Shown one piece after another: positions 1 through 64,000 of a DNA stretch of 64,000 nucleotides. The notes under the pieces were generated by a model, which saw nothing but the letters and a program-made list of their open reading frames with translations, made no database searches and was not told the DNA's origin. The position numbers were made by a program, and so were the translations under genes. How positions within the stretch are numbered: position 1 is the stretch's first letter; each line of letters begins with the position of its first letter. The stretch is taken from positions 114 through 64,113 of the forward strand of contig JAJCYU010000008.1 of NCBI GenBank assembly GCA_029262755.1. The letters are read 5' to 3'. This DNA is from Anaerolineae bacterium. Its GTDB lineage: Bacteria > Chloroflexota > Anaerolineae > Epilineales > Epilineaceae.

Positions 1-2791
1 TGCCTGGGAAGAGGAGTCGGCCGACGACTACGACTTGAAGGTGCTCGACGAGGGCTACCGACTCCTGCGGCCGCGCGAGCACTCGGCGCAGGTGCCGGGC
101 GAGGAGCGCGAGTTCATCGAGCGCGCCTTCAAGGGCAATAGCGAATTGGTCAACACCGTCGTGGCCACGCCGACCCTGGAGATGGGCGTCGATATCGGAG
201 CCCTGGACGCGGTCCTGATGCGCAACGTGCCCCCACTACCGGCGAACTACTGGCAGCGCGCCGGTCGCGCCGGACGCCGCCACCGCATGGCCGTCGTCTT
301 GACCTACGCGCGCGGTGCCAGCCACGACCGCGCCTACTTTGAAGAACCGCTCAAGCTCCTGGGTGGCTCCATCGATCCGCCATCCTTCAATCTGCGCAAC
401 GACGTCATGGTGCGGCATCACGTCCACAGCACGGTATTGAGTTGGCTACATCGCAGGGTGCGCAGTGGTGAGGACCTGACGGAGTTCGATCGCACCGAGG
501 TGGCCGAAGCTCTTGGAAAGGCCTTCCCGCCGCGTGTCAGCGAATACCTGTTCAACGACCGGGGAGAGGTGCGCGCCAAGCCGCGCGAGATGAGCCTGCT
601 GCGTCTCGTGATTAGCAAGCACCAGGGGCTTATCTTCGAGCACGTGGAGTCGGTCTTTGGTCAGGGATGGCCCGAGTTGGATAAGAAGGTCGTCGAAGGT
701 GAGCGTCTCAAGCAGTACGTCGATGAGATGGCCGACGAGCTCGAGGTCGTGGTGCATAGGCTCTTCCGCCGGTTGCAGTGGGCGTTGGGCCAACTCAACC
801 GCCTTGAGGATGTTCGCAAGCGCAAGGGCACGCTCGACAAAGAAGACGAGGCGCTGCGCCGGCGTTGCGACAGGCTCGTGCGCCGGCTCAAGGGGCAAAG
901 CTTCGGCGACAAGGGCTCAGCCGAGGGAGTCGATGGTACATGGACGTACGGCGTGCTGTCCGCAGAAGGATTTCTGCCCGGCTATGGCCTAGATACGGGC
1001 TCGATTGTGGCCTATCACCAGCCGGCCTTCGGCTCCGGTCGGCGCGATTGGGAGTTACGTCGTTCCCAGGCCCTGGCGCTGCGCGAGTACGTGCCCGGTA
1101 ACTTGATCTACGCGGCGGGGCAGAAGTACCTCGCACGTAGGTATCACCTTGCGCTGGAAGGCGAGGATGGCAAGGGCCCGGCTCACTACCTGGTCGACCC
1201 CGCGGCCGAAGCGGTGCGCGAGCTGGACGGCTCGTCGAACGGAATGTCCGCAGGGCTCGGAGGCCAGACGATTACCGCCATCCCTATCAGCGATGTCGAT
1301 GTGCCGCACCACTCGTCCATCAGCGACGACGAGACCTATCGCTTCCAGATGCCGGTCTCGATCTTCGGCTACGAGCAGCCGCAGCACGAAGGCGGCACGG
1401 CTCTGTCCTGGAGCAAGAAGCAGCTCCATCACCGGCGCGGCGTGCGGCTGCGGCTGGTCAACGTCGGAGCCGCCACCCTGGTGCGGTCCAAGGGCGAGCT
1501 TGGCTACCCGGTGTGCATGGCCTGCGGCGCGAGCCGCTCGCCCATGGCTAGCCAGGTCGAGCGGGACAAGTTCGCCGAGACCCATCGCTCCAACTGCGGG
1601 CAGCCCGCGGAGCGCATCGGCTTCTACGCTGATGTCGTGGCCGACGCGCTGTCGTTGGTCGACTGCACCGACCGGACCGAGGCCTATAGCGTGATGGAGG
1701 CGCTGCGCCGCGGCGCGGCCGATATCCTGGAGATGGAAATCGAGGACCTTCAGCTGCTGGCCGTCGGCAAGCCAGGCGAGGAGGCGCTCGACATCCTGCT
1801 CTACGACCCCATGCCCGGCGGCTCGGGACTGCTCGACCAGATGGTCGATCGTTGGGCGGAGGTCGTCGCAGCGGCCAATCTCGTGCTCGATTGTCCCGCG
1901 CAATGCGGCGCGGCCTGCGTGGATTGCCTGCAGCGCTTCCGCAACGCGCACATCCATCGCTACCTTGACCGCCATGCAGCACTGGAGCGGCTCGCCGCTT
2001 GGGGCGCGAAGCTCCAGATGAAGCACGCGATCCCGGCCAAGCTGCCGCAGGCGGCGGAGTCAGGCAGTCCTAAAGCGACCAACATGGCGGAGTCCCGGCT
2101 CGCGGCCATGTTCGAGAAAGCCGGATTCCATGGAGCGATTGCCCAGCACGAGATCGAGATCGGCACGAAGTACAAGCGAACGCTTCCCGACTTTTTCTTT
2201 GAAGATTCGGGTGGGCACACGCTCGGGATCTGCGTCTACCTCGATGGGCTGAGTTTGAAGCTGCATGGCAATCCCAAGACTCAGAAGGCCGATGCCTACA
2301 TTACCGATTGGTTGCTCAATGAGGGCTATGCGGTGCGGCGCATCGCTGCGACTGAGCTCGACGATGCCGGAACGATGGGCAATCACTTCTTCTGGCTGGG
2401 CCAGCGACTTGTGAGTGTCCGGCGCGCCAAGGAGCTTCGCGAGCGGCCCAATGATTGGTTCGTGGGACGCGAGGAGGCGAACAACGGGAGTGACGACCGT
2501 GAAGTGTCCAACTGGGATGAGACAATCGACGGTCTGATCGCAGAGCAGTGGCGCACTTTGGCGCGTGGATTGCGCGACGCCGGCCTTGCGGCACCGGACG
2601 ATGGCGCGGGCGACCTCGTAGCGGACGGGTTGGATGGGCGTATGGCAATCATGGTGTGGCAGACAGATCGCGGAGAAGTTGCACTCATCGAGGAGGGAAC
2701 GCCGACCGACGACCCCCGCCATGTGGCCGCCCGTCCCGAAAGCGATCCCGCAGCGGTGGCGCGGGCCGTTCGCGAGCGGATGGGAGGCTGA
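1..2791 (+). CDS. Giant SF2 (DEAD/DEAH-type) helicase, 5'-partial; only the C-terminal ~918 aa lie in the window. Carries helicase motifs V/VI, a DUF1998/MZB-like zinc-ribbon region, a DUF559 (Vsr/restriction-endonuclease-like) domain and a ~120-aa C-terminal tail
   Basis: The reading frame is open from nt 2, so the gene continues upstream. Motif VI QRAGRAGRR and motif V TPTLEMGVDIG are present. Cys clusters YPVCMACGAS and CPAQCGAACVDCLQRF sit ~100 aa apart, as in DUF1998 of MrfA/DrmA/DruE-type helicases. The C-terminal block KRTLPDFFFEDSGGHTLGICVYLDGLSLKLHG...GYAVRRIAATELDD resembles DUF559. Confidence 0.75.
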   Translation, partial: AWEEESADDYDLKVLDEGYRLLRPREHSAQVPGEEREFIERAFKGNSELVNTVVATPTLEMGVDIGALDAVLMRNVPPLPANYWQRAGRAGRRHRMAVVLTYARGASHDRAYFEEPLKLLGGSIDPPSFNLRNDVMVRHHVHSTVLSWLHRRVRSGEDLTEFDRTEVAEALGKAFPPRVSEYLFNDRGEVRAKPREMSLLRLVISKHQGLIFEHVESVFGQGWPELDKKVVEGERLKQYVDEMADELEVVVHRLFRRLQWALGQLNRLEDVRKRKGTLDKEDEALRRRCDRLVRRLKGQSFGDKGSAEGVDGTWTYGVLSAEGFLPGYGLDTGSIVAYHQPAFGSGRRDWELRRSQALALREYVPGNLIYAAGQKYLARRYHLALEGEDGKGPAHYLVDPAAEAVRELDGSSNGMSAGLGGQTITAIPISDVDVPHHSSISDDETYRFQMPVSIFGYEQPQHEGGTALSWSKKQLHHRRGVRLRLVNVGAATLVRSKGELGYPVCMACGASRSPMASQVERDKFAETHRSNCGQPAERIGFYADVVADALSLVDCTDRTEAYSVMEALRRGAADILEMEIEDLQLLAVGKPGEEALDILLYDPMPGGSGLLDQMVDRWAEVVAAANLVLDCPAQCGAACVDCLQRFRNAHIHRYLDRHAALERLAAWGAKLQMKHAIPAKLPQAAESGSPKATNMAESRLAAMFEKAGFHGAIAQHEIEIGTKYKRTLPDFFFEDSGGHTLGICVYLDGLSLKLHGNPKTQKADAYITDWLLNEGYAVRRIAATELDDAGTMGNHFFWLGQRLVSVRRAKELRERPNDWFVGREEANNGSDDREVSNWDETIDGLIAEQWRTLARGLRDAGLAAPDDGAGDLVADGLDGRMAIMVWQTDRGEVALIEEGTPTDDPRHVAARPESDPAAVARAVRERMGG

Positions 2792-2794
2792 CCA

Positions 2795-4858
2795 ATGCGC
2801 ATCGTGCTCGCCGACACGCTGGCCCAGAGTCTCGAAGCACTCGACAAGTCCGTGCGAGGGCTGGTCAAGCGGAAGGTCTTCGATTTCCAACTCGCGCCGG
2901 CCACATCCGGCAAGAGCTATCACCGCATCGATAAGGCACCGCAGCAAGGCTTCTGGTCCTTCCGCGTCAATCGCGACCTGCGATTGGTCGTCTTTCAGGA
3001 GGGCGACCTACGTGTCCTGTGCCACGTCGCCCACCATGACGACGCCTACGAATGGGCGATGCGTCACCGCTACGAGGAACACCCCAACACGACCGAGATC
3101 CAACTCGTGCGCATCGAGAAATCCGTGCGCGAGGTGATCGAGCGGCGGGTGAAGGTCATCGAAGAGTTGCCCCCCCTCTTCACGAAGCATACCGATGATT
3201 ATCTACTTGCCCTCGGCGTTCCGCCTGTCTGGTTGGACGCCATCAAGCTGGTGACGGAGGACACCCTTCTGGAAGCGCTCGACGAATTGCCCAGCGCCGT
3301 AGCCGAGCGTCTGATGCGGCTTTACGAAGGCAAGCCGGTGCCCCGCCCGGTGATCGCCGCGGGAGCGACGGGCTGGGATCACCCCGACACCGCACGCCAC
3401 TTCCGGGTACTGGGCTCCGAGCGCGAGTTGCAGCAGGCGCTGGAGTTCCCATGGCAGAAGTGGATCGTCTTCCTCCATCCCGAGCAGCGCAAAGTGGCCG
3501 AGCGCACCTTTTCCGGATCGGCTCTGGTGACGGGCGGCGCCGGCACGGGCAAGACGGTGGTCGCGCTGCACCGTGCACAACACCTTGCCGAGGCCAATCC
3601 GAACGCGCGCATCCTGCTGACGACGTTCTCGCGCACGCTGTCTGCAAGCCTCGAGCGCAACGCCCGGGTGCTGATGGGTGAGGACAGCCCGCTGTTGGAC
3701 CGCATTCACGTGGCCAACGTGCATCGCTACGCCGTGGAGGCCTACGAGGAAGCGCACGGCGCAGGACCGCATCTGATCAACGACCAGTCGCTCCAATCGC
3801 GGCTAGCCTCGATCTCGGGCCGGCTTGGATTCGACGAGTTCCCCCTCGACTTCATCGAGGCCGAATGGTGGAACGTCATCGATGCTTGGGGAATCCACGA
3901 TTGGTCGAGCTACCTGACTTTCGCCCGGGTTGGCCGCAAGCAGCGGCTGGGCGCCCGTCAACGGCAGCGGATGTGGCGTGTCTTCGAAGCGATGCTGGGC
4001 GAGTTGCGCGCTGACAACCGACAGACCTACAGTGCGCTTTGCGACACATTGCGCCGTGATGTTGAACATGGCCTAGTGCCCCGCTTCGATCACGTCGTCG
4101 TCGATGAAGCTCAGGACTTTGGACCGGCCGAGCTGCGCCTGCTACGGGCGCTCGTGCTGGAGGGGCCGGACGACCTCTTTCTGAGCGGTGACGCCGGGCA
4201 GCGCATCTTCCAGAGCCGCTTCCCGTGGCTGGCCGCCGATATCGACGTGCGCGGCCGATCGAGCACACTGCGTGTCAACTATCGGACCACCGAGCAAATC
4301 CGTCGCTTCGCAGACCGCATGCGCTTCGTCGTGCACGACGAGGCCGACCCGCTATCGCTTGACGAGGGCGCCGTGTCGCTCCTCGGTGGTCCTGAGCCGA
4401 CACTGATCGGCGCCGACGACAAGGCGGGGGAGATATTGACGCTGTCCACTTGGCTGGAAGAGTTGCTCCAAGACGGCTACCAGCCCGAAGACGTGGCCAT
4501 CTTTGCCCGCACCAAGAAGGTCCGCGACGAGCGGGGGCGCCCGGCCATTGAGCGCTCTGGCGCCCGTGTGCATGAGCTCAACGACGATCGCGAGCCGGAG
4601 GCAGGTTGTGTTTCGCTAGGCACGATGCACCGCGCCAAGGGCCTCGAGTTCAAGGCCGTGGCCGTCGCCGGCTGCGACCGGCGGATGCTGCCGCAGGCGT
4701 GGTTAGCCGAACGCATCGGTGACGCGGCCGAGCGCGAAGCCTTCATCGAGCGCGAACGACACGTCTTCTATGTGGCCTGCACCCGGGCACGCGAGCGGCT
4801 GCTGGTAACGTGGGTCGGGGAGGGGAGCGAGTTTCTGGAGGCAGTAGAACGGGATTGA
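2795..4858 (+). CDS. UvrD/PcrA-like SF1 helicase with an N-terminal RelE/ParE-toxin-like domain (~100 aa)
   Basis: Walker A VTGGAGTGKTVVALHRA, Walker B VVVDEAQDF, NYRTTEQI, GTMHRAKGLEFKAVAV and FYVACTRARERLLVT. The N-terminus VNRDLRLVVFQEGDLRVLCHVAHHDDAYEW follows the RelE/ParE sequence pattern. The ATG lies 4 nt after the upstream stop, with a GGAGG-like site inside the upstream gene's 3' end. Confidence 0.8.
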   Translation: MRIVLADTLAQSLEALDKSVRGLVKRKVFDFQLAPATSGKSYHRIDKAPQQGFWSFRVNRDLRLVVFQEGDLRVLCHVAHHDDAYEWAMRHRYEEHPNTTEIQLVRIEKSVREVIERRVKVIEELPPLFTKHTDDYLLALGVPPVWLDAIKLVTEDTLLEALDELPSAVAERLMRLYEGKPVPRPVIAAGATGWDHPDTARHFRVLGSERELQQALEFPWQKWIVFLHPEQRKVAERTFSGSALVTGGAGTGKTVVALHRAQHLAEANPNARILLTTFSRTLSASLERNARVLMGEDSPLLDRIHVANVHRYAVEAYEEAHGAGPHLINDQSLQSRLASISGRLGFDEFPLDFIEAEWWNVIDAWGIHDWSSYLTFARVGRKQRLGARQRQRMWRVFEAMLGELRADNRQTYSALCDTLRRDVEHGLVPRFDHVVVDEAQDFGPAELRLLRALVLEGPDDLFLSGDAGQRIFQSRFPWLAADIDVRGRSSTLRVNYRTTEQIRRFADRMRFVVHDEADPLSLDEGAVSLLGGPEPTLIGADDKAGEILTLSTWLEELLQDGYQPEDVAIFARTKKVRDERGRPAIERSGARVHELNDDREPEAGCVSLGTMHRAKGLEFKAVAVAGCDRRMLPQAWLAERIGDAAEREAFIERERHVFYVACTRARERLLVTWVGEGSEFLEAVERD

Positions 4859-4906
4859 CGCAGGGCAGAGAACGCTTTGTCGTTTTCGGAGTGGTGTTTG
4901 GACGAA

Positions 4907-6058
4907 CTACGAAGCGACCTGTAGAGCCTCCAACACAATGAAGCCGTCGATGGCAGCGCTCTCCGGAAGGGCACGCACCTGCTCGTCGAGCTCCATGGGT
5001 CGAACGTTGTGTTCGGCCATCAATTCGTACTGAAGTGCATATCCTTCAAGCACGCCGGCGCGCGCAGTTAGTCGGTTCATGAACGGGACGACCACGTCCA
5101 AGTCTCGCTGTCGTTGCTCGGCCGGCGAAGGCGCCGTGAACCGGTCCCGAATGCGTGACGCCGATAGGGCTGCGCGTGCCTTGTGGACATCCTCGAATTG
5201 GGGCTTGCGGATCGTTCGCTCGTCGTAGTAGGGGCCAAGCTCGCGCCGAAGGTCGTCCAACCGATCGCTCGCGTGATCTGAGTCCTCGTTCGCGAAACTG
5301 AGCCAAGCCGACAGGGTTGTTAGAGATACAGAGTCCACAAAATCGGCGTGCAGGAAGCGATGCGGTTCGTCGCCTAGCAGCAGATCGTTCGCAAAGCGCC
5401 TGGTATGGTCGCGCCACACCTCAATTCCGTCGGCGAGCTCGGAGGCCGCAAGGTTCATTGAGCCCATGTCGGCTTGACAACGGGCGAGGCCGAGTAGGGC
5501 GATGCAGAAGATCTGCTCGTTGGCGTCTGCCACGGTGATCTCCTCGGAATGCGCCAGCGCGTTGCGGTATTGGTGCGTCTTCACCGACAGATCGCGATAG
5601 GCATCCACCAAGACCTCTCGCTGGGCATCACCGTCCGCCATCTGAACCACCTTGGCCACTCGCTCCAGCGCGGCGTGCAGCTCCGCTCGCTCGCGGCGTT
5701 CGAGCAATTCGCGGATGGCTCTGACGTCGCGCGCGACAGATTCAAGGCGCTTCTCTAGCCGGTCCAACATCACGAACAGGGTCGAGAACCCTACGGCCGA
5801 GACGGCCAGGTTGAGTGCGGAGAAGGCCATCGTGGCCTGCATGCCTTGGAGGAGGAGAGGGGCGGATGCCGAAAGACGCGCCAACTCAGCTTGTTGTGGA
5901 ATCACCAGGTGGCGCACGATCTGACCGGCTCCCTCCTCTCCGGCCGCTCGGCGAACGACACCGCCGAGTACGGTGCACCGACGTGCATCTACGCAGGGAA
6001 GGACGTCGAGGGGCAGCGAACGCATGACGTTCATGCCGAGGATGCTCGAGTCGATCAT
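4907..6058 (-). CDS. Hypothetical protein with one predicted TM helix (AFSALNLAVSAVGFSTLFVML) followed by a coiled-coil-like region; start may instead be at 5842
   Basis: Long ORF, hydrophobic segment, no recognisable catalytic motifs. Sits on the same strand downstream of the two PD-(D/E)xK genes. Confidence 0.5.
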   Translation of the reverse strand: MIDSSILGMNVMRSLPLDVLPCVDARRCTVLGGVVRRAAGEEGAGQIVRHLVIPQQAELARLSASAPLLLQGMQATMAFSALNLAVSAVGFSTLFVMLDRLEKRLESVARDVRAIRELLERRERAELHAALERVAKVVQMADGDAQREVLVDAYRDLSVKTHQYRNALAHSEEITVADANEQIFCIALLGLARCQADMGSMNLAASELADGIEVWRDHTRRFANDLLLGDEPHRFLHADFVDSVSLTTLSAWLSFANEDSDHASDRLDDLRRELGPYYDERTIRKPQFEDVHKARAALSASRIRDRFTAPSPAEQRQRDLDVVVPFMNRLTARAGVLEGYALQYELMAEHNVRPMELDEQVRALPESAAIDGFIVLEALQVAS

Positions 6059-6227
6059 GGGAAGGCCCTCGATAGGTATGACGTTGAAGAATCGACGCGG
6101 TAGGCCCCACGGTGGGGCAGGGCTTGCAAGCGCTTATCCACGCACGTGAAAAACGTTGAAGTTCAACCACCCTAGCACAGCCCAATTGGCCTGCGCCACC
6201 AGTGTTCTGCTCGCTGATCCATCGGAC

Positions 6228-7067
6228 CTACACAGGGTGCACGTGCTCGATGACATGCACTGCCAGCGTGTTGCGTACCGGAACCAGTTCGTTGGGCAAG
6301 GCTCCTTCGAGCACAAGGGCCGTCTCGACCCCGGTGTCCCTTCCAAGAACCGCGAGCTCTGCCTTCAGCACCGCAGCGTACTTCACACACTGGAACAGTC
6401 CACGTAAGAGGTCAACGGTGGATGCATTGCGTGCCTTGACCTCAACGGCGAGCCAAGTGGCCGGTCCGCGGAAGAGCACGTCAATCTTGTCGGCCGACGG
6501 TAAGCCGTACTCGATCTCGCTGTCGACTCCGTGGGCAAGGCCAACGACCTTCGAGTGCGCCGCCACAAACTTTTTTAGCCGAAGGTGGAGTTCTCCCTCT
6601 CCGCCAGCACGATAGCCGCGTACACGCTCTAGAAGACTGGATGGGACGGCCGGCGGTGCATCCTCAAGATCGAAGTGCGAGAGCACTTGCGGCCAACGAG
6701 AGTAGGCGAAGATCTGGGACCAGAAAGCTAGAGCGAGCTTGCGTTTCGCTCGTAGGGAGCGCGATGCGTAGTCGGGCACGTTTAACGGGTATCCAACGAT
6801 TCCCTCACCTGGCACGCGAGTTTCCTTGCTGACGACAAGGAACTGTATCGGTGGGATCTCCGTTCCCCATCGATCACCTAGCGCGGTGAGATCCCATCCG
6901 ATGGCGCCGAGCACGTAGTTCAGATTGCGTGCGTTTGGCATTCTCAACTCTTCAGCCAAAGCGGAATATGTGATGGGCTGCTCGGCGTGGGCCTGACGCA
7001 CGAGGAGCGGAAGCGCACTACGGGCGCGCCGTTGGTAAAGTTCGTCTCCCTGCATAGTTTGAGCCAT
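6228..7067 (-). CDS. PD-(D/E)xK nuclease-fold protein (restriction-endonuclease-like), otherwise hypothetical
   Basis: C-terminal motif IDVLF...WLAVEVKARN...QCVKY gives D…EVK. Strong RBS GGGAGGAGG before the ATG at 7067 (MAQTMQGDELYQ). The ORF extends to a GTG at 7106. Confidence 0.6.
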   Translation of the reverse strand: MAQTMQGDELYQRRARSALPLLVRQAHAEQPITYSALAEELRMPNARNLNYVLGAIGWDLTALGDRWGTEIPPIQFLVVSKETRVPGEGIVGYPLNVPDYASRSLRAKRKLALAFWSQIFAYSRWPQVLSHFDLEDAPPAVPSSLLERVRGYRAGGEGELHLRLKKFVAAHSKVVGLAHGVDSEIEYGLPSADKIDVLFRGPATWLAVEVKARNASTVDLLRGLFQCVKYAAVLKAELAVLGRDTGVETALVLEGALPNELVPVRNTLAVHVIEHVHPV

Positions 7068-7112
7068 GCGCCTCCTCCCGTGGACATGATGTAGTGAACC
7101 TGGCACGGCAGA

Positions 7113-8555
7113 TCAAACTCCCAGTGGAGCGACTCCCAGCCGCCGATCCCTCGCGTCGCGAATCTCGCACACAGTCTCATGCAGCACGTCGGCCTTCGGC
7201 AGGATCTCGTCGCCGTGCAGCCTCAGCGCCGGTTTCAGCTCATCGACGTACGTGGCGAACACGCGGCAGCCTTCCGGTGCGGCGATGATGAACGAGGCCG
7301 ATCCGACCTGCAAGGCGTAGGAACGGCCTTGCATCGCAGCGTCCTTCCAGTCCTCGCGGCGCACGAGGGAGTGCTTGGCCTCCACGATGGTCAGCAGCCG
7401 GCCTTCGCCGTCGCGAACCAGGTAGTCGATCCGGCCTAGGATGCGCTGCGAGCCGAGTCGGAACTCGCAGGCGTGTTCGCGAATCGAGCGCCCGCCCATT
7501 TTCTTGAGCACGCCTTCGAGGCAGTCCTTGCAGAAGGCGTCCTCGTCCGGATAGTCGCCCGCACGACGAATTCGGTCGAAAGCCGCGGCAGCCACTGAAG
7601 GGGTGGCCGTCTCCGATGGGCTTTCACCTTGCAGCAACTCATGAAGTCGTACGCGCATGCGCGGCGGGATCGACTCCGCTACCAAGCCGTTGAATCGTGA
7701 CTTGACGAGGCCCCATTGCGCGAGCACCTCGTCGGCCATCATCTCCGCGAAGGTCAAGTGACCTGAACTATCGACACGCCGAAGGTCCACGTTGCACGCA
7801 CGCCACCGCGCTAGCGGATCGATGCCGGGCAACCCATCCACCTCAAACACATCGGTGATCGCCCGAGTGTCTGCCATCCGGTACACGTAAACCTTTTCGC
7901 CCGGCGCCATCTCCATTCGCCCAGACCAGGTGACCGTCTCGTTCTCGAGCTCCGCGTAGTCACCCGGCTTGCAGGCAACTAGCCACGCCCGCTCGCCGTC
8001 GCCGCGCCGCACGTGCAGCGGGATCAGGTCGTCGTAGAGGAAGCGCCAGAGGCGAAACTGAAGCTCGAAGCGATCTCGCGGACGCTTGAGAAGAGTGCCG
8101 ACTGAGGTCCGGCGCGGCCACCACTCCTCCGCCAACTCAAAGAGTGCGTCACCGATTTTGCGCCATCGGTCGAGAGCGCGCTGTCCGCTGCCGAAGGCAT
8201 GAAACGAAAACGCGAGACGCGGTTCTGCGGCGCTAAGGAAGGCGAGTCCATCGAAGAGCTCGCGGTCGTAGTACGGCGCGCGCCACAGAAGGAAGTGGTC
8301 TGGATGGGCACGCGCCAACATCGCGGTGGACTCTACGAGCTTGCCGCGAAGTGTCTTGCTGCGGCGCACGCGACCGTAGGCCGTCGCGGGTGTGTCACGG
8401 TCCAGGTTGGCCAGGACGCGTGGCTTCCTCTTGTAGCCATATCGGATCTGGTCGACCAGTGCCCGCGGCTCGATTCGCCGGAAGCGCTCGTACGACGATA
8501 GATCCGCCTCGGCCGCTCGGGCGATGAGGCGTTCGAGCATGACGTTGGCGTTCAT
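7113..8555 (-). CDS. Hypothetical two-domain protein: central possible PUA-like (EVE/ASCH-type) barrel plus C-terminal PD-(D/E)xK nuclease domain
   Basis: GRIDYLVRDGEGRLLTIVEAKHS gives D…EAK. The central segment WLVACKPGDYAELENETVTWSGRMEMAPGEKVYVYR is EVE-like. RBS GGAAGGAG lies 8 nt before the ATG at 8555 (MNANVMLERL). Confidence 0.6.
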   Translation of the reverse strand: MNANVMLERLIARAAEADLSSYERFRRIEPRALVDQIRYGYKRKPRVLANLDRDTPATAYGRVRRSKTLRGKLVESTAMLARAHPDHFLLWRAPYYDRELFDGLAFLSAAEPRLAFSFHAFGSGQRALDRWRKIGDALFELAEEWWPRRTSVGTLLKRPRDRFELQFRLWRFLYDDLIPLHVRRGDGERAWLVACKPGDYAELENETVTWSGRMEMAPGEKVYVYRMADTRAITDVFEVDGLPGIDPLARWRACNVDLRRVDSSGHLTFAEMMADEVLAQWGLVKSRFNGLVAESIPPRMRVRLHELLQGESPSETATPSVAAAAFDRIRRAGDYPDEDAFCKDCLEGVLKKMGGRSIREHACEFRLGSQRILGRIDYLVRDGEGRLLTIVEAKHSLVRREDWKDAAMQGRSYALQVGSASFIIAAPEGCRVFATYVDELKPALRLHGDEILPKADVLHETVCEIRDARDRRLGVAPLGV

Positions 8556-9089
8556 GGTGAGCACTCCTTCCTATCATGCCGAAGTCAGTGCTGAAACGCG
8601 GGACCGTCCGCACGATACAGTGTGCCGTGCCCACCGTCATGTGGGTTCTCCAGCAGCGGATCAGCTGCGCGGTCAGCCGGCCAACTCGGAGCTTGCGTTG
8701 CGCTCAACTGACCGTCGGCCTCGCTCGGTCCAAATCGTCGCCCCAAAACGAAAAATCTTAGGGCCAAGGTGCCACGCCCAAGCGCCTTACGGTCTCGCCC
8801 AACGCCAAGGATTAATGCGGTGCGGGTTTCTTATTGTCGTTTGGCGAAAGCGGGTTGAACGGCGAGTGGAGGCTGTATGGGGGTAAACAATGGTGTTGGA
8901 ACGGACGGGCCGTCGCTTTCGGGGATGAAATCGCCGACTTCATTGATCCCAAGGAGGTGCTCCGTGGTCGGATAGAGGCGGTATGAGACGAGCGCCCTGA
9001 CTCCACAACTGTACGATGGTCCTTCGCTGAGATGCTGACTAGACACAAGCGAGGCTCGGCAACGCGCTCGTACGATCGTCCCCGAATCG

Positions 9090-9953
9090 TCACGGGCCGG
9101 GGAAGGCAATCAGTGCATCTCCGATGGGATAGGCATCGTCCGGACATGAATCGCCGTAGAATAACGGGTCGCCCCACTCGGTATCCGCTGTCCATTGGAA
9201 CGGACCCTTCAGGCGCGCTAGCCGGGAGCGTGGAACCGTGACAGTTAGAGTCTGGCCGTCGACGACGGGCCCTACCAGATCGAATGACTTCGAGGCAACA
9301 AAGTCGAATATGGCCGCGTACCAGTTTGCTCTGATCAACTCGGCGCTGATCGTGTAAAGGGTTCGATCTTCGTAAACAATGCTCGCGCCCCAAAAGTACG
9401 CGTCGAACTCAGACCCTAGCACGCTGGAGTCAGACGGGATTGGGCCTACGGCATCAAAGGCCACCTTGAGGGAGTTTCCGTCGGCTTCGAGGCGTACGGC
9501 TTGCAAATCGAGCCCAGGAATGGGGTCGGGCGGAGCGGTGCCATCCCCATCGCCCGTGTCGCCCACGCTGTCCGAGCAGACGGCTGAACCCTTGAACGTG
9601 AACTCTTGCGCCGGAGTGCGTTGCCTCTGCGTTGTGGAAGTTGGTGTTCGAGGTGTCTTTGTGGGCGCATCGGATTCCGCGTCCGAATTGCTCGAAGCCT
9701 CGGCGGCCGATTCGGATGGGGTAGCGGTGTGGGTGACCGACGCCCCCGATCCTTCGCTAGCCGCCTGCGGAGTTGACGTTGCTGCGCGGTCACCGTCGTT
9801 GTCCGAGGGAAGCGACTGCACTTCACCGCACGCTCCACAGACTGCGAAGGGAGCCAGGCCCGCCAGAACCAGCACCTTCCGCCAGCCGCGTCCGCGACTA
9901 CAGGCTGGAATGCCATTCTTGGGTGCCAAAGTGTCGCCCGTGCCACTTCTCAT
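9090..9953 (-). CDS. Secreted or lipoprotein-like hypothetical protein with a Ser/Thr/Pro/Asp-rich linker and a C-terminal globular domain
   Basis: Signal-peptide-like VLVLAGLAPFAVCGAC followed by a low-complexity ST-rich region. The start codon is uncertain. Confidence 0.5.
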   Translation of the reverse strand: MRSGTGDTLAPKNGIPACSRGRGWRKVLVLAGLAPFAVCGACGEVQSLPSDNDGDRAATSTPQAASEGSGASVTHTATPSESAAEASSNSDAESDAPTKTPRTPTSTTQRQRTPAQEFTFKGSAVCSDSVGDTGDGDGTAPPDPIPGLDLQAVRLEADGNSLKVAFDAVGPIPSDSSVLGSEFDAYFWGASIVYEDRTLYTISAELIRANWYAAIFDFVASKSFDLVGPVVDGQTLTVTVPRSRLARLKGPFQWTADTEWGDPLFYGDSCPDDAYPIGDALIAFPGP

Positions 9954-10159
9954 AAAGCCTTCTCCCCATAGCCTCTCGGTTGCCGCGATGAGTAATGATC
10001 CCCTCAATCGCAGCCCGCGCAAGGCTGTCGTAGAATCGGCGGTAGGGTCGGTAAGTGCACACCACCCTCCTGACCGAGCCGCATCTCGCTCGGTGTAGGA
10101 GCAGAGGCGAGATGCGACCGTCTAGAACGAATCCAGCCCGGCCCAGATAATGGAACAAG

Positions 10160-10785
10160 GTGTCCACTCGGCTGTACCACCTCACCCATGGCAGCAACCT
10201 GGCGGCGATCATCGCGCAGGGTGGATTGCGCTGCAAGCGGCAATTGCGGGAGGCCAACGTCGACCATCGAGACGTCGCGCGGCGCCCCCTGCAGGAGAGG
10301 AGATCCACCAGGCAGGTTCGTAAAGGGCCTGGCGGCACACTCCACGATTTCGTGCCTCTCTACTTCGCGCCGCGACCGCCCATGCTTTACGCGCTACTCG
10401 ATCCGAAGAGGCCAGATGGTCCTGTCGACGAACGCGCGATGAACTATCTGGTCACCGACACAGACATGGTCGAGCGTCACGAGCGACCCTTCGTCTTCAC
10501 CGATGGCCACGCGGTGATGGGGTTCACGCAGTTCCACAACAGTCTTGATGAACTGCCTCTGCTGGACTGGGAGGTCATTGAAAGCAGAGACTGGGCGGAC
10601 ACTAACGACGATCCGGACCGAAAGCGACGCAAGCAAGCCGAATTCCTCATTGCCGAGGAGGTTCCCTGGGCGATGATTCAGGAGATGGAGTCTTCGATGA
10701 GGTTGTCGAAGCCCGCGTTCGCGAGATCGTGCGCCAGGCCGGATCGGATCACGAGCCGACGGTACGCGTGCAACCCGGCTGGTAA
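10160..10785 (+). CDS. darT: DarT (DUF4433) ssDNA thymidine ADP-ribosyltransferase toxin with an apparent 1-nt frameshift near 10679–10689 (pseudogene or sequencing error)
   Basis: N-terminus VSTRLYHLTHGSNLAAIIAQGGL is the DUF4433 signature. Frame A runs through EFLIAEEVPWAMIQ. A second frame then reads GVFDEVVEARVREIVRQAGSDHEPTVRVQPGW*, which matches a DarT C-terminus. The span is 626 nt, one short of 3n. GTG start. Confidence 0.75.
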
Positions 10786-10808
10786 TATCATGTTGGAGGG
10801 AGGTCCCG

Positions 10809-11870
10809 ATGATCGAGCTTGGACGTGGCAACATTCTAGAGGTCGAAGCCGAGGCGCTCGTGAACACCGTCAACTGCGTCGGTGTTATGGGCAAGGGCAT
10901 CGCTCTGCAGTTCAAGCGGGCCTTTCCGCACAATTACGCTGCCTACCGGAAAGCGTGCGACGCAGGCGACGTCGCCCCTGGACGAATGCACGTCCATGCG
11001 ACGTCATCCTTGGTCGGGCCTCGGATCATCATCAACTTCCCGACGAAGCGCCACTGGCGCAATCCTTCTCAACTGGACGACGTCACGGAAGGGCTACGCG
11101 ACCTCGTCTGGATCGTGCGGGAGCACGGGATTCAGTCGATTGCGGTACCTCCGCTCGGATGCGGCAATGGCGGCCTTGATTGGGCGCAGGTGGAACCGCT
11201 CATCCGGAAGGCGTTCGAGCCGCTCGAAACAGTGCGCGTCATTCTCTATACGCCTGGTTACGCGCCCAGCGCGCGCGAGCGCCGACCGGCGCCCGGAGCG
11301 TGGAAGTGGACACCTGCCCGATCGCTGATGGTGCAGCTGATGGATGCTTACCGTCAGGGCGAGTACCGACTAAGCCTGCTTGAGATACAGAAACTCGCCT
11401 ACTTCATGCAGGAGGCGGGCGAGCCGATGAAGTTGAACTTCGTCAAGGCCGTGTACGGGCCGTACGCGGACAACGTGAGCCACCTGCTCCAGTCGATGGA
11501 AGGCCACGCGATCGATGGGGCAACAGACGAGCGGTCACCCGAAACGGAGATCGGGCTGCTCGAAGGCGCGGCCGAAGAGGCCCGCGACTATGCGATCGAT
11601 TCGTCTACGGTGGGCAGGCTCACTAGGGTGCTCAGCCTTATCGAAGGCTTCGAGACGCCGTATGGGATGGAGCTGCTCGCTTCGGTGCATTGGGTAGCGC
11701 GCGAGAGCGTGACCCACGAGAGGCCGTTGAATGACGATGCGCTTGTTCAGGCTATTCACGCCTGGAACGAGCGGAAGCGTCGATTGCTCAAGCCGGAGCA
11801 CATTCGCGTTGCGGCGAAGCATCTGCGCGCTCATGGTTGGATGGGCCAGTCATTGGCCGTGCCGGCCTAG
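10809..11870 (+). CDS. darG: DarG antitoxin (N-terminal macrodomain, ADP-ribosyl-DNA glycohydrolase)
   Basis: ILEVEAEALVNTVNCVGVMGKGIALQFKRAFP is a macrodomain signature. GGAGG RBS. Position is immediately after darT. Confidence 0.85.
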   Translation: MIELGRGNILEVEAEALVNTVNCVGVMGKGIALQFKRAFPHNYAAYRKACDAGDVAPGRMHVHATSSLVGPRIIINFPTKRHWRNPSQLDDVTEGLRDLVWIVREHGIQSIAVPPLGCGNGGLDWAQVEPLIRKAFEPLETVRVILYTPGYAPSARERRPAPGAWKWTPARSLMVQLMDAYRQGEYRLSLLEIQKLAYFMQEAGEPMKLNFVKAVYGPYADNVSHLLQSMEGHAIDGATDERSPETEIGLLEGAAEEARDYAIDSSTVGRLTRVLSLIEGFETPYGMELLASVHWVARESVTHERPLNDDALVQAIHAWNERKRRLLKPEHIRVAAKHLRAHGWMGQSLAVPA

Positions 11871-12054
11871 GAGTGGTCATCGGCCCTGCGCGCCCCCGCC
11901 GACAGATCAATCCGACACGCCTCCAGAACCTCCGCCAAGAACGACTCTTCCAATCCCACGGTTCTCGTCTAGAAGTCCATGAGCTCCTTCAGCGGGGTTG
12001 CCCGAAGACCAGCCGGTAGGCGACCAGGCTTTGATTGAGCCGCACGATAAAAAT

Positions 12055-12219
12055 CCCGTGCGTATACCGACGAAAGCGGGCACCTGTCAGCGAAAGACCC
12101 GTTCACCCATGTCCAATCCGGGCACTTTTAGCACCCTGTCAGGACCCAGCGTCGCTTCGCTCCGACAGCTGCCCGGTTTCCTCGGAATGGGTGCCCGCTT
12201 TCGTCGGAATGAGCACGGG
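12055..12219. mobile_element. 165-bp element bounded by 30-bp imperfect terminal inverted repeats (24/30 identical) with internal sub-repeats; MITE-like or structured RNA
   Basis: Left arm cccgtgcgtataccgacgaaagcgggcacc (12055–12084). Reverse complement of the right arm 12190–12219 is cccgtgctcattccgacgaaagcgggcacc. Internal repeats ctgtcag/ccgacag and tcggaatg. Confidence 0.5.
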
Positions 12220-12890
12220 TGCGCGATTGCCAGCTCCCCGGAGCCACCACCCCATGACCATCTACGACCGCATCGGCCACCACTACGCCACGCGCCGCCG
12301 CCAAGACCCCCTTCGTCGAAGGCGAAGCCGTACTCGCCGCGGAGGCCGTTGAGGATGGCGTTGCTGCCGGCCTCGCCGACGTGGTAGTGGTAACCGGGCA
12401 CAGCGTCGGAGTGGCCGCCGTTCGCGTCGAGGTCCGTCGGCGCTTGGCCGGCCTCGTCGTGGCTGGCGCAGAGGCCGTAGCCGTCGACGGCGTAGCCGAT
12501 GAGCGGTGCGTGATCTTCCTCGGTCGCCACCTCAACCGTGCAGCCGGTGTGGGCGCGGTAGTGGTAGCCGGCCACGGGGTTGACGTGACCGCCGCAGTCG
12601 TCGAAGGGTGCCAGGGTGTAGGCGCCGAGGATGGCGTCGACGGGGGCGGCCAGGTCCTGCGCGGCCTCTTGCGCTCCCGTTTGCTGCGCTCCGGCCTGTT
12701 ACACGCCGGTCTCTGGCGCGTCGGAATCCGGCGCCTCGCGGTCTTCTGGGGCCTGCTCGACGGCCTCCGGCGCGGCCATTCGCGCGGTCGGGGGAGGGTC
12801 GACCGGCCGGGCGCAACCGGCGAGCGGCACGAGCGCTGCGAGGACGTCCGCGGCCAAGGAGGCCGGGAGAGATGCGCGGGACGGGTGCAT
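12087..12890 (-). pseudogene. YHYH-family lipoprotein gene interrupted by an in-frame TAA (12699–12701); its 3' end runs into the inverted-repeat element
   Basis: Lipoprotein signal MHPSRASLPASLAADVLAALVPLAGC, then ...PETGV*QAGAQQ... in the same frame, then GYHYRAHTGC and GYHYHVGEAG (YHYH motifs). Confidence 0.55.
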
Positions 12891-13036
12891 GGGACGACTC
12901 TGAAGGGCGAAGCGACGCGCCCGGGTTGCACAACGGGGTGGAGGATACGGGTCGTCTGTTAGGCGGCGGCAAGGGGCGGCGCAAGGAGAAGGTTGGTTGA
13001 CTGCGATGGCGAGCGGTGGGGTCGCCAATCTCACGG

Positions 13037-15868
13037 TCAGGAGGTCTCGTCGCTCCCTCCGCCGCCGTCCCCGCCGCCCGTACCACCGCCCTCCTGCGCC
13101 ACCCGCCGCATGATGCGCCGTGCCACGCGCTCGATCCCGAGCGCAGCGCCCTCCGCGCGCGCCGCCGCGTGCGCCTGCGTGCGCAGCGGCTCGAGGACCC
13201 GGTCGTAGTCCTCCACGGCGAGGTCGAGGTGACCTTCGGCGGCACCGACGATCCACGCCGCCTCCTCGCCGCGGTCGAGGTCCAGGCACGTTATGGCGAG
13301 AGCGGCCAAGGCGAGGCAGATGTAATTCTCCGTCCCGAGGTTCTGTTCCGAGCGTAGCAGGTAGTCCAGGCTATTGAGGAGGATGGGCATGGCGTCTCGC
13401 GTTCGTCCGTCCAGGGCCAGGGAGGCGGCCCACTCGGTCTTCGACTTGGCGACCATGTCGCGGTTGCCCAACGCGGCGTAGCCTTCGATTGCGCTGCATG
13501 CATGCTCCGCGGCGGCGCCGGGTTCGCCGAGCCGGCGATAGCAGATGGCGACCATGCTGTGGGCGCCCGCCTCGTACTGCTGGTAGCGGATGCCGCGGAA
13601 GACGTCCAGCGCCTCCTGGAAGCCGGCGAGCGATTCCTCGAGCCGCCCTTGTTGCATGCGCAGATTGGCCAAGGTGGCTAGTGAGGTGCCGAGCGTCACC
13701 GAGTTGATGTCGCTGCGGTCTAGGCCGAGGACCTCCTCCAGCAGTTGCTCCGCCCTCGACGCAAGGCCGATGTTGGATGCCGTAAGGGCCGCTGTCTGCA
13801 GCGCCTGACCAAGGCCACGTGAGGTGCCTTCCTCGCGTACGAGAGCCAATCTGCGCAGGGCCGCCTCGTAGGCTGCTTCCCGCTTGTTTTGAAATTTCAG
13901 GAGCGAATGCTCGATATACGCCGCAAGCCGCCGTTCCTCGGGGCCGTCGGCACCGTGGGCCAGAACGTGCGCTTCTTCCAACAACGTCATCGCGGCCTGC
14001 GACTCACCACGGACATAGAGCTGGCGTCCCAGGGAACAAAGTGCCCGCGCTCGAAGAAGGCTCTGCTCGGCAGGCGTATCCCGTTCCAAGAGCACGTGCG
14101 CGAGCGCGAGCAGATCGGGCATCGCATAGCGCACCGTCCAGTAGGCGATGACGTTCGCGAAGACCTTCATGCCCGCGGTCACGTCGCCCTCGGTGCTTGC
14201 CCAGCGCAGCGCGGCGAGGAGGTTGTCGCGATCGCGATCGAGCCGATCCAGCGTATCCGACATCGCCTCTCCCCTCAGGCCGTCTCTCGCTGAATCGCAC
14301 AGCGCCGCGGCCCACGCGAGATGCCGCTCGCGCAGCCGGACCTCGGCGCCCGCTTCGGCCAGGCGCTGCGCGGCGAACGCGCGCACCGACTCCAGCAGGT
14401 CGTAGCGCGGGGGGGTGTCGTCGGTGTCCACAGTCACCAGCGATTTCTCGACGAGCTCGCTGAGCAGGTCCAGCACCGCCCAATCCTCGACCGCCTCGCC
14501 GGCGCAGACGGCCTCCGCCGCCTCCAGGTCGAAGCCGCCGGCGAAGACGCACAGTCGTTGCAGCAGCGCCTGCTCGGGCTCGTCGAGCAGGCGGTAGCTC
14601 CAGTCCAGCGTCTCGTGCAGGGCCTGGTGGCGGGGCAGTGCCGTGCGCCGGCCGGCGGTGAGCAGGCGGAAGCGCTGGTCGAGGCGGTCGAGGATCTGCC
14701 GGGGCGACATCGCCTTTACCCGCGCCGCCGCCAACTCGATGGCCAGCGGCAGACCGTCCAGGCGCCGGCAGAGCTCCACCACGTCGGCCGTGTTGCCGGC
14801 GTCGAGCGCGAAGTCGCGCCGAACAGCCTTCGCGCGGTCGAGAAAGAGTCGTACCGCGGCGTAGTCCGCGGCCGTTTCGGGTGTCGGGGGCGCTTCGTTC
14901 TCGGGCGGCGCGCTGAGGGCCGGCACGGCGTAGACGTGCTCGCCGTCAACGCGCAAGGCCTCGCGGCTGGTGGCCAGGACGCTCAGGCCGGGATGGGCCA
15001 TGGCGAGCGATTCGACGAGCGTCGCGCAGGAATCGATGACATGTTCGCAGTTGTCGAGCAGCAGCAGGAGCCGGCGCTCCTGCAGGAAGTCGTGCAGGGT
15101 GGCCTCCAGCGGCCGTCCCGGCTGCTCGCGCAGGCCGAGGCCCGCGGCCACCGATTCGACCACGCCCGCGCCGGGCTGGAGGGACGCAAGGTCAACCAGC
15201 CACGCGCCCTGCGGGAAGCTGCGCAAGGCCTGGAGCGCGGCGTGCAGCGCCAGCCGCGTCTTGCCCGTGCCGCCGGGGCCGGTGAGGGTGACGATGCCGT
15301 GGCGCCCGATGGCCTCCGTGACATGGGCCAACGAGCGCTGGCGCCCCACGAAGCTGCTGCGCCCGCGCGGAAGATTGTGCGGCGGGTCGGCGGAGCCGGC
15401 GGCGACGGGCGCGCCGGCCGGGGGCCCGGCGAGGTCGGCGTCGGAGCCGAACCCAGAGCGGGCGCGTTGGGCGGCGGCCTCGTCGCCCAGCGCGCGGTGC
15501 ACGCTCTCGGCCAGGCGGGGCAGGGCGGCGTCGAAGCCGAGGGCATGAGCGTCCACGTACTGGATGCGCCCGAGCTGGAAGTGCAGCTCGGTGGGCTGGA
15601 GCAGCACGGGCAGCACCGGCGTGCCGCGATCCAGGGCGTGCTGCCACTCGTCCTCGACGTTGGAGGAGGCCATGGCCGCCGGCGTCACGACGAGGATGAG
15701 GACGTCCGCCGAACGTAGCGCCTCTTGGATGGCCGTGCTCCAGCGCGCGCCGCCGTGGATGCCCTCACGGTCGATCCACGGCTCGATGCCGTGCGCGGGC
15801 AGGGCGGCGGCCAGGCGACGCGTAAACGGCTCGTCGCAGCGAGCGTAGCTGAGGAAGGCGCGGATCAT
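13037..15868 (-). CDS. TIR–NB-ARC–TPR STAND NTPase (bacterial TIR-domain STAND; candidate antiviral sensor with NADase effector)
   Basis: TIR domain FLSYARCDEP...WIDREGIHGGARW...ADVLILVVTPAAMASSNVEDEW contains the catalytic-Glu motif. P-loop GPGGTGKTRLAL, Walker B LLLLLDNCEH, LATSRE, then multiple TPR-like repeats. The ATG shares an ATGA overlap with the upstream ATPase stop. Confidence 0.85.
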   Translation of the reverse strand: MIRAFLSYARCDEPFTRRLAAALPAHGIEPWIDREGIHGGARWSTAIQEALRSADVLILVVTPAAMASSNVEDEWQHALDRGTPVLPVLLQPTELHFQLGRIQYVDAHALGFDAALPRLAESVHRALGDEAAAQRARSGFGSDADLAGPPAGAPVAAGSADPPHNLPRGRSSFVGRQRSLAHVTEAIGRHGIVTLTGPGGTGKTRLALHAALQALRSFPQGAWLVDLASLQPGAGVVESVAAGLGLREQPGRPLEATLHDFLQERRLLLLLDNCEHVIDSCATLVESLAMAHPGLSVLATSREALRVDGEHVYAVPALSAPPENEAPPTPETAADYAAVRLFLDRAKAVRRDFALDAGNTADVVELCRRLDGLPLAIELAAARVKAMSPRQILDRLDQRFRLLTAGRRTALPRHQALHETLDWSYRLLDEPEQALLQRLCVFAGGFDLEAAEAVCAGEAVEDWAVLDLLSELVEKSLVTVDTDDTPPRYDLLESVRAFAAQRLAEAGAEVRLRERHLAWAAALCDSARDGLRGEAMSDTLDRLDRDRDNLLAALRWASTEGDVTAGMKVFANVIAYWTVRYAMPDLLALAHVLLERDTPAEQSLLRARALCSLGRQLYVRGESQAAMTLLEEAHVLAHGADGPEERRLAAYIEHSLLKFQNKREAAYEAALRRLALVREEGTSRGLGQALQTAALTASNIGLASRAEQLLEEVLGLDRSDINSVTLGTSLATLANLRMQQGRLEESLAGFQEALDVFRGIRYQQYEAGAHSMVAICYRRLGEPGAAAEHACSAIEGYAALGNRDMVAKSKTEWAASLALDGRTRDAMPILLNSLDYLLRSEQNLGTENYICLALAALAITCLDLDRGEEAAWIVGAAEGHLDLAVEDYDRVLEPLRTQAHAAARAEGAALGIERVARRIMRRVAQEGGGTGGGDGGGGSDETS

Positions 15869-16431
15869 GGACGCCACCCCCACAACGCCCCCACGGGCAC
15901 GGCATGGATGTTCGCCGCGAAGGGCACGACCTCGCTGCCGCCGTAGATCACCAAGCCGCGGTGGAAGCGCTCGCCGGCCAGTTCGGCGAAGGCGCGGATG
16001 CCGCGCAGGTGACGATCGGAGAGGGAGGTGGAGGCCTTCACCTCGATGGCCACGCAGCGGCCCTGAGCGTCTTCCAGGATGAGGTCAACTTCCCGTCCTC
16101 GATGCGTGCGCAGGTGGTGGAGGTGGGCGCGCGTCGTCGACCAACCCAGCTGCTTGGCGATCTCCGTCGACACGAAGGTCTCGAGCAACGGGCCGATGGG
16201 CGTGGGCTCGGTGCGCAGACGCTCCGGGCTCAAGCCCAGGAGGTGGGCCGCAAGGCCGGAGTCGCTGATCACGGTCGCGTCGTCCAACGGGAGATAGCGT
16301 GCGGGGAGGGCCTCTTCCGCAAGGGCGCGGACGAGCGTGCTCTTGCCGACCTGCCGCGCGCCCGACAGGAAGACGACGGGCGTATCGGCAAGTGCGGCCA
16401 GCAAAGGTGGTGTTAGGGCGCGGGGCTTCAT
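15865..16431 (-). CDS. Short DUF4143-family ATP-binding protein: Walker A followed directly by the DUF4143/PD-(D/E)xK module, with the central AAA region missing
   Basis: FLSGARQVGKSTLVRAL, and VDLILEDAQGRCVAIEVKAS gives D…EVK. Only 188 aa, versus ~400 aa for typical COG1373 members. Confidence 0.7.
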   Translation of the reverse strand: MKPRALTPPLLAALADTPVVFLSGARQVGKSTLVRALAEEALPARYLPLDDATVISDSGLAAHLLGLSPERLRTEPTPIGPLLETFVSTEIAKQLGWSTTRAHLHHLRTHRGREVDLILEDAQGRCVAIEVKASTSLSDRHLRGIRAFAELAGERFHRGLVIYGGSEVVPFAANIHAVPVGALWGWRP

Positions 16432-16454
16432 GGGCGAGAGCGTAGTACGTGTGT

Positions 16455-16493
16455 GGTGGAATATCCACCACGCTATGGCGGATATTCCACCGT
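16455..16493. promoter_or_regulatory. Inverted pair of GGTGGAATATCC(A/G)CC motifs 25–60 bp upstream of the ATPase/TIR operon start; candidate operator
   Basis: gtggtggaatatccaccac ... atggcggatattccaccgtg; the second copy is the reverse complement of the first. Confidence 0.4.
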
Positions 16494-16525
16494 GTACGAA
16501 CGGGCGTGGCCATCCGGTCGCACAC

Positions 16526-16692
16526 CTAGTAGTCCAACCAGCCTGAATCTACGGGTTCGGGAGCCACTGCATCCACGCCAGCGGCCCGCCGCTCGTCGGC
16601 AATAGCGATGCTATTCAGTCCTCTCTGCGAACCACCGGCGCGGCGCATTGGCTCCCTCACTACCCGCATCTCCAAGCTGGTTGGACTACTAG
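16526..16692. repeat. Perfect 17-bp inverted repeat pair (CTAGTAGTCCAACCAGC / GCTGGTTGGACTACTAG) flanking 133 bp; MITE-like element or long RNA stem
   Basis: Exact reverse-complement match at 16526–16542 and 16676–16692. Confidence 0.5.
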
Positions 16693-16850
16693 CCGGTTAC
16701 GCCGGCCTCGGCCAGCCGGGCGCGCGCGTACTGGCGCACGGTCTCCAGCAGCCGTTGGTGCGTCGCCTCGCCCATGGCCTCTTTCTACGACGGCGGCCCA
16801 GGGCGCGACCTGAGCCGCGTCCCAGCGGGCGGCGCCCGGCCGGCAGGCCC

Positions 16851-17522
16851 TCAGGCCCAGATCCGCCCCCGCCGCGGATCGCCCTCCGACGCGCTCGGCA
16901 AAGCCAGCGCTGTCCCCGCCGCCACCCGCGCCGCGCTCCACGCCCCTGCCGCAGCGTCCACGATATCGTCCGCGCCTACGTGCCCGCACGGGAGCGTCTC
17001 CGGCAGCCGGATTCCCGCCTCTGCCAGCAGCACCACCCGCTCGCGCAACCCGTTCCACGACTTCTTCGCGAACGGCAGCACATCGCCCTTCATCGCCCGG
17101 AACGAGACCTCCGGGTGCACCTCGAACACGCGCGAATCGGCGGCGAGCGCGTCGGCCTCGAATATGTTGAGGCGCAGCGCGTAGGTCTGGCGAGAGATGC
17201 CCTTGCTGTAGAGCTTGCGCGATACCGCGTTGGCCTCGGCGTAGGTATCGGCCTGGAGGACCTCGCGGTGCGGCATGGGGAAGACGCTCGAGCGACGAGC
17301 ACCCACGAACGCGCGCGCCTCGAGATCGGCCGGTCGCGAATCGCCCTCCGGGAAGCCGATGGGCACGTCGATGCCGAAGGCCAGCGCGTCGGGGTGCGCG
17401 GCCACGATCTCGGCCAGCGTGGCGTAGACCGCGCAATCGGCGAAGGCGCCGTCCTCGAGTTCAACGGCCACCCACTTGGTCTTGGCGCCGTCGATGCCGA
17501 CGACTTTGGTCACGGTGTGCAT
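16851..17522 (-). CDS. DUF429-family protein (predicted RNase H-like fold)
   Basis: MHTVTKVVGIDGAKTKWVAVELEDG is the DUF429 N-terminal signature. The annotated ORF extends upstream through Arg-rich low-complexity sequence that is unlikely to be real. Confidence 0.6.
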   Translation of the reverse strand: MHTVTKVVGIDGAKTKWVAVELEDGAFADCAVYATLAEIVAAHPDALAFGIDVPIGFPEGDSRPADLEARAFVGARRSSVFPMPHREVLQADTYAEANAVSRKLYSKGISRQTYALRLNIFEADALAADSRVFEVHPEVSFRAMKGDVLPFAKKSWNGLRERVVLLAEAGIRLPETLPCGHVGADDIVDAAAGAWSAARVAAGTALALPSASEGDPRRGRIWA

Positions 17523-17533
17523 CGAAGCGTCCT

Positions 17534-18247
17534 TTATGTGGATACCGATCCAGTCCGCGATCCCGAATCTGACGTCGATTCGGAACTGGACTTCGAACCC
17601 GATGCCGAACCTTCCCCCTCGCCCGCCTCCGTCCCCACCACCGTCGCCCCAAAGTCCCCCGATGCGCGGTCCTCCGAGTGCCGGTAGCGCAGCGTGGCGT
17701 TGCTCAGGCTGCGTAGCGCGTCGGCCTCGCCGCCTTGTGCGAGCTGCACGGAGTTCTGACGTTGCAGGCCGAGGGCCACGCCGATCTCCACGGCGTCCGG
17801 TGTGGAGGCGAGGTACACAATCGTCCAGTTGCCGCGGTCGGTCAGCTCGCGGACCTTGGACTGGACGGCTGCGTGGCTCCATTCGGTGCTGGCGTTCTCG
17901 TGGCCGTCCGTGATGATCACAAAGAGCGCGCGGTCCGTGCTCTTAACGCCGGCTTCCAGCGACACCATCGTCTGCCCCATGGCGTCGAAGAGCGGCGTGC
18001 TGCCCTGCGGCCGGTAGTCCGCGTCGGTCATGGGCAGCATCTCGGCCAGGGGCACGCCCGCGTTGCGCAACTCCACGTCGCGCCCGCCGAACAGCGTCAG
18101 GGACCAGCGGACGTCGTCGGCGGTGGATTGCTGCTGCTCGCCCAGGTAGGCGTTGTAGCTGCCGAGGGCGTCGGCGCGAATAGCGTTCATCGAACCCGAG
18201 CGGTCCAGCAAGACGGCGATGTGCGTGCGTTGTTTCTTCGTGGCCAT
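17534..18247 (-). CDS. von Willebrand factor A (vWA) domain protein with a C-terminal G/S/E-rich tail
   Basis: MIDAS motif IAVLLDRSGSM (DxSxS). RBS GGAGGTGA before the ATG at 18247. The upstream ORF extension is implausible. Confidence 0.65.
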   Translation of the reverse strand: MATKKQRTHIAVLLDRSGSMNAIRADALGSYNAYLGEQQQSTADDVRWSLTLFGGRDVELRNAGVPLAEMLPMTDADYRPQGSTPLFDAMGQTMVSLEAGVKSTDRALFVIITDGHENASTEWSHAAVQSKVRELTDRGNWTIVYLASTPDAVEIGVALGLQRQNSVQLAQGGEADALRSLSNATLRYRHSEDRASGDFGATVVGTEAGEGEGSASGSKSSSESTSDSGSRTGSVST

Positions 18248-18355
18248 GAGGGTCACCTCCTGACTCAAGCCTAGGCGCCCCTCCAACTGCGCCGTGGCTC
18301 CGTGCTGCGCTGGCACGTATTCAGGAGTCGCCCGCGCACGGGTACCGCTCTCTGA

Positions 18356-18520
18356 CTGGCACACAGGCTCGGGGACCCAGACCTCGCAGACGCGATCATG
18401 GACCGCCTCGTTCACAGCGCCTACAGCATCCAAATGAAGGCAGATTCCCAACGCAAGACAGGCCGTTTTCTGGTAGACGGAGCGGAAGCTAGACTGCGCG
18501 CAGGCAATAAGGAGTCGTAG
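18356..18520 (+). mobile_element. istB: Remnant of an IS21-family istB (helper ATPase) 3' end, last ~50 codons only
   Basis: Translation LAHRLGDPDLADAIMDRLVHSAYSIQMKADSQRKTGR matches the IstB C-terminal pattern FGD.vLA.AILDRL.H....I..KG.S.R.K. It is preceded by an in-frame stop, so the rest of the gene is missing. Confidence 0.55.
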
Positions 18521-18521
18521 C

Positions 18522-18773
18522 ATGGAACAGTCCACGGCCGGAGTTCTCGAACGGTTGCTCATCGAGACACAGCAGACAGAGCCTGAACTTATGGCGCTCG
18601 TCTTTCGGACGGGGCTGCGTCAGGTGTGGCGTGAGCACGTTTTGGGTCGATATTTGCGCGGAGAGATCGAGCGGGAGGAGGCGGCCGAAACGGTTGGGCT
18701 CGACTGGGTCGAGTTGGCCGAGCGGCAGCGCGATGCGGCCCTCGATGATGTGGATTGGGCGCTCGTCGCTTGA
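18522..18773 (+). CDS. UPF0175-family antitoxin-like protein
   Basis: 83 aa: LMALVFRTGLRQVWREHVLGRYLRGEIEREEAAETVGL. AAGGAG RBS. The start is 1 nt after the istB-remnant stop. Confidence 0.55.
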   Translation: MEQSTAGVLERLLIETQQTEPELMALVFRTGLRQVWREHVLGRYLRGEIEREEAAETVGLDWVELAERQRDAALDDVDWALVA

Positions 18774-19018
18774 CCAAAGCCGTCTGCGACGCGGGACCGC
18801 TAATCCACCTGCACGAGATCGGAATTCTCGATTCCCATGCAGTCTTCGCCGCGATCCATGTTCCTGGTGCGGTGTGGCAAGAAGCGATGGAGCTCCCCCC
18901 CGCTCACCCCTCCCCCAGCCGCGCCTCCCGCCCGCCCACCGGAAAGCGCCCCTCGTTCCGCGCTACTTTCGCCGCCACCGCCTCGGCCACGTCCACGCCG
19001 ACGGCCTCCGCGATGTAG
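18755..19018 (+). pseudogene. Truncated PIN-like (DUF3368-type) toxin; only ~45 N-terminal residues are recognisable, the rest overlaps the mazG-like gene
   Basis: VCDAGPLIHLHEIGILDSHAVFAAIHVPGAVWQEA matches the DUF3368 N-terminus, after which the sequence is low-complexity. The start overlaps the UPF0175 gene end. Confidence 0.4.
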
Positions 19019-19263
19019 AGCAGGTAGTTCATCACATCCGCGATCTCGTCGGCGACCTCGGCGCGGAAGGCCGGGTCCTGCGCCGCGGCTTCCTCGATCT
19101 CGGCGTCCGTACGCCACAGGAAATGCTCGGCCAACTCGCCGACCTCGATGCCCAGCGCCAGCGCCAGGTTGCGTGGGCGGTGGTGGTGCGCCCAGTTGCG
19201 CGCATCGCGGAAGGCGAGCAGGTGGGCGCGTAGGTCGGCGATGGTGGTGGTGGCGTCGTTCAT
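18904..19263 (-). CDS. MazG-like nucleotide pyrophosphohydrolase domain protein
   Basis: LALALGIEVGELAEHFLW...EVADEIADVMNYLLYIAEAVGVD...KVARNEGR. Confidence 0.7.
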   Translation of the reverse strand: MNDATTTIADLRAHLLAFRDARNWAHHHRPRNLALALGIEVGELAEHFLWRTDAEIEEAAAQDPAFRAEVADEIADVMNYLLYIAEAVGVDVAEAVAAKVARNEGRFPVGGREARLGEG

Positions 19264-19557
19264 GGAAGGGTACCCGTGGTGTTGATGTCACTCGGCACGA
19301 AGGCGGGACGGCGTGAACGCGATGATGGGCGGAGGCGCGGTTCACAGCAAGGTCGTATCGCCCTTGTGACGGATGCTACAACCCGTTCGCCCGAAGACGA
19401 GTACGTTTGGGAGGAACACCGGGCTGGGCGAACGCGTACGGCGAGCATCAGGCGTAACGCGTCGCGCTAACAGTCCCGGCCTTGGGCGCCGCAACATCGC
19501 CGTGACCGCGAATCGTCGACCCTCCATGGCAGTAGACATGGGCACAACGCAGGAAGG

Positions 19558-20361
19558 ATGAGGATGCAACTCCACGGATGGATCTATCTCCCGCTGGCCA
19601 TTGCAGGTGTTGTCGTGGGAACCGTCCGGCACGGGATGACGACCCCGGACGGGGACGAGACCGAGCCGGATCTGCGCGTGGATGCATCGCTGGCCGGCGG
19701 GGAGTTGGTCGTCGAAGGAACGGTCGACTTGCCTGACGGCACAATCCTGTTCGTTGTCATCGCATCCTCGATGTTGCAGGAACCGATGGAGTTTCCAGTG
19801 CCGGTCAAAGACGGAGCGTACCGAGCGACCTTCGCAGGCTTGGTCCCCCCGATGCTCGACGCCGCCGTGCGGGTGCGTTTCGATCCCACCTTTAAGCAAG
19901 GGGGCGCACAGCAGCCGGAGGCAGCGCGAGGCCGCAAAGCCGTGACGGTCGATGCCTCGCACATTGACGCCGCAGACAGTGGGCTCTCGCTCGGCTTCAT
20001 GAACACGGAGGACGACTCGCGCTTGCCGAAACTGGAGGCGCGCGCGGAGGTGGTCGGCAACCAGATCGTCGTCGAGGGGACGACCCAGCTGCCGAGTCGC
20101 GCCGAGCTGATAGTGACACCGTTCGGTTCAGACTGGACGGGCGAGCCGCATCATCCGTCGGTGCGGGATCACGCCTTCTCTACCTCTTTCGGCAAACAAT
20201 TGCTTCCCGGCTACCCACCCTTCGTCGAGGTACACGATCTTCCACCGGATACGATGATCCGCATCACCTTCGATCCCGACATCGCGTATTGGGAGGATGA
20301 GCAGGTACTGGAAGCCCGTCGCATGCTGCCTGGCGTGATCGAGATTCCCATCAAGCGGTGA
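19558..20361 (+). CDS. Membrane-anchored hypothetical protein with an internal duplicated domain
   Basis: N-terminal TM helix IYLPLAIAGVVVG. Repeated blocks LVVEGTVDLPDGTILFVV / IVVEGTTQLPSRAELIVT. Confidence 0.55.
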   Translation: MRMQLHGWIYLPLAIAGVVVGTVRHGMTTPDGDETEPDLRVDASLAGGELVVEGTVDLPDGTILFVVIASSMLQEPMEFPVPVKDGAYRATFAGLVPPMLDAAVRVRFDPTFKQGGAQQPEAARGRKAVTVDASHIDAADSGLSLGFMNTEDDSRLPKLEARAEVVGNQIVVEGTTQLPSRAELIVTPFGSDWTGEPHHPSVRDHAFSTSFGKQLLPGYPPFVEVHDLPPDTMIRITFDPDIAYWEDEQVLEARRMLPGVIEIPIKR

Positions 20362-20540
20362 TCCACGCGGCGGGTTGGAATTCGATAGGGTCGAGATCGA
20401 CCGTGACCTGCTTGACGTCCGATTGCGATAGCCGGTAGCTTCCCCGGCTTATGTGATCTCGGCGTACTGCGGGTTTTCCCTCGTTGACCTTCGAGACCGA
20501 ACTACTCGTGCGCTCCACTCCTGACTGTAGGAGCCCCTCC

Positions 20541-21494
20541 ATGCCCCCGGCCATCGCCCTCGCTACCGTCGCCGGCATCCCCTACGCCGCCGAGCACGAT
20601 CGTCCGCTCGTCGAAGCGCTGCGCGCACGCGGGGTGGCAGCCGAGCGCGTGATATGGAACGATCCGGCCGCGGACTGGGCCCTCTACGGCCTGGTCATCG
20701 TGCGCTCGACGTGGGACTACGACCGACCCGACCGGATCGAAGCATTCCGCGCTTGGATCGATCATGTCGCCGCGCGCACGCAGCTGTGGAACCCGCCCGA
20801 CGTGCTGCGCTGGAACCTCGACAAACGCTACCTGCGCGATCTCGCACGGCGCGGCGTGGCCGTGCCGGAGACCGAGTGGCTCGAGCGCGGCGCGGATGCC
20901 ACACTGGCCGCAATCCTGAACGAACGCGGCTGGCGCGAGGCCGTCGTGAAGCCGGTCGTGTCGGCGTCCGCGCGCGAGACGTACCGCGTGCACCGCGACG
21001 ACGTCGCGGCGGCGGAGCGCACTTTTGCGCGCAACTTGGCGCGTGAGGCGATGATGGTCCAGGCCTTCGTGCCCGAGGTCGTTGCTTGGGGCGAGCTGTC
21101 GGTGATCGTCATCGACGGCGTCGTCACCCACGCCGTCCGCAAGCGCCCCGCGCCGGGCGACTTCCGTGTGCAGATCGAGCACGGTGGCTCGGAGACGCGC
21201 GTCGAGCTCGATGCGCCGATGATCCAGGCCGCCGAACGCGTCCTGCGCGCCGTCGAGCACGATGGTCCGCTGCCCTACGCCCGCGTCGACCTCGTCCCGC
21301 GCGGCGCGGCGGACGTCCGCGCGGAACGCGACGCCGGTCCGATCGGCGACGAGCGATCACCGCGCGACGCCGAGGCTCTGTTGCTCGAGCTGGAGCTCGT
21401 GGAGCCGAGCCTGTTTCTCGACCTGTGTCCGGAGGCCGCCGAGCGTCTCGCGGATGCAGCGGTCGCGGCGGTGGGCGTGGGCGGGGCGACGTGA
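20541..21494 (+). CDS. ATP-grasp domain protein (RimK/glutathione-synthetase-like)
   Basis: AGGAG RBS, ATG at 20541. WNPPDVLRWNLDKRYLRDLARRGVAVPET...AVVKPVVSASARETYRV...MMVQAFVPE...GELSVIVIDG. Confidence 0.6.
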   Translation: MPPAIALATVAGIPYAAEHDRPLVEALRARGVAAERVIWNDPAADWALYGLVIVRSTWDYDRPDRIEAFRAWIDHVAARTQLWNPPDVLRWNLDKRYLRDLARRGVAVPETEWLERGADATLAAILNERGWREAVVKPVVSASARETYRVHRDDVAAAERTFARNLAREAMMVQAFVPEVVAWGELSVIVIDGVVTHAVRKRPAPGDFRVQIEHGGSETRVELDAPMIQAAERVLRAVEHDGPLPYARVDLVPRGAADVRAERDAGPIGDERSPRDAEALLLELELVEPSLFLDLCPEAAERLADAAVAAVGVGGAT

Positions 21495-21672
21495 CGCTGC
21501 GGCAACTATCACGTGGCGCGCGACGAGTCCCGCCGGTCAAGACCGTGACTCGCGACGGTGGCCGTCGACCGCGATCAGCAGCCGCCAAGCACAACTATCG
21601 GCCAATACCCGCCAATCACGAACCACCCAACACCCACCACCCACCACCCCACCACGACTCAGGAGCCCGCCG

Positions 21673-22227
21673 ATGTCCCTCAGCCGCGAAGACCGCGCCG
21701 CCATCCTCCGCCTAGCGCGGCGCTTCGAACGCGACGCGGCATCCGCCATTGAGCACTACGAGGATCCGGACTTCGGTCGGACGAATCGCGGCGGCGGTGA
21801 TGCCGAGGATGCGATCCTCATTCCCTGTGCCCTGCGGGTCGACGGGATTGCCTATGCAGATGCGACGGACTTCGACTACAACGCGGCCATCGCGGCGTTT
21901 CATCACACGGGGACATGGGCGCACGCGGACCTCGCTGAGCGGATGAGCTGCTTATTCGTGCAGCAGCGGTGGCTGTACAAATGGGGCGGCGAGCGCGGTG
22001 GGCGGGATGACGCGGACTGGAACGCCTTCCGCTCGTTGTTCCTGAGTGTCTGCGATCACGATCCGCCGCCCGAGATGGATCCCTATATCTTCAGCGACTT
22101 CCTCGCGTCGTGGGAAGGCGTGATCGGGACCGTAGGCGTGGACGTGAAATCCATCATCCGGGCGATTCACCAGATCACCGAGTACCGACCGTGGCGAGAC
22201 CCGGATGCGCGGGATACATCTCGCTAG
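21673..22227 (+). CDS. Hypothetical protein (184 aa)
   Basis: AGGAG RBS 7 nt before the ATG at 21673. The upstream part of the annotated ORF is Arg/Ser-rich junk. Confidence 0.5.
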   Translation: MSLSREDRAAILRLARRFERDAASAIEHYEDPDFGRTNRGGGDAEDAILIPCALRVDGIAYADATDFDYNAAIAAFHHTGTWAHADLAERMSCLFVQQRWLYKWGGERGGRDDADWNAFRSLFLSVCDHDPPPEMDPYIFSDFLASWEGVIGTVGVDVKSIIRAIHQITEYRPWRDPDARDTSR

Positions 22228-22366
22228 CGGGCCAGAAATCTCTGGGTCACGTGCGTTGATCCACTCGCCATTCCCACGCCGGCGGGTTCGTTGCGTTGCC
22301 TCCCAGCGTCCGATAGCGGATGATGAGCATTAACCTTCCGCCTGCGCCCGTTTCCAGGAGCCTTGC

Positions 22367-23000
22367 CATGACCCTCCGCCGAATCGTCTTCTCCCTAGCC
22401 GCCGCCCTCGCAGTGTTCGCGGGCTTCGCGTCCGCCCCGCCCGCCGCCGCGGGACCCGCGGCCTCCGCGCCCGCGGCTCGCGCCATCGCGCCGGCACTCG
22501 CGCTCCCGGCGCAGAGCCCGTCCGGACCCACGAGCTTCGCCGGAACGCTCGGCACGTTCGTCCAGGTGTCGGATGCCTGTTCCTACTATCCGCTCACCCC
22601 CTGCGGCGGTGGCGCCGAGGTGCAGATCTCCGCGCGCGTCGCGGACGGCCTAGCCGCGTGGGTCGGGCAGACCGTGCGCATCGACGTCGAGTACGAGGTC
22701 TGCGGTAGCGGGATCGCGGGGCAGCCGCTCACCGGTCCCGTCGCGGTGCGCGTCGAAGCGCTCCATGCGCCGTGCCCGGCAGCCGTGACCTGCCGGCGCC
22801 TGACCGGACGTGTACCGGACGCCGCGATCCAGGCGGCGCTCGCCAACCCGAGCAACGTGATGGGCTGGCTCGACCGCTGCAACCCGGCCATCCCCGGCAG
22901 CCCGGTCAACGGTCTGCGCTACAACCTGAGCCTGCGCAACAGCGCCGTGCCCTACCACCCGATTTACAACCATCTTGTGTTCCGCTGCGGCTGCCCATAG
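22367..23000 (+). CDS. Secreted hypothetical protein (signal peptide, Cys-containing)
   Basis: MTLRRIVFSLAAALAVFAGFASA signal peptide; eight Cys. Confidence 0.55.
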
Positions 23001-23218
23001 GCGGGAGCGGGGTATGGGTTCGGGGCCGGCGAGACGCTAGTTCGAAAACAATCTCCACGGCACTGATCCACCCTCAACTGGTGCGGATCCGATGATCGCG
23101 TCGCCCCGAGGTCGCACGTTCGTCGCGTAGTGACTGGCGTGAAGGCAGTCCAGAGTCATATCCTGTGATCACGCCCGCTCCGACATGCTACGATTGCGCA
23201 CCGAGTATTACTAGGACT

Positions 23219-23473
23219 ATGAGCATGGCCATGATGCGCACTTCGATCACGATGGAGGACGATCTGCTCGAACAAGCGACTCGCATCGCCGAGGAGCTCG
23301 AGATATCACGCAGCCGGGTGATCGCCATCGCGATGCGCGAGTTTATCGAGCGGCGGCGCAACAGTCGGACTTTGGATGCCCTGAACAAGGCATACGCGGA
23401 CGAACTCGACTCGGACGAGCAACAATTCCTTCGCGCGGCAACGATTTCCCTCGGTCGGATTGCCGAAGCGTGA
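23219..23473 (+). CDS. mazE: MazE/PemI-type (ribbon-helix-helix) antitoxin
   Basis: MRTSITMEDDLLEQATRIAEELEISRSRVIAIAMREFIERRRN. 4-nt overlap with the downstream toxin gene. Confidence 0.65.
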   Translation: MSMAMMRTSITMEDDLLEQATRIAEELEISRSRVIAIAMREFIERRRNSRTLDALNKAYADELDSDEQQFLRAATISLGRIAEA

Positions 23474-23829
23474 TTCGGCAGGGCGATGTCTATTGGGCGG
23501 ACTTGGGCGCAACCCCCGGATCAGGTCCATCGGAACGACGGCCGGTACTAGTCATCCAAAATGATGTATTCAACTCGAGCCGTATTCGCACCGTCGTAGT
23601 CTGCGCTATCACGACCAACCTGCGGCGCGCTGACGCACCCGGTAACGTCCAGCTTGGCGCGGGCGAGGCCGATTTGCCCCAAGCGAGCGTGGTCAATGTG
23701 TCGCAGATAGCAACACTTGACAGGGCGGAACTCGAAACGTGGATCGGCCGCGTTAATCCGCACCGCGTGCGTCAAATCGTGCGCGGCATGCTGCTCGTTG
23801 TCGTGCCAGGCGAGGCGGACGGAGCGTAG
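23470..23829 (+). CDS. mazF: MazF/PemK-family endoribonuclease toxin
   Basis: MIRQGDVYWADLGATPGSGPSERRPVLVIQNDVFNSSRIRTVVVCAITTN. Confidence 0.8.
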   Translation: MIRQGDVYWADLGATPGSGPSERRPVLVIQNDVFNSSRIRTVVVCAITTNLRRADAPGNVQLGAGEADLPQASVVNVSQIATLDRAELETWIGRVNPHRVRQIVRGMLLVVVPGEADGA

Positions 23830-24287
23830 GGCGTGTCCGCAAGAAACCATTCAGTTGCGCTCGGTCGCTGAACGCGCCGGCAGCGTTGAACGCACCCGCT
23901 CATGGGGGCATTCTGTTATCCCGTCTTATCGCGCAGTCGACGCCGCGCCCCTGAAACGGGCACCGTCACGAAAGCACGGGATCTGCACGCGGAACGACGG
24001 TGCAACGCGCCCCTCGTATCCTGCAGCCACACACGGATCGAGTGTCCCGTTATACCACACAAGGCGGGCGTCCCGCCCCCCAACCTTCCTCATCACGCCT
24101 CCTGCAGCCCTGCTTGTGACGTCGGTCACAACCCGGCAACGCAGGGTGCGTTAAGCTGAGGTGTGCGACCGCGCCGTTCGACCGCGATCGTCCCGCGCCG
24201 AAATCGTCCCTCAACCTACGTCCAACCGCCCCCGCCTCGCCGTCACCGCAGCTGCACGTCCGGACGGCCTGCCCCAAGGAGCCCGCG

Positions 24288-25322
24288 TTGATCGCCCTCT
24301 TCTCGTTCGTTCTCGGCGTCTTCGTCTACTTCTTCTTCCGATCCATCATCTCCGGCTTCTATGCCATCAAGCCCAACGAGCGGGCCGTGCTGACCAGCTT
24401 CGGCCGGGCGGTTCGGATGCCGGCCATGCTCGAGCCGCGTGCACCGGCGCCGGCGTTGAGCGCGGACGAGGAGCAGCGCTATCGCTATCCGGCCGTGGAG
24501 GTCATCAAACCCGGTGGGCCCTACTTTAAGTGGCCTTGGCAGGAGGTGCACCGGGTGGATGTGGCGACGCAATCGGTACCGCTGACCTGGGACCCGACCA
24601 AGCCGCAGAATACGATCGAGGCGGTCACCAAGGACAACCTGACCACGGGGGTCAATGGGCAGATTCGCTATCGGGTCAGCGAGAACAACCTATACGCGTA
24701 CCTCTTCGGGGTGGAGAGCCCGCTCGAGCACGTGATGGGCTACTTTGTGTCCGTGTTGCGCGAGCGCATCGCCACGTTTGTCGATCCACGGGGCGAGAGC
24801 CTCGTGGCTGCCGGAGAGCTCGAGATCGGAGGCGTGACGGCCGCGGAACTGGGCGAGGGCGTGTCCATCAACGATCTGCGCAAGAACCTGCCGCTGCTCA
24901 ACCAGTACATGGAAGAGCAGTGTCTCTCGACGACCGGGCGTTATGGTATCGAGCTCGACGCGGCGCTGATTACCGAGATCGACCCGCCGCAGGCCGTCGA
25001 TCACGCGCTCTCGGCGATCAACAGCACGCGCAATCAGGTGGCGGCCGATATCAGCACCGCACGCGCCAACGCCGAGCAGCAGATCACGATGAGCAAGCGC
25101 GCCGTCGAGATCGCACGCAACAACGCCGAGGCTGAGGTCGCGCCGCTTCGCGAGATGGCGCAGACGCTCGACGGGATCAAGCGCGAGGCTGGGTCGGCCG
25201 GCCTGATGGCCTACCTGCGCAACCAGCGACTGGCGCTACTTGGACGCGCGCGGCGCATCGTGCTCGGCGGGGGCGCATCGTCGCCGCTTGCAGGCGCAGG
25301 GGAAGGAGGCCGCCGTGGATGA
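24288..25322 (+). CDS. SPFH/band-7 (stomatin/prohibitin/flotillin/HflK-C) domain membrane protein
   Basis: N-terminal TM helix LFSFVLGVFVYFFF. SPFH core AVTKDNLTTGVNGQIRYRV, then a coiled-coil tail. TTG start with AAGGAG RBS. Confidence 0.7.
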   Translation: MIALFSFVLGVFVYFFFRSIISGFYAIKPNERAVLTSFGRAVRMPAMLEPRAPAPALSADEEQRYRYPAVEVIKPGGPYFKWPWQEVHRVDVATQSVPLTWDPTKPQNTIEAVTKDNLTTGVNGQIRYRVSENNLYAYLFGVESPLEHVMGYFVSVLRERIATFVDPRGESLVAAGELEIGGVTAAELGEGVSINDLRKNLPLLNQYMEEQCLSTTGRYGIELDAALITEIDPPQAVDHALSAINSTRNQVAADISTARANAEQQITMSKRAVEIARNNAEAEVAPLREMAQTLDGIKREAGSAGLMAYLRNQRLALLGRARRIVLGGGASSPLAGAGEGGRRG

Positions 25323-26205
25323 CGTCGGCTATGGGCTCATCGCGTTCTTTCTCGGCCTGTTCTTCATACCCATGCTCCTGGGCCTGTTCTCCGCCTTTGG
25401 TGTGTTCACCGTTGTGGACGAGGCGGAAGCGCAGGTCTTCACGCTCTTTGGTCGGGTGCTCGGCGTTATCGACGAAGCCGGCCTGCACTCGCCCATCGTT
25501 CGCTTCGGACCGCAGGCGGTGCTGATCCCCTTCTTCGGCAAGCGGACGAAGGTCAGCACGGCGCTGCGCCAACGCTACTTGCGCGGTCAGATGGTCAACA
25601 GCGAGGAAGGAACCCCGATGGGGGTCGGCATCTGGTACGAGATGCAGCTTTCCGATCCCGAGGCCTATCTGTTCCGCAACACGAATCCCGAGGGCAGCTT
25701 GGAGGCCAATGTGGCCTCCAGCACGGTCTCCGTCTTGTCGAACCTGCAGATGGAAAAGCTGCTTGAGGATCGCCATAGCCTCAGCCGCACGGTGCGTGCG
25801 GCCGTGTCGCCCAAGAGCGAGCAGTGGGGCTACCGGCTGGGTTCGGTGTATATCCGCAAGGTCGCGTTCACGGATCGAGGCATGGTGGACAACATCACCG
25901 ACAAGGTGGTGAAGCGACTGGTGCAGGTCACGAGCGCGATCAAGCAGGACGGCGAGAACCGCGTCGGACTGATCGAGAGCGAGACGGCCAAGAAGGTCAG
26001 CCAGCAGCTGGCCGAGGCGGCCGCGATGCGACCCGGCGTGGTCGGCGCGATGCTCAACGAGATCGGACGCGGCGACCCCGAGATCCTCGAAGCGCTGATG
26101 AACGTGCTCGAGACGGAAGAGCTCGTGTCCTCCGGCGCGCCGGTCGAATGGCTGCCGGAAGGTGTGAGCGTGTTGGTGTCGCTTGGGGATTCGCGCGAGA
26201 CGTAG
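25312..26205 (+). CDS. Second SPFH/band-7 domain membrane protein (paralog, translationally coupled)
   Basis: TM helix GLIAFFLGLFFIPMLLGLF, and VFTLFGRVLGVIDEAGLHSPIVRFGP. GTG start overlaps the upstream stop by 11 nt. Confidence 0.65.
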   Translation, partial: AVDDVGYGLIAFFLGLFFIPMLLGLFSAFGVFTVVDEAEAQVFTLFGRVLGVIDEAGLHSPIVRFGPQAVLIPFFGKRTKVSTALRQRYLRGQMVNSEEGTPMGVGIWYEMQLSDPEAYLFRNTNPEGSLEANVASSTVSVLSNLQMEKLLEDRHSLSRTVRAAVSPKSEQWGYRLGSVYIRKVAFTDRGMVDNITDKVVKRLVQVTSAIKQDGENRVGLIESETAKKVSQQLAEAAAMRPGVVGAMLNEIGRGDPEILEALMNVLETEELVSSGAPVEWLPEGVSVLVSLGDSRET

Positions 26206-26515
26206 GCGGCGCAGGCACGCGCATGAAACGCGTGAACGATGCGGAGCAATGGATGGAGGGCCGCCCAGCCGGCAGTCGGACGGCCCTTCGTGCCGATCGC
26301 ACCGCAGGGTTGTGACATCCGACACAGCTCGTGTGACGCCGTCCGGGTAGGCTAGGACTGGGCGAACTCGGGGACGGGAAGGGCCGTCGGGCTGCGATCC
26401 TGCAGCGACCGCGCTTCGCTTTGAACACCCGATGCTACCGGCCTCGCGTCGGCGGCTACCGGCGCCGGAGCGGCCATGTTGCCGTCCGTGCCCTGCCGGG
26501 AGGAGCGTGCGCACC

Positions 26516-27526
26516 ATGCCGAGATCGTCGACTCGATGCGACATCCAATACCTTGCCGCACAATCCGCCCTGGATGCACAGGTGGCCTACTGCCTGCCCC
26601 TGCATGTCGAAGTGCCCGCGGCCGCGCGGGCCTGGCTGCGATTCCAATTGGGCGGGAAGCGGGTGACGCCCGTTGCCGACCGCTCCTCCCGCAAGGGCGC
26701 GACCCGCGAGGCCGGGCCCGTCGGGCACAACATCGCGTTCACGCGCGAGGGCCTCGTGCGCTTCGGTCTCGCTGCCGACGGCCTAGGTGACGCCGAGTCT
26801 GCGTGGGGCGGCGCGCAACAACGGGTACGCTTCGGCGGGTCTGGTGCCGTCCAGGGTGCAGAGCCCGGCATGGGATCCGTACAGCTCGATCCGCTTGCCG
26901 TCCATCCCGATACCATCGTCCACGTTCTCTGGCTGCTCTGGGGTCGCGACCCCGAGCGCGTCGAACGCGATCTCGCGCGGCAGATGCGTCGTGCGGAGCG
27001 CGGTGGCATGCGGATGATCGAGAGGCCGGTTGCGCTTTCACCGGATGGCGATAGTCCGAGCGCGCGTACGCGGCGCATGAACGGGATCCTGGCGCCACGC
27101 GTGCGCCGCCGCGTGCCGATCACGGTGCCCGCTGCCCATGATCCGGACCATATCTTGCCGGCCGCACGACGGCGGAGGCGGTTGCTCGCCCGGCGGGACG
27201 AGAGCCGAAGGGATGTGGGCGCCAACGGGACGATGTGGCGCGCGCCGCAGGGCGTACTGGGCGACGAGGAGCGTGTTTTCCTGCCCGGATTGACAGCCCT
27301 GGCCTACCTGGCTGCGGAAACACCGGGGGTCCCGGACACACGCGTGAGCGGTCCGGCCCATCCCTCGACATCGACGTCCGCCGCGCCCACTACGTCTGCG
27401 ACGACCACCGTGCACCGCGGATCCTCGCGATCCACGACAGCGAGCCGGACTCGGCGCCCATCCGATCACCGGGCGCCCGAACCGGTCGCGGCCGGACGCG
27501 GCTCGGCGGCCGACCCGGGGGCCTGA
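26516..27526 (+). CDS. Hypothetical protein (low confidence; C-terminal third is low-complexity and may result from a frameshift)
   Basis: GGGAGGAG RBS 10 nt before the ATG at 26516. High GC3 across 26640–27060. Confidence 0.3.
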   Translation: MPRSSTRCDIQYLAAQSALDAQVAYCLPLHVEVPAAARAWLRFQLGGKRVTPVADRSSRKGATREAGPVGHNIAFTREGLVRFGLAADGLGDAESAWGGAQQRVRFGGSGAVQGAEPGMGSVQLDPLAVHPDTIVHVLWLLWGRDPERVERDLARQMRRAERGGMRMIERPVALSPDGDSPSARTRRMNGILAPRVRRRVPITVPAAHDPDHILPAARRRRRLLARRDESRRDVGANGTMWRAPQGVLGDEERVFLPGLTALAYLAAETPGVPDTRVSGPAHPSTSTSAAPTTSATTTVHRGSSRSTTASRTRRPSDHRAPEPVAAGRGSAADPGA

Positions 27527-27593
27527 TCGCGGTCGCCGGTCGGCCATCGTCTCTTTGGACCCAAGCGCAGAACGGGACTAGATTCAACGACTT

Positions 27594-28703
27594 ATGTCCC
27601 AGCCCAACGTTTTTCTCCTCCCTGCCGCGCACGAAGCGGACCGTTTTGCCTCCGCATTGCATGCGCTGATCCGGCACGAGCCGGCCGTCGGCCGCGTGAT
27701 GGTGGCGTGGTTGGCGGATATGTCGACCGCGAGCGGTGAAGGATCGGACAATGGCGCGAGTCCGCGCTTTGAGCGCGCCGAGCTGCACGTGCATCACGAT
27801 CCGGCGGACAGGCCCGATCTGAGCCTATTGTGCGAGGGCGTCGAGATCCTCTGCGCGCACAAGCTCGTGCTCGAGCACCTGGAATCGCAGCTCGAGCGCT
27901 ACCTGGGCCGCAGCGGCGAGGGCGGGCGCGAGGCACGGCTTGCGGTCATTGCGCGGGATCCGGTGGATCTGCCGCAGACGGTAACGGATGCTCCGGACTT
28001 TTTGGCGCCGCGGCCGCGCACCCTGCAGGACGGGGAGCCGCGTGAGCACGCGGAGAACGAGCACCATTGTTGGTCCGGGCTGTACCAGGCGCTGGAAGCG
28101 GACGCGGAGACCAGCGCAAGCTCGTTGGTCCGCGATTTTCTGGCGTACATGGACACCCTCGGCATGCATCCTTGGCGGATGGGTCGGTGGGAAGACCTCT
28201 TTACGCACTCGGCCTCCGCGTCGCTGATGTACGGCACGTGGGCGGAGGTGAAGTCGGCGCTCTCCGACGTGGCGAGCACGTTTACGCGCGACAGCAACGG
28301 TCTTGGCATGCTGATCAAGCGACCGCGGCCCTGGATGCGCGCGCTCTACGTCGTGATCGAGCGCGAGGCCGGGGTGACGGTATCGGGTATCGACCTGGCG
28401 CAGCCGGTGCTCACGGCGCGGGCGTGGGTCGGACGATCGCGTCCGGAGGCCAAGGCGCTGCGCGCGCAGGAGGCGGGAACGATCCAGGGCGAGATGGGCC
28501 TCATCGCACACGCGCCGGCGCGCGAGGTCGCGGAATGGGATCCCTTCCTGACGCTGGCCCGCGAGTGGCACGAGCCGCTTGAGGACGTGGTCGTCGGCGA
28601 CCGCGACGCCACGGTGGCGCGTCTCGCCGGCTTCGTGCGACGCGTGCTGGAGCACGCCACGGAGGCCGTCGAGGGCGAGGTGGAGGGGCTGGGGACGTCG
28701 TAG
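27594..28703 (+). CDS. Hypothetical protein (369 aa)
   Basis: Long ORF with coding-like composition; no recognisable motifs. Confidence 0.5.
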   Translation: MSQPNVFLLPAAHEADRFASALHALIRHEPAVGRVMVAWLADMSTASGEGSDNGASPRFERAELHVHHDPADRPDLSLLCEGVEILCAHKLVLEHLESQLERYLGRSGEGGREARLAVIARDPVDLPQTVTDAPDFLAPRPRTLQDGEPREHAENEHHCWSGLYQALEADAETSASSLVRDFLAYMDTLGMHPWRMGRWEDLFTHSASASLMYGTWAEVKSALSDVASTFTRDSNGLGMLIKRPRPWMRALYVVIEREAGVTVSGIDLAQPVLTARAWVGRSRPEAKALRAQEAGTIQGEMGLIAHAPAREVAEWDPFLTLAREWHEPLEDVVVGDRDATVARLAGFVRRVLEHATEAVEGEVEGLGTS

Positions 28704-28811
28704 CGGAGCGCGGGTCGCGAAGTCCGTGGCGTTGTATTGCCCGGCCGACCGATCCGGCGATCGGTGGGGGCCCATCTCCCGGATCCCGATCACCCATCCA
28801 GCGCAGCGCGC

Positions 28812-30368
28812 CTATGGTGCCGGCGGAAAGCCTGCGTCCGGCGGGATCGGGCGACCGTCCGGGACGGCATCGATGACCGCGCATGCTTCGAGCTTGACGT
28901 CGCTCCAGTCGAAGCCTTCCGCTTGGAAGGTGGGGATGTCCACGATCCAGCGTTTGCGGCCCGCGTCCAGCAAGTAGACCTCGGGCCGGCTCGGGCACTT
29001 GAGCAGGATCGGTGCAGGGCGTTCGAACACGACGCGTTGGATCTGGGGCGGGAGGTCGGCGACCTCGGCCTCGTCGATGCCGAACAGCCATGGCAGGGCA
29101 AGCAGCGTCAGCGCGGCCCACAGCGCGTAGGGCGCCAGGCCGTCGGCGAGGGCGCGGCGGAGGGCGGGTAGCCACGCGTCCGCCTCGGCGCAGCGTTGGA
29201 GCCAGAGCAGGCGGGCGAGAAGCGCGAGGTTGATCGTCGTCCAGCCGAGAAAGACGAGGCGGTTGGGCGTGAGGCGATCTTGCACCGTGCGATAGCCGAT
29301 GGCGGCCAGCGCGTAGAGGCCCACCACGAGCGCAAGCGTGGCCAACGCGATCACGCCGCGGCGGAGCCAGGTGCGTTGTCGCGCGTCGAGATCGGCGGCG
29401 TCGCGCGGTGTGACGCCGATCAGGAGGGCCATGACCGCGAAGAGCATGGCGTTGAAGGCCACGAGGACATCGCGGTTCTCGAAGGGCGCGCGGGCGTTGG
29501 CCGGGAGGAAACCGAGGAAGACTACGAGCACCAACAGCGTGATCGGCAGCAGGAGGCGCAGGAACAAGGTGACGAGGCGGCCCGGGCCGGCGTCCAGGCG
29601 TTGGCCGCGTGGCGGTACGCCGGGCTCGATGGTCAACGCGGCGGCCAACACCGCCACGAAGCCCGCACCGCCCGCATAGAACAGCCGCTGGATTTCGTTG
29701 GAAGGGAACAGGTCCATCGCGTCGAAGAGGCCGAAGGTCAGGCCCGTGAACAGGGCGACGATGATGCCGCACAGCCCGGCGACAACCACGTACTCGAGGG
29801 ATTTGAGGAGGAAGGCGAAGCGGTCGTCGACGCCGCGCGCGTCTTTGAGCGCGAAGGCGCCGATGGCGGCCCAGCTCAGCAGCAGCAGCGAGAGCGTGGA
29901 CACGCCGATGTATTGATCCTGGTAGACCCGCGTCCCGACCTGCGGGTAGGCCCACAGGACGTAGAGGACCGCGCCGGCCAGCGGCGCCGTGACGGCGAGG
30001 GCGCGGCGCCAGCGACGCTCGCCTGCGCCGGACAAGAAGGCAACGATGGCGATTGCGGCCAGCGGCGCGCCCAGCAGGACGAACAGGGGCGTGCTCGCGG
30101 TCCGGGTGGAGGCGTCAAAGGGGTTCGTGATGGCGATCTTGAAGCGCTCGTCATCCGACACGAGCCAGAAGACGAAGCCCGCCGCAAGCGCGAGCGGGAC
30201 GGCCCACGCCCACGCGACCGAGCGACGTTGCGCGCCGGCCGCCGCGTGGCGGAGGCGGTAGTGCCATGCGGCCAGCAGCTGGTTGTCGCCCGCCACGGCA
30301 TGTTCGGCGTGAAGGGCATCGGCGAAGGCCTCGCCCTCGCCGCGGGCCACGGCCTCGTGATAGGCCAT
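28812..30368 (-). CDS. Polytopic membrane protein (DUF4153-like), ≥10 TM helices, with a C-terminal soluble domain
   Basis: Multiple hydrophobic helices, e.g. VAWAWAVPLALAAGFVFWLV and LLLPITLLVLVVFLGFL. Confidence 0.6.
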   Translation of the reverse strand: MAYHEAVARGEGEAFADALHAEHAVAGDNQLLAAWHYRLRHAAAGAQRRSVAWAWAVPLALAAGFVFWLVSDDERFKIAITNPFDASTRTASTPLFVLLGAPLAAIAIVAFLSGAGERRWRRALAVTAPLAGAVLYVLWAYPQVGTRVYQDQYIGVSTLSLLLLSWAAIGAFALKDARGVDDRFAFLLKSLEYVVVAGLCGIIVALFTGLTFGLFDAMDLFPSNEIQRLFYAGGAGFVAVLAAALTIEPGVPPRGQRLDAGPGRLVTLFLRLLLPITLLVLVVFLGFLPANARAPFENRDVLVAFNAMLFAVMALLIGVTPRDAADLDARQRTWLRRGVIALATLALVVGLYALAAIGYRTVQDRLTPNRLVFLGWTTINLALLARLLWLQRCAEADAWLPALRRALADGLAPYALWAALTLLALPWLFGIDEAEVADLPPQIQRVVFERPAPILLKCPSRPEVYLLDAGRKRWIVDIPTFQAEGFDWSDVKLEACAVIDAVPDGRPIPPDAGFPPAP

Positions 30369-30590
30369 CTCGAGCCGCTCTGGGTCATGCGCGAGGGCGC
30401 GAATCGTCTCGCTAAGGGATACGGGTGGGCTCCCGGGGTGTGCGTGCAGGGCACGTGCGATGCGTCGCCGTGTTCGGGTCGGCGTCGGCGGAACATCGAC
30501 TGTATCTGGATGGTACGACGGGCGCCGCTCGTTGGTCGAGCGCTCACCTGACGGTTGCGTGCCGGAGGGGCGCTGAACGTGCGTCGCGCT

Positions 30591-30632
30591 GTACGGATCG
30601 TATGACGAGCGGTACGGATCGTACGACGAGCG
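30591..30632. repeat. 21-bp tandem duplication (gtacggatcgta[t/c]gacgagcg ×2), intergenic
   Basis: Direct reading of the sequence. Confidence 0.6.
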
Positions 30633-30744
30633 GTGCTTGCGGGTCTCCGGTCGGTGGTGGAACCATGGAGGTTGAGGCGACCCCCTTGTCGGCCTGATGC
30701 GTACCCAGTTCTAGGCGATGCGCGCGAAGGAGGGCAGCAACGAA

Positions 30745-31296
30745 ATGGCGAGCCGATACAATTTCGAGGCATACGATCCGGCATGGCCGGCGGCCTTCGA
30801 GCGCGAGGCGGAGCGGTTGCGCGCGCTTCTCGGCGACGCGCTGGTCGCGATTCATCACGTGGGCAGCACATCGGTGCCCGGATTGGCGGCCAAACCGATC
30901 ATCGACCTGCTGCCGTTGGCGAGCACGATCGAGCACATCGACCGGGCATCGCCGGTCATGGTGGACGCAGGCTACCGGGCCTGGGGTGAGTACCACCTGC
31001 CTGGGCGGCGCTATTTTACACGCGACCGGGACGGGTGGCGCACACACAACGTGCATATCTACGCCGTGGACAATCCCGACGTCCCGCGCCACATCGCGCT
31101 GCCCGCCTACTTGCGGGCGCACGACGACAAGGCTGCGGAGTACGCGACCCTCAAGCGCGAGGCCTACCGGCTGCACCCGGCCGACATCGACGCATACAAC
31201 GATGCGAAGGACGCGTGGATCAAGGCGCTGGAGCCCGTAGCGCTCGCGTGGTGGCGGTCCGCGGGCGGGGATGTGGGCGCCGATCCGGTGTCATGA
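30745..31296 (+). CDS. grpB: GrpB-family (UPF0157) nucleotidyltransferase-fold protein
   Basis: AAGGAGG RBS. YDPAWPAAFEREAERLRALLGDALVAIHHVGSTSVPGLAAKPIIDLL. Confidence 0.7.
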   Translation: MASRYNFEAYDPAWPAAFEREAERLRALLGDALVAIHHVGSTSVPGLAAKPIIDLLPLASTIEHIDRASPVMVDAGYRAWGEYHLPGRRYFTRDRDGWRTHNVHIYAVDNPDVPRHIALPAYLRAHDDKAAEYATLKREAYRLHPADIDAYNDAKDAWIKALEPVALAWWRSAGGDVGADPVS

Positions 31297-31324
31297 GATG
31301 GGGGGACCGGGGGTTAGGGAGGGC

Positions 31325-33598
31325 ATGTGCGTTCATGAGAACCCCGAAGTGATGCTCGTCTCCCGGCCGGCCGGCATGGGGATTGTGCGGCCGCGTTTCG
31401 CCATGTGCACCCTGTCGGCCCTGATCACGCTGCTCGTCGCCGGAGAGCCGATGTTTGCATCGACCCCGTCGCCATCGATGTCCGCGCGCACCGCAGCCGC
31501 ACAGGGCGCCGGCCCCGTGGTCGAGGCGGAGCGCGGGGGCGACGTCTCCGCGGTGGCGACCGTCGGCGATCATGCCTACGTCGCGGTCGGGCGGCGGCTG
31601 CTCGTGCTGGCGCGATCCGACGTGGACGCCGGTCCGGTCGAGACGGGCGCGACGCTGATGCTGCCCGCGCGCTCGATGGACGGGGAGGGAGACCTGCTCG
31701 TGGTCGCGACCGGGGCGCCGGGCATTCCGGGCGCCGTCGCCGTAGTCGATATCGGCCGACCGACGCGGCCGCGCATCGTCGGCCGGCTCGTCGTGCGGGG
31801 TGCGCCGCGGCAGGTCGCGCTCGAGACGCGGGCGGACGGGAGCCGGTGGGCGTGGGTGGCGCTTGGCGTGGACGGACTGCTGCGCGTGGATGTGGGTGAT
31901 CCGACGGCGCCGCGTGTGCTGGACCGGTGGTCGCCGCCCGACGTCGACGGCAAGGCGCAACGCGTGCATGGCGTCGTTGGCGCGGCCCCAAGGGGAGGAG
32001 CGGGGACGGCGTCGCCTGGAGCGGGAGCAGCGGCGGAGTTCGACGGGGTCGCGCTTGTTCTGGGGACCACCGACGAGGAGTTCGACGATATCGCGACCGA
32101 TGTGATTTGGGTGCGCGCGGGGGGCGTTGGGGGAGGCGCCGGGGTGGAGTCGGTCGGCACACGTTCGGTGGGGGCTGGGACGGCCGATTGGTTCGCGGCG
32201 CCCGGGCACGTGGTCTACCTGAGCCGACGCTTCGTGCATGTCTTGCCCATTGGACAGGCCGCGGCGTCGAAGGAGCACGCCCCGATATTGCAAGGTGATA
32301 CGGAGATCCTTCGTGCCGTCGTCGTGGACGACCGTCTCGTGATCGCGCGGAATGCGGTATCCGATGACGGCGCCTTGGACTTGGACGTGCACCGTCTCGT
32401 CGACGCGGAGCGGGTCGGCTCCGGTCGGGTGGCCGGCGTCAGGACGGAGCCGCCGTTGCTCGTGCACGCGTGGAGCTCGATCCTGGTCGCGGCGGAGGAT
32501 GCGGTCCAATTGGTGGACATGGACGGGGCGCCGCGGCTCGTTCGGCGATGGCCGGTGTCGACAGGGCGCTATACGCAGATCCGCGCCTTCGAGGGCGGAT
32601 GGTTGGCGGTGACCGAGCCCGGGGACCTCCAGTGGTTGGATCCGGATGGGGTGCGTCGGGAAGGAGGGCTGACCGAGGAACCCGTCGCACAGGTGTTTGT
32701 CATGGGCGATCGGCTGGTGAGCTTTGCGTTCCAGTCAATGTCGCTTCAGCGGTTGGAGCCCATCGCGGATCCCGGGCCGGGCCCGCGGTGGCGGTATGGA
32801 CGCATCCTGCTCCAAGGACTCGTCAACTCGCGGAACACGGTCCGGGTCTCGGATGACTTGCTGGGCGCCTGGGGTGTTCACGGTGCCGTGGTGCGCGTGG
32901 CACGGTGGATCGACGAGGACCTTGCAGCGTACCCGCGCGACATATTGGCCGGCTTGCCGCGCAGACCGGCGCCCTTTCTCCTCGATGGATTCGAGCTCTG
33001 GGTGACGAACAGTCGCGGGCCGCTGGACGGCTATCGGTACTCGGGCAATGATCGCGAGGATTTCGCGAGCGGCGGCGTACCGGGCTCAAGGCCCTTCGTG
33101 TCCACCGCCATGGCGGGACACGAACGACAGTTCGTGATCGGCGATGCGAACGGCGTGATCGTGCATCTGGACATGCGCGACACCCCGGACGGCCGCGTCG
33201 CATGGAACATGGACGTTCCAGGAGCGCTGACGGGCCTCGCGCTCTGGGAAGAGCAAGCTTGGGCGGCATGGGGATCGCCCACGTCGGGCCTTGGCGCCAT
33301 CGCATCCTCAACGGACCACGCGGTGCCGCTGGGCGACGTGCCGCTCGTGGGCACGCCGCGGCAGCTCACGGCCATCGACGGCAGTCTCTGGGTCGTACAG
33401 GACAACGGTGCGCTGACACGCTATGCGTTCCCACGCGTCGAGCCCGTGCGCACGCCGGTCCCGACGGCGGCGGCGACCGCGCCGAGCGAGACGCCGGCCG
33501 CGACGGTCACGCCGCGCGGCGCGACGCCGGAGCCGTGGGCGGCCGCGTGGGCGTCGGGGCGGCGGATCGCGCTGCCGCTGGTGCGACGGGAGCAGTAG
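31325..33598 (+). CDS. Secreted LVIVD-repeat (beta-propeller) protein, paralog 1; ends with a PT-rich linker and the C-terminal tag GRRIALPLVRREQ
   Basis: Repeats of the type LLRVDVGDPTAPRVLDRW and VVDIGRPTRPRIVGRL. GGGAGGG RBS before the ATG at 31325; alternative starts at 31352 and 31376. Confidence 0.65.
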   Translation: MCVHENPEVMLVSRPAGMGIVRPRFAMCTLSALITLLVAGEPMFASTPSPSMSARTAAAQGAGPVVEAERGGDVSAVATVGDHAYVAVGRRLLVLARSDVDAGPVETGATLMLPARSMDGEGDLLVVATGAPGIPGAVAVVDIGRPTRPRIVGRLVVRGAPRQVALETRADGSRWAWVALGVDGLLRVDVGDPTAPRVLDRWSPPDVDGKAQRVHGVVGAAPRGGAGTASPGAGAAAEFDGVALVLGTTDEEFDDIATDVIWVRAGGVGGGAGVESVGTRSVGAGTADWFAAPGHVVYLSRRFVHVLPIGQAAASKEHAPILQGDTEILRAVVVDDRLVIARNAVSDDGALDLDVHRLVDAERVGSGRVAGVRTEPPLLVHAWSSILVAAEDAVQLVDMDGAPRLVRRWPVSTGRYTQIRAFEGGWLAVTEPGDLQWLDPDGVRREGGLTEEPVAQVFVMGDRLVSFAFQSMSLQRLEPIADPGPGPRWRYGRILLQGLVNSRNTVRVSDDLLGAWGVHGAVVRVARWIDEDLAAYPRDILAGLPRRPAPFLLDGFELWVTNSRGPLDGYRYSGNDREDFASGGVPGSRPFVSTAMAGHERQFVIGDANGVIVHLDMRDTPDGRVAWNMDVPGALTGLALWEEQAWAAWGSPTSGLGAIASSTDHAVPLGDVPLVGTPRQLTAIDGSLWVVQDNGALTRYAFPRVEPVRTPVPTAAATAPSETPAATVTPRGATPEPWAAAWASGRRIALPLVRREQ

Positions 33599-33719
33599 GG
33601 CGGGCGTTGGTGGGACTCGTCCCTTTGGGGAGGGGAGCGTGTCCATAGCAACGGGCGGAAACGTAGTCGTGGGCGGCATGGGGATGCGCGCTGGGACCGT
33701 GAACTTGGGGGAGGCAGCA

Positions 33720-36116
33720 GTGCAAGTGACGTCGATCATGCGCGGAGCGGTGATCGTCGGGAGCGTCGTCCTGGCTGCGCTGGCGCCGGGCGGTGTCCGG
33801 GGCGACATGGGGGTTCGGGGCGACGTGAAGCGCGACGAGGTCGGCCCCGTGGATCGGGCGTTGCGCGTCCCGATCTTGGACACAGGCGCGGTCGACGCCG
33901 CGTTTGCGGCGGATCTCGATCCGCTAGTAGATCCGCGCGTAGGCCCGCAATTCGGCCCGATCGTCAGCCCATTTCTCGATCCACGCCCTGACGCACCCCT
34001 TGCCGCCGCCGGCCTCCCCGCCGCCCCGAACTCCTTCGCGTTCACGCAGGGCGAAGACGGGATTGAGGTGGAGGCCGAGCTCGGCGGCGAGGTCAGCGCC
34101 GTGCAGTCGGTGGGGTCCTTGCTCTACGTGGCCGTGGGGCGGCGGATCGTCGTGATCGATCCCGCGTCGCCGGGGCGAGACGCTACGGATACCGGCATCC
34201 TGCTGCCGTTGCCCGTGCATGCGATGGACGCGCTCGGCGACCGGTTGGTCGCGATCACGGGCGTCATCCGGGGGCGGGCCACCCTTGAGGTGATCGACAT
34301 CGCTGTTCCGACGCAGCCGGTGCATCTTGGGGGCGTGTCGCTGCCGCGATTCGCGCTCGAGGTCGCGTTGGATGCGGCGGTGCCCGACGGTGCCCAGGCG
34401 TGGTTGGCGATGGGATCGGACGGGCTGTGGCGTGCGGACCTACGCGATCCCCGTGTACCGCGTGTTGCGCCGCAGTGGCGACCGCCCGATGCGTCCGGCG
34501 AGAAGCAGTCCGTGGCGGGCGTGATTCGCGCGGACGAGGGCGTCGCGGCGTTGGTGGGCCCGGCGAGGAGTGGCGCGATCCCGATGCAGCCGGTGCAGAT
34601 GGTGCATTGGTTGCGCATGGACGACGAAGGTCGTGCAGCGCAAGAGGTGGGGCGCCAGTCGCTGGGCGCGTCCTACCCAATCTGGCACCGGGCGCCGGGC
34701 TACTTGGTGTACGCGAATTCGTTGATGCTGCACGCCATGCCCATTCGCCGTGCCGAGGATGCGCAACGGTCCTCCGCCATCCGCCTTCCCGGAGGCTTGT
34801 ACTTGGCCGCGACCGTCGTGGGCGAACACGTGATGGTGGCGTACACCTTGACAGCCGATTGGTCCTTGCGCGTGGCGATCCACGCGCTCTCCGACGGCAA
34901 GGAGCTCCGCACCGAGCGGGTCGAAGAGATCGATGCGTCGGGATGGAAGCTGTTGGCCGAGCACGACGAGTCCTTGGTGATGGGTGCTTGGGATGCCTTG
35001 CATCTGCGCTCCGGCGGAGCGGGGCTGGGCGATGTCTCCATGTGGCCCGTGTCGCTTGGACGCTACGTGGCCATCGAGCGCTTCGGCGATGGCTGGCTGG
35101 TGCTGAGCGACGGGGGCGAGCTGCAGTTCATGGACATGGACGGACGCGTGGTCGAGCGCGGGCTGGTGGATCAGCCGCTGAAGCGCTTTGCGGTGATGGG
35201 CGATCGGCTGGTCGGCAGCACCCTGGTGGGCGAGTACTTCCATGTTCTCGAGCGCAGGGACGAAGGACAGGCCGGTTCGAAGTGGCAGTTGGGGAGTCGG
35301 CTTCCCATTCCTCGTCTCAACCGGGAGGATCGGTTCGCGGCGTCCAACGATCTCCTCGCGGTTTGGTCGGCGCACGAGAGGCAGATCCAGGCGGCCCGGT
35401 GGGTCGATGGTACGCTCACGTTGTTTCCCCAAGCCCTACGCGGAAGCCCTCCGGCGTTCTTGGTGGAAGGGGATGAAGTGTGGGTGGCGAACAACGGTGG
35501 TTCGCCGGTCCGCGTGTATCGGTGGAACGATGTCGGTCCGCCGCGTATCACCGGCCAGGTCGGGCTTCGTGCCATATTCGCGGCAACGACGCTCGCGCAG
35601 AGCGGCCGATTCGTTCTCCTCGGAGACTCCACGGGGCAGATCATCCAGGTCGATATGCTGACGTTGATTGGCCAACTCGATTGGCGGCTGGACATGCCCG
35701 CGGCGATAGACCAGCTCGCCCGCTACAAATCCCAAGGCTGGGCGACCTGGGGTGGCACGCAACCAGGCTTGGCGGCCATTGCGTGCGGCCGGACAGAGGG
35801 CATGCCTTTGGGATCGATCGGCCTGAATGGGGTGCCCAAAGCGTTGGCCGCCCGAGACGGCCACCTGTGGGTCATCCAGGAGAGTGGGGCGTTGACCCGC
35901 TACCGCTACCCAGGCGCAAACGTGGTGCGCGCGCCGAGCGCCACACCGACCGCGACGACCACGGCGCCGCCCACCGCGACGATGGCGCGGACGCCGACGG
36001 CGGTTGCAACAGCCACCGCGACGCGCAGCCCGGCGCTGGCGACGGCGGCGGCGCGGCGCGCGGGGTGGGCGGACGGGCGGACGATCGCGCTGCCGATCGC
36101 ACGGCGCGAGCCGTGA
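33720..36116 (+). CDS. Secreted LVIVD-repeat protein, paralog 2; ends GRTIALPIARREP
   Basis: LEVIDIAVPTQPVHLGG, LWRADLRDPRVPRVAPQW. Same domain order and C-terminus as paralog 1. GTG start with GGGGGAGG RBS; the start is uncertain. Confidence 0.6.
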   Translation: MQVTSIMRGAVIVGSVVLAALAPGGVRGDMGVRGDVKRDEVGPVDRALRVPILDTGAVDAAFAADLDPLVDPRVGPQFGPIVSPFLDPRPDAPLAAAGLPAAPNSFAFTQGEDGIEVEAELGGEVSAVQSVGSLLYVAVGRRIVVIDPASPGRDATDTGILLPLPVHAMDALGDRLVAITGVIRGRATLEVIDIAVPTQPVHLGGVSLPRFALEVALDAAVPDGAQAWLAMGSDGLWRADLRDPRVPRVAPQWRPPDASGEKQSVAGVIRADEGVAALVGPARSGAIPMQPVQMVHWLRMDDEGRAAQEVGRQSLGASYPIWHRAPGYLVYANSLMLHAMPIRRAEDAQRSSAIRLPGGLYLAATVVGEHVMVAYTLTADWSLRVAIHALSDGKELRTERVEEIDASGWKLLAEHDESLVMGAWDALHLRSGGAGLGDVSMWPVSLGRYVAIERFGDGWLVLSDGGELQFMDMDGRVVERGLVDQPLKRFAVMGDRLVGSTLVGEYFHVLERRDEGQAGSKWQLGSRLPIPRLNREDRFAASNDLLAVWSAHERQIQAARWVDGTLTLFPQALRGSPPAFLVEGDEVWVANNGGSPVRVYRWNDVGPPRITGQVGLRAIFAATTLAQSGRFVLLGDSTGQIIQVDMLTLIGQLDWRLDMPAAIDQLARYKSQGWATWGGTQPGLAAIACGRTEGMPLGSIGLNGVPKALAARDGHLWVIQESGALTRYRYPGANVVRAPSATPTATTTAPPTATMARTPTAVATATATRSPALATAAARRAGWADGRTIALPIARREP

Positions 36117-36233
36117 GGGACGGCGGTGTGTAGGACGACGTTGTGTTGCTCTCCTCGCGCGACGAATCACAAACGCAATTCTCGTCTAGCCAGGACACAA
36201 CCGGCGCATCCCGTCCACATCCCCCGACTCCGC

Positions 36234-37139
36234 CTACCCCTCGTCCGCGAGCAGCGCCGTGAGCGCGTCGAGGCCGTCCGTCAGGCAGGCAGGGCCCGGC
36301 TGGAGGATGATCTCGGCCGGGATTTCGTGGACGCGGCCGGTGCGGGCGGCGGTGATCGACGAGAGCGGCGTGCCGTCCGCGGCTTGGCGTGCCAGCGCGG
36401 CGGCGCGGTCGAAGGGTTTGCCGCACCAGGAGGCGAGGTAGATCTCGGGGTCGGCCGCGATGATCTCGTCGGCCCTCACGAAGCGTTCCTTGGCGAGCTT
36501 GCCGTGGGCGCGCGCAGCGAATACGTCGCGGCCGCCCGCCAGCTCGATCAGCTCCGAGACCCAGCGGATGCCGCAGATCGCGGGGTCGTCCCATTCCTCG
36601 AAGTAGACGCGCGGGCGTGCGATTCGCCGGGCGGCGCGCGTCGCTGCGCGTTCCAGGCGTTCGACGTAACCTGTCACCAGCGCCTCCGCGCGCTGCCGCG
36701 CGTCGACTAGGCGGCCCAGATCGAGGATCACATCCAGGATCTGGGTCAGGCTGCGCTGGTTGAAGATGAGCACCTGCAGATTGGCCGCGATCAGATCGCG
36801 CGCCAGATCAGCCTGAATGTCGGAGAAGCCGATGACCAGATCCGGCTCCAGCGCCACGATCTTGTCGACGCTGCCGCCGATGAAGGCCGACACGACGGGC
36901 TTGGTGGCCTTGGCCTCGGGTGGACGCACGGTGTAGGCGCTGATCCCGACGATGCGCGCTTGTTCGCCGAGCGCGTAGAGGATCTCCGTGGGCTCCTCGG
37001 TCAGGCAGACGATGCGTCGGGGGCCGCGGGGGAGGGCGGGGCGCGGGGGGGCGGGCGGCGCGGGCGAGGGGGCGGGGCGGTCGGCGGTGCCGGGGGTTTG
37101 CGAGTCGTCCGGTGCACTCGATCGTGTTGGTGTCGACAT
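36234..37139 (-). CDS. ABC-transporter periplasmic substrate-binding protein, TroA/BtuF-like (cobalamin/Fe-siderophore class); orphan, no adjacent permease or ATPase
   Basis: RIVCLTEEPTEILYALGEQARIVGISAYT...PDLVIGFSDIQ...RVYFEEWDDPAICGIRWVSELIELAGG. Confidence 0.65.
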   Translation of the reverse strand: MSTPTRSSAPDDSQTPGTADRPAPSPAPPAPPRPALPRGPRRIVCLTEEPTEILYALGEQARIVGISAYTVRPPEAKATKPVVSAFIGGSVDKIVALEPDLVIGFSDIQADLARDLIAANLQVLIFNQRSLTQILDVILDLGRLVDARQRAEALVTGYVERLERAATRAARRIARPRVYFEEWDDPAICGIRWVSELIELAGGRDVFAARAHGKLAKERFVRADEIIAADPEIYLASWCGKPFDRAAALARQAADGTPLSSITAARTGRVHEIPAEIILQPGPACLTDGLDALTALLADEG

Positions 37140-37344
37140 AGGAGATCCGAAGTGTGGGCGGGATCGATCACGTCTTGGTGGTCGGCGCGTCCCGTGGTGG
37201 TGTCGAGGTGGCGGACCGGCATGGTAGCGGGTTGCTCGCATGCAAGGCTGCTACGCTTGCGAGGCGTCTCCCCATTGCACCCATTGCACCAATCGTCCCA
37301 ATCGCCCCCAACCGTCCCCCACGCTACACAAGGATTGCCTTCCC

Positions 37345-37962
37345 ATGCGCATCTTGCTCATCGGTTCCAGCGGCACCATCGGGTCCGCGGTCGCGACCGC
37401 GCTCACCGCGAGTGGTCACGAGATCGTCGGGGCATCCCGCGGCGGCGATGTCACGGTCGACATCGAAGACGCGGACTCCATCGCGGCGATGTACGCGACC
37501 GTGGCTGCGGGCGGCGCCGTCGATGCCGTGGTCAGCACCACGGGCTGGTCGACCTTCAAGCCGGTTGCGGAGGTGGATGCCGCGGACATCGAGCGGACTT
37601 GGCGCAACAAGGTCGCGGGGCAGATGAACATCGTCCGCCTCGGCATCCCGCACGTGGCGGACGGCGGCTCGTTCACGCTGACGGCCGGTGTCTTCTCGCA
37701 GCGGCCATGGCCGGGGGTGCCGCTGCCGGCCTCCGCGAACGGCGCCGTCGAGAGCTTCGGCCGTGCGGCCGCGTTGGACCTGCCGCGCGGACAGCGGCTG
37801 AACGTGGTGAGCCCCGGCTTCATCGAGGAGACCGCCAAGCGCATGGGCTACGAAGGCGAGCTCACCGCGTCCGAAGCAGCCGCAGCCTACGTGAAGCTCA
37901 TCGAGGGCGACGCGAACGGCACGGTCGTGTATCCGGGGATCGAGGACTTGCCGCAGGCCTGA
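37345..37962 (+). CDS. SDR-family NAD(P)-dependent oxidoreductase (short form)
   Basis: MRILLIGSSGTIGSAVATAL is a Rossmann-fold motif. AAGGA RBS. Confidence 0.65.
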   Translation: MRILLIGSSGTIGSAVATALTASGHEIVGASRGGDVTVDIEDADSIAAMYATVAAGGAVDAVVSTTGWSTFKPVAEVDAADIERTWRNKVAGQMNIVRLGIPHVADGGSFTLTAGVFSQRPWPGVPLPASANGAVESFGRAAALDLPRGQRLNVVSPGFIEETAKRMGYEGELTASEAAAAYVKLIEGDANGTVVYPGIEDLPQA

Positions 37963-38059
37963 GCAGTCCATGGCGGGCAGCAGCCAGGACCGCTTGCGGC
38001 GAGCGCCGAAGCATGCTGGAATGCGGATGTTGTCGCCGAGTCGCGTAGAGGAGAACACC

Positions 38060-38551
38060 ATGAACTCCGAGCCGGATGGCGATCGCGAGAGCGGCCGGAC
38101 CGTCGACCCAACCCCCAACCCCGACCCCGTCCTCGAACGCCTGCGCGCTTTCTGCCTATCGTTGCCCGACACGGCGGAGAAGGAGACGTGGGAGCATCCG
38201 ACGTTCCGCGTGAACGACAAGATCTTCTGCACCTACAGCTACTCCGCAGGCTATGAGAGCGATCCGGCGGACGAGCCCGGCGGGGATCCGCGGCGTCCGA
38301 CGATCGGCTTCAAGCTCGAGAAGGAGCACCAAGCGTTGTTGGTCAACAGCGATCCTCGCGCACTGGTCGCGGCGTATGTGGGGCGGCACGGGTGGGTGAG
38401 CTTCAACGCATCCCATGCTGACAAGTGGGATGACGGGGCCTGGATGGAGATCCAGGAGCTGATCCTCGAGAGCTTCGACCTGATCGCCCCGAAGCGCACG
38501 CTGAAGAAGCTGGCGGCGTGGGAGGCAGATCGAAAGCCGCTTACACCCTAG
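38060..38551 (+). CDS. MmcQ/YjbR-family protein
   Basis: ETWEHPTFRVNDKIFCTY...GWVSF. GAGGAG RBS. Confidence 0.6.
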   Translation: MNSEPDGDRESGRTVDPTPNPDPVLERLRAFCLSLPDTAEKETWEHPTFRVNDKIFCTYSYSAGYESDPADEPGGDPRRPTIGFKLEKEHQALLVNSDPRALVAAYVGRHGWVSFNASHADKWDDGAWMEIQELILESFDLIAPKRTLKKLAAWEADRKPLTP

Positions 38552-39726
38552 CGATCCGTCCCGTGTGACGCAGAGACCGGGGCGCTGAGAGGGAAGAATC
38601 GGCCGGCGATGCACGGGAGCAGGCCGGGGCCGTTCATGCCCTGGTAACCGCGGCGGCCGGCGGCGGTTGCATGGCAGGCGCGCTCGCGCAGCATGGCGGC
38701 GGTGATCGTGACGCCGTGATCTCGTTGGACGGCCCTTTCGTGCAGGCCGTAGGCGTCCGGTGACGTGCAGGGGGCGTCGGCGGCGCGTTGGGAGAACGGG
38801 GCTTCGTCCGCGCTTTGGTCGATCCACGCGCCGAGCTCTTGGAAGCACAGCGTCCGGCCGTCTTCGAGACGGACGGAGCGGGCGAGGCTGAGGACGACGT
38901 CGCTATCGGTGAAGCAGCGGACGTTCGGGAAGGCGGTTTCGGCGCCGTGGCAGGGGGACCAGCCGCTGGCCATGGCGTGTTCCAAGACGACAACCTCTGG
39001 GGGCGCGCCGATGATCACGTCGCCGATCGTGGGGTCGCGGCCCGCGCAGTCGGCCGGTGCGGGCCACACGCCGTCGGGGTGGACGTTGCCTTGGGCGTCG
39101 AGGACCGCGAGGAGATCGATGCAGGTGCCGTCCGCGGCGCAGTAGCGCAGCGAAAGGCGCAGCGGGATGATCGGGTCCGCCAGGCGGCCGGTCGCGCGGA
39201 TGGCGGCACCGAGCGCGGGTTGCTCGTCGTCGACCAGGGCCCACGCGCCTTCGCCGAGCGGGCCGAGCAGTGCGTGCTCACCAGGTGCTAGTGGGCCGCT
39301 GGACCAGAACGCGGTGCTCGCGGAGCGCAGCGTCGCGCCGCCGTTCGTGAGACGGATGGCTGCGCCGGTGGCGGGGCCCAACTCGGCCGGGTGGAAGCCA
39401 TCGTCGTCGAGAATCACGTCGTGGACGGCTGTCGGAGCGGCGGCGCGCCACGACAGGCCCGCACCGGTACCGTCCACGCCCGTCGCGTCTAGCCAGACGC
39501 GCACATCTTCGCAGCACGAACCGCCGCACTCGACTGGTGGGAGCGCACCGTCCGGAAGCTCGCCGTTCGAACGTTCTTCGGCCGTCGAGAGGAACGTGCG
39601 GGTCGCGCCGTCCACGGGTTCCCTGACCGATTGCGCGTTGACGGGACTCGGGTTACTGTGCCCGGCAAGCAACGTCATCCATACCAACAAGCCCAAACCA
39701 AACCTGCGAATCAAAGAGGTGGCCAT
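38548..39726 (-). CDS. Secreted Cys-rich hypothetical protein
   Basis: Signal peptide MATSLIRRFGLGLLVWMTLLAGHS. AAAGGA RBS. About 14 Cys. Confidence 0.55.
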   Translation of the reverse strand: MATSLIRRFGLGLLVWMTLLAGHSNPSPVNAQSVREPVDGATRTFLSTAEERSNGELPDGALPPVECGGSCCEDVRVWLDATGVDGTGAGLSWRAAAPTAVHDVILDDDGFHPAELGPATGAAIRLTNGGATLRSASTAFWSSGPLAPGEHALLGPLGEGAWALVDDEQPALGAAIRATGRLADPIIPLRLSLRYCAADGTCIDLLAVLDAQGNVHPDGVWPAPADCAGRDPTIGDVIIGAPPEVVVLEHAMASGWSPCHGAETAFPNVRCFTDSDVVLSLARSVRLEDGRTLCFQELGAWIDQSADEAPFSQRAADAPCTSPDAYGLHERAVQRDHGVTITAAMLRERACHATAAGRRGYQGMNGPGLLPCIAGRFFPLSAPVSASHGTDR

Positions 39727-40014
39727 CCCAACATCCTTTCTCAAAGCGGGTGTTTCAAGCTTCAAAACGATCGTGCTTAGAGCGTAGGGAAGGCGCGTTG
39801 CAGGCATATCCCACGGTGCTCCCACGAAGGAATGGGGGCTTCGGCAAGCGCTCGGAAGAGAGTCTTTAAGATTTCTTATGTTATTGACACGTTTTGCTCG
39901 GTCGTGGTACCCTGCGCGGAGCATCCGCGCGTCAACGGATAGCAAGCCCACGTCGCGCGGGATCGTCCGGACTCGTGCATTCGGACGCCGCGTGACATCA
40001 AGGAGGTTGGTCGG

Positions 40015-41256
40015 ATGATCCACATCGTACGTGCCGGTGGACGGCGCTTACTGCTCGTGGCGGGCCTTGCGGCTCTTGCCATGGCGCTGGCGCCTCATGC
40101 CGTGCTTGCCCAGGACGCTACCGTCGCGATCTCGCCCGCGGACAAGGGCGTGGCCTGTAATGAGAACACGACCGTCAGCGTGATGATCAACAACGTAGAG
40201 GACCTCTTCGGGGTCGATTTCAAGATCAGCTATGACCCCAACGTGGTCGACGTGGTGGATGCCGATGGCGGCAATCCCGGAACGCAAATTCAGCAGGGCA
40301 CCTTCCCCGACGTGAGCGGCGGGCAGGGCCTGGTTCAGGTCAACTCGGTCGACGTCGGCACAGGCACGATCAGCTACGCCGCGACCCTGATCAACCCGTC
40401 GCCCGCGCAGGACGGAAGCGGCCCGGCGGCGCAGATTACGTTCACGGGCAAGGCCAATGGCACGACGGACGTCGAGCTCGTGGCCGTGCTGCTGTCGGAC
40501 AACCTCGCGCGGCCCATTCAGGCCGTGCCGATCGACGGCAAGATCACGGTCAGCGGTTGCGACGGAGGCGGTCGTGCAACCGCGACCTCGCAGACGCCAT
40601 CGACACCACCGACACCGGCGACTCCGGCGACCCCGATCCCCGGTGACGACGATGATGACGATGACGATGACGACGACAAGGAATGCGCCCACATCGTGAC
40701 CCGCGGCGAGAACCTCTACGGCATCGCGACGCGCTACGGCGTGACGGCAACGGCCCTGGCCGCCCGCAACAATATCAAGAACCCGAACTGGATCTACGTC
40801 GGCCAGAAGCTGTATATCCCCGGCTGCGTAGGCGGCCGACCCGGTGGCCCTGCGCGACCCGGCGACGGTCCGGATCGGCCCGGTGGTAATCCGGGTGGCG
40901 GCGAGTGCTTCGGCTACTCGATCCAGAACGGCGACCACCTCTTCGGCATCGCGCTGCGCTACGGCGACACGGCCTACAACCTGGCGCTGCGCAACGCGAT
41001 CGTGAACCCGAACCTGATCTATGTCGGCCAGCGGATCGAGGTCTGCGGCGACGGCAAGGCGCCGGCTCCCGGGCCGGGCCCGGCCCCGAAGCCCGTTCCC
41101 GGCGGCAAGTGCAAGTTCACGCACTATGTGAAGCCCGGCGAGAACTTGTTCCGCATCGCGATCAACTACGGCACGAGCTACAACACGCTCGCCACGGTCA
41201 ACAATCTGGTCAGCGCCGAGCTGATCTACGTCGGCCAGGGGCTGTGCATTCCGTAG
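40015..41256 (+). CDS. Secreted cohesin-like domain protein with a poly-Asp (D11) linker and three LysM peptidoglycan-binding domains
   Basis: Signal peptide LLLVAGLAALAMALAPHAVLA. Cohesin-like NENTTVSVMINNVEDLFGVDFKISYDP. LysM ×3: HIVTRGENLYGIATRYGV, YSIQNGDHLFGIALRYGD, HYVKPGENLFRIAINYGT. Confidence 0.75.
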   Translation: MIHIVRAGGRRLLLVAGLAALAMALAPHAVLAQDATVAISPADKGVACNENTTVSVMINNVEDLFGVDFKISYDPNVVDVVDADGGNPGTQIQQGTFPDVSGGQGLVQVNSVDVGTGTISYAATLINPSPAQDGSGPAAQITFTGKANGTTDVELVAVLLSDNLARPIQAVPIDGKITVSGCDGGGRATATSQTPSTPPTPATPATPIPGDDDDDDDDDDDKECAHIVTRGENLYGIATRYGVTATALAARNNIKNPNWIYVGQKLYIPGCVGGRPGGPARPGDGPDRPGGNPGGGECFGYSIQNGDHLFGIALRYGDTAYNLALRNAIVNPNLIYVGQRIEVCGDGKAPAPGPGPAPKPVPGGKCKFTHYVKPGENLFRIAINYGTSYNTLATVNNLVSAELIYVGQGLCIP

Positions 41257-41303
41257 GCTGGACAAGCTGTGGGCTGGACAAACTGTGAGCTGGATACAAC
41301 GCA
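41256..41303. repeat. Three tandem ~16-bp repeats (GGCTGGACAAGCTGTG-like) starting at the LysM gene stop codon
   Basis: ggctggacaagctgtg / ggctggacaaactgtg / agctggatacaacgca. Confidence 0.5.
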
Positions 41304-41341
41304 GCGCACGATGAAAGCTTGCAGCACATGACGAACGCATT

Positions 41342-41369
41342 CCGGAGGCCGCCGTGAGGCGGCCTCCGG
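41342..41369 (+). terminator. Perfect 12-bp-stem hairpin (ccggaggccgcc-gtga-ggcggcctccgg) downstream of the LysM gene; no U-tract
   Basis: Direct reading of the sequence. Confidence 0.4.
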
Positions 41370-41672
41370 TGCGTATGGGGTGAGCGGGGTTCGGTGCGAG
41401 CGAGAGGGCCCGGCGGTAGAGCCTGGGCGGCCGGGTCGACGTGAGGCGTAGCGCGCACTAGCGGAGGTCGCCGAGAAGGTCGCCGCGGAGTACTGGGCGC
41501 GCACCAGCGGAGGTCGCCCAGCAGGTTGCCGCAGAGCACCGCGTACGTCGCCGCGAACGAGGCCTTGCAGGTCGACGAGCGCATCGCCCCGAACATGGAG
41601 GACGAGGTCAATGAACGGTTCGCCGAGTAGCCGAAAGAGTCCGTCGACCAGCACGGCGTCACGCCGAGACCG

Positions 41673-44600
41673 GTGCATGCCGGGCCGCTCTTGCATCGCC
41701 CTCGGGCCGCTGCCATCCTGGCACGCATGAGCGCGCCCGTCCCTCCCCCCGTCTCGCCCACCGGCGCGCCGCGCAACGCGCGGACCGCCCCGTTGCGGAG
41801 CCAACGTCTCCGCCGCCGCATCGCCCCGCCCGTCGTGCTCCTGATGCTGGTTCTGGGAGCCGCCGGACCGTGGGGGGCGCGGCGTCCCGTCGCGGGCCAA
41901 GAACCGCCGACCGTGACGCTCAGCGGCCAGATCGGCGGGCTTGCGTTGGATGTGGCCGTGGTCGCGGCCGGCAGCGCGGACGGAGCCGCGAGCCTGCGCG
42001 TCGCCGTGGGGCCGCGGGTGCTCGCGCTCGACGTCGGGACGACGGCCGGCGCGGACGGCGCACCGCCCGTCACGACGACCGCGACCTCGCCCCTGTTGCC
42101 CGGCCTGGTGAGGGCCGTGGCGGTGGCCGAGGACGGGCGTACGGTTGTCGTGGGCGATGCCTTTGGCGTAGCCGTATGGGACGGCAGCTCCGACGTGCTT
42201 CGACGTACGTTGGATGCCTTCGACGGGCGTGCAGTGACCGTCATCGGAGCGCGCGCCGTCGTGGCTACGCGCGAGGGGGAGATCCGCGTCGTGGATCTTG
42301 CGGACGATGGCGGCGGCGCCCCGGACGCGACGCTCGCCGTAGCCACGGCCGCGCCGGCGGTGGCGCGTGGGACGGCCGAGAACGTCGTGGCCGCGGCGCG
42401 TGTGGGCGACACCTGGTGGGTGGCCGTGCAGGCATCGGACGAATTGCCCGTCGCGTGGCTTGTGCCGATCGCGCTGGTTGGGGCGGAATCGCCGAGCCCG
42501 GGGGCACCCGTGCCGCTCGAGGCGCTGGTGCAGGACGTCTCCGCTACGGCGGATGGAGGGTTGCTCGTCCTGCAGGAACGACTGGGGCTTGCGCGTTGGG
42601 ACGTATCGGACCCGGCGGCGCCTATCGCGGGCGCCCGGCTCTCGCCGGAGGGATTGGATGCTCCGCTTCGTGGTGTGGTCGCGGATCGGGACGATCCACA
42701 AACGGCTTGGTTGCTCGGCGGCTTCGCGGGTGTCTTGGATGGGGACGGTAACTCGGGCACCGGACGCGTATGGCGCATGGCGCTGCCCGAACCGGGCGAT
42801 AGCGCGGCGCCGAGCGTAGCAGCCGTGGTCGCTACGGATCGGATTGCGGACCGTGGGGTCGCGTTGGGCGGCGGGCTGCTGTGGGCACTCCACGGCGATA
42901 CGGCGCTGTCCGCGGTGCGCACCACCGACGGTGCGCCTCCTTCCGGGAACGCGCCGACGCGGATCGGCTCGGCGTGGGCGAGTGTCGGCCTGGTTCGCGG
43001 CACCGCGGCGCGCCCCGATGGCCGGGTCGCGGTGGCCGCGGGTCCGGCGGGTGTCTGGCTGCTCGCCGACCAAGGCGCGGCCGGCTACGCGGTCGTCGAC
43101 GGCCCGTGGTCGGTCGGCGGCGAGGCGGATGCGGTGGCTTGGGACGCAGAGGGCCGGTTGTGGGTGAGCATGCAGCGGCCGGGCGCGGTGCAGGTGCTCG
43201 AGCTCCCGAGCACGCCGGGCGACGATCCGGTCAGCCTGGGGCGGCTCGAAGGGCTGGGCACGCCCGTCGACTTGGCGCTCGACGAGGAGCGCAGGCTGCT
43301 CTATGTGGCCGATGCCGAGACCGGTCTGTGGATCGCGAACGCGGACCCGGCGGCGCCGACCTTGATCGCGGAAGCAGCGGAGCTGACGGAGGCTTGGGCG
43401 ATCGTTCCGGACGTGGACCGGGTCTGGGTGGCCGGCGGCGATCGCGGCATCTATTGGATCGACACGCTGAATCCGGCCGCCACCCGCAGCGTGTACTCCG
43501 CCAACACGCCCGGGACGGCCTTCGGGCTTGCGCGCTTCGGATCGCACTTGCTCGTGGCCGATCTGGAAGGCGGCTTGCAGACCATCCGCACGCTTGCCGG
43601 ACGCCCGATGGCCGGTGGTAGCCTCGCGCTCGGCCAGGTCGTGGACGTCGCGGCGGTGGGCAGCTTCGGCTACGCGGCTGTGACGGGCGTCGGCGTCTTC
43701 GAATTCGATGCGCAGGACATCCGCGTGTTGACCGCACGCCGCGCCGTGCGTGTGCCGGGGCTTGTGCGGCGCCTCGAGTCGATCGAGGCGCGTGTAGGAG
43801 GACGCCTGCTTGCGACCGCGGGCACGGGTGGGCTGAGTTGGTTGGCGGTGCAAGCGCCACCGGGCTTGCCGACGCAGACGCCGCGGCCCACCGCGACCGC
43901 AACACCGACCCCGCCGCCGCCCGCCTTCATCCCTTGGGCCGGCACCGGCCGGGAGGAGACCCCGCTGCGCTTGAAGGATCGCGCGATGTTCACGGCCGAG
44001 GAGCTGGGCGGCCGGGCGCTGGGCGGCGTGGCGCTGCGCGGCGCACGGGCGGTGCTCGGCCTGGCGAACGTCCGTGGCGGCCCGCGCGCGGGACTTGCAC
44101 TGCTGGCGTTGGACGAAGTGCCGCCGCGCCTCTTCGGGCGACACGAGGGCCTGGACGTCGCGCCGCGCGATCTTCTGTTCGACGGCGCGCTGGTGGCGGT
44201 GGCAGCGTGGACCGACGGGCTGCAGCTGGTGAGCGTCGATTCGCTCGGCCGCTTCACCACGGCCGGATCCCTCAGCATGACGCTGCGCGCCGGCGCCGTC
44301 GCACAGGGCGAGGAGGGTACGCTCTACGTGGGCGGCACGCGCCTGGACGCCGGCCCGCGTGGAGGCTTGCTCGCCGTCGACGTGGCGGACTCCAGTGCGC
44401 CCCTTGCCCTCGCGGAAGCGCGCTTGCCCGACGCGGGCGCGATGGCGTATTCGGACGGCGCCCTCTTCGTTCTCGACTACACCGCCGGCCTACGCGTTTT
44501 CGACGCGCGCACGGTCGGCGCGCTCACCGAAGCCGTCACGATACCCGCACCGGGCGCGGCCGACATCGCCGCGCACGTTGCGTCGGACGGGCGCGTGCGC

Positions 44601-45035
44601 GTGGCGCTGGCCGTGCGCTCCGACGGCGGCGCGGTCGACGGCGGCCTCGTCCTGCTCGACACGACCGATCCGCTTTCGCCGACGGTCGCCGGCCGCTGGG
44701 CGCGTAGCGGCGACGAGCCGGGAGCGCTGGCTCGCTTCGTGGCGCTGACCGAGGCGGAGATTCCGGGGCTGGGGGATGACGGTGGTAGCGGCGACGCACG
44801 TCGCGATCGCACGGTCGCGGCACGCGTGGCGCAAGCCGAGGCTCGGGTCGTGGCGTGGATAACCGGAGAGCGGACGCTCTTTGCGTTGGACGTGACGGAC
44901 ATCGCGGCGCCGCGCCTGCTCGCCGAGCTGCGGATGCCGGCCGGCGGTCTGACCGGACTGGCGGCGGACGGCGCGCGTGCGATCGTGCTGCACCGCACGC
45001 GCGGCGCGATCATCGTGGACTTGATGGCGCGCTGA
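41673..45035 (+). CDS. Large secreted LVIVD-repeat protein, paralog 3 (1120 aa; start may be at 41727)
   Basis: LARWDVSDPAAPIAGARL, LWIANADPAAPTLIAEA, LLAVDVADSSAPLALAEA, LFALDVTDIAAPRLLAEL. Signal-like VVLLMLVLGAAGPWG. Confidence 0.6.
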   Translation: MHAGPLLHRPRAAAILARMSAPVPPPVSPTGAPRNARTAPLRSQRLRRRIAPPVVLLMLVLGAAGPWGARRPVAGQEPPTVTLSGQIGGLALDVAVVAAGSADGAASLRVAVGPRVLALDVGTTAGADGAPPVTTTATSPLLPGLVRAVAVAEDGRTVVVGDAFGVAVWDGSSDVLRRTLDAFDGRAVTVIGARAVVATREGEIRVVDLADDGGGAPDATLAVATAAPAVARGTAENVVAAARVGDTWWVAVQASDELPVAWLVPIALVGAESPSPGAPVPLEALVQDVSATADGGLLVLQERLGLARWDVSDPAAPIAGARLSPEGLDAPLRGVVADRDDPQTAWLLGGFAGVLDGDGNSGTGRVWRMALPEPGDSAAPSVAAVVATDRIADRGVALGGGLLWALHGDTALSAVRTTDGAPPSGNAPTRIGSAWASVGLVRGTAARPDGRVAVAAGPAGVWLLADQGAAGYAVVDGPWSVGGEADAVAWDAEGRLWVSMQRPGAVQVLELPSTPGDDPVSLGRLEGLGTPVDLALDEERRLLYVADAETGLWIANADPAAPTLIAEAAELTEAWAIVPDVDRVWVAGGDRGIYWIDTLNPAATRSVYSANTPGTAFGLARFGSHLLVADLEGGLQTIRTLAGRPMAGGSLALGQVVDVAAVGSFGYAAVTGVGVFEFDAQDIRVLTARRAVRVPGLVRRLESIEARVGGRLLATAGTGGLSWLAVQAPPGLPTQTPRPTATATPTPPPPAFIPWAGTGREETPLRLKDRAMFTAEELGGRALGGVALRGARAVLGLANVRGGPRAGLALLALDEVPPRLFGRHEGLDVAPRDLLFDGALVAVAAWTDGLQLVSVDSLGRFTTAGSLSMTLRAGAVAQGEEGTLYVGGTRLDAGPRGGLLAVDVADSSAPLALAEARLPDAGAMAYSDGALFVLDYTAGLRVFDARTVGALTEAVTIPAPGAADIAAHVASDGRVRVALAVRSDGGAVDGGLVLLDTTDPLSPTVAGRWARSGDEPGALARFVALTEAEIPGLGDDGGSGDARRDRTVAARVAQAEARVVAWITGERTLFALDVTDIAAPRLLAELRMPAGGLTGLAADGARAIVLHRTRGAIIVDLMAR

Positions 45036-45217
45036 GATAAGCGTGGGCGGTCGAGCGGGATTGGCCCAAGGGCGGTGGGTGCGTCCGTACGACGTGTACG
45101 ATGACGTAAGCGGTTGAAGCTATCGATCGCCGCCGTGCCGGCAGCAGGTGACTCGTGTGATAGCGGTCGGTGCGGCACGCGAGCCGCCACGACGGACCAC
45201 AGGGACGAGGAGAGGCT

Positions 45218-46132
45218 GTGACGGGGTTTGAGAGCGGTGTGTTCGGCTGGATGGATACGGTGGTATGGGGCGGGCTCGTCGCGTGGCGCGCGTTGGCGGT
45301 GGGGGCCGTGCTCGCGGCCGTCGTTGCCGGTGCGGGGCTCGTGACCGGGGCACTCGGCCGCTCCGGAGCGATCGGAGCGTGGATCGTCGGTGCGCTGATC
45401 TTCGGCTTGGGCGGTCCGGCGTGGGGCGTGCTCGTGATCGTGTTCTTCGTCAGCTCCAGCCTCGTGTCGCGTTGGCGCGACGAGCTGAAGGCAAAGCCGT
45501 CGGCCGTGTTTGCGAAGGGCAGTCGGCGCGACCTGGGGCAGGTGCTTGCCAACGGTGGGGTGGCATCCGCCCTGGCCGTGGGTCACCTGGTGTGGCCGGA
45601 GTCTCCGGCTCTCTTCGCCGCTTTCGTTGGTGCTATTGCCGCCGCTACGGCTGACACTTGGGCCACGGAGATCGGCTTGCTCAGCGCCGCACCGCCGGTG
45701 CTCATCACGACGGGCGAGCCCGTGGAGCGAGGCACGTCGGGCGGGGTGACGGTGCTCGGCACGGTCGCCGCCACGGCCGGCGCGGCCACGATCGGCTTCG
45801 CGGCGATGTTGCTCTTCGCGAGCCGCGTGGCGCTGGAGTTCGGCATCTACGATGCCCGGATGATGGACTTCGGCAGCCTGGCGATTCGTCTCTTGCCGAT
45901 CGCCGCCGTGGCCGGCCTAGCGAGTGCAGCCATCGACAGCCTGATGGGCGCGACCGTACAGGCCGTGTACTACAGCGACGCGTTGCAACGCGAAACGGAG
46001 CGGCCGCGGAATGCGGAGGGCGAGCGCCATCCGCTGGTCCGGGGCAAGCGCTGGATCACGAACGACGTGGTGAACGTGGTGGCGAGCGTTTGTGGGGCGG
46101 CGCTGGCGTGGGTGTTGGCGGTGGCGTGGTGA
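45218..46132 (+). CDS. DUF92 (TMEM19-like) integral membrane protein
   Basis: Multiple TM helices. GAIAAATADTWATEIGLLS is a DUF92-like motif. Confidence 0.55.
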   Translation: MTGFESGVFGWMDTVVWGGLVAWRALAVGAVLAAVVAGAGLVTGALGRSGAIGAWIVGALIFGLGGPAWGVLVIVFFVSSSLVSRWRDELKAKPSAVFAKGSRRDLGQVLANGGVASALAVGHLVWPESPALFAAFVGAIAAATADTWATEIGLLSAAPPVLITTGEPVERGTSGGVTVLGTVAATAGAATIGFAAMLLFASRVALEFGIYDARMMDFGSLAIRLLPIAAVAGLASAAIDSLMGATVQAVYYSDALQRETERPRNAEGERHPLVRGKRWITNDVVNVVASVCGAALAWVLAVAW

Positions 46133-46257
46133 AGGGGCGAGCGGTGTTGATCACCGCTGTGCACCAAAGAGGCGTATTCGCAGGACACTCGGAAGGCGAC
46201 TCACCGCGACGATGTCGGACGTGTCGCGGCTCGGGGTGATCATCCGACGACCCCACC

Positions 46258-46926
46258 CTACTCCGCGAACACCGGCAGGTGTCCCAGCGCCAGGACGTGC
46301 TGCCAACGATCGGGGTCGCCCTCGGTGAAGACCGCCATCTCGGCGGCGATGCCGGCGCCCGCGCGTTGTAGGATGTCGTGCATCGCGGCGAGCGTGCTGC
46401 CGGTAGAGATCACGTCATCGACCAGGACGGCGCGCGCGCCTTGCAGGAGGGGGCGGTCTTTCGCGTCCAGGACAAGCTGCTGCTCGGCGCCCGTGGTAAT
46501 GCTCTTGGTCGTGGCGCGGAGGCTTTCGCCCATGTAGGGCTTCCAGGACTTGCGCAAGATGACATGCGGCAGGCCGCTGCGCCGGGCCATGGCGTAGGCC
46601 AGCGGGATGCTCTTGGCCTCGGCGGTCACGAGGACCGTGGCATCGTCCGGCAGCATCGCGCACAGGCCCTTCGCGGCGGCCTCCGTGACCTCGACGTCGC
46701 CGAGCATGTTGAACACGGCGATCGAGACGCCCGGCGCGACCTCGAAGAGCGGCAGATCGCGGCGGAGGCCGTCGATCGTGACGGGCCACGTGGTGGGGGC
46801 TGGCGCGGATGCAGGGTTAGGGGGGTGGGCGGGAGTCGTGGCGGGATTCGTAGCGGGTTCGGCGGCGGGAGACGGCGCAGGGGAGGCGGGATCGCGCGCT
46901 TCGGTCGGATGATCGCCGGCGCTCAT
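46258..46926 (-). CDS. Phosphoribosyltransferase-domain protein (type I PRTase)
   Basis: PRPP-binding loop [17 protein letters not shown]. Start at the internal ATG ([10 protein letters not shown]); the upstream extension is Arg/Pro-rich. The start overlaps the hutU stop. Confidence 0.6.
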
Positions 46927-48659
46927 GCGTCTTCGTCCGCGCGCATCGGGATGCGCAGGCCTTGGGCGCGGGCTGTGTCCAGCGCGATGTCGTAGCCGGC
47001 GTCCGCGTGGCGGAAGACGCCGAGGGCGGGGTCGTTGGTGAGGACGCGCTCGATGCGCGCGGCGGCTTCCGGGCTGCCGTCCGCCACCACGACCTGGCCG
47101 GCGTGCTGCGAGAAGCCGATACCCACGCCGCCGCCATGGTGGAAGCTGACCCACGTGGCGCCGCTGGCGACATTGGCCATGAGGTTGAGCAGCGGCCAGT
47201 CGGAGACCGCGTCCGTGCCGTCCTTCATGCCCTCCGTCTCGCGCCGCGGGCTGGCCACGGAGCCCGTGTCCAGGTGATCGCGGCCGATGACCAGCGGCGC
47301 AGAGATCCGGCCGTCTGCCACCGCGGCGTTGAAGGCCAGGCCGGCCTGCGCGCGCTCGCCTTGGCCGAGCCAGCAGATGCGGGCCGGCAAGCCCTGGTAC
47401 GCGACGCGCTCGCGGGCCATGTGCAGCCAGCGGTGGAGGGGTTCGTCGTCGGGGAAGAGCTTCGCCACGATCTCGTCGGTGACGTCGATGTCCTTCGGAT
47501 CGCCGGACAGTGCCGCCCAGCGGAAGGGGCCCTTGCCCTCGCAGAAGAGCGGGCGAATAAAGGCCGGGACGAAGCCGGGAAAGTCGAAGGCGTTCTCGAC
47601 CCCGGCATCGAAGGCGCGCTGGCGCAGGTTGTTGCCGTAGTCGAACACGATCGAGCCGCGCTCCTGGAAGGCGAGCATCGCGCGTACGTGGTCGGCCATG
47701 GATGCCATGGACTCGCGTTCGTAGGCGACGGGATCCGCGCTGCGCAGAAGGTCGGCCTCCTCGGGCACGAGGTGGTGGGGGACGTAGGCCATCACGTCGT
47801 GGGCCGGCGTCTGATCGGTCACGATGTCGATTGCGTAGTCGGCGCTAAGGATCGTGGGCAGGATTTCAGCCGCGTTGCCGAGCAGGCCGATCGAGAGCGC
47901 TTCACCGGCCTCTTTAGCACGGGTAGCCCGTTCGAGCGCTTCCTCCACGTCGGCGGTCCACGTGTCCAGATAGCGGGTCTCGATGCGCCGCTCGATTCGC
48001 TGCTGGTCGACTTCCACGACGATCGCGACACCCTCGTTCATCGTCACGGCCAGGGGCTGCGCGCCGCCCATGCCGCCGAGGCCCGCGGTGAGCGTGATCG
48101 TGCCGCGCAGGCTGCCGCCGAAGTGGCGGCGGGCGCATTCGGCTAGCGTTTCGTAGGTGCCCTGCAGGATGCCCTGGGTGCCGATGTAGATCCATGAGCC
48201 GGCCGTCATCTGCCCGTACATCATCAGGCCCTTGGCCGCGAGGTCGTCGAAGTGCTCCTGCGTGGCCCAGTGGGGAACTAGGTTGCTGTTGGCGATCATC
48301 ACCCGTGGCGCGTCGGCGTGGGTGCGGATGACCCCGACCGGCTTGCCGCTTTGGACCAGCAGCGTTTCGTCGTCCGCCAGACGACGCAGCTCATGCACGA
48401 TCGCGTCGAAGGCCTCCCACGAGCGCGCGGCTTGGCCGCGCCCGCCGTATACGACGAGCTGGTCGGGGATCTCGGCCACTTCCGGATCGAGGTTGTTCAT
48501 CAGCATCCGCAGCGCCGCTTCCTGCAACCAGCCGCGGCAGGAGATCGTGGTGCCGCGCGGGGCGCGTACGGTGCGCGCGCCGGAAGGGGCCGCGGGGGAC
48601 ACCGGGGCCGCAGGCGGTGGAGCGGCTGAAGGGACGGAGGAGGGGGAGGGCGAGGGCAT
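46923..48659 (-). CDS. hutU: Urocanate hydratase
   Basis: [32 protein letters not shown]...[14 protein letters not shown]... matches the full-length HutU pattern (579 aa). Confidence 0.85.
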
Positions 48660-48879
48660 GGCGGCTCCGGGCTGCAATCTGCTGAGGGGGCAGACAGGGG
48701 GCATTCCGTGGGTTGGTTGACGCGCGTCCCGCAGGATCGGCCGGCCCGTGCAACGAAGCGGGCAATCGCGGAAACACGGGGTGGCTATGGTGCCACACGG
48801 GCCAGGGCGGCACAACGGAATCCACGCGCCATTGCGCCGCGCGATCGGCTATACTCGCGCTGGGTCGCGACTTGGATTA

Positions 48880-49075
48880 TGACGTGGCCCACGCCCCGTG
48901 GCGGGGGAAGTCCGGTGAGAGTCCGGCGCTGTCGCGCAACGGTAACCACGCTCGCCGCGAGTGGATGGAATGGGGAGATCGGCCTAGACGTCGGCCACCC
49001 TGATCGCTTCGCTCGCACTTCGTGGAAGCCCGAGTACCCGTCCGGTGGTGTTCGTCCCATCAGCCCTCGCGTACC
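48880..49075 (+). ncRNA. Cobalamin (AdoCbl) riboswitch candidate in the 5' leader of the DUF4430-like/ECF operon
   Basis: GGGAAGTCCGGTGAGAGTCCGGCGCTGTCGCGCAACGGTAA matches the cobalamin-riboswitch core (GGGAA..GGTG.AA.TCC..GC.G.C.CGCAAC.GTAA). The downstream GGAAGCCCGAGTACCCGTCC is a degenerate B12-box-like segment. Confidence 0.55.
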
Positions 49076-49199
49076 GGGGCTCGCGGACGAGGACCGGACG
49101 ACCCGGACCGTGAGCGTGCCCGACACGCAACGGCCGACGTAGCGGCCCCCGCCCTCGGCACCCCGGCGCACCGACCCCCGTGCCGGAGGCGCCGTCTCA

Positions 49200-51568
49200 T
49201 GAATACCCGTATTCCTGGTCCCCGTTTCAACCAAGTTCCCCCTCCATCCGCTAGCCTGAGCACGCGATCCCTGCGATCGTCACAGCTCGCCCGCCATGTC
49301 GCGCGCCTCTTCGCGCCCCGCCGGGCGCGCGGCCCGATCGCCGTCGTCGCGCTTGGGGCCGGCTTCGCGCTCGCCCTTGTACTTGGTGGGGCTTGGGCCG
49401 GGCCATCGGGGCCCTGGGGGCCCGGTGCGCTCGATGCGCATGGTGGCTTGGACGTTGACGTCGTGGTGGATTTCGGCGACGGGCGCGTCGAGGTGGCGCA
49501 CCTGGATGCGATCTCCGGGACGACGGCGCTCGACGCGCTGTACGCCACCGGGCTCGAGGTCGTGACGCACCACGCCGGCTTCGGGTTGGCCGTGTGCAGC
49601 GTGGGCGGTGTCGGCTGTCCGGCGGACGATTGTTTCTGCGCCTGTCAGGGAGAGGACTGCCGTTTCTGGGGCTTCCAGCACGGCGACGGGGCGGGGGGCT
49701 GGACGAGCGCGGCCGAAGGGGCGGGAGACTTCCTCCTTCCCGAGGCGGGGTCGGTGCAGGGCTTCGTATGGGGTCGGCCCGCGCCCATGGCGTGGACGCC
49801 CGAGCGCTTGGGTGCGATGAACGCGTGGACGTGGCTGCGCGGACAGATCCAACCGGACGGCGGACTCTTCGACCCTGGGCTCACCTTGGACGGCCTGCTG
49901 GCCGCGCGGGCGGTGCAGGCGGATCCTGCCGGCTGGCGCGCGGGCGACGGCGGGCCGAGCGCCGTGGATAACGTGCGCGCCGCGGCAGGCAGCTACCCCG
50001 CAATCGGTGCGGCGCAGGCGGGCAAGTACCTGGCCGGGTTGGCGGCGTTGGATCAAGGCCGGGTCACGCCGGAGGAACTCGCGAGCGCCAGGGCGCAGAC
50101 GCTCAGGACCGTCGACCTTGGGTCCGGGCGTTTTGGCGCGTCTGTTTGGGACCAGTCCTGGGCGATGATCGGCCTCGCAGCCTCGGACTTGCCCATCGGC
50201 GTGACGTGGATCGCGGCCTTGGAAGCGGAGGCGGCGGCCAGCGGTGGCTGGGGCGATCTGCCGGGCGCCGAAAGCGCGAGCCCGGACGCGACCGGCCTGG
50301 CACTGGCGGCGCTCGGCGCGGCCGGGGCGTCGGAGAGCCCCGCCGTAGCGCCGGCCTTGGCGTGGCTGACTGCGACGCGCCACGCGAACGGCGGCTGGGG
50401 CGGCGACGGGTCGGGCGATACGCCGGCCGGCAACGTGAACTCGTCCGCGTTGGTGGTCACCGGCCTGCTGGCCGTGGGCGAGGATCCGCGCGCAACACCG
50501 TGGACGGTCGATGGCGTGGGGCCGCTTACCTACCTGGCCTCGACACAGGAAGCCGAGGGCTTTCTTCTCCATACCCCCGATGCCAGCGAGCTGCTGGCCA
50601 CGCTGCAGGCAATCCCGGCGATGTCGGGACGCAGTCCCTTGCTGCGCGGCGCGGCGGTTTCGAGCGCACGCGCGGTGCAGGCGGCCCTGGACGAGCGGCA
50701 GATGAGCGGCGCCTTCGCGGCCGGTTTCATCGAGGGTGGTCCGGCGGCGACGATCGATGCGCTGCTTGCGCTGCATGCGGCCGGCGTGGATCCGGAAGAA
50801 GCGTTGGAGCAAGGTGCGCTCAGCGTGACCGCGTGGCTGATCGCCGAAGGTCCCGCCTACGCGCTGTCGGGCGCCGAGGGCGCAGGCCGGGTCGCGGCGG
50901 CGGCGGTGGCGTTGGGTCTCGACCCCGCGAACGTGGGCGGCGCTGACATCGCGGCGACCTTGGCCGGGCATCTCGACGCCGTGACCGGCCTCTTCGGGGA
51001 CGGCGCAACCGCGTCCCAAGCGTGGGCAATGATCGGCTGGTCGGCGTTGGGGCGCGACGTGCCGGACACCGTCATCGATGCGCTAATGGCGTTGGCCGGC
51101 GACGGCGGCTGGAGCATCGGCGCCGGCGCGCCCGTGGCGGACGCCGACAGTACGGCGCTCGCGCTTGAGGCGCTCGTCGCGGCGGGGCTGTCGGCCGATG
51201 ACGTGCGGGTGCGCGGCGTGGTTGCGGCACTCGGCGGCTTCCAGGATGCGAGCGGTGGCTTCCGCGGCCTCTTCGGCATCGCCAGCGCAGACACGACGGC
51301 GCGCGCGATCGTCGCGCTATCGGCGGCGGGCCAGCACGTCGACGCTCCGGGCTGGGCGCGCAGCCGCGATGGCCTGCGCTGGACGACGCCGCGCGAGGCG
51401 CTGACGGCGATGCAGTTGCCGAACGGACACTTCCCCGGCCTCGGCGACCAGCCGGATCCGAGCGCGACTTACGTGGCCCTGCGCGGCCTGGTCACGCGCG
51501 CGGAGTACGTGGCGCCGGAGGCCTCCGGTGGTCGCGTGTACCTGCCGTTGCTGGTGCGCCCGCGATGA
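49200..51568 (+). CDS. Secreted protein: N-terminal DUF4430-like (BtuG/transcobalamin-like) domain plus prenyltransferase/terpene-cyclase-like alpha/alpha-toroid repeats; C-terminus GRVYLPLLVRPR
   Basis: CPADDCFCACQGEDCRFWGFQH is the DUF4430-like Cys motif. Repeats ASGGWGDLPGAES, ANGGWGGDGSGD, GDGGWSIGAG. Signal-like IAVVALGAGFALALVLGGAWA. Confidence 0.65.
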
Positions 51569-53250
51569 GGCGGCGCTTCGGAGCGGTGGTCAAGGCAGTA
51601 GCAGGGGCGGGGCGAGCGAGCGGGGTTGCGCGTTGGCGGCGCATGTCGCGCTCGGAGCGGGCGCTGCGATCCGGTCGGCCGCGTCCCTCGCGCCCGCGAC
51701 CCTCGCGCCCGCGACCCTCGCGCCCGCGACCCTCGCGACCCTCGCGACCCTCGCGTCGCTCGCGATCGGTAGCGTCCGCCGCGCTTTCGACCCTCGTCGT
51801 CGGTCTAGCGGTGTTTGCTACGTTCGCAGCGGGCAGTAGCGGAGGCGGTGGCAGTGGCGGCGGAATTCGCGCTGAATTTGGAGGCGGTGGCAGTGGCAGT
51901 GGCAGCGACGGCGGTCGTGACGGTGGTCGCGACATCGGCCGCGACTCAGTGGCGGGGCGCATCCGTGCACTGTGGGCGGTGTCCGGCGTGGCGGCGCAGG
52001 AGGCGCCGGCGTTGGCCGGTCTCGTCGTCGCGATGCCGGATGGGTCGACGTTGGAGGCCTGCGTGGCCTTGGATGCGGACGAGATCAGCGGCGAGGAGTT
52101 GCTTGCGCGGGCTGGTGTGGTCGTCGGCGCGCGACGGACGCCGTTGGGGGCCATGGTCTGCGCGCTGGACGGACAAGGCTGCGATCATCCGGTGGAGCCT
52201 TGCTGGTGCGAGTGTCGCAGCCTGGGCGAAGACTGCCGTTATTGGGCATACCACGTGCGCGAGGAAAGCGGCTGGCGCTACGCGCCGCTCGGCCCGAGCG
52301 CCCGCCGGGTCGGCCACGGTGACGTGGATGGCTGGGCATGGGGCGCCGGCACCATCGCAAGCGGCGCCCAGCCGCCCGAGCGAACGTTTGCTGAGCTATG
52401 CGCGGCCGGTGCGACGGGCTCAGCGCCGGGTGGTGCAGCGCGTGGCGCACCAGGCGGTGCGACGGCAGGTGCGAGCGGATCGAACGCGCAGGCAACGCAG
52501 GCGGCGGTCGCTTCGCAGTCAGCGCGGGCGACGGCGGCAGCGCGGTCGGGCGGCGCCGCGACGCGGCCGGCGGAACCGGGGGGCGGTCGCGATGGGCAAA
52601 CTGGACGTGCTGGAGATGGGAGAAGGGAGGATGGTCGGAGCGGAGAAGGCCCGACGGAGGTAGGCGGTGCGGGTTCCTCGAATGGAACGGTGGTCGCAGA
52701 TTCGAGCCTGAGCGCGGGGTCCGGCGACGGAATGAGCGCTGGGACGCGGGACGCAACGGGTGCGGGCGCCCCCGGGGGCTCCGGGGGCTCCGATGGCGGC
52801 GGGGGACCCGACGCGGGAGCGAGCGACGGGGTGGATCTGGATGGCGCGGACGCGCAAGGGCCGCCGGCGATGGGCGCCGGTGCGTCGAGCGGCCGTACGA
52901 TCGCGACGCCGGGTGGTGGCGCGGGATCGGCGGGCGGGCGCACGGGTGATGCAGATCGCGCCGGCGACGGAGGTGCGGCGCCGGGGGCCGGCGCGTCTCG
53001 CGGCGGCGGTCGCGGGGACGGCGTGGCGGACGGTGGGATAGGCACCGCGGGTGGCGATCTTGAGCGCGGTGACTCTGACGGTGACGATCGCAATGGTGAC
53101 GATCGCGACGGTAACGATCGCATTGGTGACGATCGAGACAGCGGCGGCTTCCTTAGCGTGGGAGCCGCGGCGCGATCCGATGCGCTCTTTGGGGTGCTGG
53201 TCGCCGGGCTGCTGATCGCCGGGCTTGTTTGGTTGCGGCGGACGGTTTGA
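51565..53250 (+). CDS. Second DUF4430-like domain protein with extensive low-complexity tandem repeats and a C-terminal TM anchor
   Basis: EPCWCECRSLGEDCRYWAYH is the paralogous motif. SRPRPSRPRP and NGDDRDGNDRIGDDRD repeats. C-terminal helix LFGVLVAGLLIAGLVWL. ATGA overlap with the upstream gene. Confidence 0.6.
   Translation: MRRRFGAVVKAVAGAGRASGVARWRRMSRSERALRSGRPRPSRPRPSRPRPSRPRPSRPSRPSRRSRSVASAALSTLVVGLAVFATFAAGSSGGGGSGGGIRAEFGGGGSGSGSDGGRDGGRDIGRDSVAGRIRALWAVSGVAAQEAPALAGLVVAMPDGSTLEACVALDADEISGEELLARAGVVVGARRTPLGAMVCALDGQGCDHPVEPCWCECRSLGEDCRYWAYHVREESGWRYAPLGPSARRVGHGDVDGWAWGAGTIASGAQPPERTFAELCAAGATGSAPGGAARGAPGGATAGASGSNAQATQAAVASQSARATAAARSGGAATRPAEPGGGRDGQTGRAGDGRREDGRSGEGPTEVGGAGSSNGTVVADSSLSAGSGDGMSAGTRDATGAGAPGGSGGSDGGGGPDAGASDGVDLDGADAQGPPAMGAGASSGRTIATPGGGAGSAGGRTGDADRAGDGGAAPGAGASRGGGRGDGVADGGIGTAGGDLERGDSDGDDRNGDDRDGNDRIGDDRDSGGFLSVGAAARSDALFGVLVAGLLIAGLVWLRRTV
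51684..51760. repeat. 15-bp (CCTCGCGCCCGCGAC)n and 9-bp tandem repeats within a coding region
   Basis: Direct reading; encodes SRPRP repeats. Confidence 0.7.
53080..53138. repeat. 15-bp tandem repeat (GGTGACGATCGCAAT-like ×4) within a coding region
   Basis: Encodes NGDDRDGNDRIGDDRD. Confidence 0.7.
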
Positions 53251-56200
53251 GGGCAGGGGGCGCGGGCGCAGCGGAGGGATCGATCGCGCCGAGGCGAGCG
53301 GTGGCGCGATCGTCAGGCGGCTGGGGTGCAGGTCTGCCGCTGGTGGGCGTTTCTGTGGTCGCGGCAGCGGCCATCGCGTGGCCGTTCTGGGTGCCGCTGG
53401 CGGCGGGGGCGGCGGAGCGCTTGGCGGGCGAGGGCGGCTCGGCCCTCGGGCCCTACCTGGACGGCGCCGGCGCCGCCGCGACGGCGTCTTGGGCGGGGCC
53501 GTTGCTCCTCGTCCTGTGCGCGCTGGTGCTCGTGCGGGAGGCGGCGGTAGGCATGGGGCCCAAGGCGGTGGCCTTGCTTGGGGCGCTCGCCGCGCTGATG
53601 GCGGCTTTGCGCGTGGTCGAGACGATCGTGCCCGGGCCGGGCGGCTTTTCGCCGGTCTTCGCGTTGATGGTGTTGGCCGGCTACGGCCTCGGCGCGCGCT
53701 TCGGCTTCCTTGCCGGCGTGCTCGGCATGACCGTCTCGGCACTGGCGACGGGCGGCGTCGGGCCGTGGCTGCCCTATCAGGCCATCGCGGCCGGTTGGGT
53801 CGGCGGCACGTCGGGGCTGTTGCCGGGCGCGGGGGGCGAAGGTAGAAGACGCGACGTCTCACGGCGCCGGCTTCTTTGGCTCGCAGCCTTCGCCGCTGCC
53901 TGGGGCTTCGGCTATGGGCTGGTGCTGTCGCTCTGGGGCTGGACGTGGCTGGAGGGTGGCGCGGCGGCCGGGCCCGAGGGCGCGTTGGGCTGGGTCGCAT
54001 CACGTGCGGCGATGGCCCGCTTCGGCCTCTTCTACCTCGGCCTTTCGCTGGGCTGGGACGCATTCCGCGCGGTCGGTAACGCGGCGTTGGTCTTGGCCGT
54101 CGGCGGCCCCGTCCTCGCAGCGCTATGGCGCATGAAGCGCTGGCTCTCGGTCGGCGTGGTGGAGGGCGATGGGGTCGACGGGAGCGACGTGGTCGACGAG
54201 AGCGACGTGGTCGACGAGGGCGATGTGGTTATCGAGAGCGACGTGGTCGACGAGAGCGACGTGGTTGTCGAGAGCGACGTGGTCGTCGCAAGCAACGCGG
54301 TCGACGGGAACCGCGCGGTCGACGGGAACCGCGTGGTCGACGGGAACCGCGTGGTCGGTGCGAGATACAACGAACCGAACGCGAGTAGCGCGGTCTCCGC
54401 TCTTTCCGGCCCGGCGCCCGCGGTCGTGTGGGTCGCGTGGGTGGTTGCGGTGGCGGTGGTGGCTTCGGTGACGCGCAATCCGTGGATCTTGGCGTTGGCG
54501 TGGCTCGTGGTCGAGGTCGTGCGGGCGGCGGTGGCGCGTGGGGCTGCGGCGCCGTTTTCGGTGGCGCGGATGGCGCCGTGGATGATCGGGCTCGCGGCGG
54601 TGTACAACCTCGTCTTGTCGCGCTCCGGGGAGACCGTATTGCTGCGGGTGCCCGCGGCGTGGCCGGTGGTCGGGGGCGCGTGGACGGGTGAGGCGTTGGT
54701 CTACGGGGCATCGACGGGATTGGCGCTGGTCGTGTTGGTGGCGGCGTTTGTCACGTTGCAGGTGGCGGTCTCGCCGCGGGATCTCGTTGCCTTGGCGCCG
54801 CGGGCCTTTGCGGGGCCTGCGATCGTGACCGCCGTTGCGCTCAGCTGGTTGCCTGCGCTGCACACCCGTTGGAACGAGGCGGCCGAGGCGCGCGCGCTAC
54901 GCGGTTTCGGGGAGCGAGGACCGCGGGCGTGGCTGGCCCTGCTCGGGCCGGTGATCGTGGGCTCGTTGGAGCAGGCGACGGAGCTGGCTGAGTCCATGGC
55001 GGCTCGTGGTTTGGTGGATGCGCGTGCACCGTCCTTGGCCCGTCGATGGGCGGCCGGCGTTGGTCTGGCGATCGTCGCCGTCGGGTTGCTCGGGCCATGG
55101 GCCGAGAGCCTGGTACGGTGGGCGATGATCGGTGTGGGAATCGCGTTGCTGGCAGCGGGGCTGCGCGGCGGTGCGGGAGCCGGGCCCCGTCCCACCCGAC
55201 TGCGCGGCGGCCGGTGGCGCAAGCGCGACGTGGTGGTGCTTGCGGCCGTGCTTGGTGCGCTGCTGCTCGTGCTGTTGGTGCCCTCGGTGGCCATCGCGAC
55301 GCGGTGGCAGCCCTACCCCCGACTCTCGTGGCCGCCTGCGCCCGCGCTTGCGGTCCTCGCGGTCACGCTACTGGTCGCGCCGGCGGTGGGGGCGCGGTTG
55401 CGGGTGAGAGGGCCGATAGGGCGAGAGACGGGCCGCCGTCCGCGTGGGGCTCGGCGCAAAGCGGAGGGGGAGGGGACGAGGGCGAGCGATGGGCGATACG
55501 CGGAGTCGGCGGGAGGCACAGATAGACGGTCGCGGCTGCAGTCGGAGCGGCTGCTGGCGAAGCGGGTGCAGGCGGAGGGGGTGCAGGCGGCGCGGGTGTC
55601 GCGCGGGTCCGGCGGGGTTGCGACGAGCGTCGAGAGGGCGCTTGGCGATAGGTCGCTTGGCGATAGGTCGGGCGGAGATTGGGAGAGCGCAGAGAAGGCG
55701 AGCGTCGAGACGAAGAGCGTCGAGAGGGCGAGCAGTTACAAGACGAGCGTCGCCAAGCCGAACGTTGGGCTCGGGCCCGAGATCCGGTGGTCTGACGTCC
55801 GCGTACGCTATCCGGCGGACAGTGCGGACAGTGCGGACGGTGCGGACGGTGCGGACGGTGCGGACGGTGCGGACGGTGCGGACGGTGCGGACGGTGCGGA
55901 CGGTGCGGACGGTGTCGGCGGTGTCGGCGGTGCGGATGCCGCGTGGGGGAGCGCCGTCTTGGACGGGGTTGACGCTCGTGCCCTCGCAGGGGCGTGGACC
56001 TGGGTGGCGGGGTCGAGTGGGGCGGGCAAGTCGACGCTGTTGCGGACGGTGAACGGGTTGGTGCCGCACTTTACGGGTGGGCGGATCGAAGGCGCCGTGC
56101 GGGTTGGGGCGCACGATCCGATACGCACGGGGCCGGCGGGCATGAGCCGTGTCGTCGGCTTCGTCGCGGGCGATCCGGAGGCGCGTTCGATCGCGACGCA

Positions 56201-57467
56201 CGTGGCGGATGAGGTGGCCTTTGCCATGGAGCGGCAGGGGTGGCCGCGGGCGCGGATGGAGCGTGAGGTCCGCGCGGCGTTGCATCGCGTGGGGCTGGTG
56301 GGCTTCGAGGCCAGGCGGCTCGCTACGCTCTCGGGCGGGGAACGGCAGCGGGTGGCCGTCGCCGCGGCTATGGCGGCCGGGGCGGAGGTGCTCGTGCTCG
56401 ACGAGCCGACATCGCAGCTGGACGACGAAGCGGCCGCAATCGTGTTGGACGCCGTGCAGCGTCAGGCCGAGGCGGGCGTCACGGTGCTCGTGGCCGGGCA
56501 CCGGGCGGCACGGCTTGCGCCCCGGGCGACACGGGCGCTGAGGCTCGCGCGCGGGCGGGCGGAGATCGTGGATCCGTTGGCGCTCGCAGCGCGAATGGAG
56601 GTGGAAGAGCGAGAGCTGCTGGATGCCGTGCGCGGGGCGCGTGGTCGGGCTTCCGTGAAGACCGTAGATCGCGAGGCCGTGGAAGATGCGGTCGACGGGC
56701 TATGGGGGCGTGACGCGGACAGGTCGTCGCTTCCGCAGGCCGCGGCCCGCGGCGCCGGTGCGTCGTCGCCCGCCGAGGTAGCGGATCGTGATGCGGTCGT
56801 GCTGCTGCGGGACGTGACCTTTGCCTGGCCGGCCGCGGATGGAGAGGCAGAGCGCCTCGTGTTGGATGGGGTGAACCTTCACGTGCGGCCGGGGGAAGTC
56901 GTGGCGTTGGCGGGGGCGAGCGGAGCGGGAAAGACGACGTTGCTGCGCATCGTGCTTGGGCTGCTCGCTCCACGGTCCGGCGACGTGCTCGTTCAAGGCC
57001 GGCCCGTGACGGGAGGCGCCGCGGGCGTGATCGGACGGATCGTCGGCTACGTGCCGCAGCATGCGGCGACGATGATGTTGACCAGCAGCGTTCGCGAAGA
57101 GCTGCGCCTTACGCGCCGCGGCCATGGCCTTCCCGAGGCCGAAGACCGCGGGGCGATCGACGCGTTGCTCGAGCGGCTGAGGCTGGGTGAGCTAGCCGAG
57201 CGCGACCCCCGTGACCTGAGCACGGGGCAGCGGCAGCGGGTGGCCGTAGCGGCTAGCGCCGCGGGCCGGCCGGCGGCGCTGCTATTGGACGAGCCGACGC
57301 GCGGGCTCGACACGGCGGCGCTTGCCGCGGTTCTACGGGAGCTGCACGACGTGGCCGCGGAGGGAACGGCAGTGCTCGTCGCGAGCCATGACCGCCGCGT
57401 CCAGCAGGCGGCGCATCGGATCGTGACGCTGCGCAAGGTCGGCGACGATCTTGGGCTGGTGCGCTGA
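53229..57467 (+). CDS. Single 1412-aa ORF that appears to fuse all ECF-transporter modules: S-component-like membrane domain, EcfT-like transmembrane domain, and two ABC ATPase domains (EcfA-EcfA'), joined by tandem-repeat linkers. Candidate cobalamin ECF importer (CbrT/CbrV/CbrU-like)
   Basis: S-like region: GPKAVALLGALAALMAALRVV...FALMVLAGYGLGARFGFLAGVLG. T-like region: LEQATELAESMAARGLVDARAPS. ATPase 1: GSSGAGKSTLLRTV...LSGGERQRVAVAAAMAAGAEVLVLDEPTSQLD. ATPase 2: GASGAGKTTLLRIV...LSTGQRQRVAVAASAAGRPAALLLDEPTRGLD. There is no in-frame stop for 4.2 kb. The start (TTG at 53229) is uncertain. Confidence 0.6.
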   Translation: MVAADGLRAGGAGAAEGSIAPRRAVARSSGGWGAGLPLVGVSVVAAAAIAWPFWVPLAAGAAERLAGEGGSALGPYLDGAGAAATASWAGPLLLVLCALVLVREAAVGMGPKAVALLGALAALMAALRVVETIVPGPGGFSPVFALMVLAGYGLGARFGFLAGVLGMTVSALATGGVGPWLPYQAIAAGWVGGTSGLLPGAGGEGRRRDVSRRRLLWLAAFAAAWGFGYGLVLSLWGWTWLEGGAAAGPEGALGWVASRAAMARFGLFYLGLSLGWDAFRAVGNAALVLAVGGPVLAALWRMKRWLSVGVVEGDGVDGSDVVDESDVVDEGDVVIESDVVDESDVVVESDVVVASNAVDGNRAVDGNRVVDGNRVVGARYNEPNASSAVSALSGPAPAVVWVAWVVAVAVVASVTRNPWILALAWLVVEVVRAAVARGAAAPFSVARMAPWMIGLAAVYNLVLSRSGETVLLRVPAAWPVVGGAWTGEALVYGASTGLALVVLVAAFVTLQVAVSPRDLVALAPRAFAGPAIVTAVALSWLPALHTRWNEAAEARALRGFGERGPRAWLALLGPVIVGSLEQATELAESMAARGLVDARAPSLARRWAAGVGLAIVAVGLLGPWAESLVRWAMIGVGIALLAAGLRGGAGAGPRPTRLRGGRWRKRDVVVLAAVLGALLLVLLVPSVAIATRWQPYPRLSWPPAPALAVLAVTLLVAPAVGARLRVRGPIGRETGRRPRGARRKAEGEGTRASDGRYAESAGGTDRRSRLQSERLLAKRVQAEGVQAARVSRGSGGVATSVERALGDRSLGDRSGGDWESAEKASVETKSVERASSYKTSVAKPNVGLGPEIRWSDVRVRYPADSADSADGADGADGADGADGADGADGADGADGVGGVGGADAAWGSAVLDGVDARALAGAWTWVAGSSGAGKSTLLRTVNGLVPHFTGGRIEGAVRVGAHDPIRTGPAGMSRVVGFVAGDPEARSIATHVADEVAFAMERQGWPRARMEREVRAALHRVGLVGFEARRLATLSGGERQRVAVAAAMAAGAEVLVLDEPTSQLDDEAAAIVLDAVQRQAEAGVTVLVAGHRAARLAPRATRALRLARGRAEIVDPLALAARMEVEERELLDAVRGARGRASVKTVDREAVEDAVDGLWGRDADRSSLPQAAARGAGASSPAEVADRDAVVLLRDVTFAWPAADGEAERLVLDGVNLHVRPGEVVALAGASGAGKTTLLRIVLGLLAPRSGDVLVQGRPVTGGAAGVIGRIVGYVPQHAATMMLTSSVREELRLTRRGHGLPEAEDRGAIDALLERLRLGELAERDPRDLSTGQRQRVAVAASAAGRPAALLLDEPTRGLDTAALAAVLRELHDVAAEGTAVLVASHDRRVQQAAHRIVTLRKVGDDLGLVR
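54171..54357. repeat. 18-bp perfect tandem repeats (GACGAGAGCGACGTGGTC-like ×6, then GACGGGAACCGCGYGGTC ×3), in-frame in the linker between the S-like and T-like modules
   Basis: Encodes DVVDESDVVDEG... and VDGNRAVDGNRVVDGNRVV. Confidence 0.75.
55815..55935. repeat. 9-bp perfect tandem repeat (GCGGACGGT/GCGGACAGT ×~12), in-frame linker before the first ATPase domain
   Basis: Encodes ADSADSADGADGADGADGADGADGADGADG. Confidence 0.75.
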
Positions 57468-57724
57468 TCACGCGGATTCGTGCGAGTCGCGAGGTGCGTG
57501 GGAAGCGCGACAAGAGGGCGCGCGGGGGCGCGATCGTGCGCGCATGCCGCATTTTCCGAGGCGCACCAGGTAAACAGAACCCGGTGCTTTACCAAGTTCG
57601 GCGGCGTGTTTCCGCGATGAAGCGCTTGCTTGCGACCGTGCCGCTACCGCCAAGTAACCGGTCTGATACGTTCTGTTAACCTCGGAGACGGTATTTTCGC
57701 GCCGCCGCCTCTTATAATGCCTCT

Positions 57725-57852
57725 CGCATCTTGTCCTCACGGCGGGGGCGCCGCCTTCACGGCGCGCCTTCGTCGTTTAAGGCGAAAGTATCGACCCATC
57801 CCGGCGAATGACCCGCTCCTCAACGGGTCGACCGCCGGGATGGGTCTTTTTT
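57725..57852 (+). ncRNA. Candidate small RNA: TATAAT -10 box (57713–57718) followed ~130 nt later by a strong intrinsic terminator, in a locally AT-rich region
   Basis: cttataatgc, then gacccatcccggcg...cgccgggatgggtc + tttttt. Confidence 0.35.
57793..57852 (+). terminator. Rho-independent terminator: 14-bp perfect stem with a nested inner hairpin, followed by T6
   Basis: gacccatcccggcg aatgacccgctcctcaacgggtcgac cgccgggatgggtc tttttt. Confidence 0.7.
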
Positions 57853-58294
57853 CGGCGCAAAACGCGCCGTAGCGAGCTGAGCTCGGCGTGAAATCCCGCT
57901 CGCCGGCGGCCTTGGATCACCCGTGTTTCGGAGACCCGTGGCCATCGTCACGCGGCGCGAATAGGCGGGTCACAGCGCGTAAGAAGCACGTCTCGATACG
58001 CGTCTATATATTATACCGCGATGGCGTGCTTGCCCTCGACGGGTGATCTCGGCTCGGCGTCCACTCCCATCTCGAGACACACCTCCCCGCATTACCCCCT
58101 CGTCGTTTCTTTCCTCACCCTCACCCTCATTCCCACCCTCCATCCGATCGAGCCTGTGCTCCGGTTCCCGTGTTCACGCGGAAGCCGGGTTGCGGCGTTC
58201 GGTCCCCAGCGCGGTGTTCGCGCACCCCATGCCATGTCGCATCGCCCGAGAGGTCTCGGGCGCAAACCGTAGGAGCAAGACCTTCTTCACCACG

Positions 58295-59182
58295 ATGGAT
58301 CGACGTTGGACGTCCACCCCCTCACCCATTCAGGCCCCCACCGTGCGTGACGCCAGCCGGCGCGCACGGTACTTGGGAGCTGCCTTGTCCGTGCTTGCGT
58401 TCAGCCATCTGGCGGCCTGGAGTTTCGGCTCGTTGCCGCATAGCGCCGCCAACGACGCGGCGCGCATCGAGGCCGCCGCGCGTGGCACCGCCGTGGCGAT
58501 GGTTGCCACAGCCATCGCGCCAGCCGGGCCGTCCGGCGCCATCGCGTCAAACGCCGGTCTCGGCGTCTCGGGCGCGGCTAGCACTTCGTCCCTGCCCACC
58601 ACCATCGACATCGCTTGGCTGCCCGACACGGTGCAGGTGTGGGAGGAGCGGCTCGTTGCGGCCGGCGCGCGTTGGCGTGTCGACCCGGCGTTGCTTGCAA
58701 TCGTGATGCTCGTTGAATCCGGCGGCAATCCGGCCGCACGAAGTCCCGCCGGCGCCGTCGGCCTGATGCAGGTCATGCCGGCGACGGCAGGCGATATCGC
58801 ACGACTGCGCGGCCTCGCTGCGCTCTCCAGTCGGCAGCTTGTCGATCCGGAGACCAATATCGAGTTCGGCGCCTGGTACCTGGCGCGGCAGTTGGCCAGC
58901 TTCGGCTCCGCGGACGATCCCGATTGGCAACGCTCGGTGGAGCTTGCGGCCGTCGCGTACAACGGCGGCCCCGGCAGCGCTGCGTCGTGGCAACGTGGCG
59001 GCTACGTGCCCGCAGAGGCGCGTCGATACCGGGTCTGGGTTGGCGGCATGTGGTCCGAGAGGGCCCTGCCGACGTCCCCGACCTACGCACGCTGGCTCGA
59101 CGCCGGTGGCGCCTACCTTGTCGATCGAGCGCGATCCGTGCTCGACCCGGCGAATGGGGGCACGACGTTGGCGAGCGGGTGA
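58295..59182 (+). CDS. Lytic transglycosylase (SLT-domain) with an N-terminal membrane/signal segment
   Basis: VESGGNPAARSPAGAVGLMQVMPATA is the SLT catalytic motif. Hydrophobic LGAALSVLAFSHLAAWSF. AGGAG lies upstream; the annotated ORF extends further upstream through implausible sequence. Confidence 0.7.
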   Translation: MDRRWTSTPSPIQAPTVRDASRRARYLGAALSVLAFSHLAAWSFGSLPHSAANDAARIEAAARGTAVAMVATAIAPAGPSGAIASNAGLGVSGAASTSSLPTTIDIAWLPDTVQVWEERLVAAGARWRVDPALLAIVMLVESGGNPAARSPAGAVGLMQVMPATAGDIARLRGLAALSSRQLVDPETNIEFGAWYLARQLASFGSADDPDWQRSVELAAVAYNGGPGSAASWQRGGYVPAEARRYRVWVGGMWSERALPTSPTYARWLDAGGAYLVDRARSVLDPANGGTTLASG

Positions 59183-59534
59183 GCGTGCGCGGGTGATCGC
59201 ACACGTCACGTCGATTGCGCGTGACACGTTGATCTTGCGCTTTGCGTCGATTGCACGCTTCACGTCGATTGCGCGGCCAACCTGGTCGCCTTCGGCGCGG
59301 CGATCGCCGCAAGCTCGTCAGGCGCTACGGGGGTGAGAGCTGCCTCCGCCGCATCCCCCACCTCCGCGATCGGAGCTGGATCCACCACCGCGCGGGGCGC
59401 GGGCCTTCGGGCTCGCGCCCCGTTTGTTGTTGGGTCGTGCGGGCTAGGCGCATGGACCGGGCACGCGTTCGCGAGGGAGCACGCACGGTCTCACGACTGC
59501 CGGGCAGCCCGCAAGCTGATTCCGCTCCCCCGTC

Positions 59535-62051
59535 CTACTTCGGCCCGTTGGGTCCGTAGCGGTCCAAGAACAACATGCGTGCCGTGAGCGGGATATAGAT
59601 CGATTCCGGCGGCGGTGGGGCGATCGTCGGGATTGCGGTCGGGCGCGTCGGTGCCGGCGTCGGCGTGACGGGCGTTGGGGTGGGGCCGGTTGCGGTCGGG
59701 GTGGGGGTAGGGACCGTCGGCGTGACGCGGGGAGTCGGGCTTGCGGGGGGGAGCAGCGAGGGTAGGAGGTCGCTCCAGCCCCAGGCGATCACGAAGGCGC
59801 CGCCGTCGCGGGTGCCGCGGACGTCGTAGCCGGGCTCGGCGGCAACGAGGTCGGGTGCGCCGTCCGCGTTTAGGTCCGCGATGGCGAGGGCGTCGCCCAG
59901 GCGTAGGTTGGCTTCCAGGCCTTCGCGCAGCGGCCACATCTCCGCGCCGATGGCGTGGGCCCTTCGTAGACGAGGACCCGATGGGGAGCCGGGGACGACG
60001 TAGAGTGCGCCCGCGGCGGGTTGGCGGTCGCGCGACATGTCCGGCGCGCCGACGACGAGCTCGGGGAACGTGTCGCCGTCCAGGTCGCCGGCGGCGAGCG
60101 CGCTGCCGAAGGCCGTGCGAGGACCGGGGGCGTCGGGGAAGGCGGGCAGGTCCTGATGCACGAGCATGGTGCGCGCGTGGTCGATGCCATCTGGGGAGCC
60201 GAAGAGGACGAGCACGTCGCCCGCTTCGCGCGCGCCCGAAACGGACGCGCCGGGCGAGGCGATGACGAGGTCCGCGAAGCGGTCGCGGTCGAAGTCGGTC
60301 GCGAGCAGGCGGCCGCCGAAGTGGCCGTTGCGTTCGGCGGAGCCGGGCAGGTCGTCCACGTCGCGGCTGAGCTCCGTCACGCGATCGACGAGCAAGGTGT
60401 TGGTCACGCCCTCGCCGGCGCTGTAGGCCAGGAGCACGATGCCCGCGCCGCGTGCGCTGCCGGCGATGCCGTCCGGCGCGCCGACGACGAGATCGGCCAG
60501 GCTGTCGCCGTCCACGTCGGCCAGGGCGAGGGTGGTGCCCAGGCCCTCGCTGGCAACCGGGTCGCCGGGGATCGTTTCGGGTTCGCGGTCGAACTGCAGG
60601 GAGCCGACGAGCAACGGGCCGGCATCGAGGCGGCCGGGCAGCACGTAGACGCGGCCCGCACCGTTGCGCCTGGCGACGTTGGCGCCCGGGGCGCCTGCCG
60701 CCAGGTCGTCGATGCCGTCGCCGTTGAAGTCGCCGACCGCGAGGGATGCGCCTAGCCGGTCACCCGGACTGGCCGGGGGGCCGAAGGGGCGAGGCTGTCC
60801 GAGGAGGCCGCCGGCGGCGCCCTCCCACAACCAGAGGCCGCCTGCGTCGTTGCCCGCCCGGTCGGAGCGGGGGGTGCCGATCACGAGGTCGTCGTAGTCG
60901 TCGCCGTTGAAGTCGCCGACGGTCAACACGGCGCCCCATTGCAGATCGACCTCGCTGCCCGGGCTCTGTTGAATGGCGCCGGGGAACGCGCGCCCGCCGC
61001 GTACGACGCTCAGCCAGCCGCCGACCGAGGCCGCCTCGTCGTCTAGGACGGAGGCTACCGCCAGGTCGGGAACGAGGTCGCCGTTGAAGTCGCCCACGGC
61101 CAGCGTCTCGGCGAAGCCCTGCTGGGGCAGCACGGGCCGGCCGACGTCGGTGCGCACGTAGGTGCGCGGGGTCCAGGCGAGGGACCATGCGGCGGCGGGC
61201 CAGCGTGCCACCGCGATCTCGACGGCGTCGAGCAGCGCCGCGTCGTGCAGGGCGCGCTCGTCGGGGACGGCGAAGACCGCAAGCGCAAGGCCCGCCGCCT
61301 GCGCGTCGCGGATCTCGGCGACGTCCTGCTCGGAGTCCAGACGCCCGTCGGCCAGGTCCAGCGCGATGCCCTCAGCGCCGGCCGTGCTCGCCTTGTCCCA
61401 GTCGGAAGGTGTGCGCAGCACGAGCCAGCGATCTGCCGCGGGGAGGCCGGCGGCCAGGGCGGCGAGCGTGCTCAGGTTGGCGGTGGCGAAGCGAACGCGG
61501 TTGCCGGCGCCCGCCGCGGAGACGGCCGCGAGCACGGCGGCCGGGTCGACGCCTTCGCGCAGGTGGAGCGTAAGTGCCAGCGGATCGGCCGGGTCGCCCG
61601 CGGTGGCGGCGAGCGCCTCGGCGAGGCGCGGCACGGTCTCGCCGGCGAAGGCGATGCCGAACCATGCGCCGGCGTCGCAGCGCTCGATCTCGGACATCGG
61701 GCGTTCGATAACGAGGCCCGTGCAATCGGTCGTGCGGTCGAGGGACTCGTCGGCCAGCAGCAGCGGGACGCCGTCCGCGCTGGCGCGCACGTCGAGCCAG
61801 GCGCGGTTGGTTCCCTCGTCGCGCGCGGCGCGTAGGGCGGCTAGCGTGTTTTCCGGCGCTTCGGAGGACAGGCCTCGCCACGCGGACAGGCGCGCGACAT
61901 CCGGATGGTCGCGTGGGCCCGCCGCGACACGGCTGCGCAGCACGGGGGCGAGCATCGCCAGCAGGGCCAGCAGCAGCGCGAAATGAATGGCGCGCAGCGG
62001 CGTACAGCGCGCCGCGGCGAAACGCGGACGGCGCGGGAAGAGGCGGCTCAC
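59535..62051 (-). CDS. Secreted glycerophosphodiester phosphodiesterase (GDPD) domain protein with multiple FG-GAP (integrin-alpha-like) repeats and a C-terminal PT-rich linker
   Basis: GDPD N-terminal region HPDVARLSAWRGLSSEAPENTLAALRAA. FG-GAP repeats VGDFNGDGIDDL, VGDFNGDDYDDL, ADVDGDSLADL, GDLDGDTFPEL. Signal LLLALLAMLAPVL. Confidence 0.75.
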   Translation of the reverse strand: MSRLFPRRPRFAAARCTPLRAIHFALLLALLAMLAPVLRSRVAAGPRDHPDVARLSAWRGLSSEAPENTLAALRAARDEGTNRAWLDVRASADGVPLLLADESLDRTTDCTGLVIERPMSEIERCDAGAWFGIAFAGETVPRLAEALAATAGDPADPLALTLHLREGVDPAAVLAAVSAAGAGNRVRFATANLSTLAALAAGLPAADRWLVLRTPSDWDKASTAGAEGIALDLADGRLDSEQDVAEIRDAQAAGLALAVFAVPDERALHDAALLDAVEIAVARWPAAAWSLAWTPRTYVRTDVGRPVLPQQGFAETLAVGDFNGDLVPDLAVASVLDDEAASVGGWLSVVRGGRAFPGAIQQSPGSEVDLQWGAVLTVGDFNGDDYDDLVIGTPRSDRAGNDAGGLWLWEGAAGGLLGQPRPFGPPASPGDRLGASLAVGDFNGDGIDDLAAGAPGANVARRNGAGRVYVLPGRLDAGPLLVGSLQFDREPETIPGDPVASEGLGTTLALADVDGDSLADLVVGAPDGIAGSARGAGIVLLAYSAGEGVTNTLLVDRVTELSRDVDDLPGSAERNGHFGGRLLATDFDRDRFADLVIASPGASVSGAREAGDVLVLFGSPDGIDHARTMLVHQDLPAFPDAPGPRTAFGSALAAGDLDGDTFPELVVGAPDMSRDRQPAAGALYVVPGSPSGPRLRRAHAIGAEMWPLREGLEANLRLGDALAIADLNADGAPDLVAAEPGYDVRGTRDGGAFVIAWGWSDLLPSLLPPASPTPRVTPTVPTPTPTATGPTPTPVTPTPAPTRPTAIPTIAPPPPESIYIPLTARMLFLDRYGPNGPK

Positions 62052-63064
62052 GGGCGATGCGCTCCGTCGGCGGGGGACGAGGGTGGGGGTGTGGAGGTGG
62101 GTGTGGGGGTGGAGGTGGAGGTGGGTGTCGGTGTGGCAGTGGTCGCGGGTGTAGGAGCGGTGGTCGCGGGTGTGGCCGCGATCGTGGGCGTCGTTGTGCC
62201 CTTGGCGGAAGGTGTGACTGGGCTGGTGGTCGTTGGGTTGCCCGGAGTCGAGAATTCGGTTGCTGCTCCTGCTCCAACGCCTACGCCTACGCCTACGCCT
62301 ACTATGCGCGGTCCATGGTCGTCTGGTGGGAGCGGGTCACCGGCGAGCGACGGCGGGTGGTCCAGCACGGGGCCGTCGGCGCATAGCAGGTGGCCGTGGC
62401 CGTCGTGCTCGCAGCTGCCGCAGATGCCGATGCCGCAGCGCATATATGCCTCCCACGATAGCTGGGCGGGGATGCCGGCCGGCGCGCAGGCGGCGGCGAG
62501 GGCGGCCAGCATCGGATGGGGGCCGCAGGCGTAGAGCGTGTCCGGTGGATCCTGGTTGAGCCACGGCGTAACCACGTCCGTGACGCGGCCGCGGGTGCCG
62601 GCGCTGCCGTCGTCGGTGCTGAGATGCAGCTCGGCGCCGGCGGCGCGCGTGGCGTCCACGAGCAGCAGCTCCTCGGCGTTGCGGGCGCCGATCACGCTGC
62701 GCACGCGGTGGCCCTCGGCGCGGAGCCGGCGTGCGAGCAGCAGCATCGGCGCGACGCCGTAGCCGCCGCCGACCAGGACGTGGTCCGTGCCGATAGGGCG
62801 AAACGGGCGGCCGAACGGGCCGCGCCACCAGACGGTGTCGCCCGGTGCGAGGCGGGCGAGGGCGCGCGTGAAGGGGCCGACGGCGGCGATCGTGAAGCGG
62901 AGGGGAGCGTGGTCGAGCAGGCTGAAGGGCTTCTCGTCGAGGCCGGGCAGCCAGAGCATCGCGAACTGTCCGGGAGCCGCCGGCGTGGAGGCGTCGAGCG
63001 TGTAGGTGCGGGTGCGGGCGTTTTCCTGTTCGATAGACAGGATGCGCGCTGGCTGGGGCCTCAT
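62048..63064 (-). CDS. pyrK: Dihydroorotate dehydrogenase electron-transfer subunit (PyrK-like FAD/[2Fe-2S] protein) with an unusual ~100-aa PT/GV-rich C-terminal extension
   Basis: ILSIEQENARTRTYTL...LWLPG...CGIGICGSC (2Fe-2S Cys cluster). ATGA overlap with pyrD. The tail GVGVGVGVGAGA...TPTPTSTSTPTPT is encoded by hexanucleotide repeats. Confidence 0.7.
   Translation of the reverse strand: MRPQPARILSIEQENARTRTYTLDASTPAAPGQFAMLWLPGLDEKPFSLLDHAPLRFTIAAVGPFTRALARLAPGDTVWWRGPFGRPFRPIGTDHVLVGGGYGVAPMLLLARRLRAEGHRVRSVIGARNAEELLLVDATRAAGAELHLSTDDGSAGTRGRVTDVVTPWLNQDPPDTLYACGPHPMLAALAAACAPAGIPAQLSWEAYMRCGIGICGSCEHDGHGHLLCADGPVLDHPPSLAGDPLPPDDHGPRIVGVGVGVGVGAGAATEFSTPGNPTTTSPVTPSAKGTTTPTIAATPATTAPTPATTATPTPTSTSTPTPTSTPPPSSPADGAHRP
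62278..62303. repeat. (CCTACG)n hexanucleotide microsatellite inside the pyrK 3' extension; flanked by GT-rich (PT-coding) repeats 62085–62215
   Basis: cgcctacgcctacgcctacgccta. Confidence 0.7.
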
Positions 63065-64000
63065 GCCGCGGGCTCGGGGACGTGGTGCGGCACGGGCGCC
63101 GGCGTGGGCGGCTCGTTCGGCGTCGGGCGGCTGTGGGCGCGGCCGCGGACGGCGTCGAGCGTGAGGTCGTGCTCCAGGAGCCATGCGGCGAGCTGGTCGC
63201 GCACCTGTGCGAACAGGCCCGGTCCCGCGGCGTACACGGCGGAGCCGATGCCCACGGCGGTGGCGCCGGCCGAGAGCAGCTCGAGGGCGTGCGCGGCCGT
63301 GGATACGCCGCCGGTGCCGATGATCGGCACATCGACTGCGGCGCGCACCTGGTAGACGGCGTGCACGGCCACCGGGCGCAGCGCGTCGCCGGAGAGGCCG
63401 CCGCTGCGGTTGTCGAGCACCGGTTGGCCAGAGGTAGGGTCGATGACCATGCCGGGCATCGTGTTGACCGCGCAGATCGCGGCCGCGCCCGCGTCGACGA
63501 CGGCCTGGGCGATGCGGCCGATGTTCGGCACGTTCGGGGCGAGCTTGAGCACGAGCGGCATGTCGACCTCGGCTCGGACAGCGGCGGTCACCGCCGCGGC
63601 CGTCGGGCAACTCGCGGCGAAGGGCTCGCCGTAATCGTCCGCCACATTCGGGCAGCTGATGTTGACCTCGAGCAGGTCGGCGCCGGAAGGCGCGATGAGC
63701 GCTGCCATGCGCCCGAACTCCTCGACGGTGCCCGCGAAGATGCTTGCGATGAGCGGGACGCCGAGCGGTCGTAGCCGCGCTTGCGTCTCGGCCAGGAGTT
63801 CGGCTTCCGCGGCCGCGCCGGGGTTGGCCAGGCCGATCGCGTTGAGCAGGCCGCCCTCGATGGCAAAGCAGGATGGGTTGTTGTGCCCGGTCCGCACCGG
63901 CCCGGCCGACTTGGCCGTGATCGCGCCCGCGCCTGCACGGGCCGTGCGCTCCATGAGGGAGGCGTGCGTGCCGAGGATGCCCGAGGCCAGGACGAGCGGG
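63061..64000 (-). CDS. pyrD: Dihydroorotate dehydrogenase catalytic subunit (class 1B PyrD), partial; N-terminus lies beyond the window end
   Basis: NAIGLANPG...NISCPNV...NTMPGMVID...IIGTGGV. The frame is still open at nt 64000. Confidence 0.8.
   Translation of the reverse strand, partial: PLVLASGILGTHASLMERTARAGAGAITAKSAGPVRTGHNNPSCFAIEGGLLNAIGLANPGAAAEAELLAETQARLRPLGVPLIASIFAGTVEEFGRMAALIAPSGADLLEVNISCPNVADDYGEPFAASCPTAAAVTAAVRAEVDMPLVLKLAPNVPNIGRIAQAVVDAGAAAICAVNTMPGMVIDPTSGQPVLDNRSGGLSGDALRPVAVHAVYQVRAAVDVPIIGTGGVSTAAHALELLSAGATAVGIGSAVYAAGPGLFAQVRDQLAAWLLEHDLTLDAVRGRAHSRPTPNEPPTPAPVPHHVPEPAA

Follow-up and report, generated by a model that had tools for sequence, protein, structure and literature searches.

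A 64-kb stretch of DNA (hereafter, the window) contains a 165-bp imperfect inverted repeat, which we call E1, in a decayed spacer. Two transcription units converge on this spacer, one comprising DarT/DarG (plus strand) and the other a TIR-STAND gene with a YHYH remnant (minus strand). E1 lies between the darG stop codon (11870) and the end of the minus-strand unit, folds into a long hairpin, and carries, on the minus strand, a run of five U residues next to the base of the stem. In our tentative reading, to which we assign a probability of about 0.4, E1 is a hairpin of unusual size that would serve as a terminator or insulator and may derive from a REP- or MITE-like repeat. The coordinates of E1, its parts, and the features discussed below are collected in Table 1. 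The repeat, its stability, the adjacent U tract, its convergent setting, and the lack of detectable copies are observations, whereas transcription through E1, termination there, and the origin of the element are inferred.

Table 1. Location of E1, its component repeats, and neighboring features in the window.
Feature	Position	Strand	Basis or remark
E1, whole element, 165 bp	12055..12219	no strand	outer inverted repeat plus 105-nt interior
E1 left arm, copy A, CCCGTGCGTATACCGACGAAAGCGGGCACC	12055..12084	+	inverted-repeat list, pair probabilities
E1 right arm, copy C, GGTGCCCGCTTTCGTCGGAATGAGCACGGG	12190..12219	+	reverse complement of copy A at 27/30
E1 mismatch block, left half, GTATAC	12062..12067	no strand	faces GAATGA at 12207-12212
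Inner copy B, tandem duplicate of right-arm core	12168..12189	+	repeat and mismatch search
Possible fourth, degenerate motif copy (..CCAATCCGGGCAC)	12108..12124	+	pairs with 12170-12179; weak
Small apical stem CUGUC/GACAG in E1 interior	12136..12168	no strand	repeat list, fold
A5 run on plus strand (U5 on minus strand)	12049..12053	-	one base 3′ of stem: ..GCACGGG-A-UUUUU-AUCG
darG, macro-domain antitoxin	10809..11870	+	converges on E1 from the left
YHYH remnant	12300..12700	-	aligns only with C-terminal ~115 residues of 320- to 350-aa YHYH proteins
E2, 167-nt palindromic element	16526-16692	minus-strand fold favored	31-nt arms, 105-nt spacing

The original prediction had placed a 165-bp element with 30-nt arms at exactly the coordinates that we obtained. 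It had counted 24 matches among the 30 arm positions; the actual number of complementary positions is 27, so the repeat is stronger than had been claimed. The mismatches, said to form one 6-nt block, are indeed confined to that block, but only three of its six positions are mismatched: 12062/12212 (G·A), 12063/12211 (T·G), and 12066/12208 (A·A). By our calculation, such clustering of three mismatches in one block has a probability of ~4% by chance. The mismatches create a small internal loop that separates a perfect 7-bp outer helix (CCCGTGC/GCACGGG) from a perfect 18-bp inner core, CCGACGAAAGCGGGCACC, formed by positions 12067 to 12084 and 12190 to 12207. No other perfect inverted repeat of the window with halves at most 400 nt apart is as long as this core, and E1 heads the window-wide list of inverted repeats. 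In 60 dinucleotide-preserving shuffles, the longest perfect repeat had a median length of 13 nt and a maximum of 17 nt, compared to 18 nt in E1. The inverted repeat is thus far beyond chance.

The nested repeats that had been noticed inside the element are also present. CCTGTCAG occurs twice (at 12083 and 12135), CTGTC pairs with GACAG, and TCGGAATG occurs twice, with both copies forming the tail of a 20-nt tandem repeat. In this repeat, the right-arm core is duplicated in tandem: positions 12170 to 12189 and 12192 to 12211 are 90% identical over 20 nt, with a period of 22 nt. Inner copy B, too, is complementary to the left arm, at 84% of positions (12064-12088 with 12164-12188). When the 18-mer was searched allowing up to three mismatches, three occurrences were found in the window, all of them within E1. 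The fourth copy of the motif listed in Table 1 is weak and could be of chance origin.

The stability of E1 was estimated by folding a 186-nt stretch. The predicted energies were −85.8 kcal/mol for the plus-strand RNA (z = −5.95), −91.0 kcal/mol for the minus-strand RNA (z = −5.43), and −51.2 kcal/mol for the minus-strand single-stranded DNA (z = −5.69). For either RNA, no shuffled sequence folded equally well. The slightly better fold of the minus strand (−91.0 versus −85.8 kcal/mol) was counted in favor of the terminator. In folded transcript contexts of 380 to 800 nt, the helix between copies A and C had a pair probability of ~1.0. Pairing of copy A with copy B, considered as an alternative state of a switch, was rejected, since it is unpopulated at equilibrium folding. 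Only short, weak hairpins are predicted in the interior, and each strand contains five G·U pairs, with no strand bias. In Rfam, the only match to the E1 region at E ≤ 10 was the sR22 small nucleolar RNA (E = 5.6), and the whole 64-kb window gave no match at gathering thresholds. The earlier suggestion that E1 could be a structured RNA therefore stands in part: the stable, nonrandom fold and the U5 tract on the minus strand agree with it, and no Rfam family matches. Since the predicted structure is real and clearly nonrandom, a structured nucleic acid is a fair reading of the element.

To the left of E1 extends a lower-GC defense island, delimited as positions 1 to 12300 of the window, whose left end is beyond the contig; GC content is ~0.62 to the left of E1 and ~0.70 further right. 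Besides DarTG, the island encodes two helicases, one DruE-like and cut short at the start of the contig and the other of the UvrD/NERD type, as well as a protein whose N terminus resembles JukB; three further open reading frames (ORFs) have no family match. To the right of E1, on the minus strand, lie a TIR-STAND-TPR gene (13037-15883) and a gene for a DUF4143/AAA_14 adenosine triphosphatase (ATPase; 15865-16431). The latter is internally deleted and encodes 188 amino acids, with AAA_14 positions 2 to 42 fused directly to DUF4143 positions 81 to 160. Upstream of this ATPase remnant, there are two operator-like palindromes, GTGGTGGAATATCCACCAC (16453-16471) and GGCGGATATTCCACCG (16478-16493). 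An independent Logan assembly of SRR15505514 (contig L206) reproduces positions 11860 to 14285, E1 included, at 100% identity; therefore, neither E1 nor the junction is an artifact of a single assembler.

The toxin gene of the neighboring pair also appears to be damaged. The DarT gene (10160-10808) seems frameshifted near 10687: DarT homology reaches residue 176, and the last ~33 residues (GVFDEVV...VQPGW*) are encoded in another frame and end at 10788. The same frameshift sequence is present in an independent Logan contig (L085). Judging from the reading frames, DarT may be inactivated while DarG is intact. We considered whether E1 is a conserved accessory of DarTG and rejected this possibility, as the downstream regions of DarG homologs share nothing with E1. 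The nearest DarG homologs are 58% identical, and their downstream regions differ from each other. In one ENA contig that encodes a DarG homolog (L211), a 96-nt unit is present twice in tandem directly downstream of DarG (4168-4360) and is followed by IS4/IS5-type transposase genes; this unit is unrelated to E1.

E1 had been described as sitting inside the 3′ end of the YHYH ORF. Mechanically, an ORF does extend over 12087..12575 on the minus strand, but real YHYH homology ends at ~12300 to 12327. YHYH homologs terminate 6 to 26 residues past the last aligned position; the native stop codon has been lost here, so the ORF simply reads through E1. An insertion of E1 into the YHYH gene, as had been proposed, is therefore not borne out, since the homology stops ~80 nt to the right of the element. 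The read-through ORF is an annotation trap that makes E1 look as if it had been inserted into a gene. The YHYH region itself (12300-13000, minus strand) is degraded: it begins with a lipoprotein signal and a low-complexity linker, after which an in-frame stop precedes the remnant, and ~180 to 200 residues of the YHYH domain are missing. From these alignments, the YHYH remnant is a neighbor of E1 and not a part of it. The breakpoint in homology and GC content is located at ~12300, ~80 nt from E1. It adjoins the start of a short plus-strand ORF (12255-12311; GGAG followed by ATG; MTIYDRIGHHYATRRRQDP). Its product has a look of the N terminus of a SAM-dependent methyltransferase, as a 5′ fragment of such a gene would, but database searches gave no match confirming this identity, and it is treated here only as a short ORF beside the breakpoint.

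The position of the U tract suggests how E1 might act. Transcription of the minus strand would yield the right-arm sequence first and the left-arm sequence ~110 to 160 nt later, whereupon the two arms would zip into a helix of 7 and 18 bp interrupted by the small internal loop. The U5 tract, beginning one base after the helix, would then promote polymerase release, as at an intrinsic terminator. Termination at E1 would keep minus-strand transcription from running antisense into darG and darT. On the plus strand, the same helix would form with no U tract and could at most cause polymerase pausing or protect 3′ ends. The repeated 20- to 22-nt modules suggest that the hairpin may have grown from, or around, a REP- or MITE-like palindromic repeat.

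Several observations argue for the terminator. A5/T5 runs are found at only eight loci in the 64 kb, several of the others being at gene ends, and we estimate the chance that such a run abuts an arm in a terminator-consistent orientation as ~4 × 10⁻⁴. U-tract terminators appear to be used by this organism, since the window contains a textbook terminator hairpin followed by U6 at 57793-57853 (23-nt arms at 57793-57815 and 57824-57846) and small hairpin-plus-U sites downstream of minus-strand genes at ~6150 and ~8750. In addition, the E1 arms are identical over 25 of 30 nt despite decay of the neighboring genes (DarT, the YHYH remnant, and the DUF4143 ATPase); the near-identity of the arms amid this decay would be explained by constraint or by an origin that is recent and local.

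Other observations count against it. E1 resembles intrinsic terminators in having a GC-rich helix, a U tract within one base on the minus strand, and a location between converging units; however, the loop of intrinsic terminators is 3 to 10 nt long, whereas E1 encloses a structured interior of 105 nt, which is atypical for a terminator hairpin. A scan with a consensus terminator model (loops of 3 to 8 nt) made no call between 11500 and 13200. Because the gene immediately upstream is a pseudogene, there may be little minus-strand transcription to terminate. No homolog of E1 was found, and its G·U pairs show no strand bias. A plain terminator would have no use for tandem copy B or for the possible fourth copy, which fit an origin from a repeat element or from binding sites better. 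If the terminator reading is true, E1 would be an intrinsic terminator with a very large loop that insulates a toxin-antitoxin pair against antisense transcripts, a minor variation on a known theme. E1 is best classed with the palindromic intergenic elements, a broad and known kind to which it adds a new orphan.

The original prediction had found the location of E1 consistent with the insertion of a small nonautonomous mobile element and had named further copies and target-site duplications as the check. E1 could be a relic or a low-copy representative of such an element, a MITE or a REPIN/REP cluster, that inserted into the spacer where an acquired defense island ends and whose effect on transcription is incidental. 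We consider this somewhat unlikely. Among the MITE features, the inverted repeat alone speaks for this reading. A BLASTN search and a mismatch-tolerant pattern search of the 64-kb window for added copies revealed none beyond E1. The exact 18-mer of the arm had 84 matches in 185,579 species-representative genomes (GTDB), a collection that evidently does not include the source genome and whose scans needed exact seeds. Every match was single, and no second arm was found within 350 nt of any of them with up to five mismatches; the 84 matches are therefore attributed to chance. In JGI metagenomes, a two-arm pattern and a single-arm pattern with the variable block masked gave 0 and 0 matches. Blastn searches of plasmids and phages produced no match to E1, and viral contigs yielded chance matches only. 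Since spurious ORFs are commonly annotated over repeats when the DNA is GC rich, translations of E1 were also searched. The plus-frame translation (92 amino acids) had no candidate among 5.8 billion proteins, and the minus-frame E1 tail, searched within the YHYH query, retrieved only YHYH proteins, which covered 50 to 65% of the query. E1 is thus apparently single-copy in the searched collections.

A phmmer search of the E1 translation against 1.84 billion representatives returned two weak matches (E = 2 × 10⁻⁴ and 6 × 10⁻⁴), each made up of several stretches. Both proteins result from translating tandem arrays of a REP-like hairpin repeat (“WIPAFAGMT”), which at the DNA level reads ATTCCnGC-TTTC-GCnGGAAT-GACG. 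The right arm of E1 is identical to these repeats at 21 of 25 and 31 of 41 nt. The similarity is suggestive, but we judge it not significant database-wide. It was discounted because, by our estimate, a match of 31/41 is expected hundreds of times by chance, because HMMER scores are summed over tandem copies in the targets, and because the E1 modules do not have the self-pairing that defines those repeats.

These results can be set against what is known of palindromic element families. Correia/NEMIS elements of Neisseria and ERIC elements are 100 to 170 bp long and intergenic, have terminal inverted repeats of ~25 to 30 nt, form a long RNA hairpin, and sometimes act as terminators or processing sites. 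Their families comprise tens to hundreds of copies, have a related insertion sequence, and show target-site duplications (TA in the case of Correia). E1 is like them in size, arms, intergenic location, and long hairpin; it differs in that a second copy was not detected, its flanks lack a duplication, and no transposase is encoded nearby. REP, REPIN, and BIME elements consist of RAYT-mobilized modules of ~20 to 25 nt, which are arranged in inverted pairs, form a larger hairpin, and are typically located at 3′ ends of genes. E1 shares with them inverted short modules that form a larger hairpin, and its right arm shows a weak similarity to ATTCCnGC-TTTC-GCnGGAAT, the abundant REP-like hairpin of L214 and L215. 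However, E1 exceeds typical REPINs in length, its individual modules are not palindromic, and no RAYT or other copies accompany it.

Mobility thus has arguments on both sides. Terminal inverted repeats of 30 nt bound a short noncoding element, as in a MITE, and 165 bp is a typical MITE size. The inverted modules A and C form a long hairpin, as in a REPIN, and the 20- to 22-nt modules follow each other in a + (+) − − arrangement, like repeated binding sites for a transposase or RAYT. E1 also sits at the shift in GC content from ~0.62 to ~0.70, in a patchwork of gene fragments; the only proteins that phmmer matched among 1.84 billion derive from REP-like hairpin repeats; and a second palindromic element of the same size, E2, is present 4.3 kb away. 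Since the window covers only 64 kb of the genome, a few tens of diverged copies could exist outside it. Against mobility, no copy of E1 was found elsewhere in the window (up to 3 of 18 mismatches) or in genomes, metagenomes, plasmids, and phages. Logan contig L206 is unbroken through E1, and since this contig is k-mer based, near-identical sibling copies in the sample (sharing at least 31 nt) are unlikely. The near-identity of the arms sits poorly with an old, decayed family, the REP-like similarity is not significant database-wide, and the modules do not self-fold as REPs do: CCGACGAAAGCGGG and its variants cannot form the 5- to 8-bp stem of the L214 and L215 units. The check for a target-site duplication was also negative, as no direct repeat abuts the element in its flanks (..GATAAAAAT/element/TGCGCGATTG..); the nearest similar flanking 7-mers, GCACGAT and GCGCGAT, do not touch the arms but lie at distances of 6 nt and 1 nt, and by our calculation they have a ~9% probability of arising by chance. 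A Pfam search of the 44 main ORFs in the 64-kb window identified no transposase, RAYT (Y1_Tnp), integrase, or reverse transcriptase. Nothing shows that E1 is mobile now.

Two further explanations were weighed. E1 may be a neutral rearrangement scar, a quasi-palindrome with a 22-nt tandem duplication and no function, left by template switching or fold-back repair when the defense island, a gene fragment, and the YHYH fragment were joined. We regard this as unlikely. The surrounding region, from 12 to 17 kb of the window, is full of broken genes and junctions, near-identical arms are expected of a recent duplication, the three mismatches in one block could come from a single multibase event, and E1 is single-copy wherever it was searched. 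However, the adjacent U5 tract would be improbable by chance, a 30-nt inverted duplication with halves 105 nt apart, a tandem duplication, and nested pairing would need several independent events, and the breakpoint in homology and GC content lies at ~12300 and not at E1. Alternatively, E1 could act as double-stranded DNA, as an array of three or four putative 18- to 22-bp sites for a regulator, recombinase, or transposase, e.g., an operator or one terminus of a larger mobile unit. The motif CCGAsGAAAsCGGGCAsC is clearly present three times in a defined geometry: two copies adjoin each other, their 22-bp period corresponding to about two turns of the helix, and the third is inverted. In addition, E1 is close to the island boundary. 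Yet the motif occurs nowhere else in the 64 kb, no gene for a recombinase or transposase and no obvious regulator gene is adjacent, the homology/GC junction is ~80 nt off, and the other island end is beyond the contig. We therefore consider a binding-site array very unlikely.

Two known kinds of structured elements were also compared to E1 and rejected. Like integron attC sites, E1 is an imperfect palindrome at a defense-gene boundary, in which structure stands above sequence. However, attC cores contain AAC...GTT (RYYYAAC/GTTRRRY), whereas E1 has GAC...GTC: TACCGAC and GTCGGAA match the cores at 4/7 and 5/7 positions, and the AAC and GTT triplets are absent. Moreover, no integron integrase was found, and the neighboring genes are not a cassette array in one orientation. 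Like a retron msr-msd region, E1 is ~165 nt long, has terminal inverted repeats resembling a1/a2, and lies in a defense island. This identity was rejected, since Pfam and PADLOC searches of the flanking ORFs gave no reverse transcriptase (RVT) or retron match, and the interior has no long msd stem-loop and no Rfam match.

The second palindromic element, E2, is the one other long palindrome of the window and has the same arm spacing as E1 (105 nt), whether by coincidence or not. No sequence similarity between the two elements was detected. E2 is, unlike E1, a nearly complete hairpin of ~66 bp, located 159 nt downstream of a minus-strand DUF429 gene. Its minus strand folds at −122.6 kcal/mol (z = −12.1) with nine G·U pairs, compared to −86.5 kcal/mol (z = −6.3) and one G·U pair for the plus strand. 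In these folding models, the strand asymmetry suggests selection on a single-stranded minus-strand form of E2, either RNA or DNA. The ends of E2, CTAGTA-GTCCAAC...GTTGGAC-TACTAG, resemble attC cores; an attC identity was rejected because the arms run 6 nt past the core-like motifs and there is no unpaired central spacer. The best Rfam match to E2 (V_AS5, E = 1.6) was unconvincing, plasmids contained no match, and viral contigs gave chance matches only. E2 is arguably more interesting than E1.

A broader proposal would unite the two. E1 and E2 could be undescribed boundary elements of ~165 nt, defined by structure, that bracket the TIR-STAND gene and the ATPase remnant and serve, as single-stranded RNA or DNA, as sites of recombination or processing; they would then be functionally analogous to attC sites, without an integron. 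We find this extremely improbable. As it stands, E1 matters little, being another orphan among palindromic spacer elements. Its importance would grow only if E1 and E2 represent a recurring, structure-defined kind of boundary element in defense islands; the present evidence comes from one locus in a poorly sampled lineage.

Two other parts of the window deserve mention. The end of a 28-codon ORF on the minus strand (16693-16779; MGEATHQRLLETVRQYARARLAEAGVTG*) falls within the CTAG of E2. Its product is similar to the “LLESVRAFAAQRLAEAG” segment of the neighboring TIR-STAND protein, and the ORF may be what is left of a further STAND gene that was cut at E2. A TATAAT-like box near 57712 lies ahead of the U6 terminator at 57793-57853, within a lower-GC intergenic region of 570 nt. 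The region from ~57700 to 57853 had no Rfam match and is the most structured of the window on the plus strand; judging from this arrangement, it could be a small RNA gene of ~130 nt.

Follow-up and report, generated by a model that had tools for sequence, protein, structure and literature searches.

A TIR-NB-ARC-TPR protein of an Anaerolineae bacterium as a probable NLR-like immune sensor, encoded downstream of an internally deleted DUF4143 ATPase gene

The window analyzed here is a stretch of 64,000 nucleotides from contig JAJCYU010000008.1 of an Anaerolineae bacterium, and two of its minus-strand genes overlap each other between positions 13037 and 16431. The downstream gene (13037..15868) lies in an open reading frame spanning 13037..15883 and, read from the ATG at 15868, encodes a protein of 943 aa followed by a stop codon. 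The upstream ORF (15865..16431) encodes 188 aa. It ends in a TGA that shares the 4-bp ATGA at 15865-15868 with the start codon of the downstream gene, so that the overlap reported in the preliminary description of this DNA is real.

The 943-aa protein is composed of a TIR domain (aa 1-126; 15491..15868), an NB-ARC-type NOD with NBD, helical domain and winged helix (aa ~171-505; 14354..15358), and a TPR-like helical repeat sensor (aa ~509-930; 13079..14344) followed by a Gly-rich tail, all encoded on the minus strand. Pfam matched TIR_2 (E=2e-25), NB-ARC (28.0 bits against a gathering cut-off of 23.5), AAA_22, nSTAND1 and TPR_12. Together with the full-length AlphaFold (AF2) model (pLDDT 88.1), these matches bear out the TIR, NB-ARC and TPR architecture that had been proposed from the sequence. 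In the model, residues 509-930 form about 20 paired helices, which build a TPR-like solenoid of ~420 aa, and TPR proteins predominate among the matches of the profile-versus-PDB search. All four of the motifs quoted earlier are present in the translation: SSNVEDEW at residues 68-75, GPGGTGKTRL at 197-206, LLLLDNCEH at 268-276 and LATSRE at 298-303.

The Walker A, Walker B and sensor-I motifs of the NTPase are all intact. In the P-loop, GPGGTGKT (aa 197-204; 15257..15280, minus strand), G197, G199, G200 and K203 are invariant among 52 homologues, and the NOD also contains a GLPLAI (GxP) motif and the sensor-I arginine. A structure search with the model recovered PH0952, RPP1, Apaf-1, NRC and CED-4 as neighbors of the NOD; the last four are of the NB-ARC type and, with the Pfam score, place the NOD in the NB-ARC clade. 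Over the full length, the closest structure is PH0952 of Pyrococcus horikoshii (PDB 6MFV; E=9e-13, TM 0.43/0.59). This STAND protein with a TPR sensor has no TIR effector and shares only 16% sequence identity. RPP1, Apaf-1, NRC and CED-4 rank among the top structural matches, and the TIR domain and P-loop/NB-ARC of the plant TIR-NLR Roq1 are collinear with residues 3-226. However, as compared to the plant TIR-NLRs and Apaf-1/CED-4, the sensor is formed by TPRs rather than by LRR or WD40 repeats. No MHD histidine was found at the end of the winged helix, where 'RYDLLESVRAFA' aligns with 'RYRFHDLVRLYA' of AfsR, with LLE facing the FHD of AfsR and Leu replacing His. This replacement is family-wide (consensus RYRLLET), and the MHD-type histidine is characteristic of the eukaryotic NB-ARC members.

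The TIR domain (model pLDDT 89.4) shares its fold with SPARTA TIR-APAZ, SARM1 and AbTir (TM up to 0.77 in Foldseek), and its profile matched Cat1 (2e-14), AbTir (2e-10) and PdTIR. The putative catalytic glutamate, E74 (codon 15647..15649, minus strand), lies in the αC region. It is invariant in the family alignments (A2, A3 and A6) and aligns with E208 of AbTir ('tnyEld') as well as with Cat1 and PdTIR, in agreement with the earlier reading of SSNVEDEW as the catalytic context. G40 aligns with the BB-loop glycine G174 of AbTir ('kvGdslr'), and the E208A and G174A variants of AbTir are inactive. On the other hand, the aromatic residue four positions ahead of the Glu (the Trp of WxxxE) was not found in the alignment with AbTir and the relatives. 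Asn70 (codon 15659..15661, minus strand) occupies the position of AbTir Trp204 in the profile alignment, in contrast to the conserved Trp of the NADase TIR domains and to the tryptophan that plant TIRs need.

In AbTir, W204, or an aromatic residue at its position, is required for ADPR cyclization. Since the equivalent position here is Asn, with N, Q, H or D in almost every relative (A6), the TIR domain is predicted to hydrolyze NAD+ plainly to ADPR and nicotinamide, rather than to generate a cADPR-type signal. The lack of a signal-receiving effector gene nearby fits such depletion, and the TIRs of Avs proteins are regarded in the field as NAD+-depleting effectors. Given that W-to-A mutants of some TIRs lose their activity, however, the missing Trp means that NADase activity is not assured. 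A Thoeris-like signaling TIR was considered and rejected, in view of the non-aromatic residue at the cyclization position, the sub-threshold model scores (ThcB4, 37.5 bits against a cut-off of 220; ThsB, only 16-17 bits) and the lack of a partner effector. No SLOG-, Macro- or SIR2-type Thoeris partner was found nearby, and the neighboring macrodomain protein is DarG. The TIR profile also matched PDB 9M0N, a 'tetratricopeptide repeat protein' of 824 aa whose N-terminus carries a TIR and which has no match to the 943-aa protein outside the TIR at E<=1e-6.

The upstream gene had been described as an AAA/DUF4143 ATPase. It encodes only 188 aa, in which a Walker A stub is joined to the last third of a DUF4143 ATPase of ~410 aa. 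Pfam aligned residues 17-54 with positions 2-42 of the 129-position AAA_14 profile, and residues 54-134 with positions 81-160 of the 160-position DUF4143 profile. The PDC-S01 profile of PADLOC (422 positions) was matched at 288-419 only, with 7e-62 for the C-terminal 130 residues. In the intact relatives (~410 aa), positions ~278-410 correspond to residues ~53-185, and ~225 central residues (profile positions ~55-287) are missing. The approximate deletion junction lies at aa 55-57, where DDATV meets ISDSGL (16261..16269, minus strand; alignments A1 and A7), and every tblastn match in plasmids begins at residue 56 or 57. Neither Walker B (DEVQ) nor PGRFLLTGS was found in the 188-aa protein, which likewise lacks the sensor/arginine-finger region and the first half of DUF4143. 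Thus, the ORF has the C-terminal part and the N-terminal Walker A segment in common with the PDC-S01 / AAA_14-DUF4143 ATPases, but is less than half their length and contains neither a complete AAA core nor a complete DUF4143. Judged by its sequence, it is an internally deleted relic of a DUF4143 ATPase gene (PDC-S01, a candidate defense gene) and, without Walker B, cannot be an ATPase.

The stop/start overlap had suggested a distinct two-gene variant. In such a functional pair, the 188-aa protein, seen as a P-loop stub with a PD-(D/E)xK-like C-terminal domain, would be a translationally coupled accessory of the TIR-STAND protein, for example a regulator or a second effector. Besides the ATGA overlap, this proposal can draw on an ORF that is intact, in frame and coding-like (GC3 0.85) and keeps the EVDLILE...IEVKAS motif at its C-terminus, and on similar mini-forms elsewhere that lack the same central block (P0258, P0196 and P0255). 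However, the mini-forms have junctions of their own and are 39-48% identical to the 188-aa form, as compared to 46-52% for the intact proteins, which points to independent decay. The extent of the missing ATPase and DUF4143 regions also speaks against a partner, as do the nearest DUF4143 relatives, which lie in unrelated contexts and are often degraded themselves. The sole other copy of the exact form, on Logan contig L001, was rejected as independent evidence, because at 99.95% nucleotide identity it represents what is practically the same strain, and both sequences may stem from one set of reads. Furthermore, no DUF4143 gene was found beside STAND or TIR genes in 80 STAND loci and 2 further TIR-STAND loci, nor beside TIR in the 80 loci examined for the nearest TIR relatives. 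With the pairing absent from these ~160 related loci, the distinct two-gene variant falls, and a functional two-gene system is highly improbable. We give just as little credence to the proposal that the repeated in-frame loss of the same ~225 central residues, here and in P0258, P0196 and P0255, produced a functional mini-protein that was captured through coupling as an accessory of the TIR-NB-ARC-TPR protein, which would be a previously undescribed two-component variant. Because the supposed ATPase partner is an internally deleted leftover, the 943-aa protein probably acts as an immune sensor of the ordinary, single-gene kind.

The local context of the TIR-STAND gene is a defense island. A DarT-DarG toxin-antitoxin defense system occupies 10160..11870 on the plus strand (PADLOC DarG 1.8e-126, DarT 1.4e-52), and 1.2 kb separate the end of DarG from the 3' end of the TIR gene. 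The C-terminal part of DruE, cut by the start of the window, a NERD/UvrD (GajB-like) helicase and a JukB-like gene occupy 35..6058 (PADLOC and Pfam). All of these lie within 1.2-13 kb of the TIR-STAND gene, and the PDC-S01 remnant adjoins it; the published null for a randomly chosen gene to be found no more than 5 kb from a defense system is 0.015. The GC content of the TIR-STAND gene (~72%) equals that of the rest of the contig and not that of the DruE-DarTG block (62%), so the gene may simply abut an acquired island.

Several neighbors have decayed: in addition to the deletion in the DUF4143 gene, the DarT ORF no longer has its usual 3' end and a possible frameshifted gene lies at 12087-12931. 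The TIR-STAND gene itself might then be a relic, inactive or undergoing decay like the island around it, and the missing WxxxE Trp could also be invoked for this. This is very unlikely, since the ORF is not truncated (943 aa, with relatives at 889-1020 aa) and retains every family-invariant residue, its GC3 is 0.87, and the AlphaFold model is confident throughout. The absence of the Trp is a property of the family and not a private lesion.

Between 24 and 60 nt upstream of the ATG of the remnant, the palindrome GGTGGAATATCC(A/G)CC occurs twice (16455..16491; 2 matches against 0.13 expected). It is possibly an operator or a hairpin, placed where the promoter of the two-gene transcript is likely to lie. 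The same intergenic region contains a 167-bp long hairpin or inverted-repeat element (16526..16692; z = -11.7), of which no further copies were found in the window, plasmids or metagenome contigs. The inverted repeats at 12055-12219 and 16526-16692, which flank the operon, were considered as copies of one mobile element, and this was rejected because their sequences are unrelated. A consensus scan revealed no noteworthy promoter or terminator, as would be anticipated with a GC content this high, and the window contains no tRNAs or Rfam families.

Avs/AVAST proteins are antiviral STAND NTPases, some of which have TIR effectors (Gao et al. 2022). The 943-aa protein resembles them in carrying an N-terminal effector, here the TIR, a central STAND NTPase core with an intact P-loop and a large C-terminal TPR-like sensor of at least 400 aa, and in being encoded by a single gene. 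Defense genes surround it in the window but are not evident at the loci of the three relatives that were read. On the other hand, the 50 best structural neighbors of its model include no Avs structure, and its NOD is of the AP-ATPase/NB-ARC type nearest to AfsR. PADLOC-DB v2 includes models for AVAST I-V. None of the PADLOC Avs, AVAST, TIR-NLR and bNACHT models matched, either with the whole protein at E<=0.01 or with residues 160-943 at E<=10, and the PADLOC matches were at the P-loop and TIR levels only. The PADLOC check suggested in the preliminary description therefore yielded no STAND defense model. An Avs-like NADase sensor, as originally proposed, is still the best reading in view of the domain architecture, the intact P-loop, the conserved TIR Glu and the defense-island setting, but the protein belongs to no described Avs/AVAST, TIR-NLR or bNACHT family.

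The kinship of the NOD-TPR part leads in another direction. AfsR is its best match by sequence both in NCBIfam and in the PDB, where it is the sole solved STAND detected in this way. The NOD-HTH_77-TPR chassis is common to AfsR (SARP-NB-ARC-TPR; PDB 8K60/8JKE) and to cyclase-, LuxR- and XRE-STAND-TPR proteins, with 35-44% identity across 60-80% of the protein among the matches listed. Such chassis-sharing STAND-TPR proteins come from Actinomycetota, Chloroflexota and Armatimonadota. The closest full-length relatives (P0004 being the closest) are mostly cyclase-, LuxR-, SARP- and XRE-STAND-TPR proteins, and a TIR is present on only ~9 of the best 120. In the NOD tree, the TIR-bearing forms are dispersed among the signaling forms. 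The protein could thus be a non-immune signaling STAND, whose NB-ARC-TPR part would sense an endogenous metabolite or protein, as in AfsR, MalT and the cyclase-STANDs, while the TIR alters NAD+/ADPR or scaffolds other proteins, with a role in regulation, in the response to stress or in developmental cell death rather than in defense against phages. The native GC content of the gene and the three neighborhoods read for TIR-STAND relatives (L002, L003 and L005), which hold metabolic or efflux genes and no obvious defense genes, are in line with this possibility.

We nevertheless consider a signaling role unlikely, though well worth keeping in mind. Unlike AfsR and the cyclase, LuxR and XRE STANDs, the protein has a TIR as its output rather than a DNA-binding or cyclase domain, its local context consists of defense genes, with DarTG and the PDC-S01 relic close by, and every TIR family member has kept the catalytic Glu. 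The nearest relatives of the TIR are fused straight to WD40, FGE-sulfatase or PD40 domains, and WD40 and FGE-sulfatase are among the sensor types of defense STANDs (Lee et al. 2026, PMC13581612). In the same classification of 589 STAND clades, which widened the Avs-type set to about 90 families, defense and non-defense clades are interspersed and functional switches are frequent (Lee et al. 2026, PMC13581612). Chassis kinship therefore does not decide function. The NOD-TPR part does cluster with the AfsR-like, cyclase and LuxR STANDs, which was half of what had been named beforehand as a refutation.

Taken together, our analysis somewhat favors an NLR-like (STAND) sensor for immunity or conflict that works on its own and depletes NAD+ through its TIR domain, accompanied by an upstream ORF that is a relic. 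By analogy with the Avs proteins, plant TIR-NLRs and Apaf-1, the TPR solenoid would bind a trigger, for which a phage protein is the likeliest candidate. Binding would lift autoinhibition and allow nucleotide-dependent oligomerization of the NOD, and the oligomers would gather the TIR domains into composite active sites that hydrolyze NAD+. The resulting depletion would lead to abortive infection with no cADPR-type signal. As for the upstream gene, an in-frame deletion presumably cut the ~225 central residues, including Walker B, from a neighboring single-gene DUF4143 ATPase. The remaining role of the 188-aa ORF is most likely passive, in providing the promoter-proximal region and the stop/start overlap for transcription and translation of the TIR gene.

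For annotation, the locus warns against reading a close ATGA overlap with an ORF that carries domains as proof of a two-gene system, the partner here being a deletion relic. The prediction of a non-cyclizing hydrolase, with Asn at the position of the WxxxE Trp, is directly testable. If the favored reading is true, the 943-aa protein, which has no relative above about 43% identity, would be one more divergent TIR-effector NLR-like sensor in a large and already well-charted class. It would place an immune-type TIR output on a NOD-TPR chassis that otherwise serves mostly cyclase and transcription-factor signaling, in agreement with the published picture of frequent switches between defense and non-defense STANDs.

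The TIR-STAND gene lies on the minus strand, within an open reading frame spanning 13037-15883. Translation from the ATG at 15868, a start supported by relatives that open with M-x-x-x-F-[IL]-S-Y at the equivalent point, gives a product of 943 aa. The four motifs quoted in the preliminary description were all read from the translation: SSNVEDEW (residues 68-75) and GPGGTGKTRL (197-206), both of which were rechecked, LLLLDNCEH (268-276) and LATSRE (298-303). Pfam detected TIR_2 (E=2e-25), NB-ARC (28.0 bits, as compared to a gathering score of 23.5) together with AAA_22 and nSTAND1, and TPR_12. In the full-length AlphaFold model, with 52 homologues as input (mean pLDDT 88.1), the TIR domain (residues 1-126) is joined by a disordered linker (141-159) to a P-loop NBD, after which helical and winged-helix domains extend to about residue 505; a TPR-like solenoid of about 20 paired helices (509-930) and a Gly-rich tail follow. 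The TIR–NB-ARC–TPR architecture, with intact nucleotide-binding motifs, is thus real, and so is the ATGA in which its start codon overlaps with the stop of the same-strand ORF upstream (15865-16431).

The upstream gene had been described as an AAA/DUF4143 ATPase, whereas its product is only 188 aa long and is a deletion remnant lacking Walker B. In Pfam, residues 17-54 of the remnant correspond to positions 2-42 of the 129 in AAA_14, and residues 54-134 to positions 81-160 of the 160 in DUF4143. The top PADLOC model was PDC-S01, a single-gene candidate defence system (7e-62), the match covering only positions 288-419 of the 422-position profile. A word-indexed search returned split matches, to either the first 30% of the query only or the last 70% only. 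HMMER, run exhaustively against 1.84 billion representatives, gave 5078 matches, among which the usual relative was 400-420 aa long and aligned in two stretches, with remnant residues ~53-185 corresponding to its positions ~278-410. By tblastn, 187 plasmid records matched, each of them from remnant residue 56 or 57 onwards, and an intact, annotated homologue of 381 aa on Thermus thermophilus pTT27 has its residues 251-379 aligned to remnant residues 56-184. Several searches concur on the breakpoint. Alignments with intact relatives (A1 and A7) place the absent block from just past "...LDDATV" to "...SDSGLAAHLLG". This block includes Walker B (DEVQ), the PGRFLLTGS segment and the N-terminal half of DUF4143, and the remnant therefore cannot work as an AAA ATPase.

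The remaining sequence of the remnant is in frame with a coding-like GC3 of 0.85, and the C-terminal EVDLILE...IEVKAS segment, which we take to be PD-(D/E)xK-like, is kept. The sole further copy of the exact 188-aa form lies on a 2.1-kb Logan contig; since it is 99.95% identical in DNA, we regard it as the same strain and not as independent evidence. DUF4143 mini-forms of ~180-200 aa were also observed elsewhere (P0258, P0196 and P0255). They lack the same central ~225 residues, so that a Walker A stub joins the C-terminal third; their junctions differ from that of the remnant, and they are no nearer to it than intact proteins are. We tentatively attribute these mini-forms to repeated decay made visible by biased gene calling; they may instead represent a real short form.

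The overlapping pair had been proposed as a possible distinct variant. DUF4143 neighbours were sought from both directions, from TIR/STAND loci and from DUF4143 loci. Two metagenomic TIR-STAND relatives on long contigs (L002 and L003) have no DUF4143 neighbour. Tblastn with DUF4143 proteins against 80 listed genome loci of the same NOD family (the NB-ARC-type module, residues 171-505) found none adjacent, except at L009, where a 54-residue DUF4143 match (E=8e-4) lies beside a STAND whose match to the TIR-STAND query leaves the TIR uncovered. The 80 listed metagenome loci with the TIR domains most closely related to this one yielded zero DUF4143 matches at E<=1e-4. From the other direction, the nearest DUF4143 relatives of the remnant occur in unrelated contexts and are frequently degraded too: one is broken into AAA_14 and DUF4143 fragments (L085), while another has stops upstream and a downstream gene that is not TIR (L087). 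No pairing is conserved from either direction, and the two-gene variant is therefore unsupported. It is very unlikely that the 188-aa mini-DUF4143, with its coding-like frame and retained C-terminal segment, is a functional partner of TIR-STAND. The simplest reading is that two defence-type genes lie side by side, one of them decayed; judging by the tight ATGA overlap, transcription and translation of the TIR-STAND gene would run through the remnant. In both L002 (3229-8778, tandem) and L003 (3084-8796, divergent), a second TIR-NB-ARC-HTH_77-TPR paralogue adjoins the first, an arrangement that recalls paired plant NLRs; the window carries one copy.

The 269-nt region upstream of the remnant (16432-16700) has an MFE of -166 kcal/mol, as compared to -104 +/- 5 kcal/mol for shuffled sequences (z = -11.7). 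It contains a near-perfect long hairpin of 167 bp (16526-16692), with exact 17-nt termini CTAGTAGTCCAACCAGC, and a 16/17-bp palindrome, GGTGGAATATCC(A/G)CC, at 16455-16491, 24-60 nt before the remnant ATG. No Rfam family matched the region, and neither the window nor the plasmids and metagenome contigs searched yielded a second copy; an operator, the terminator of the upstream gene and a mobile-element relic are all conceivable. On the opposite side of TIR-STAND is a second inverted-repeat element (12055-12219; fold z = -4.1), whose 30-nt arms are 90% complementary and flank a spacer of 105 nt; its arm spacing is as in the 16526-16692 element and its sequence is unrelated.

TIR-STAND is located in a defence-gene neighbourhood. 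PADLOC identified, on the plus strand, the C-terminal part of Druantia DruE (35-2791, cut by the window start; 2.5e-57), a NERD/UvrD, GajB-like helicase (2795-4858), DarT (10160-~10800; 1.4e-52) and DarG (10809-11870; 1.8e-126), and, on the minus strand, a JukB-like gene (4907-6058; 2.5e-16). A distance of 1.2 kb separates the end of DarG from the 3' terminus of the TIR-STAND gene, and the PDC-S01 relic adjoins the latter on the other side. A random non-defence gene has a chance of 0.0153 of lying within 5 kb of a defence system (Lee et al. 2026, PMC13581612). However, the DruE-DarTG block (1-12000) has a GC content of 62%, as compared to ~72% in the TIR-STAND gene, much as elsewhere on the contig (~68-74%). 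This block resembles a defence island gained by horizontal transfer, with TIR-STAND, of native composition, at its edge, and TIR-STAND may do no more than border the island. The same-strand genes upstream (minus strand; DUF429, weak VWA-like and MazG-like) gave no PADLOC match, and the surroundings of three TIR-STAND relatives hold efflux, methyltransferase and dehydrogenase genes. Urocanase, a housekeeping gene, is encoded further along the window, and the contig is therefore probably chromosomal.

Several other features of the window were recorded. The DarT ORF (10160-11179, plus strand) runs 370 nt into darG, and the PADLOC DarT profile is matched only to position 166 of 196; the 3' end of darT looks frameshifted or to have lost its stop, while DarG looks intact. 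Between DarG and TIR-STAND, two minus-strand ORFs (12087-12575 and 12128-12931) overlap in different frames, with a sub-threshold YHYH match; a 51-nt stretch is directly repeated here (12380-12430 and 12554-12604), and the 12087-12931 region could represent a gene with a frameshift. Within 26432-36116, 41673-45035 and 49022-57467 there are several very large ORFs (364-1412 aa) whose GC3 is coding-like, and those other than the 53229-57467 ORF have no Pfam match at E<=1e-5. The GC skew is strongly positive from ~28 kb onward.

The full-length model was closest in Foldseek to the archaeal STAND-TPR protein PH0952 (6MFV, E=9e-13), followed in order by the plant TIR-NLR RPP1, Apaf-1, NRC helper NLRs and CED-4. 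These neighbours represent the AP-ATPase/NB-ARC clade; no Avs structure is among the best 50. AfsR was the sole solved STAND found by sequence (1e-8 with the single sequence, 3.6e-29 with the family profile) and was also the top full-length NCBIfam match, far under the cut-off. A profile of the TIR-bearing members aligned the plant TNL Roq1 collinearly over the TIR and P-loop (query 3-226, chain 12-249; 1e-9). The GxP motif (GLPLAI) and the sensor-I Arg (TSRE) are present, while the MHD histidine is replaced by Leu across the family ("RYDLLES" aligned to "RYRFHDL" of AfsR). In PADLOC, the whole protein (E<=0.01) gave only TIR- and P-loop-level matches, with no Avs, AVAST, TIR-NLR or NACHT model, and residues 160-943 gave none of these models even at E<=10. 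By the models available, TIR-STAND matches no described Avs family; its NOD lies in the NB-ARC clade next to AfsR-type regulators.

Besides its own entry, TIR-STAND has no relative above ~43% identity among the matches listed. The best 120 homologues share a common NOD-HTH_77-TPR chassis with differing outputs, by far the commonest being class III adenylate cyclase (PF00211); the others include LuxR/GerE, SARP/BTAD, XRE, CHAT and TIR_2, the TIR being carried by about 9 of the 120. In an NJ tree of the NOD, which is rough, star-like and without support values, the TIR-bearing proteins are scattered over at least four positions between cyclase, LuxR, SARP and XRE forms, and TIR-STAND pairs with P0004, its closest full-length relative. 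Clustering with AfsR-like regulators, coupled with the lack of a phage phenotype, had been named as refuting a defence role; the chassis does group with regulator-type STANDs, which is one half of that argument. A non-immune signalling STAND is accordingly a possible reading, though we give it a clearly minor share of the probability, and defence and non-defence STAND clades are interspersed, with many functional switches (Lee et al. 2026, PMC13581612).

The closest relatives of the TIR domain alone (48-69% identity) include TIR-cyclase proteins (L088 and L089; also P0151 and P0042). The ten scanned among loci L096-L131 (48-56% identity) are NTPase-less fusions and comprise five TIR-WD40, four TIR-FGE-sulfatase and one TIR-PD40 protein. 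WD40 propellers and FGE-sulfatase are highlighted as defence-STAND sensor types (Lee et al. 2026, PMC13581612). Such partners suggest that the TIR subfamily behaves as a portable effector on ligand-binding sensors, a pattern that favours an immune or conflict role.

A domain-only TIR model (pLDDT 89.4) resembled SPARTA TIR-APAZ, Hydra TRR-2, MAL, SARM1 and AbTir in Foldseek (query TM at most 0.77). A profile built from twelve family TIRs found the CRISPR-associated TIR Cat1 (2.3e-14), PdTIR (9e-11) and AbTir (1.9e-10). The profile alignment places the family-invariant Glu74 on the Glu of "...tnyEld" (E208) of AbTir, in agreement with the catalytic Glu originally described, and Gly40 on G174; AbTir E208A is dead, and G174A has little or no activity (Manik et al.). 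Four residues before Glu74, TIR-STAND has Asn70, at the position of the Trp of WxxxE in AbTir, PdTIR and Cat1; in almost every relative of TIR-STAND this residue is N, Q, H or D. An aromatic residue is kept at this position in all cyclic-ADPR-producing TIRs, both cyclisation and activity are reduced in AbTir W204A, and activity is lost in the corresponding Trp mutants of L6 and ROQ1 (Manik et al.). Given Asn70, we infer from the alignment that the TIR, if active, would simply hydrolyse NAD+ rather than generate a signal, which agrees with a self-contained depletion effector and with the absence of any signal-receiving partner gene near TIR-STAND. The mutant phenotypes also raise real doubt as to whether the domain is active at all. 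That the protein is an inactive relic is very unlikely. The family TIR profile also matched (1e-4) the N-terminal TIR of a solved 824-aa "tetratricopeptide repeat protein" (PDB 9M0N/9UMD), which could serve as a structurally characterised TIR-TPR relative.

By analogy with Avs proteins, Apaf-1, plant TNL resistosomes, and AbTir and SARM1 assemblies, the TPR solenoid would bind a trigger, upon which the NOD would exchange or bind nucleotide and oligomerise. The clustered TIRs would then form composite active sites and hydrolyse NAD+, so that the infected cell halts growth or dies; the predicted product is ADPR and not the cyclic isomer, because of Asn70. We favour, with moderate confidence, this reading of TIR-STAND as a whole as an NAD+-hydrolysing immune sensor, which would function as Avs proteins with a TIR effector do, or as a bacterial equivalent of the plant TNLs.

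Over two decades, comparative genomic studies such as those of Koonin and Aravind have remarked on TIR-NB-ARC-TPR architectures in bacteria. Current surveys regard the TIRs of Avs proteins as effectors that deplete NAD+. STAND classifications already span hundreds of clades (Lee et al. 2026, PMC13581612). What is noteworthy in TIR-STAND is its non-aromatic WxxxE position, together with the TIR output on a mostly "signalling" chassis.

Follow-up and report, generated by a model that had tools for sequence, protein, structure and literature searches.

A C-terminal tail resembling the YLP-box, a putative sorting motif, on exported proteins of an Anaerolineae bacterium

Results

Four exported proteins end in a similar ten-residue tail

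We analysed a 64-kb stretch of DNA from an Anaerolineae bacterium (hereafter, the window), in which four exported proteins carry a ten-residue C-terminal tail, confirmed by translation, that we describe as a probable divergent YLP-box (Table 1). All four carriers start with a basic n-region followed by a hydrophobic stretch of 15–20 residues, as judged by a hydrophobicity heuristic only (the N-terminus of protein 1 reads ...VRPRFAMCTLSALITLLVAGEPMFA). Proteins 1 and 2 are paralogues with 36% identity, and the window therefore contains three independent carrier families, not four. A Pro/Thr-rich (PT) spacer before the tail, which the preliminary description of this DNA had ascribed to every carrier, is a feature of proteins 1, 2 and 4 and absent from protein 3; since these linkers are long, the box cannot belong to the upstream fold in those three carriers. 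Protein 3 shows weak matches to prenyltransferase/squalene-cyclase-like alpha/alpha-toroids and is the first gene of an ECF/CbiQ/ABC cluster controlled by a cobalamin riboswitch. The riboswitch scan gave no RNA-family match at or above its gathering threshold; the RF00174 match upstream of protein 3 covers model positions 1–189 of 189 and reaches 28.8 bits (gathering score, 31.5; E = 2.2e-5), and this full-length, sub-threshold hit backs the earlier assignment of protein 3 as B12-regulated.

The core hydrophobic-[Y/F/W]-L-P-hydrophobic-hydrophobic-x-[R/K] is represented by VYLPLLVR in protein 3, IYIPLTAR in protein 4, IALPLVRR in protein 1 and IALPIARR in protein 2. An Arg stands at +6 from the aromatic/Ala position in 4/4 tails and precedes the stop codon by 2, 2, 2 and 13 residues in proteins 1, 2, 3 and 4, respectively, which places the motif at the extreme C-terminus. 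The general form of the box is roughly [R]-hydrophobic-[Y/F/W/A]-[L/I]-P-hydrophobic-x-x-[R/K] plus 0–13 downstream residues. Boxes of this kind are common in Chloroflexota, at or close to the C-termini of multidomain surface proteins and exo-proteins exported through Sec. Compared with the general form, the exact regular expression offered in the preliminary description was over-fitted and too narrow.

Table 1. Carriers, tails, boxes and neighbouring features in the 64-kb window (an asterisk marks the stop; tails were read by translation).
Feature	Position	Strand	Size or sequence	Description
Protein 1	31325..33598	+	757 aa (NCBI record, P0010)	LVIVD-like beta-propeller; signal peptide, PT/A-rich linker, box
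Protein 1 tail	33545-33598	+	AWASGRRIALPLVRREQ*
Protein 1 YLP-box variant	33560..33589	+	RRIALPLVRR	Ala replaces aromatic; stop 2 residues on
Protein 2	33639..36116	+	825 aa (P0012)	Paralogue of protein 1; signal peptide, PT/A-rich linker, box
Protein 2 tail	stop ends at 36116	+	...GRTIALPIARREP*
Protein 2 YLP-box variant	36078..36107	+	RTIALPIARR	Ala replaces aromatic; stop 2 residues on
Cohesin + 3xLysM protein	40015-41256			Secreted
LVIVD-like protein	41673-45035		1120 aa	Two halves split by PT linker and internal box-like element
Internal box-like element	43923..43955	+	AFIPWAGTGRE	Directly after PT linker, between halves of the 1120-aa protein
Cobalamin riboswitch (RF00174)	48845..49059	+		Upstream of protein 3; full-length, sub-threshold match
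Protein 3	49199..51568	+	789 aa (P0001)	Exported; no PT linker before box
Protein 3 tail	stop ends at 51568	+	...GGRVYLPLLVRPR*
Protein 3 near-canonical YLP-box	51533..51559	+	RVYLPLLVR	Stop 2 residues on
Protein 4	59535..62051	-		GDPD phosphodiesterase plus seven FG-GAP repeats; signal peptide, PT linker, box
Protein 4 tail	59535-59603	-	...PPESIYIPLTARMLFLDRYGPNGPK*
Protein 4 YLP-box variant	59577..59603	-	SIYIPLTAR	Long PT linker before; 13-residue extension after (MLFLDRYGPNGPK*)

The motif is a protein-level feature enriched at C-termini

Across all six reading frames of the window (127,996 codons), exactly four matches to [IVL][YAFW][LI]P[LIV]..R were found, all at these C-termini, each on a different ORF of 776–913 codons and 2–13 residues before the stop. 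Amino-acid composition predicts about 0.005 matches (Poisson P ~3e-11); the pattern was picked after the data had been seen, and independent outside data agree with the result. Translation and six-frame count thus confirm that the recurrence is real and far beyond chance, and that the C-terminal tag noticed in the preliminary description, on proteins with an N-terminal signal or anchor, is genuine. The codons of the four copies differ at synonymous positions, so that the motif is a property of the protein and not a DNA repeat; a repeat or terminator origin was ruled out on these grounds.

Two outside datasets bear on the position of the motif. Among 149 LVIVD-like representatives (183,688 aa), a set unbiased with respect to the C-terminus, all 10 occurrences of the strict pattern fell in the final 11 residues, with none at an internal site, and the core pattern was over-represented 37-fold in the final 20 residues, with no matches in scrambled controls. 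When metagenomes were scanned for YLPLVLR with a stop-free DNA query, 39 of the 77 matches, counted in ORFs of 100 aa or longer, lay no more than five codons from the stop (1.55 expected). Enrichment at C-termini, named in the preliminary description as a check on the tag, is therefore evident in both sets, and together with the six-frame count they rule out chance or composition as its source.

The domains found on carriers include DUF11, PKD, beta-helix, Peptidase_C25, S8, M4, C11, BNR, NHL, FG-GAP and LVIVD, and five of the 41 metagenome carriers are C25 or C11 peptidases. An N-terminal hydrophobic signal was detected in 73% of carriers, as opposed to 44% of the remaining long ORFs (p = 5e-4). 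Carriers are also clustered, with at least two per locus in 8/32 metagenome loci and four in this window. Next to L-P, the position of strongest conservation is the Arg/Lys at +6, with R nearly invariant in the 41 metagenome carriers and R or K occurring in 27/49 deduplicated tails; Asn is the commonest residue after the box Arg in metagenome copies, whereas the window tails have no Asn there. The stretch downstream of the core ranges from 0 to 16 residues, and this variable length makes recognition of a free carboxylate (PDZ-type) unlikely. Unexpectedly, some boxes are internal or N-proximal, which counts against a strictly C-terminal signal: besides the internal copy in the window, a C25 peptidase domain is flanked by two boxes in L092, a linker or another domain comes after the box in L096, L112, L134 and L157, and L150 has the order signal anchor, PT linker, box and domain.

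The box is conserved in orthologues and homologues

Orthologues of protein 3 with 32–59% identity end in SGRVWLPLLLRPR, GGSVWLPALLRDR, GGAVYLPFAVWR, TLFLPLVGGRW and AIYLPIAGR*, and across Anaerolineae genomes this family has a strict box in 27/79 members and a relaxed box in 48/79. Full-length homologues of protein 2 (P0013, P0014 and P0063) end in ...RLVLPWAERP*, ...SLWLPWVGVP* and ...RVWLPWAWVE*, an LPW variant of the box carried by homologues of proteins 1 and 2. Word-indexed homologue searches with these two proteins returned nothing, or the query alone; the relatives came from an exhaustive HMMER search, and the cluster representative of protein 1 is a 56-aa fragment. Conservation in related proteins, the absence of which would have spoken against the preliminary description, thus holds for protein 3 orthologues and for protein 1/2 homologues alike. 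The internal box of the 1120-aa protein is kept as AYVPWAGTGRE in the L001 orthologue and resembles the LPW tails. The protein 4 orthologue in L001 likewise keeps its box and ends in ...PEPLYIPLAARMLFLDRYGPPSE*; conservation of the tail extension of protein 4 is uninformative, as the adjoining PT linker is equally conserved in this sole orthologue. Of the 80 related genome loci, nearly all bear the title Chloroflexota, for the most part class Anaerolineae, with a best identity of 40–43%, and L025 bears that of Candidatus Thiomargarita nelsonii; these loci were chosen by homology to protein 3 and are not an independent sample.

The tails are relatives of a catalogued motif

The tag, at first regarded as possibly undescribed, is not: in NCBIfam release 20, the curated models NF050076 (sort_motif_YLP) and NF053834 (ultrashort_CTERM) share the title "YLP-box putative sorting motif-containing protein". 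The YLP-box is already catalogued by NCBI curators as a putative sorting motif, yet it is unpublished: our literature search found no paper containing 'YLP-box', none joining YLPL to sorting in Chloroflexi and no mechanism, and the motif is absent from a 2023 preprint by Haft on sorting signals (10.1101/2023.06.07.544157).

Isolated tails were scanned against both models at their curated cutoffs (15 bits for NF050076, 10 bits for NF053834), and no window tail reached either. With NF050076, the tail of protein 1 scored 12.5–14.1 bits (model positions 2–11) and that of protein 3 scored 9.3–12.3 bits (model positions 3–11), while the tails of proteins 2 and 4 matched neither model; NF053834 matched none of the four tails, and the full-length window carriers matched neither model. 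A positive control, RVYLPLVLR*, scored 18.7 bits with NF050076 and 14.8 bits with NF053834. Above-cutoff boxes do occur at the same position in homologues, namely in the protein 3 family, where KIFLPLILR* (14.9 bits) and CPGIYLPLIRQS* (13.1 bits) exceed the NF053834 cutoff, and in LVIVD homologues with canonical boxes. The window tails share with the models the core (R)-hydrophobic-Y-L-P-L-V-L-R, the extreme C-terminal site and the type of exported cargo. They differ in the Ala that replaces the aromatic residue in proteins 1 and 2 and in the Ile for Leu and the 13-residue extension of protein 4; the LPW tails of homologues and the internal copy in the window give no HMM match. On balance, we consider it highly likely that the four tails are relatives of the YLP-box. 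Curated HMMs miss divergent forms (Ala-for-Tyr, LPW, extended tails and internal copies), and for this reason present counts of YLP-box proteins are likely underestimates.

The box shares features with known sorting systems but lacks a transmembrane helix

Characterised small C-terminal sorting signals all share a tripartite design (10.1101/2023.06.07.544157). Like those of LPXTG/sortase, PEP-CTERM/exosortase, PGF-CTERM/archaeosortase, GlyGly-CTERM/rhombosortase and MYXO-CTERM/myxosortase, the box is a brief signature close to the C-terminus of proteins that have a signal peptide; each genome encodes many carriers, unrelated to one another and often clustered, in which the box often comes after a low-complexity linker and has basic residues behind it. 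It also has the L-P dipeptide of LPXTG. In contrast, it spans about 10 residues instead of 20–35 and no transmembrane helix follows the motif: in the window tails, only 2–3 hydrophobic residues come after the Pro, and the one or two Arg at the end (RR, RR, R.R and R) do not form a cluster placed after a helix. The earlier view that this is not a signal of the LPXTG or PEP-CTERM type is in agreement with these data. Two further differences are that some YLP-boxes are internal and that a cognate membrane endopeptidase was found neither in the 64-kb window nor as a recurrent neighbour of carriers at 32 loci. The sortase-, exosortase- or rhombosortase-like gene that the preliminary description suggested looking for is missing from the window, where a Pfam search of about 30 proteins detected no sortase, exosortase, rhomboid or CPBP. 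Likewise, all-against-all clustering of the 32 metagenome carrier loci revealed no recurrent family of non-carrier neighbours.

A second group of systems uses folded domains. In homologous LVIVD proteins of other lineages, the C-terminal place of the box is taken by the Por_Secre_tail of T9SS (PorU/PorV sortase), which travels with similar cargo (C25 gingipain-like peptidases, PKD, beta-helix and FG-GAP) and needs no transmembrane helix. However, it is a beta-sandwich of about 75–80 residues for outer-membrane transit in Bacteroidota-type diderms, whereas the box is a 10-residue linear peptide of Chloroflexota, and the window carriers have no Por_Secre_tail/TIGR04183 match. Similarly, a dockerin (PF00404) is found at the same C-terminal position in two homologues, and the window encodes a secreted cohesin-LysM protein; a dockerin, however, is a Ca-binding domain of about 60–70 residues with duplicated repeats that the box does not have, and PF00404 was not detected on the four carriers or on the 1120-aa LVIVD protein.

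Very short tags can nevertheless be sufficient for processing. In the CAAX box (Rce1) and the Asn-His-Val tag (butelase, asparaginyl-endopeptidase ligases), 3–4 C-terminal residues suffice for processing or transpeptidation and few residues leave, although these are eukaryotic or plant systems whose residues are unlike the YLP-box. The prevalence of Asn after the box Arg in metagenome copies recalls them; the lack of Asn in the window tails does not, nor is any homologous enzyme tied to the box.

Discussion

The motif, its C-terminal position, its conservation, the type of cargo and its positional equivalence to known sorting domains are direct observations. From them we infer that the box is rather likely to be a sorting, processing or retention signal, and the sorting, processing or docking role proposed in the preliminary description, whose interpretation is partly supported overall, stands as the best reading. 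That the box is proteolytically cleaved or transpeptidated is a more tentative proposal. With slightly greater reserve still, we suggest that it might tag the substrates of a new, transmembrane-helix-free route of envelope sorting in Chloroflexota, operated by an extracytoplasmic, possibly Arg-directed clan-CD transpeptidase or by a wall-anchored receptor and acting at C-termini and interdomain junctions. In the mechanism that we propose for the sorting, processing or retention signal as such, the N-terminal signal would carry the protein over the membrane, and the Pro/Thr linker would often keep the tail clear of folded domains. A dedicated envelope factor could then read the box as a free linear peptide, either cutting or transpeptidating at the box and shedding the downstream residues, or docking it non-covalently, with the cargo retained on, or processed at, the cell surface. 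As the tail has no transmembrane helix, recognition would have to take place outside the membrane or during translocation, unlike that by sortase or exosortase.

Non-covalent docking alone, with the box as a strand-forming ligand of a wall-, sheath- or S-layer-anchored receptor and a minimal dockerin substitute that is never cleaved, is possible but somewhat unlikely. The tolerance of internal and N-proximal sites and of variable downstream tails fits such a peptide, as do the true dockerins at the same position in homologues. The cohesin-LysM protein, one candidate receptor, adjoins the LVIVD protein in the window and is kept in the syntenic locus L001 and in L002; its homologues, however, were found in only these two of about 200 loci, so it shows no co-occurrence signal and stays speculative. 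Moreover, ten residues are very short for a specific, high-affinity interaction, and docking overlaps with the sorting, processing or retention signal favoured above, as its retention branch.

It is improbable that the box is only a site of proteolytic maturation, whose Arg/Lys is cut by a secreted, Arg/Lys-specific gingipain-like (C25) or clostripain-like (C11) peptidase that trims tails or splits polyprotein modules without anchoring them. The strong conservation of Arg/Lys at +6, the C25/C11 peptidases among the carriers, the C25 domain between two boxes in L092 and the removable-looking C-terminal domains that follow boxes in L112, L134 and L157 would all be accounted for. Several tails, however, stop exactly at the Arg (YLPLVLR*) and leave nothing to trim, the loss of 2–5 residues has no obvious purpose, and the C25/C11 carriers may simply be typical cargo, as in T9SS.

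A C-terminal degron or quality-control tag, with a tail-specific protease setting the turnover of exported proteins or a cytoplasmic protease clearing unexported copies, seems very improbable. The substrates of ssrA-type and Prc/Ctp proteolysis have short hydrophobic C-terminal peptides, to which the box may be likened, but anything from 0 to 16 residues separates it from the carboxyl end, the proteins finish in polar or charged residues, internal copies occur and the tag is limited to surface-type cargo. Finally, chance, composition bias or a DNA-level element translating into similar peptides can be dismissed almost entirely: the genome, at ~70% G+C, abounds in codons for Ala, Leu, Pro and Arg, and two of the four carriers are paralogous, but against this stand the excess of matches in the window, the scrambled controls, the synonymous codon differences, the retention of the motif in orthologues at 32–68% identity and its presence in unrelated families, in many genomes and at other G+C contents.

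Chloroflexota are abundant filamentous bacteria of sludge, sediments and hot springs and have an atypical envelope. Many of their proteases, adhesin-like repeat proteins and nutrient-capture proteins bear the ten-residue tag, which provides a concrete entry to surface display in this phylum, both for the prediction of surface proteomes and for tracking down the factor that recognises it. If portable, the tag could become a minimal display or ligation tag. If true, a transmembrane-helix-free route would be a new mechanistic class of bacterial surface-protein anchoring and would give a handle on the Chloroflexota envelope.

A C-terminal box on four carrier proteins

Translation of the window confirmed all four tails reported in the preliminary description, which place a box of about ten residues at the C-terminus of proteins 1 to 4 (see table). 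In this G+C-rich DNA (~62-74%), a loose five-residue core matched 21 times over the six frames, and the only ORFs of more than 700 codons containing it were the four carriers, where it lay at most 16 residues from the stop in 4/4. The pattern [IVL][YAFW][LI]P[LIV]..R, which fits all four tails, had these four matches and no others in the 127,996 translated codons (six frames), compared with ~0.005 expected at C-termini from composition. Synonymous positions vary among the DNA of the four copies, indicating a peptide motif and ruling out a DNA repeat. As proteins 1 and 2 are paralogues (36% identity), the window contains three independent carrier families.

Proteins 1 and 2 (31325-36116, +), LVIVD-like beta-propeller proteins of lineage-restricted distribution, are near-orphans: a search of 1.84 billion representative proteins yielded no more than three or four full-length relatives, the remaining matches covering the LVIVD repeat region alone. 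Protein 3 has weak, sub-threshold matches only, to prenyltransferase and squalene-cyclase type alpha/alpha-toroid families; it is the first gene of a cluster that runs on into a 1412-aa ORF, and a sub-threshold cobalamin riboswitch match lies just upstream of it and the cluster. Acidic tandem repeats (DVVDESDVV..., GADGADGADG...) interrupt the domains of the 1412-aa ORF, whose counterpart in L001, a syntenic 112-kb metagenome contig, has 1015 aa; the ORF may encode a transporter whose components have fused, or it may reflect an error of assembly or annotation. Protein 4 combines a GDPD phosphodiesterase with seven FG-GAP repeats. In all four carriers the N-terminus is a basic stretch that leads into 15-20 hydrophobic residues. 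The Pro/Thr-rich spacer ascribed to all of them was found, as a long Pro/Thr/Ala-rich linker, in proteins 1, 2 and 4, whereas protein 3 has no linker.

Features of the window (tails read up to the stop codon)
Feature	Position	Strand	Remarks
Helicase with MrfA Zn-binding domain	35-2791		
UvrD-like helicase	2795-4858		
DarT	10160-11179		
Macro-domain DarG-like partner of DarT	10809-11870		
TIR-STAND-TPR protein	13037-15883		
Two adjacent SPFH/Band 7 family genes	24288-26205	+	
Protein 1 tail	33545-33598	+	AWASGRRIALPLVRREQ, translation
Protein 2 tail	end 36116	+	...WADGRTIALPIARREP, translation
Secreted protein, cohesin domain and three LysM repeats	40015-41256	+	adjoins 1120-aa LVIVD-like protein
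Internal box-like element	43923-43955	+	AFIPWAGTGRE, ...TPTPPPPAFIPWAGTGREE..., within ORF 41673-45035
Cobalamin riboswitch match, full model length	48845-49059	+	28.8 bits (Rfam gathering score 31.5), E 2e-5
Protein 3 tail	end 51568	+	...ASGGRVYLPLLVRPR, translation
1412-aa ORF: ECF S-component-like, CbiQ, two ABC ATPase domains	53229-57467	+	
Protein 4 tail	59535-59603	-	...PPPPESIYIPLTARMLFLDRYGPNGPK, translation

Conservation and C-terminal enrichment

In L001 both the protein 3 orthologue and the protein 4 orthologue retain the box, and the tail of the protein 4 orthologue reads ...PEPLYIPLAARMLFLDRYGPPSE. Protein 3 orthologues (32-59% identity) terminate in SGRVWLPLLLRPR, GGSVWLPALLRDR, GGAVYLPFAVWR, TLFLPLVGGRW or AIYLPIAGR. 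A scan of species-representative genomes for this family returned 80 loci, nearly all titled Chloroflexota and mostly of the class Anaerolineae (Ardenticatenales, Caldilineales, Anaerolineales, Thermoflexales), and one, L025, titled Candidatus Thiomargarita nelsonii. A C-terminal box was present in 27 of 79 members under a strict pattern and in 48 of 79 under a relaxed one, and also on unrelated neighbouring proteins. Other tails of the family (L002-L081) carry F-x-P or H-L-P variants that the strict pattern misses (e.g. FFPIILKH, VHLPITVR). In its short subfamily a conserved Cys precedes the box by ~4 residues (C-P-x-x-Y-L-P), and in some members the chain stops right after this Cys, without a box. 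For proteins 1 and 2, an exhaustive HMMER search found a few full-length relatives, with tails ...RLVLPWAERP, ...SLWLPWVGVP and ...RVWLPWAWVE; in one relative, ...HLFLPRLGRE is followed by ~35 further residues.

The proposed C-terminal enrichment was borne out in two collections. Among the 149 best LVIVD-like representatives (183,688 residues), which were not selected on their tails, [YFW][LI]P[LIVA][LIVAMT].[RK] occurred 10 times, always within the last 11 residues and never internally; enrichment of the four-residue core in the last 20 residues was 37-fold, against zero matches for two scrambled controls. Metagenome contigs were scanned with a DNA pattern for YLPLVLR that contained no stop codon, giving 123 matches; for 39 of the 77 in ORFs of at least 100 codons a stop followed within 0-5 codons, against 1.55 expected under uniform position. 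From 50 deduplicated tails and flanks of this set we derived the consensus (R)-[V/I/L]-[Y/F/W/A]-L-P-[L/I/V/A]-[I/V/A/L]-x-[R/K], followed by zero to ~ten residues; in the metagenome YLPLVLR set the commonest next residue is Asn.

Relation to curated models

Scanning the tails alone against NCBIfam retrieved NF050076.1 (sort_motif_YLP; 11 positions, cutoff 15 bits), and other Chloroflexota tails also retrieved NF053834.1 (ultrashort_CTERM; 10 positions, cutoff 10 bits). The product name of both models is "YLP-box putative sorting motif-containing protein". The canonical terminal RVYLPLVLR scores 18.7 and 14.8 bits, respectively. With NF050076, the tails of protein 1 (12.5-14.1 bits) and protein 3 (9.3-12.3 bits) stay below the cutoff, and neither matches NF053834; proteins 2 and 4, the "LPW" tails of two full-length protein 2 homologues (P0013 and P0063) and the internal window copy match neither model. 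The window tails are thus sub-threshold variants of a curated, unpublished motif. The suggestion that the signal is undescribed fails for curated databases and holds for the literature as far as searchable, where we found no paper mentioning the YLP-box; it is also absent from a 2023 preprint that reviews small C-terminal sorting signals (10.1101/2023.06.07.544157). The divergent variants in the window are an addition to the YLP-box that the curated models miss.

Boxes away from the C-terminus

The internal element of the 1120-aa LVIVD-like protein lies right after a PT linker, between the two halves of the protein, and is conserved in L001, where it reads AYVPWAGTGRE (AYVPWAGTGREE). The element may mark the point where a box-tailed protein was fused to its neighbour downstream, or else a site of processing within the chain. 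A Peptidase_C25 protein of locus L092 (3739-6780, -) carries two YLP-boxes, one ahead of the catalytic domain and another at the C-terminus, and in a protein of locus L150 (7267-8382, +) the box follows a signal anchor and PT linker close to the N-terminus, so the box is not obligatorily C-terminal. In several metagenome proteins a linker and a further domain come after the box. Such internal and N-proximal boxes are more in keeping with a modular site of recognition or processing than with a signal requiring a free C-terminus.

Other loci in the window

Positions 1-16000, with the two helicases, DarT and its partner and the TIR-STAND-TPR protein (see table), look like a defence island. Part of this region has lower G+C (~0.62 vs ~0.70), and four ORFs between 4907 and 10022 had no Pfam matches.

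Possible function of the box

The 41 metagenome-locus carriers contain DUF11, PKD, beta-helix, Peptidase_C25, S8, M4, C11, BNR/sortilin, NHL, FG-GAP and LVIVD domains, the usual cargo of surface-sorting systems. By a crude heuristic, 73% of carriers have an N-terminal hydrophobic signal, compared with 44% of other long ORFs (p = 5e-4). At least two carriers occur in 8 of the 32 metagenome loci, and the window is likewise multi-carrier. In LVIVD homologues from other lineages the corresponding C-terminal position is taken by Por_Secre_tail, a T9SS sorting domain, or by a dockerin, so the box occupies the site of known sorting or docking modules. Unlike sortase-type signals, it lacks a transmembrane helix, its basic residues number no more than one or two, and it thus falls outside the tripartite definition (10.1101/2023.06.07.544157). 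No sortase, exosortase, rhomboid or CPBP genes were found in the window, where Pfam matches were sought for about 30 proteins, and no recurrent neighbour family beside carriers in the 32 metagenome loci.

The earlier guess of a recognition peptide or docking motif is reasonable, and on balance we lean towards a tag that serves sorting, processing or retention in the envelope and is recognised outside the membrane. Within this reading, the box may be cleaved or transpeptidated, a tentative proposal favoured by three features: downstream sequence that varies and could be discarded, conservation of the Arg/Lys, and the location of boxes at module boundaries. Non-covalent docking through the box, the second branch of this reading, is favoured by its tolerance of position and by the dockerin parallel, and we give it a somewhat lower probability. 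The cohesin-LysM protein is, speculatively, a candidate receptor for the YLP-box; L001 and locus L002 share its arrangement with the LVIVD protein (90% identity over the cohesin part in L001, 57% in L002), and a dockerin was found neither on the four carriers nor on the adjoining LVIVD protein. We reject, or give little weight to, the readings of the box as a maturation site only, as a degron or as a product of chance. The mechanism of the YLP-box is now a testable question.
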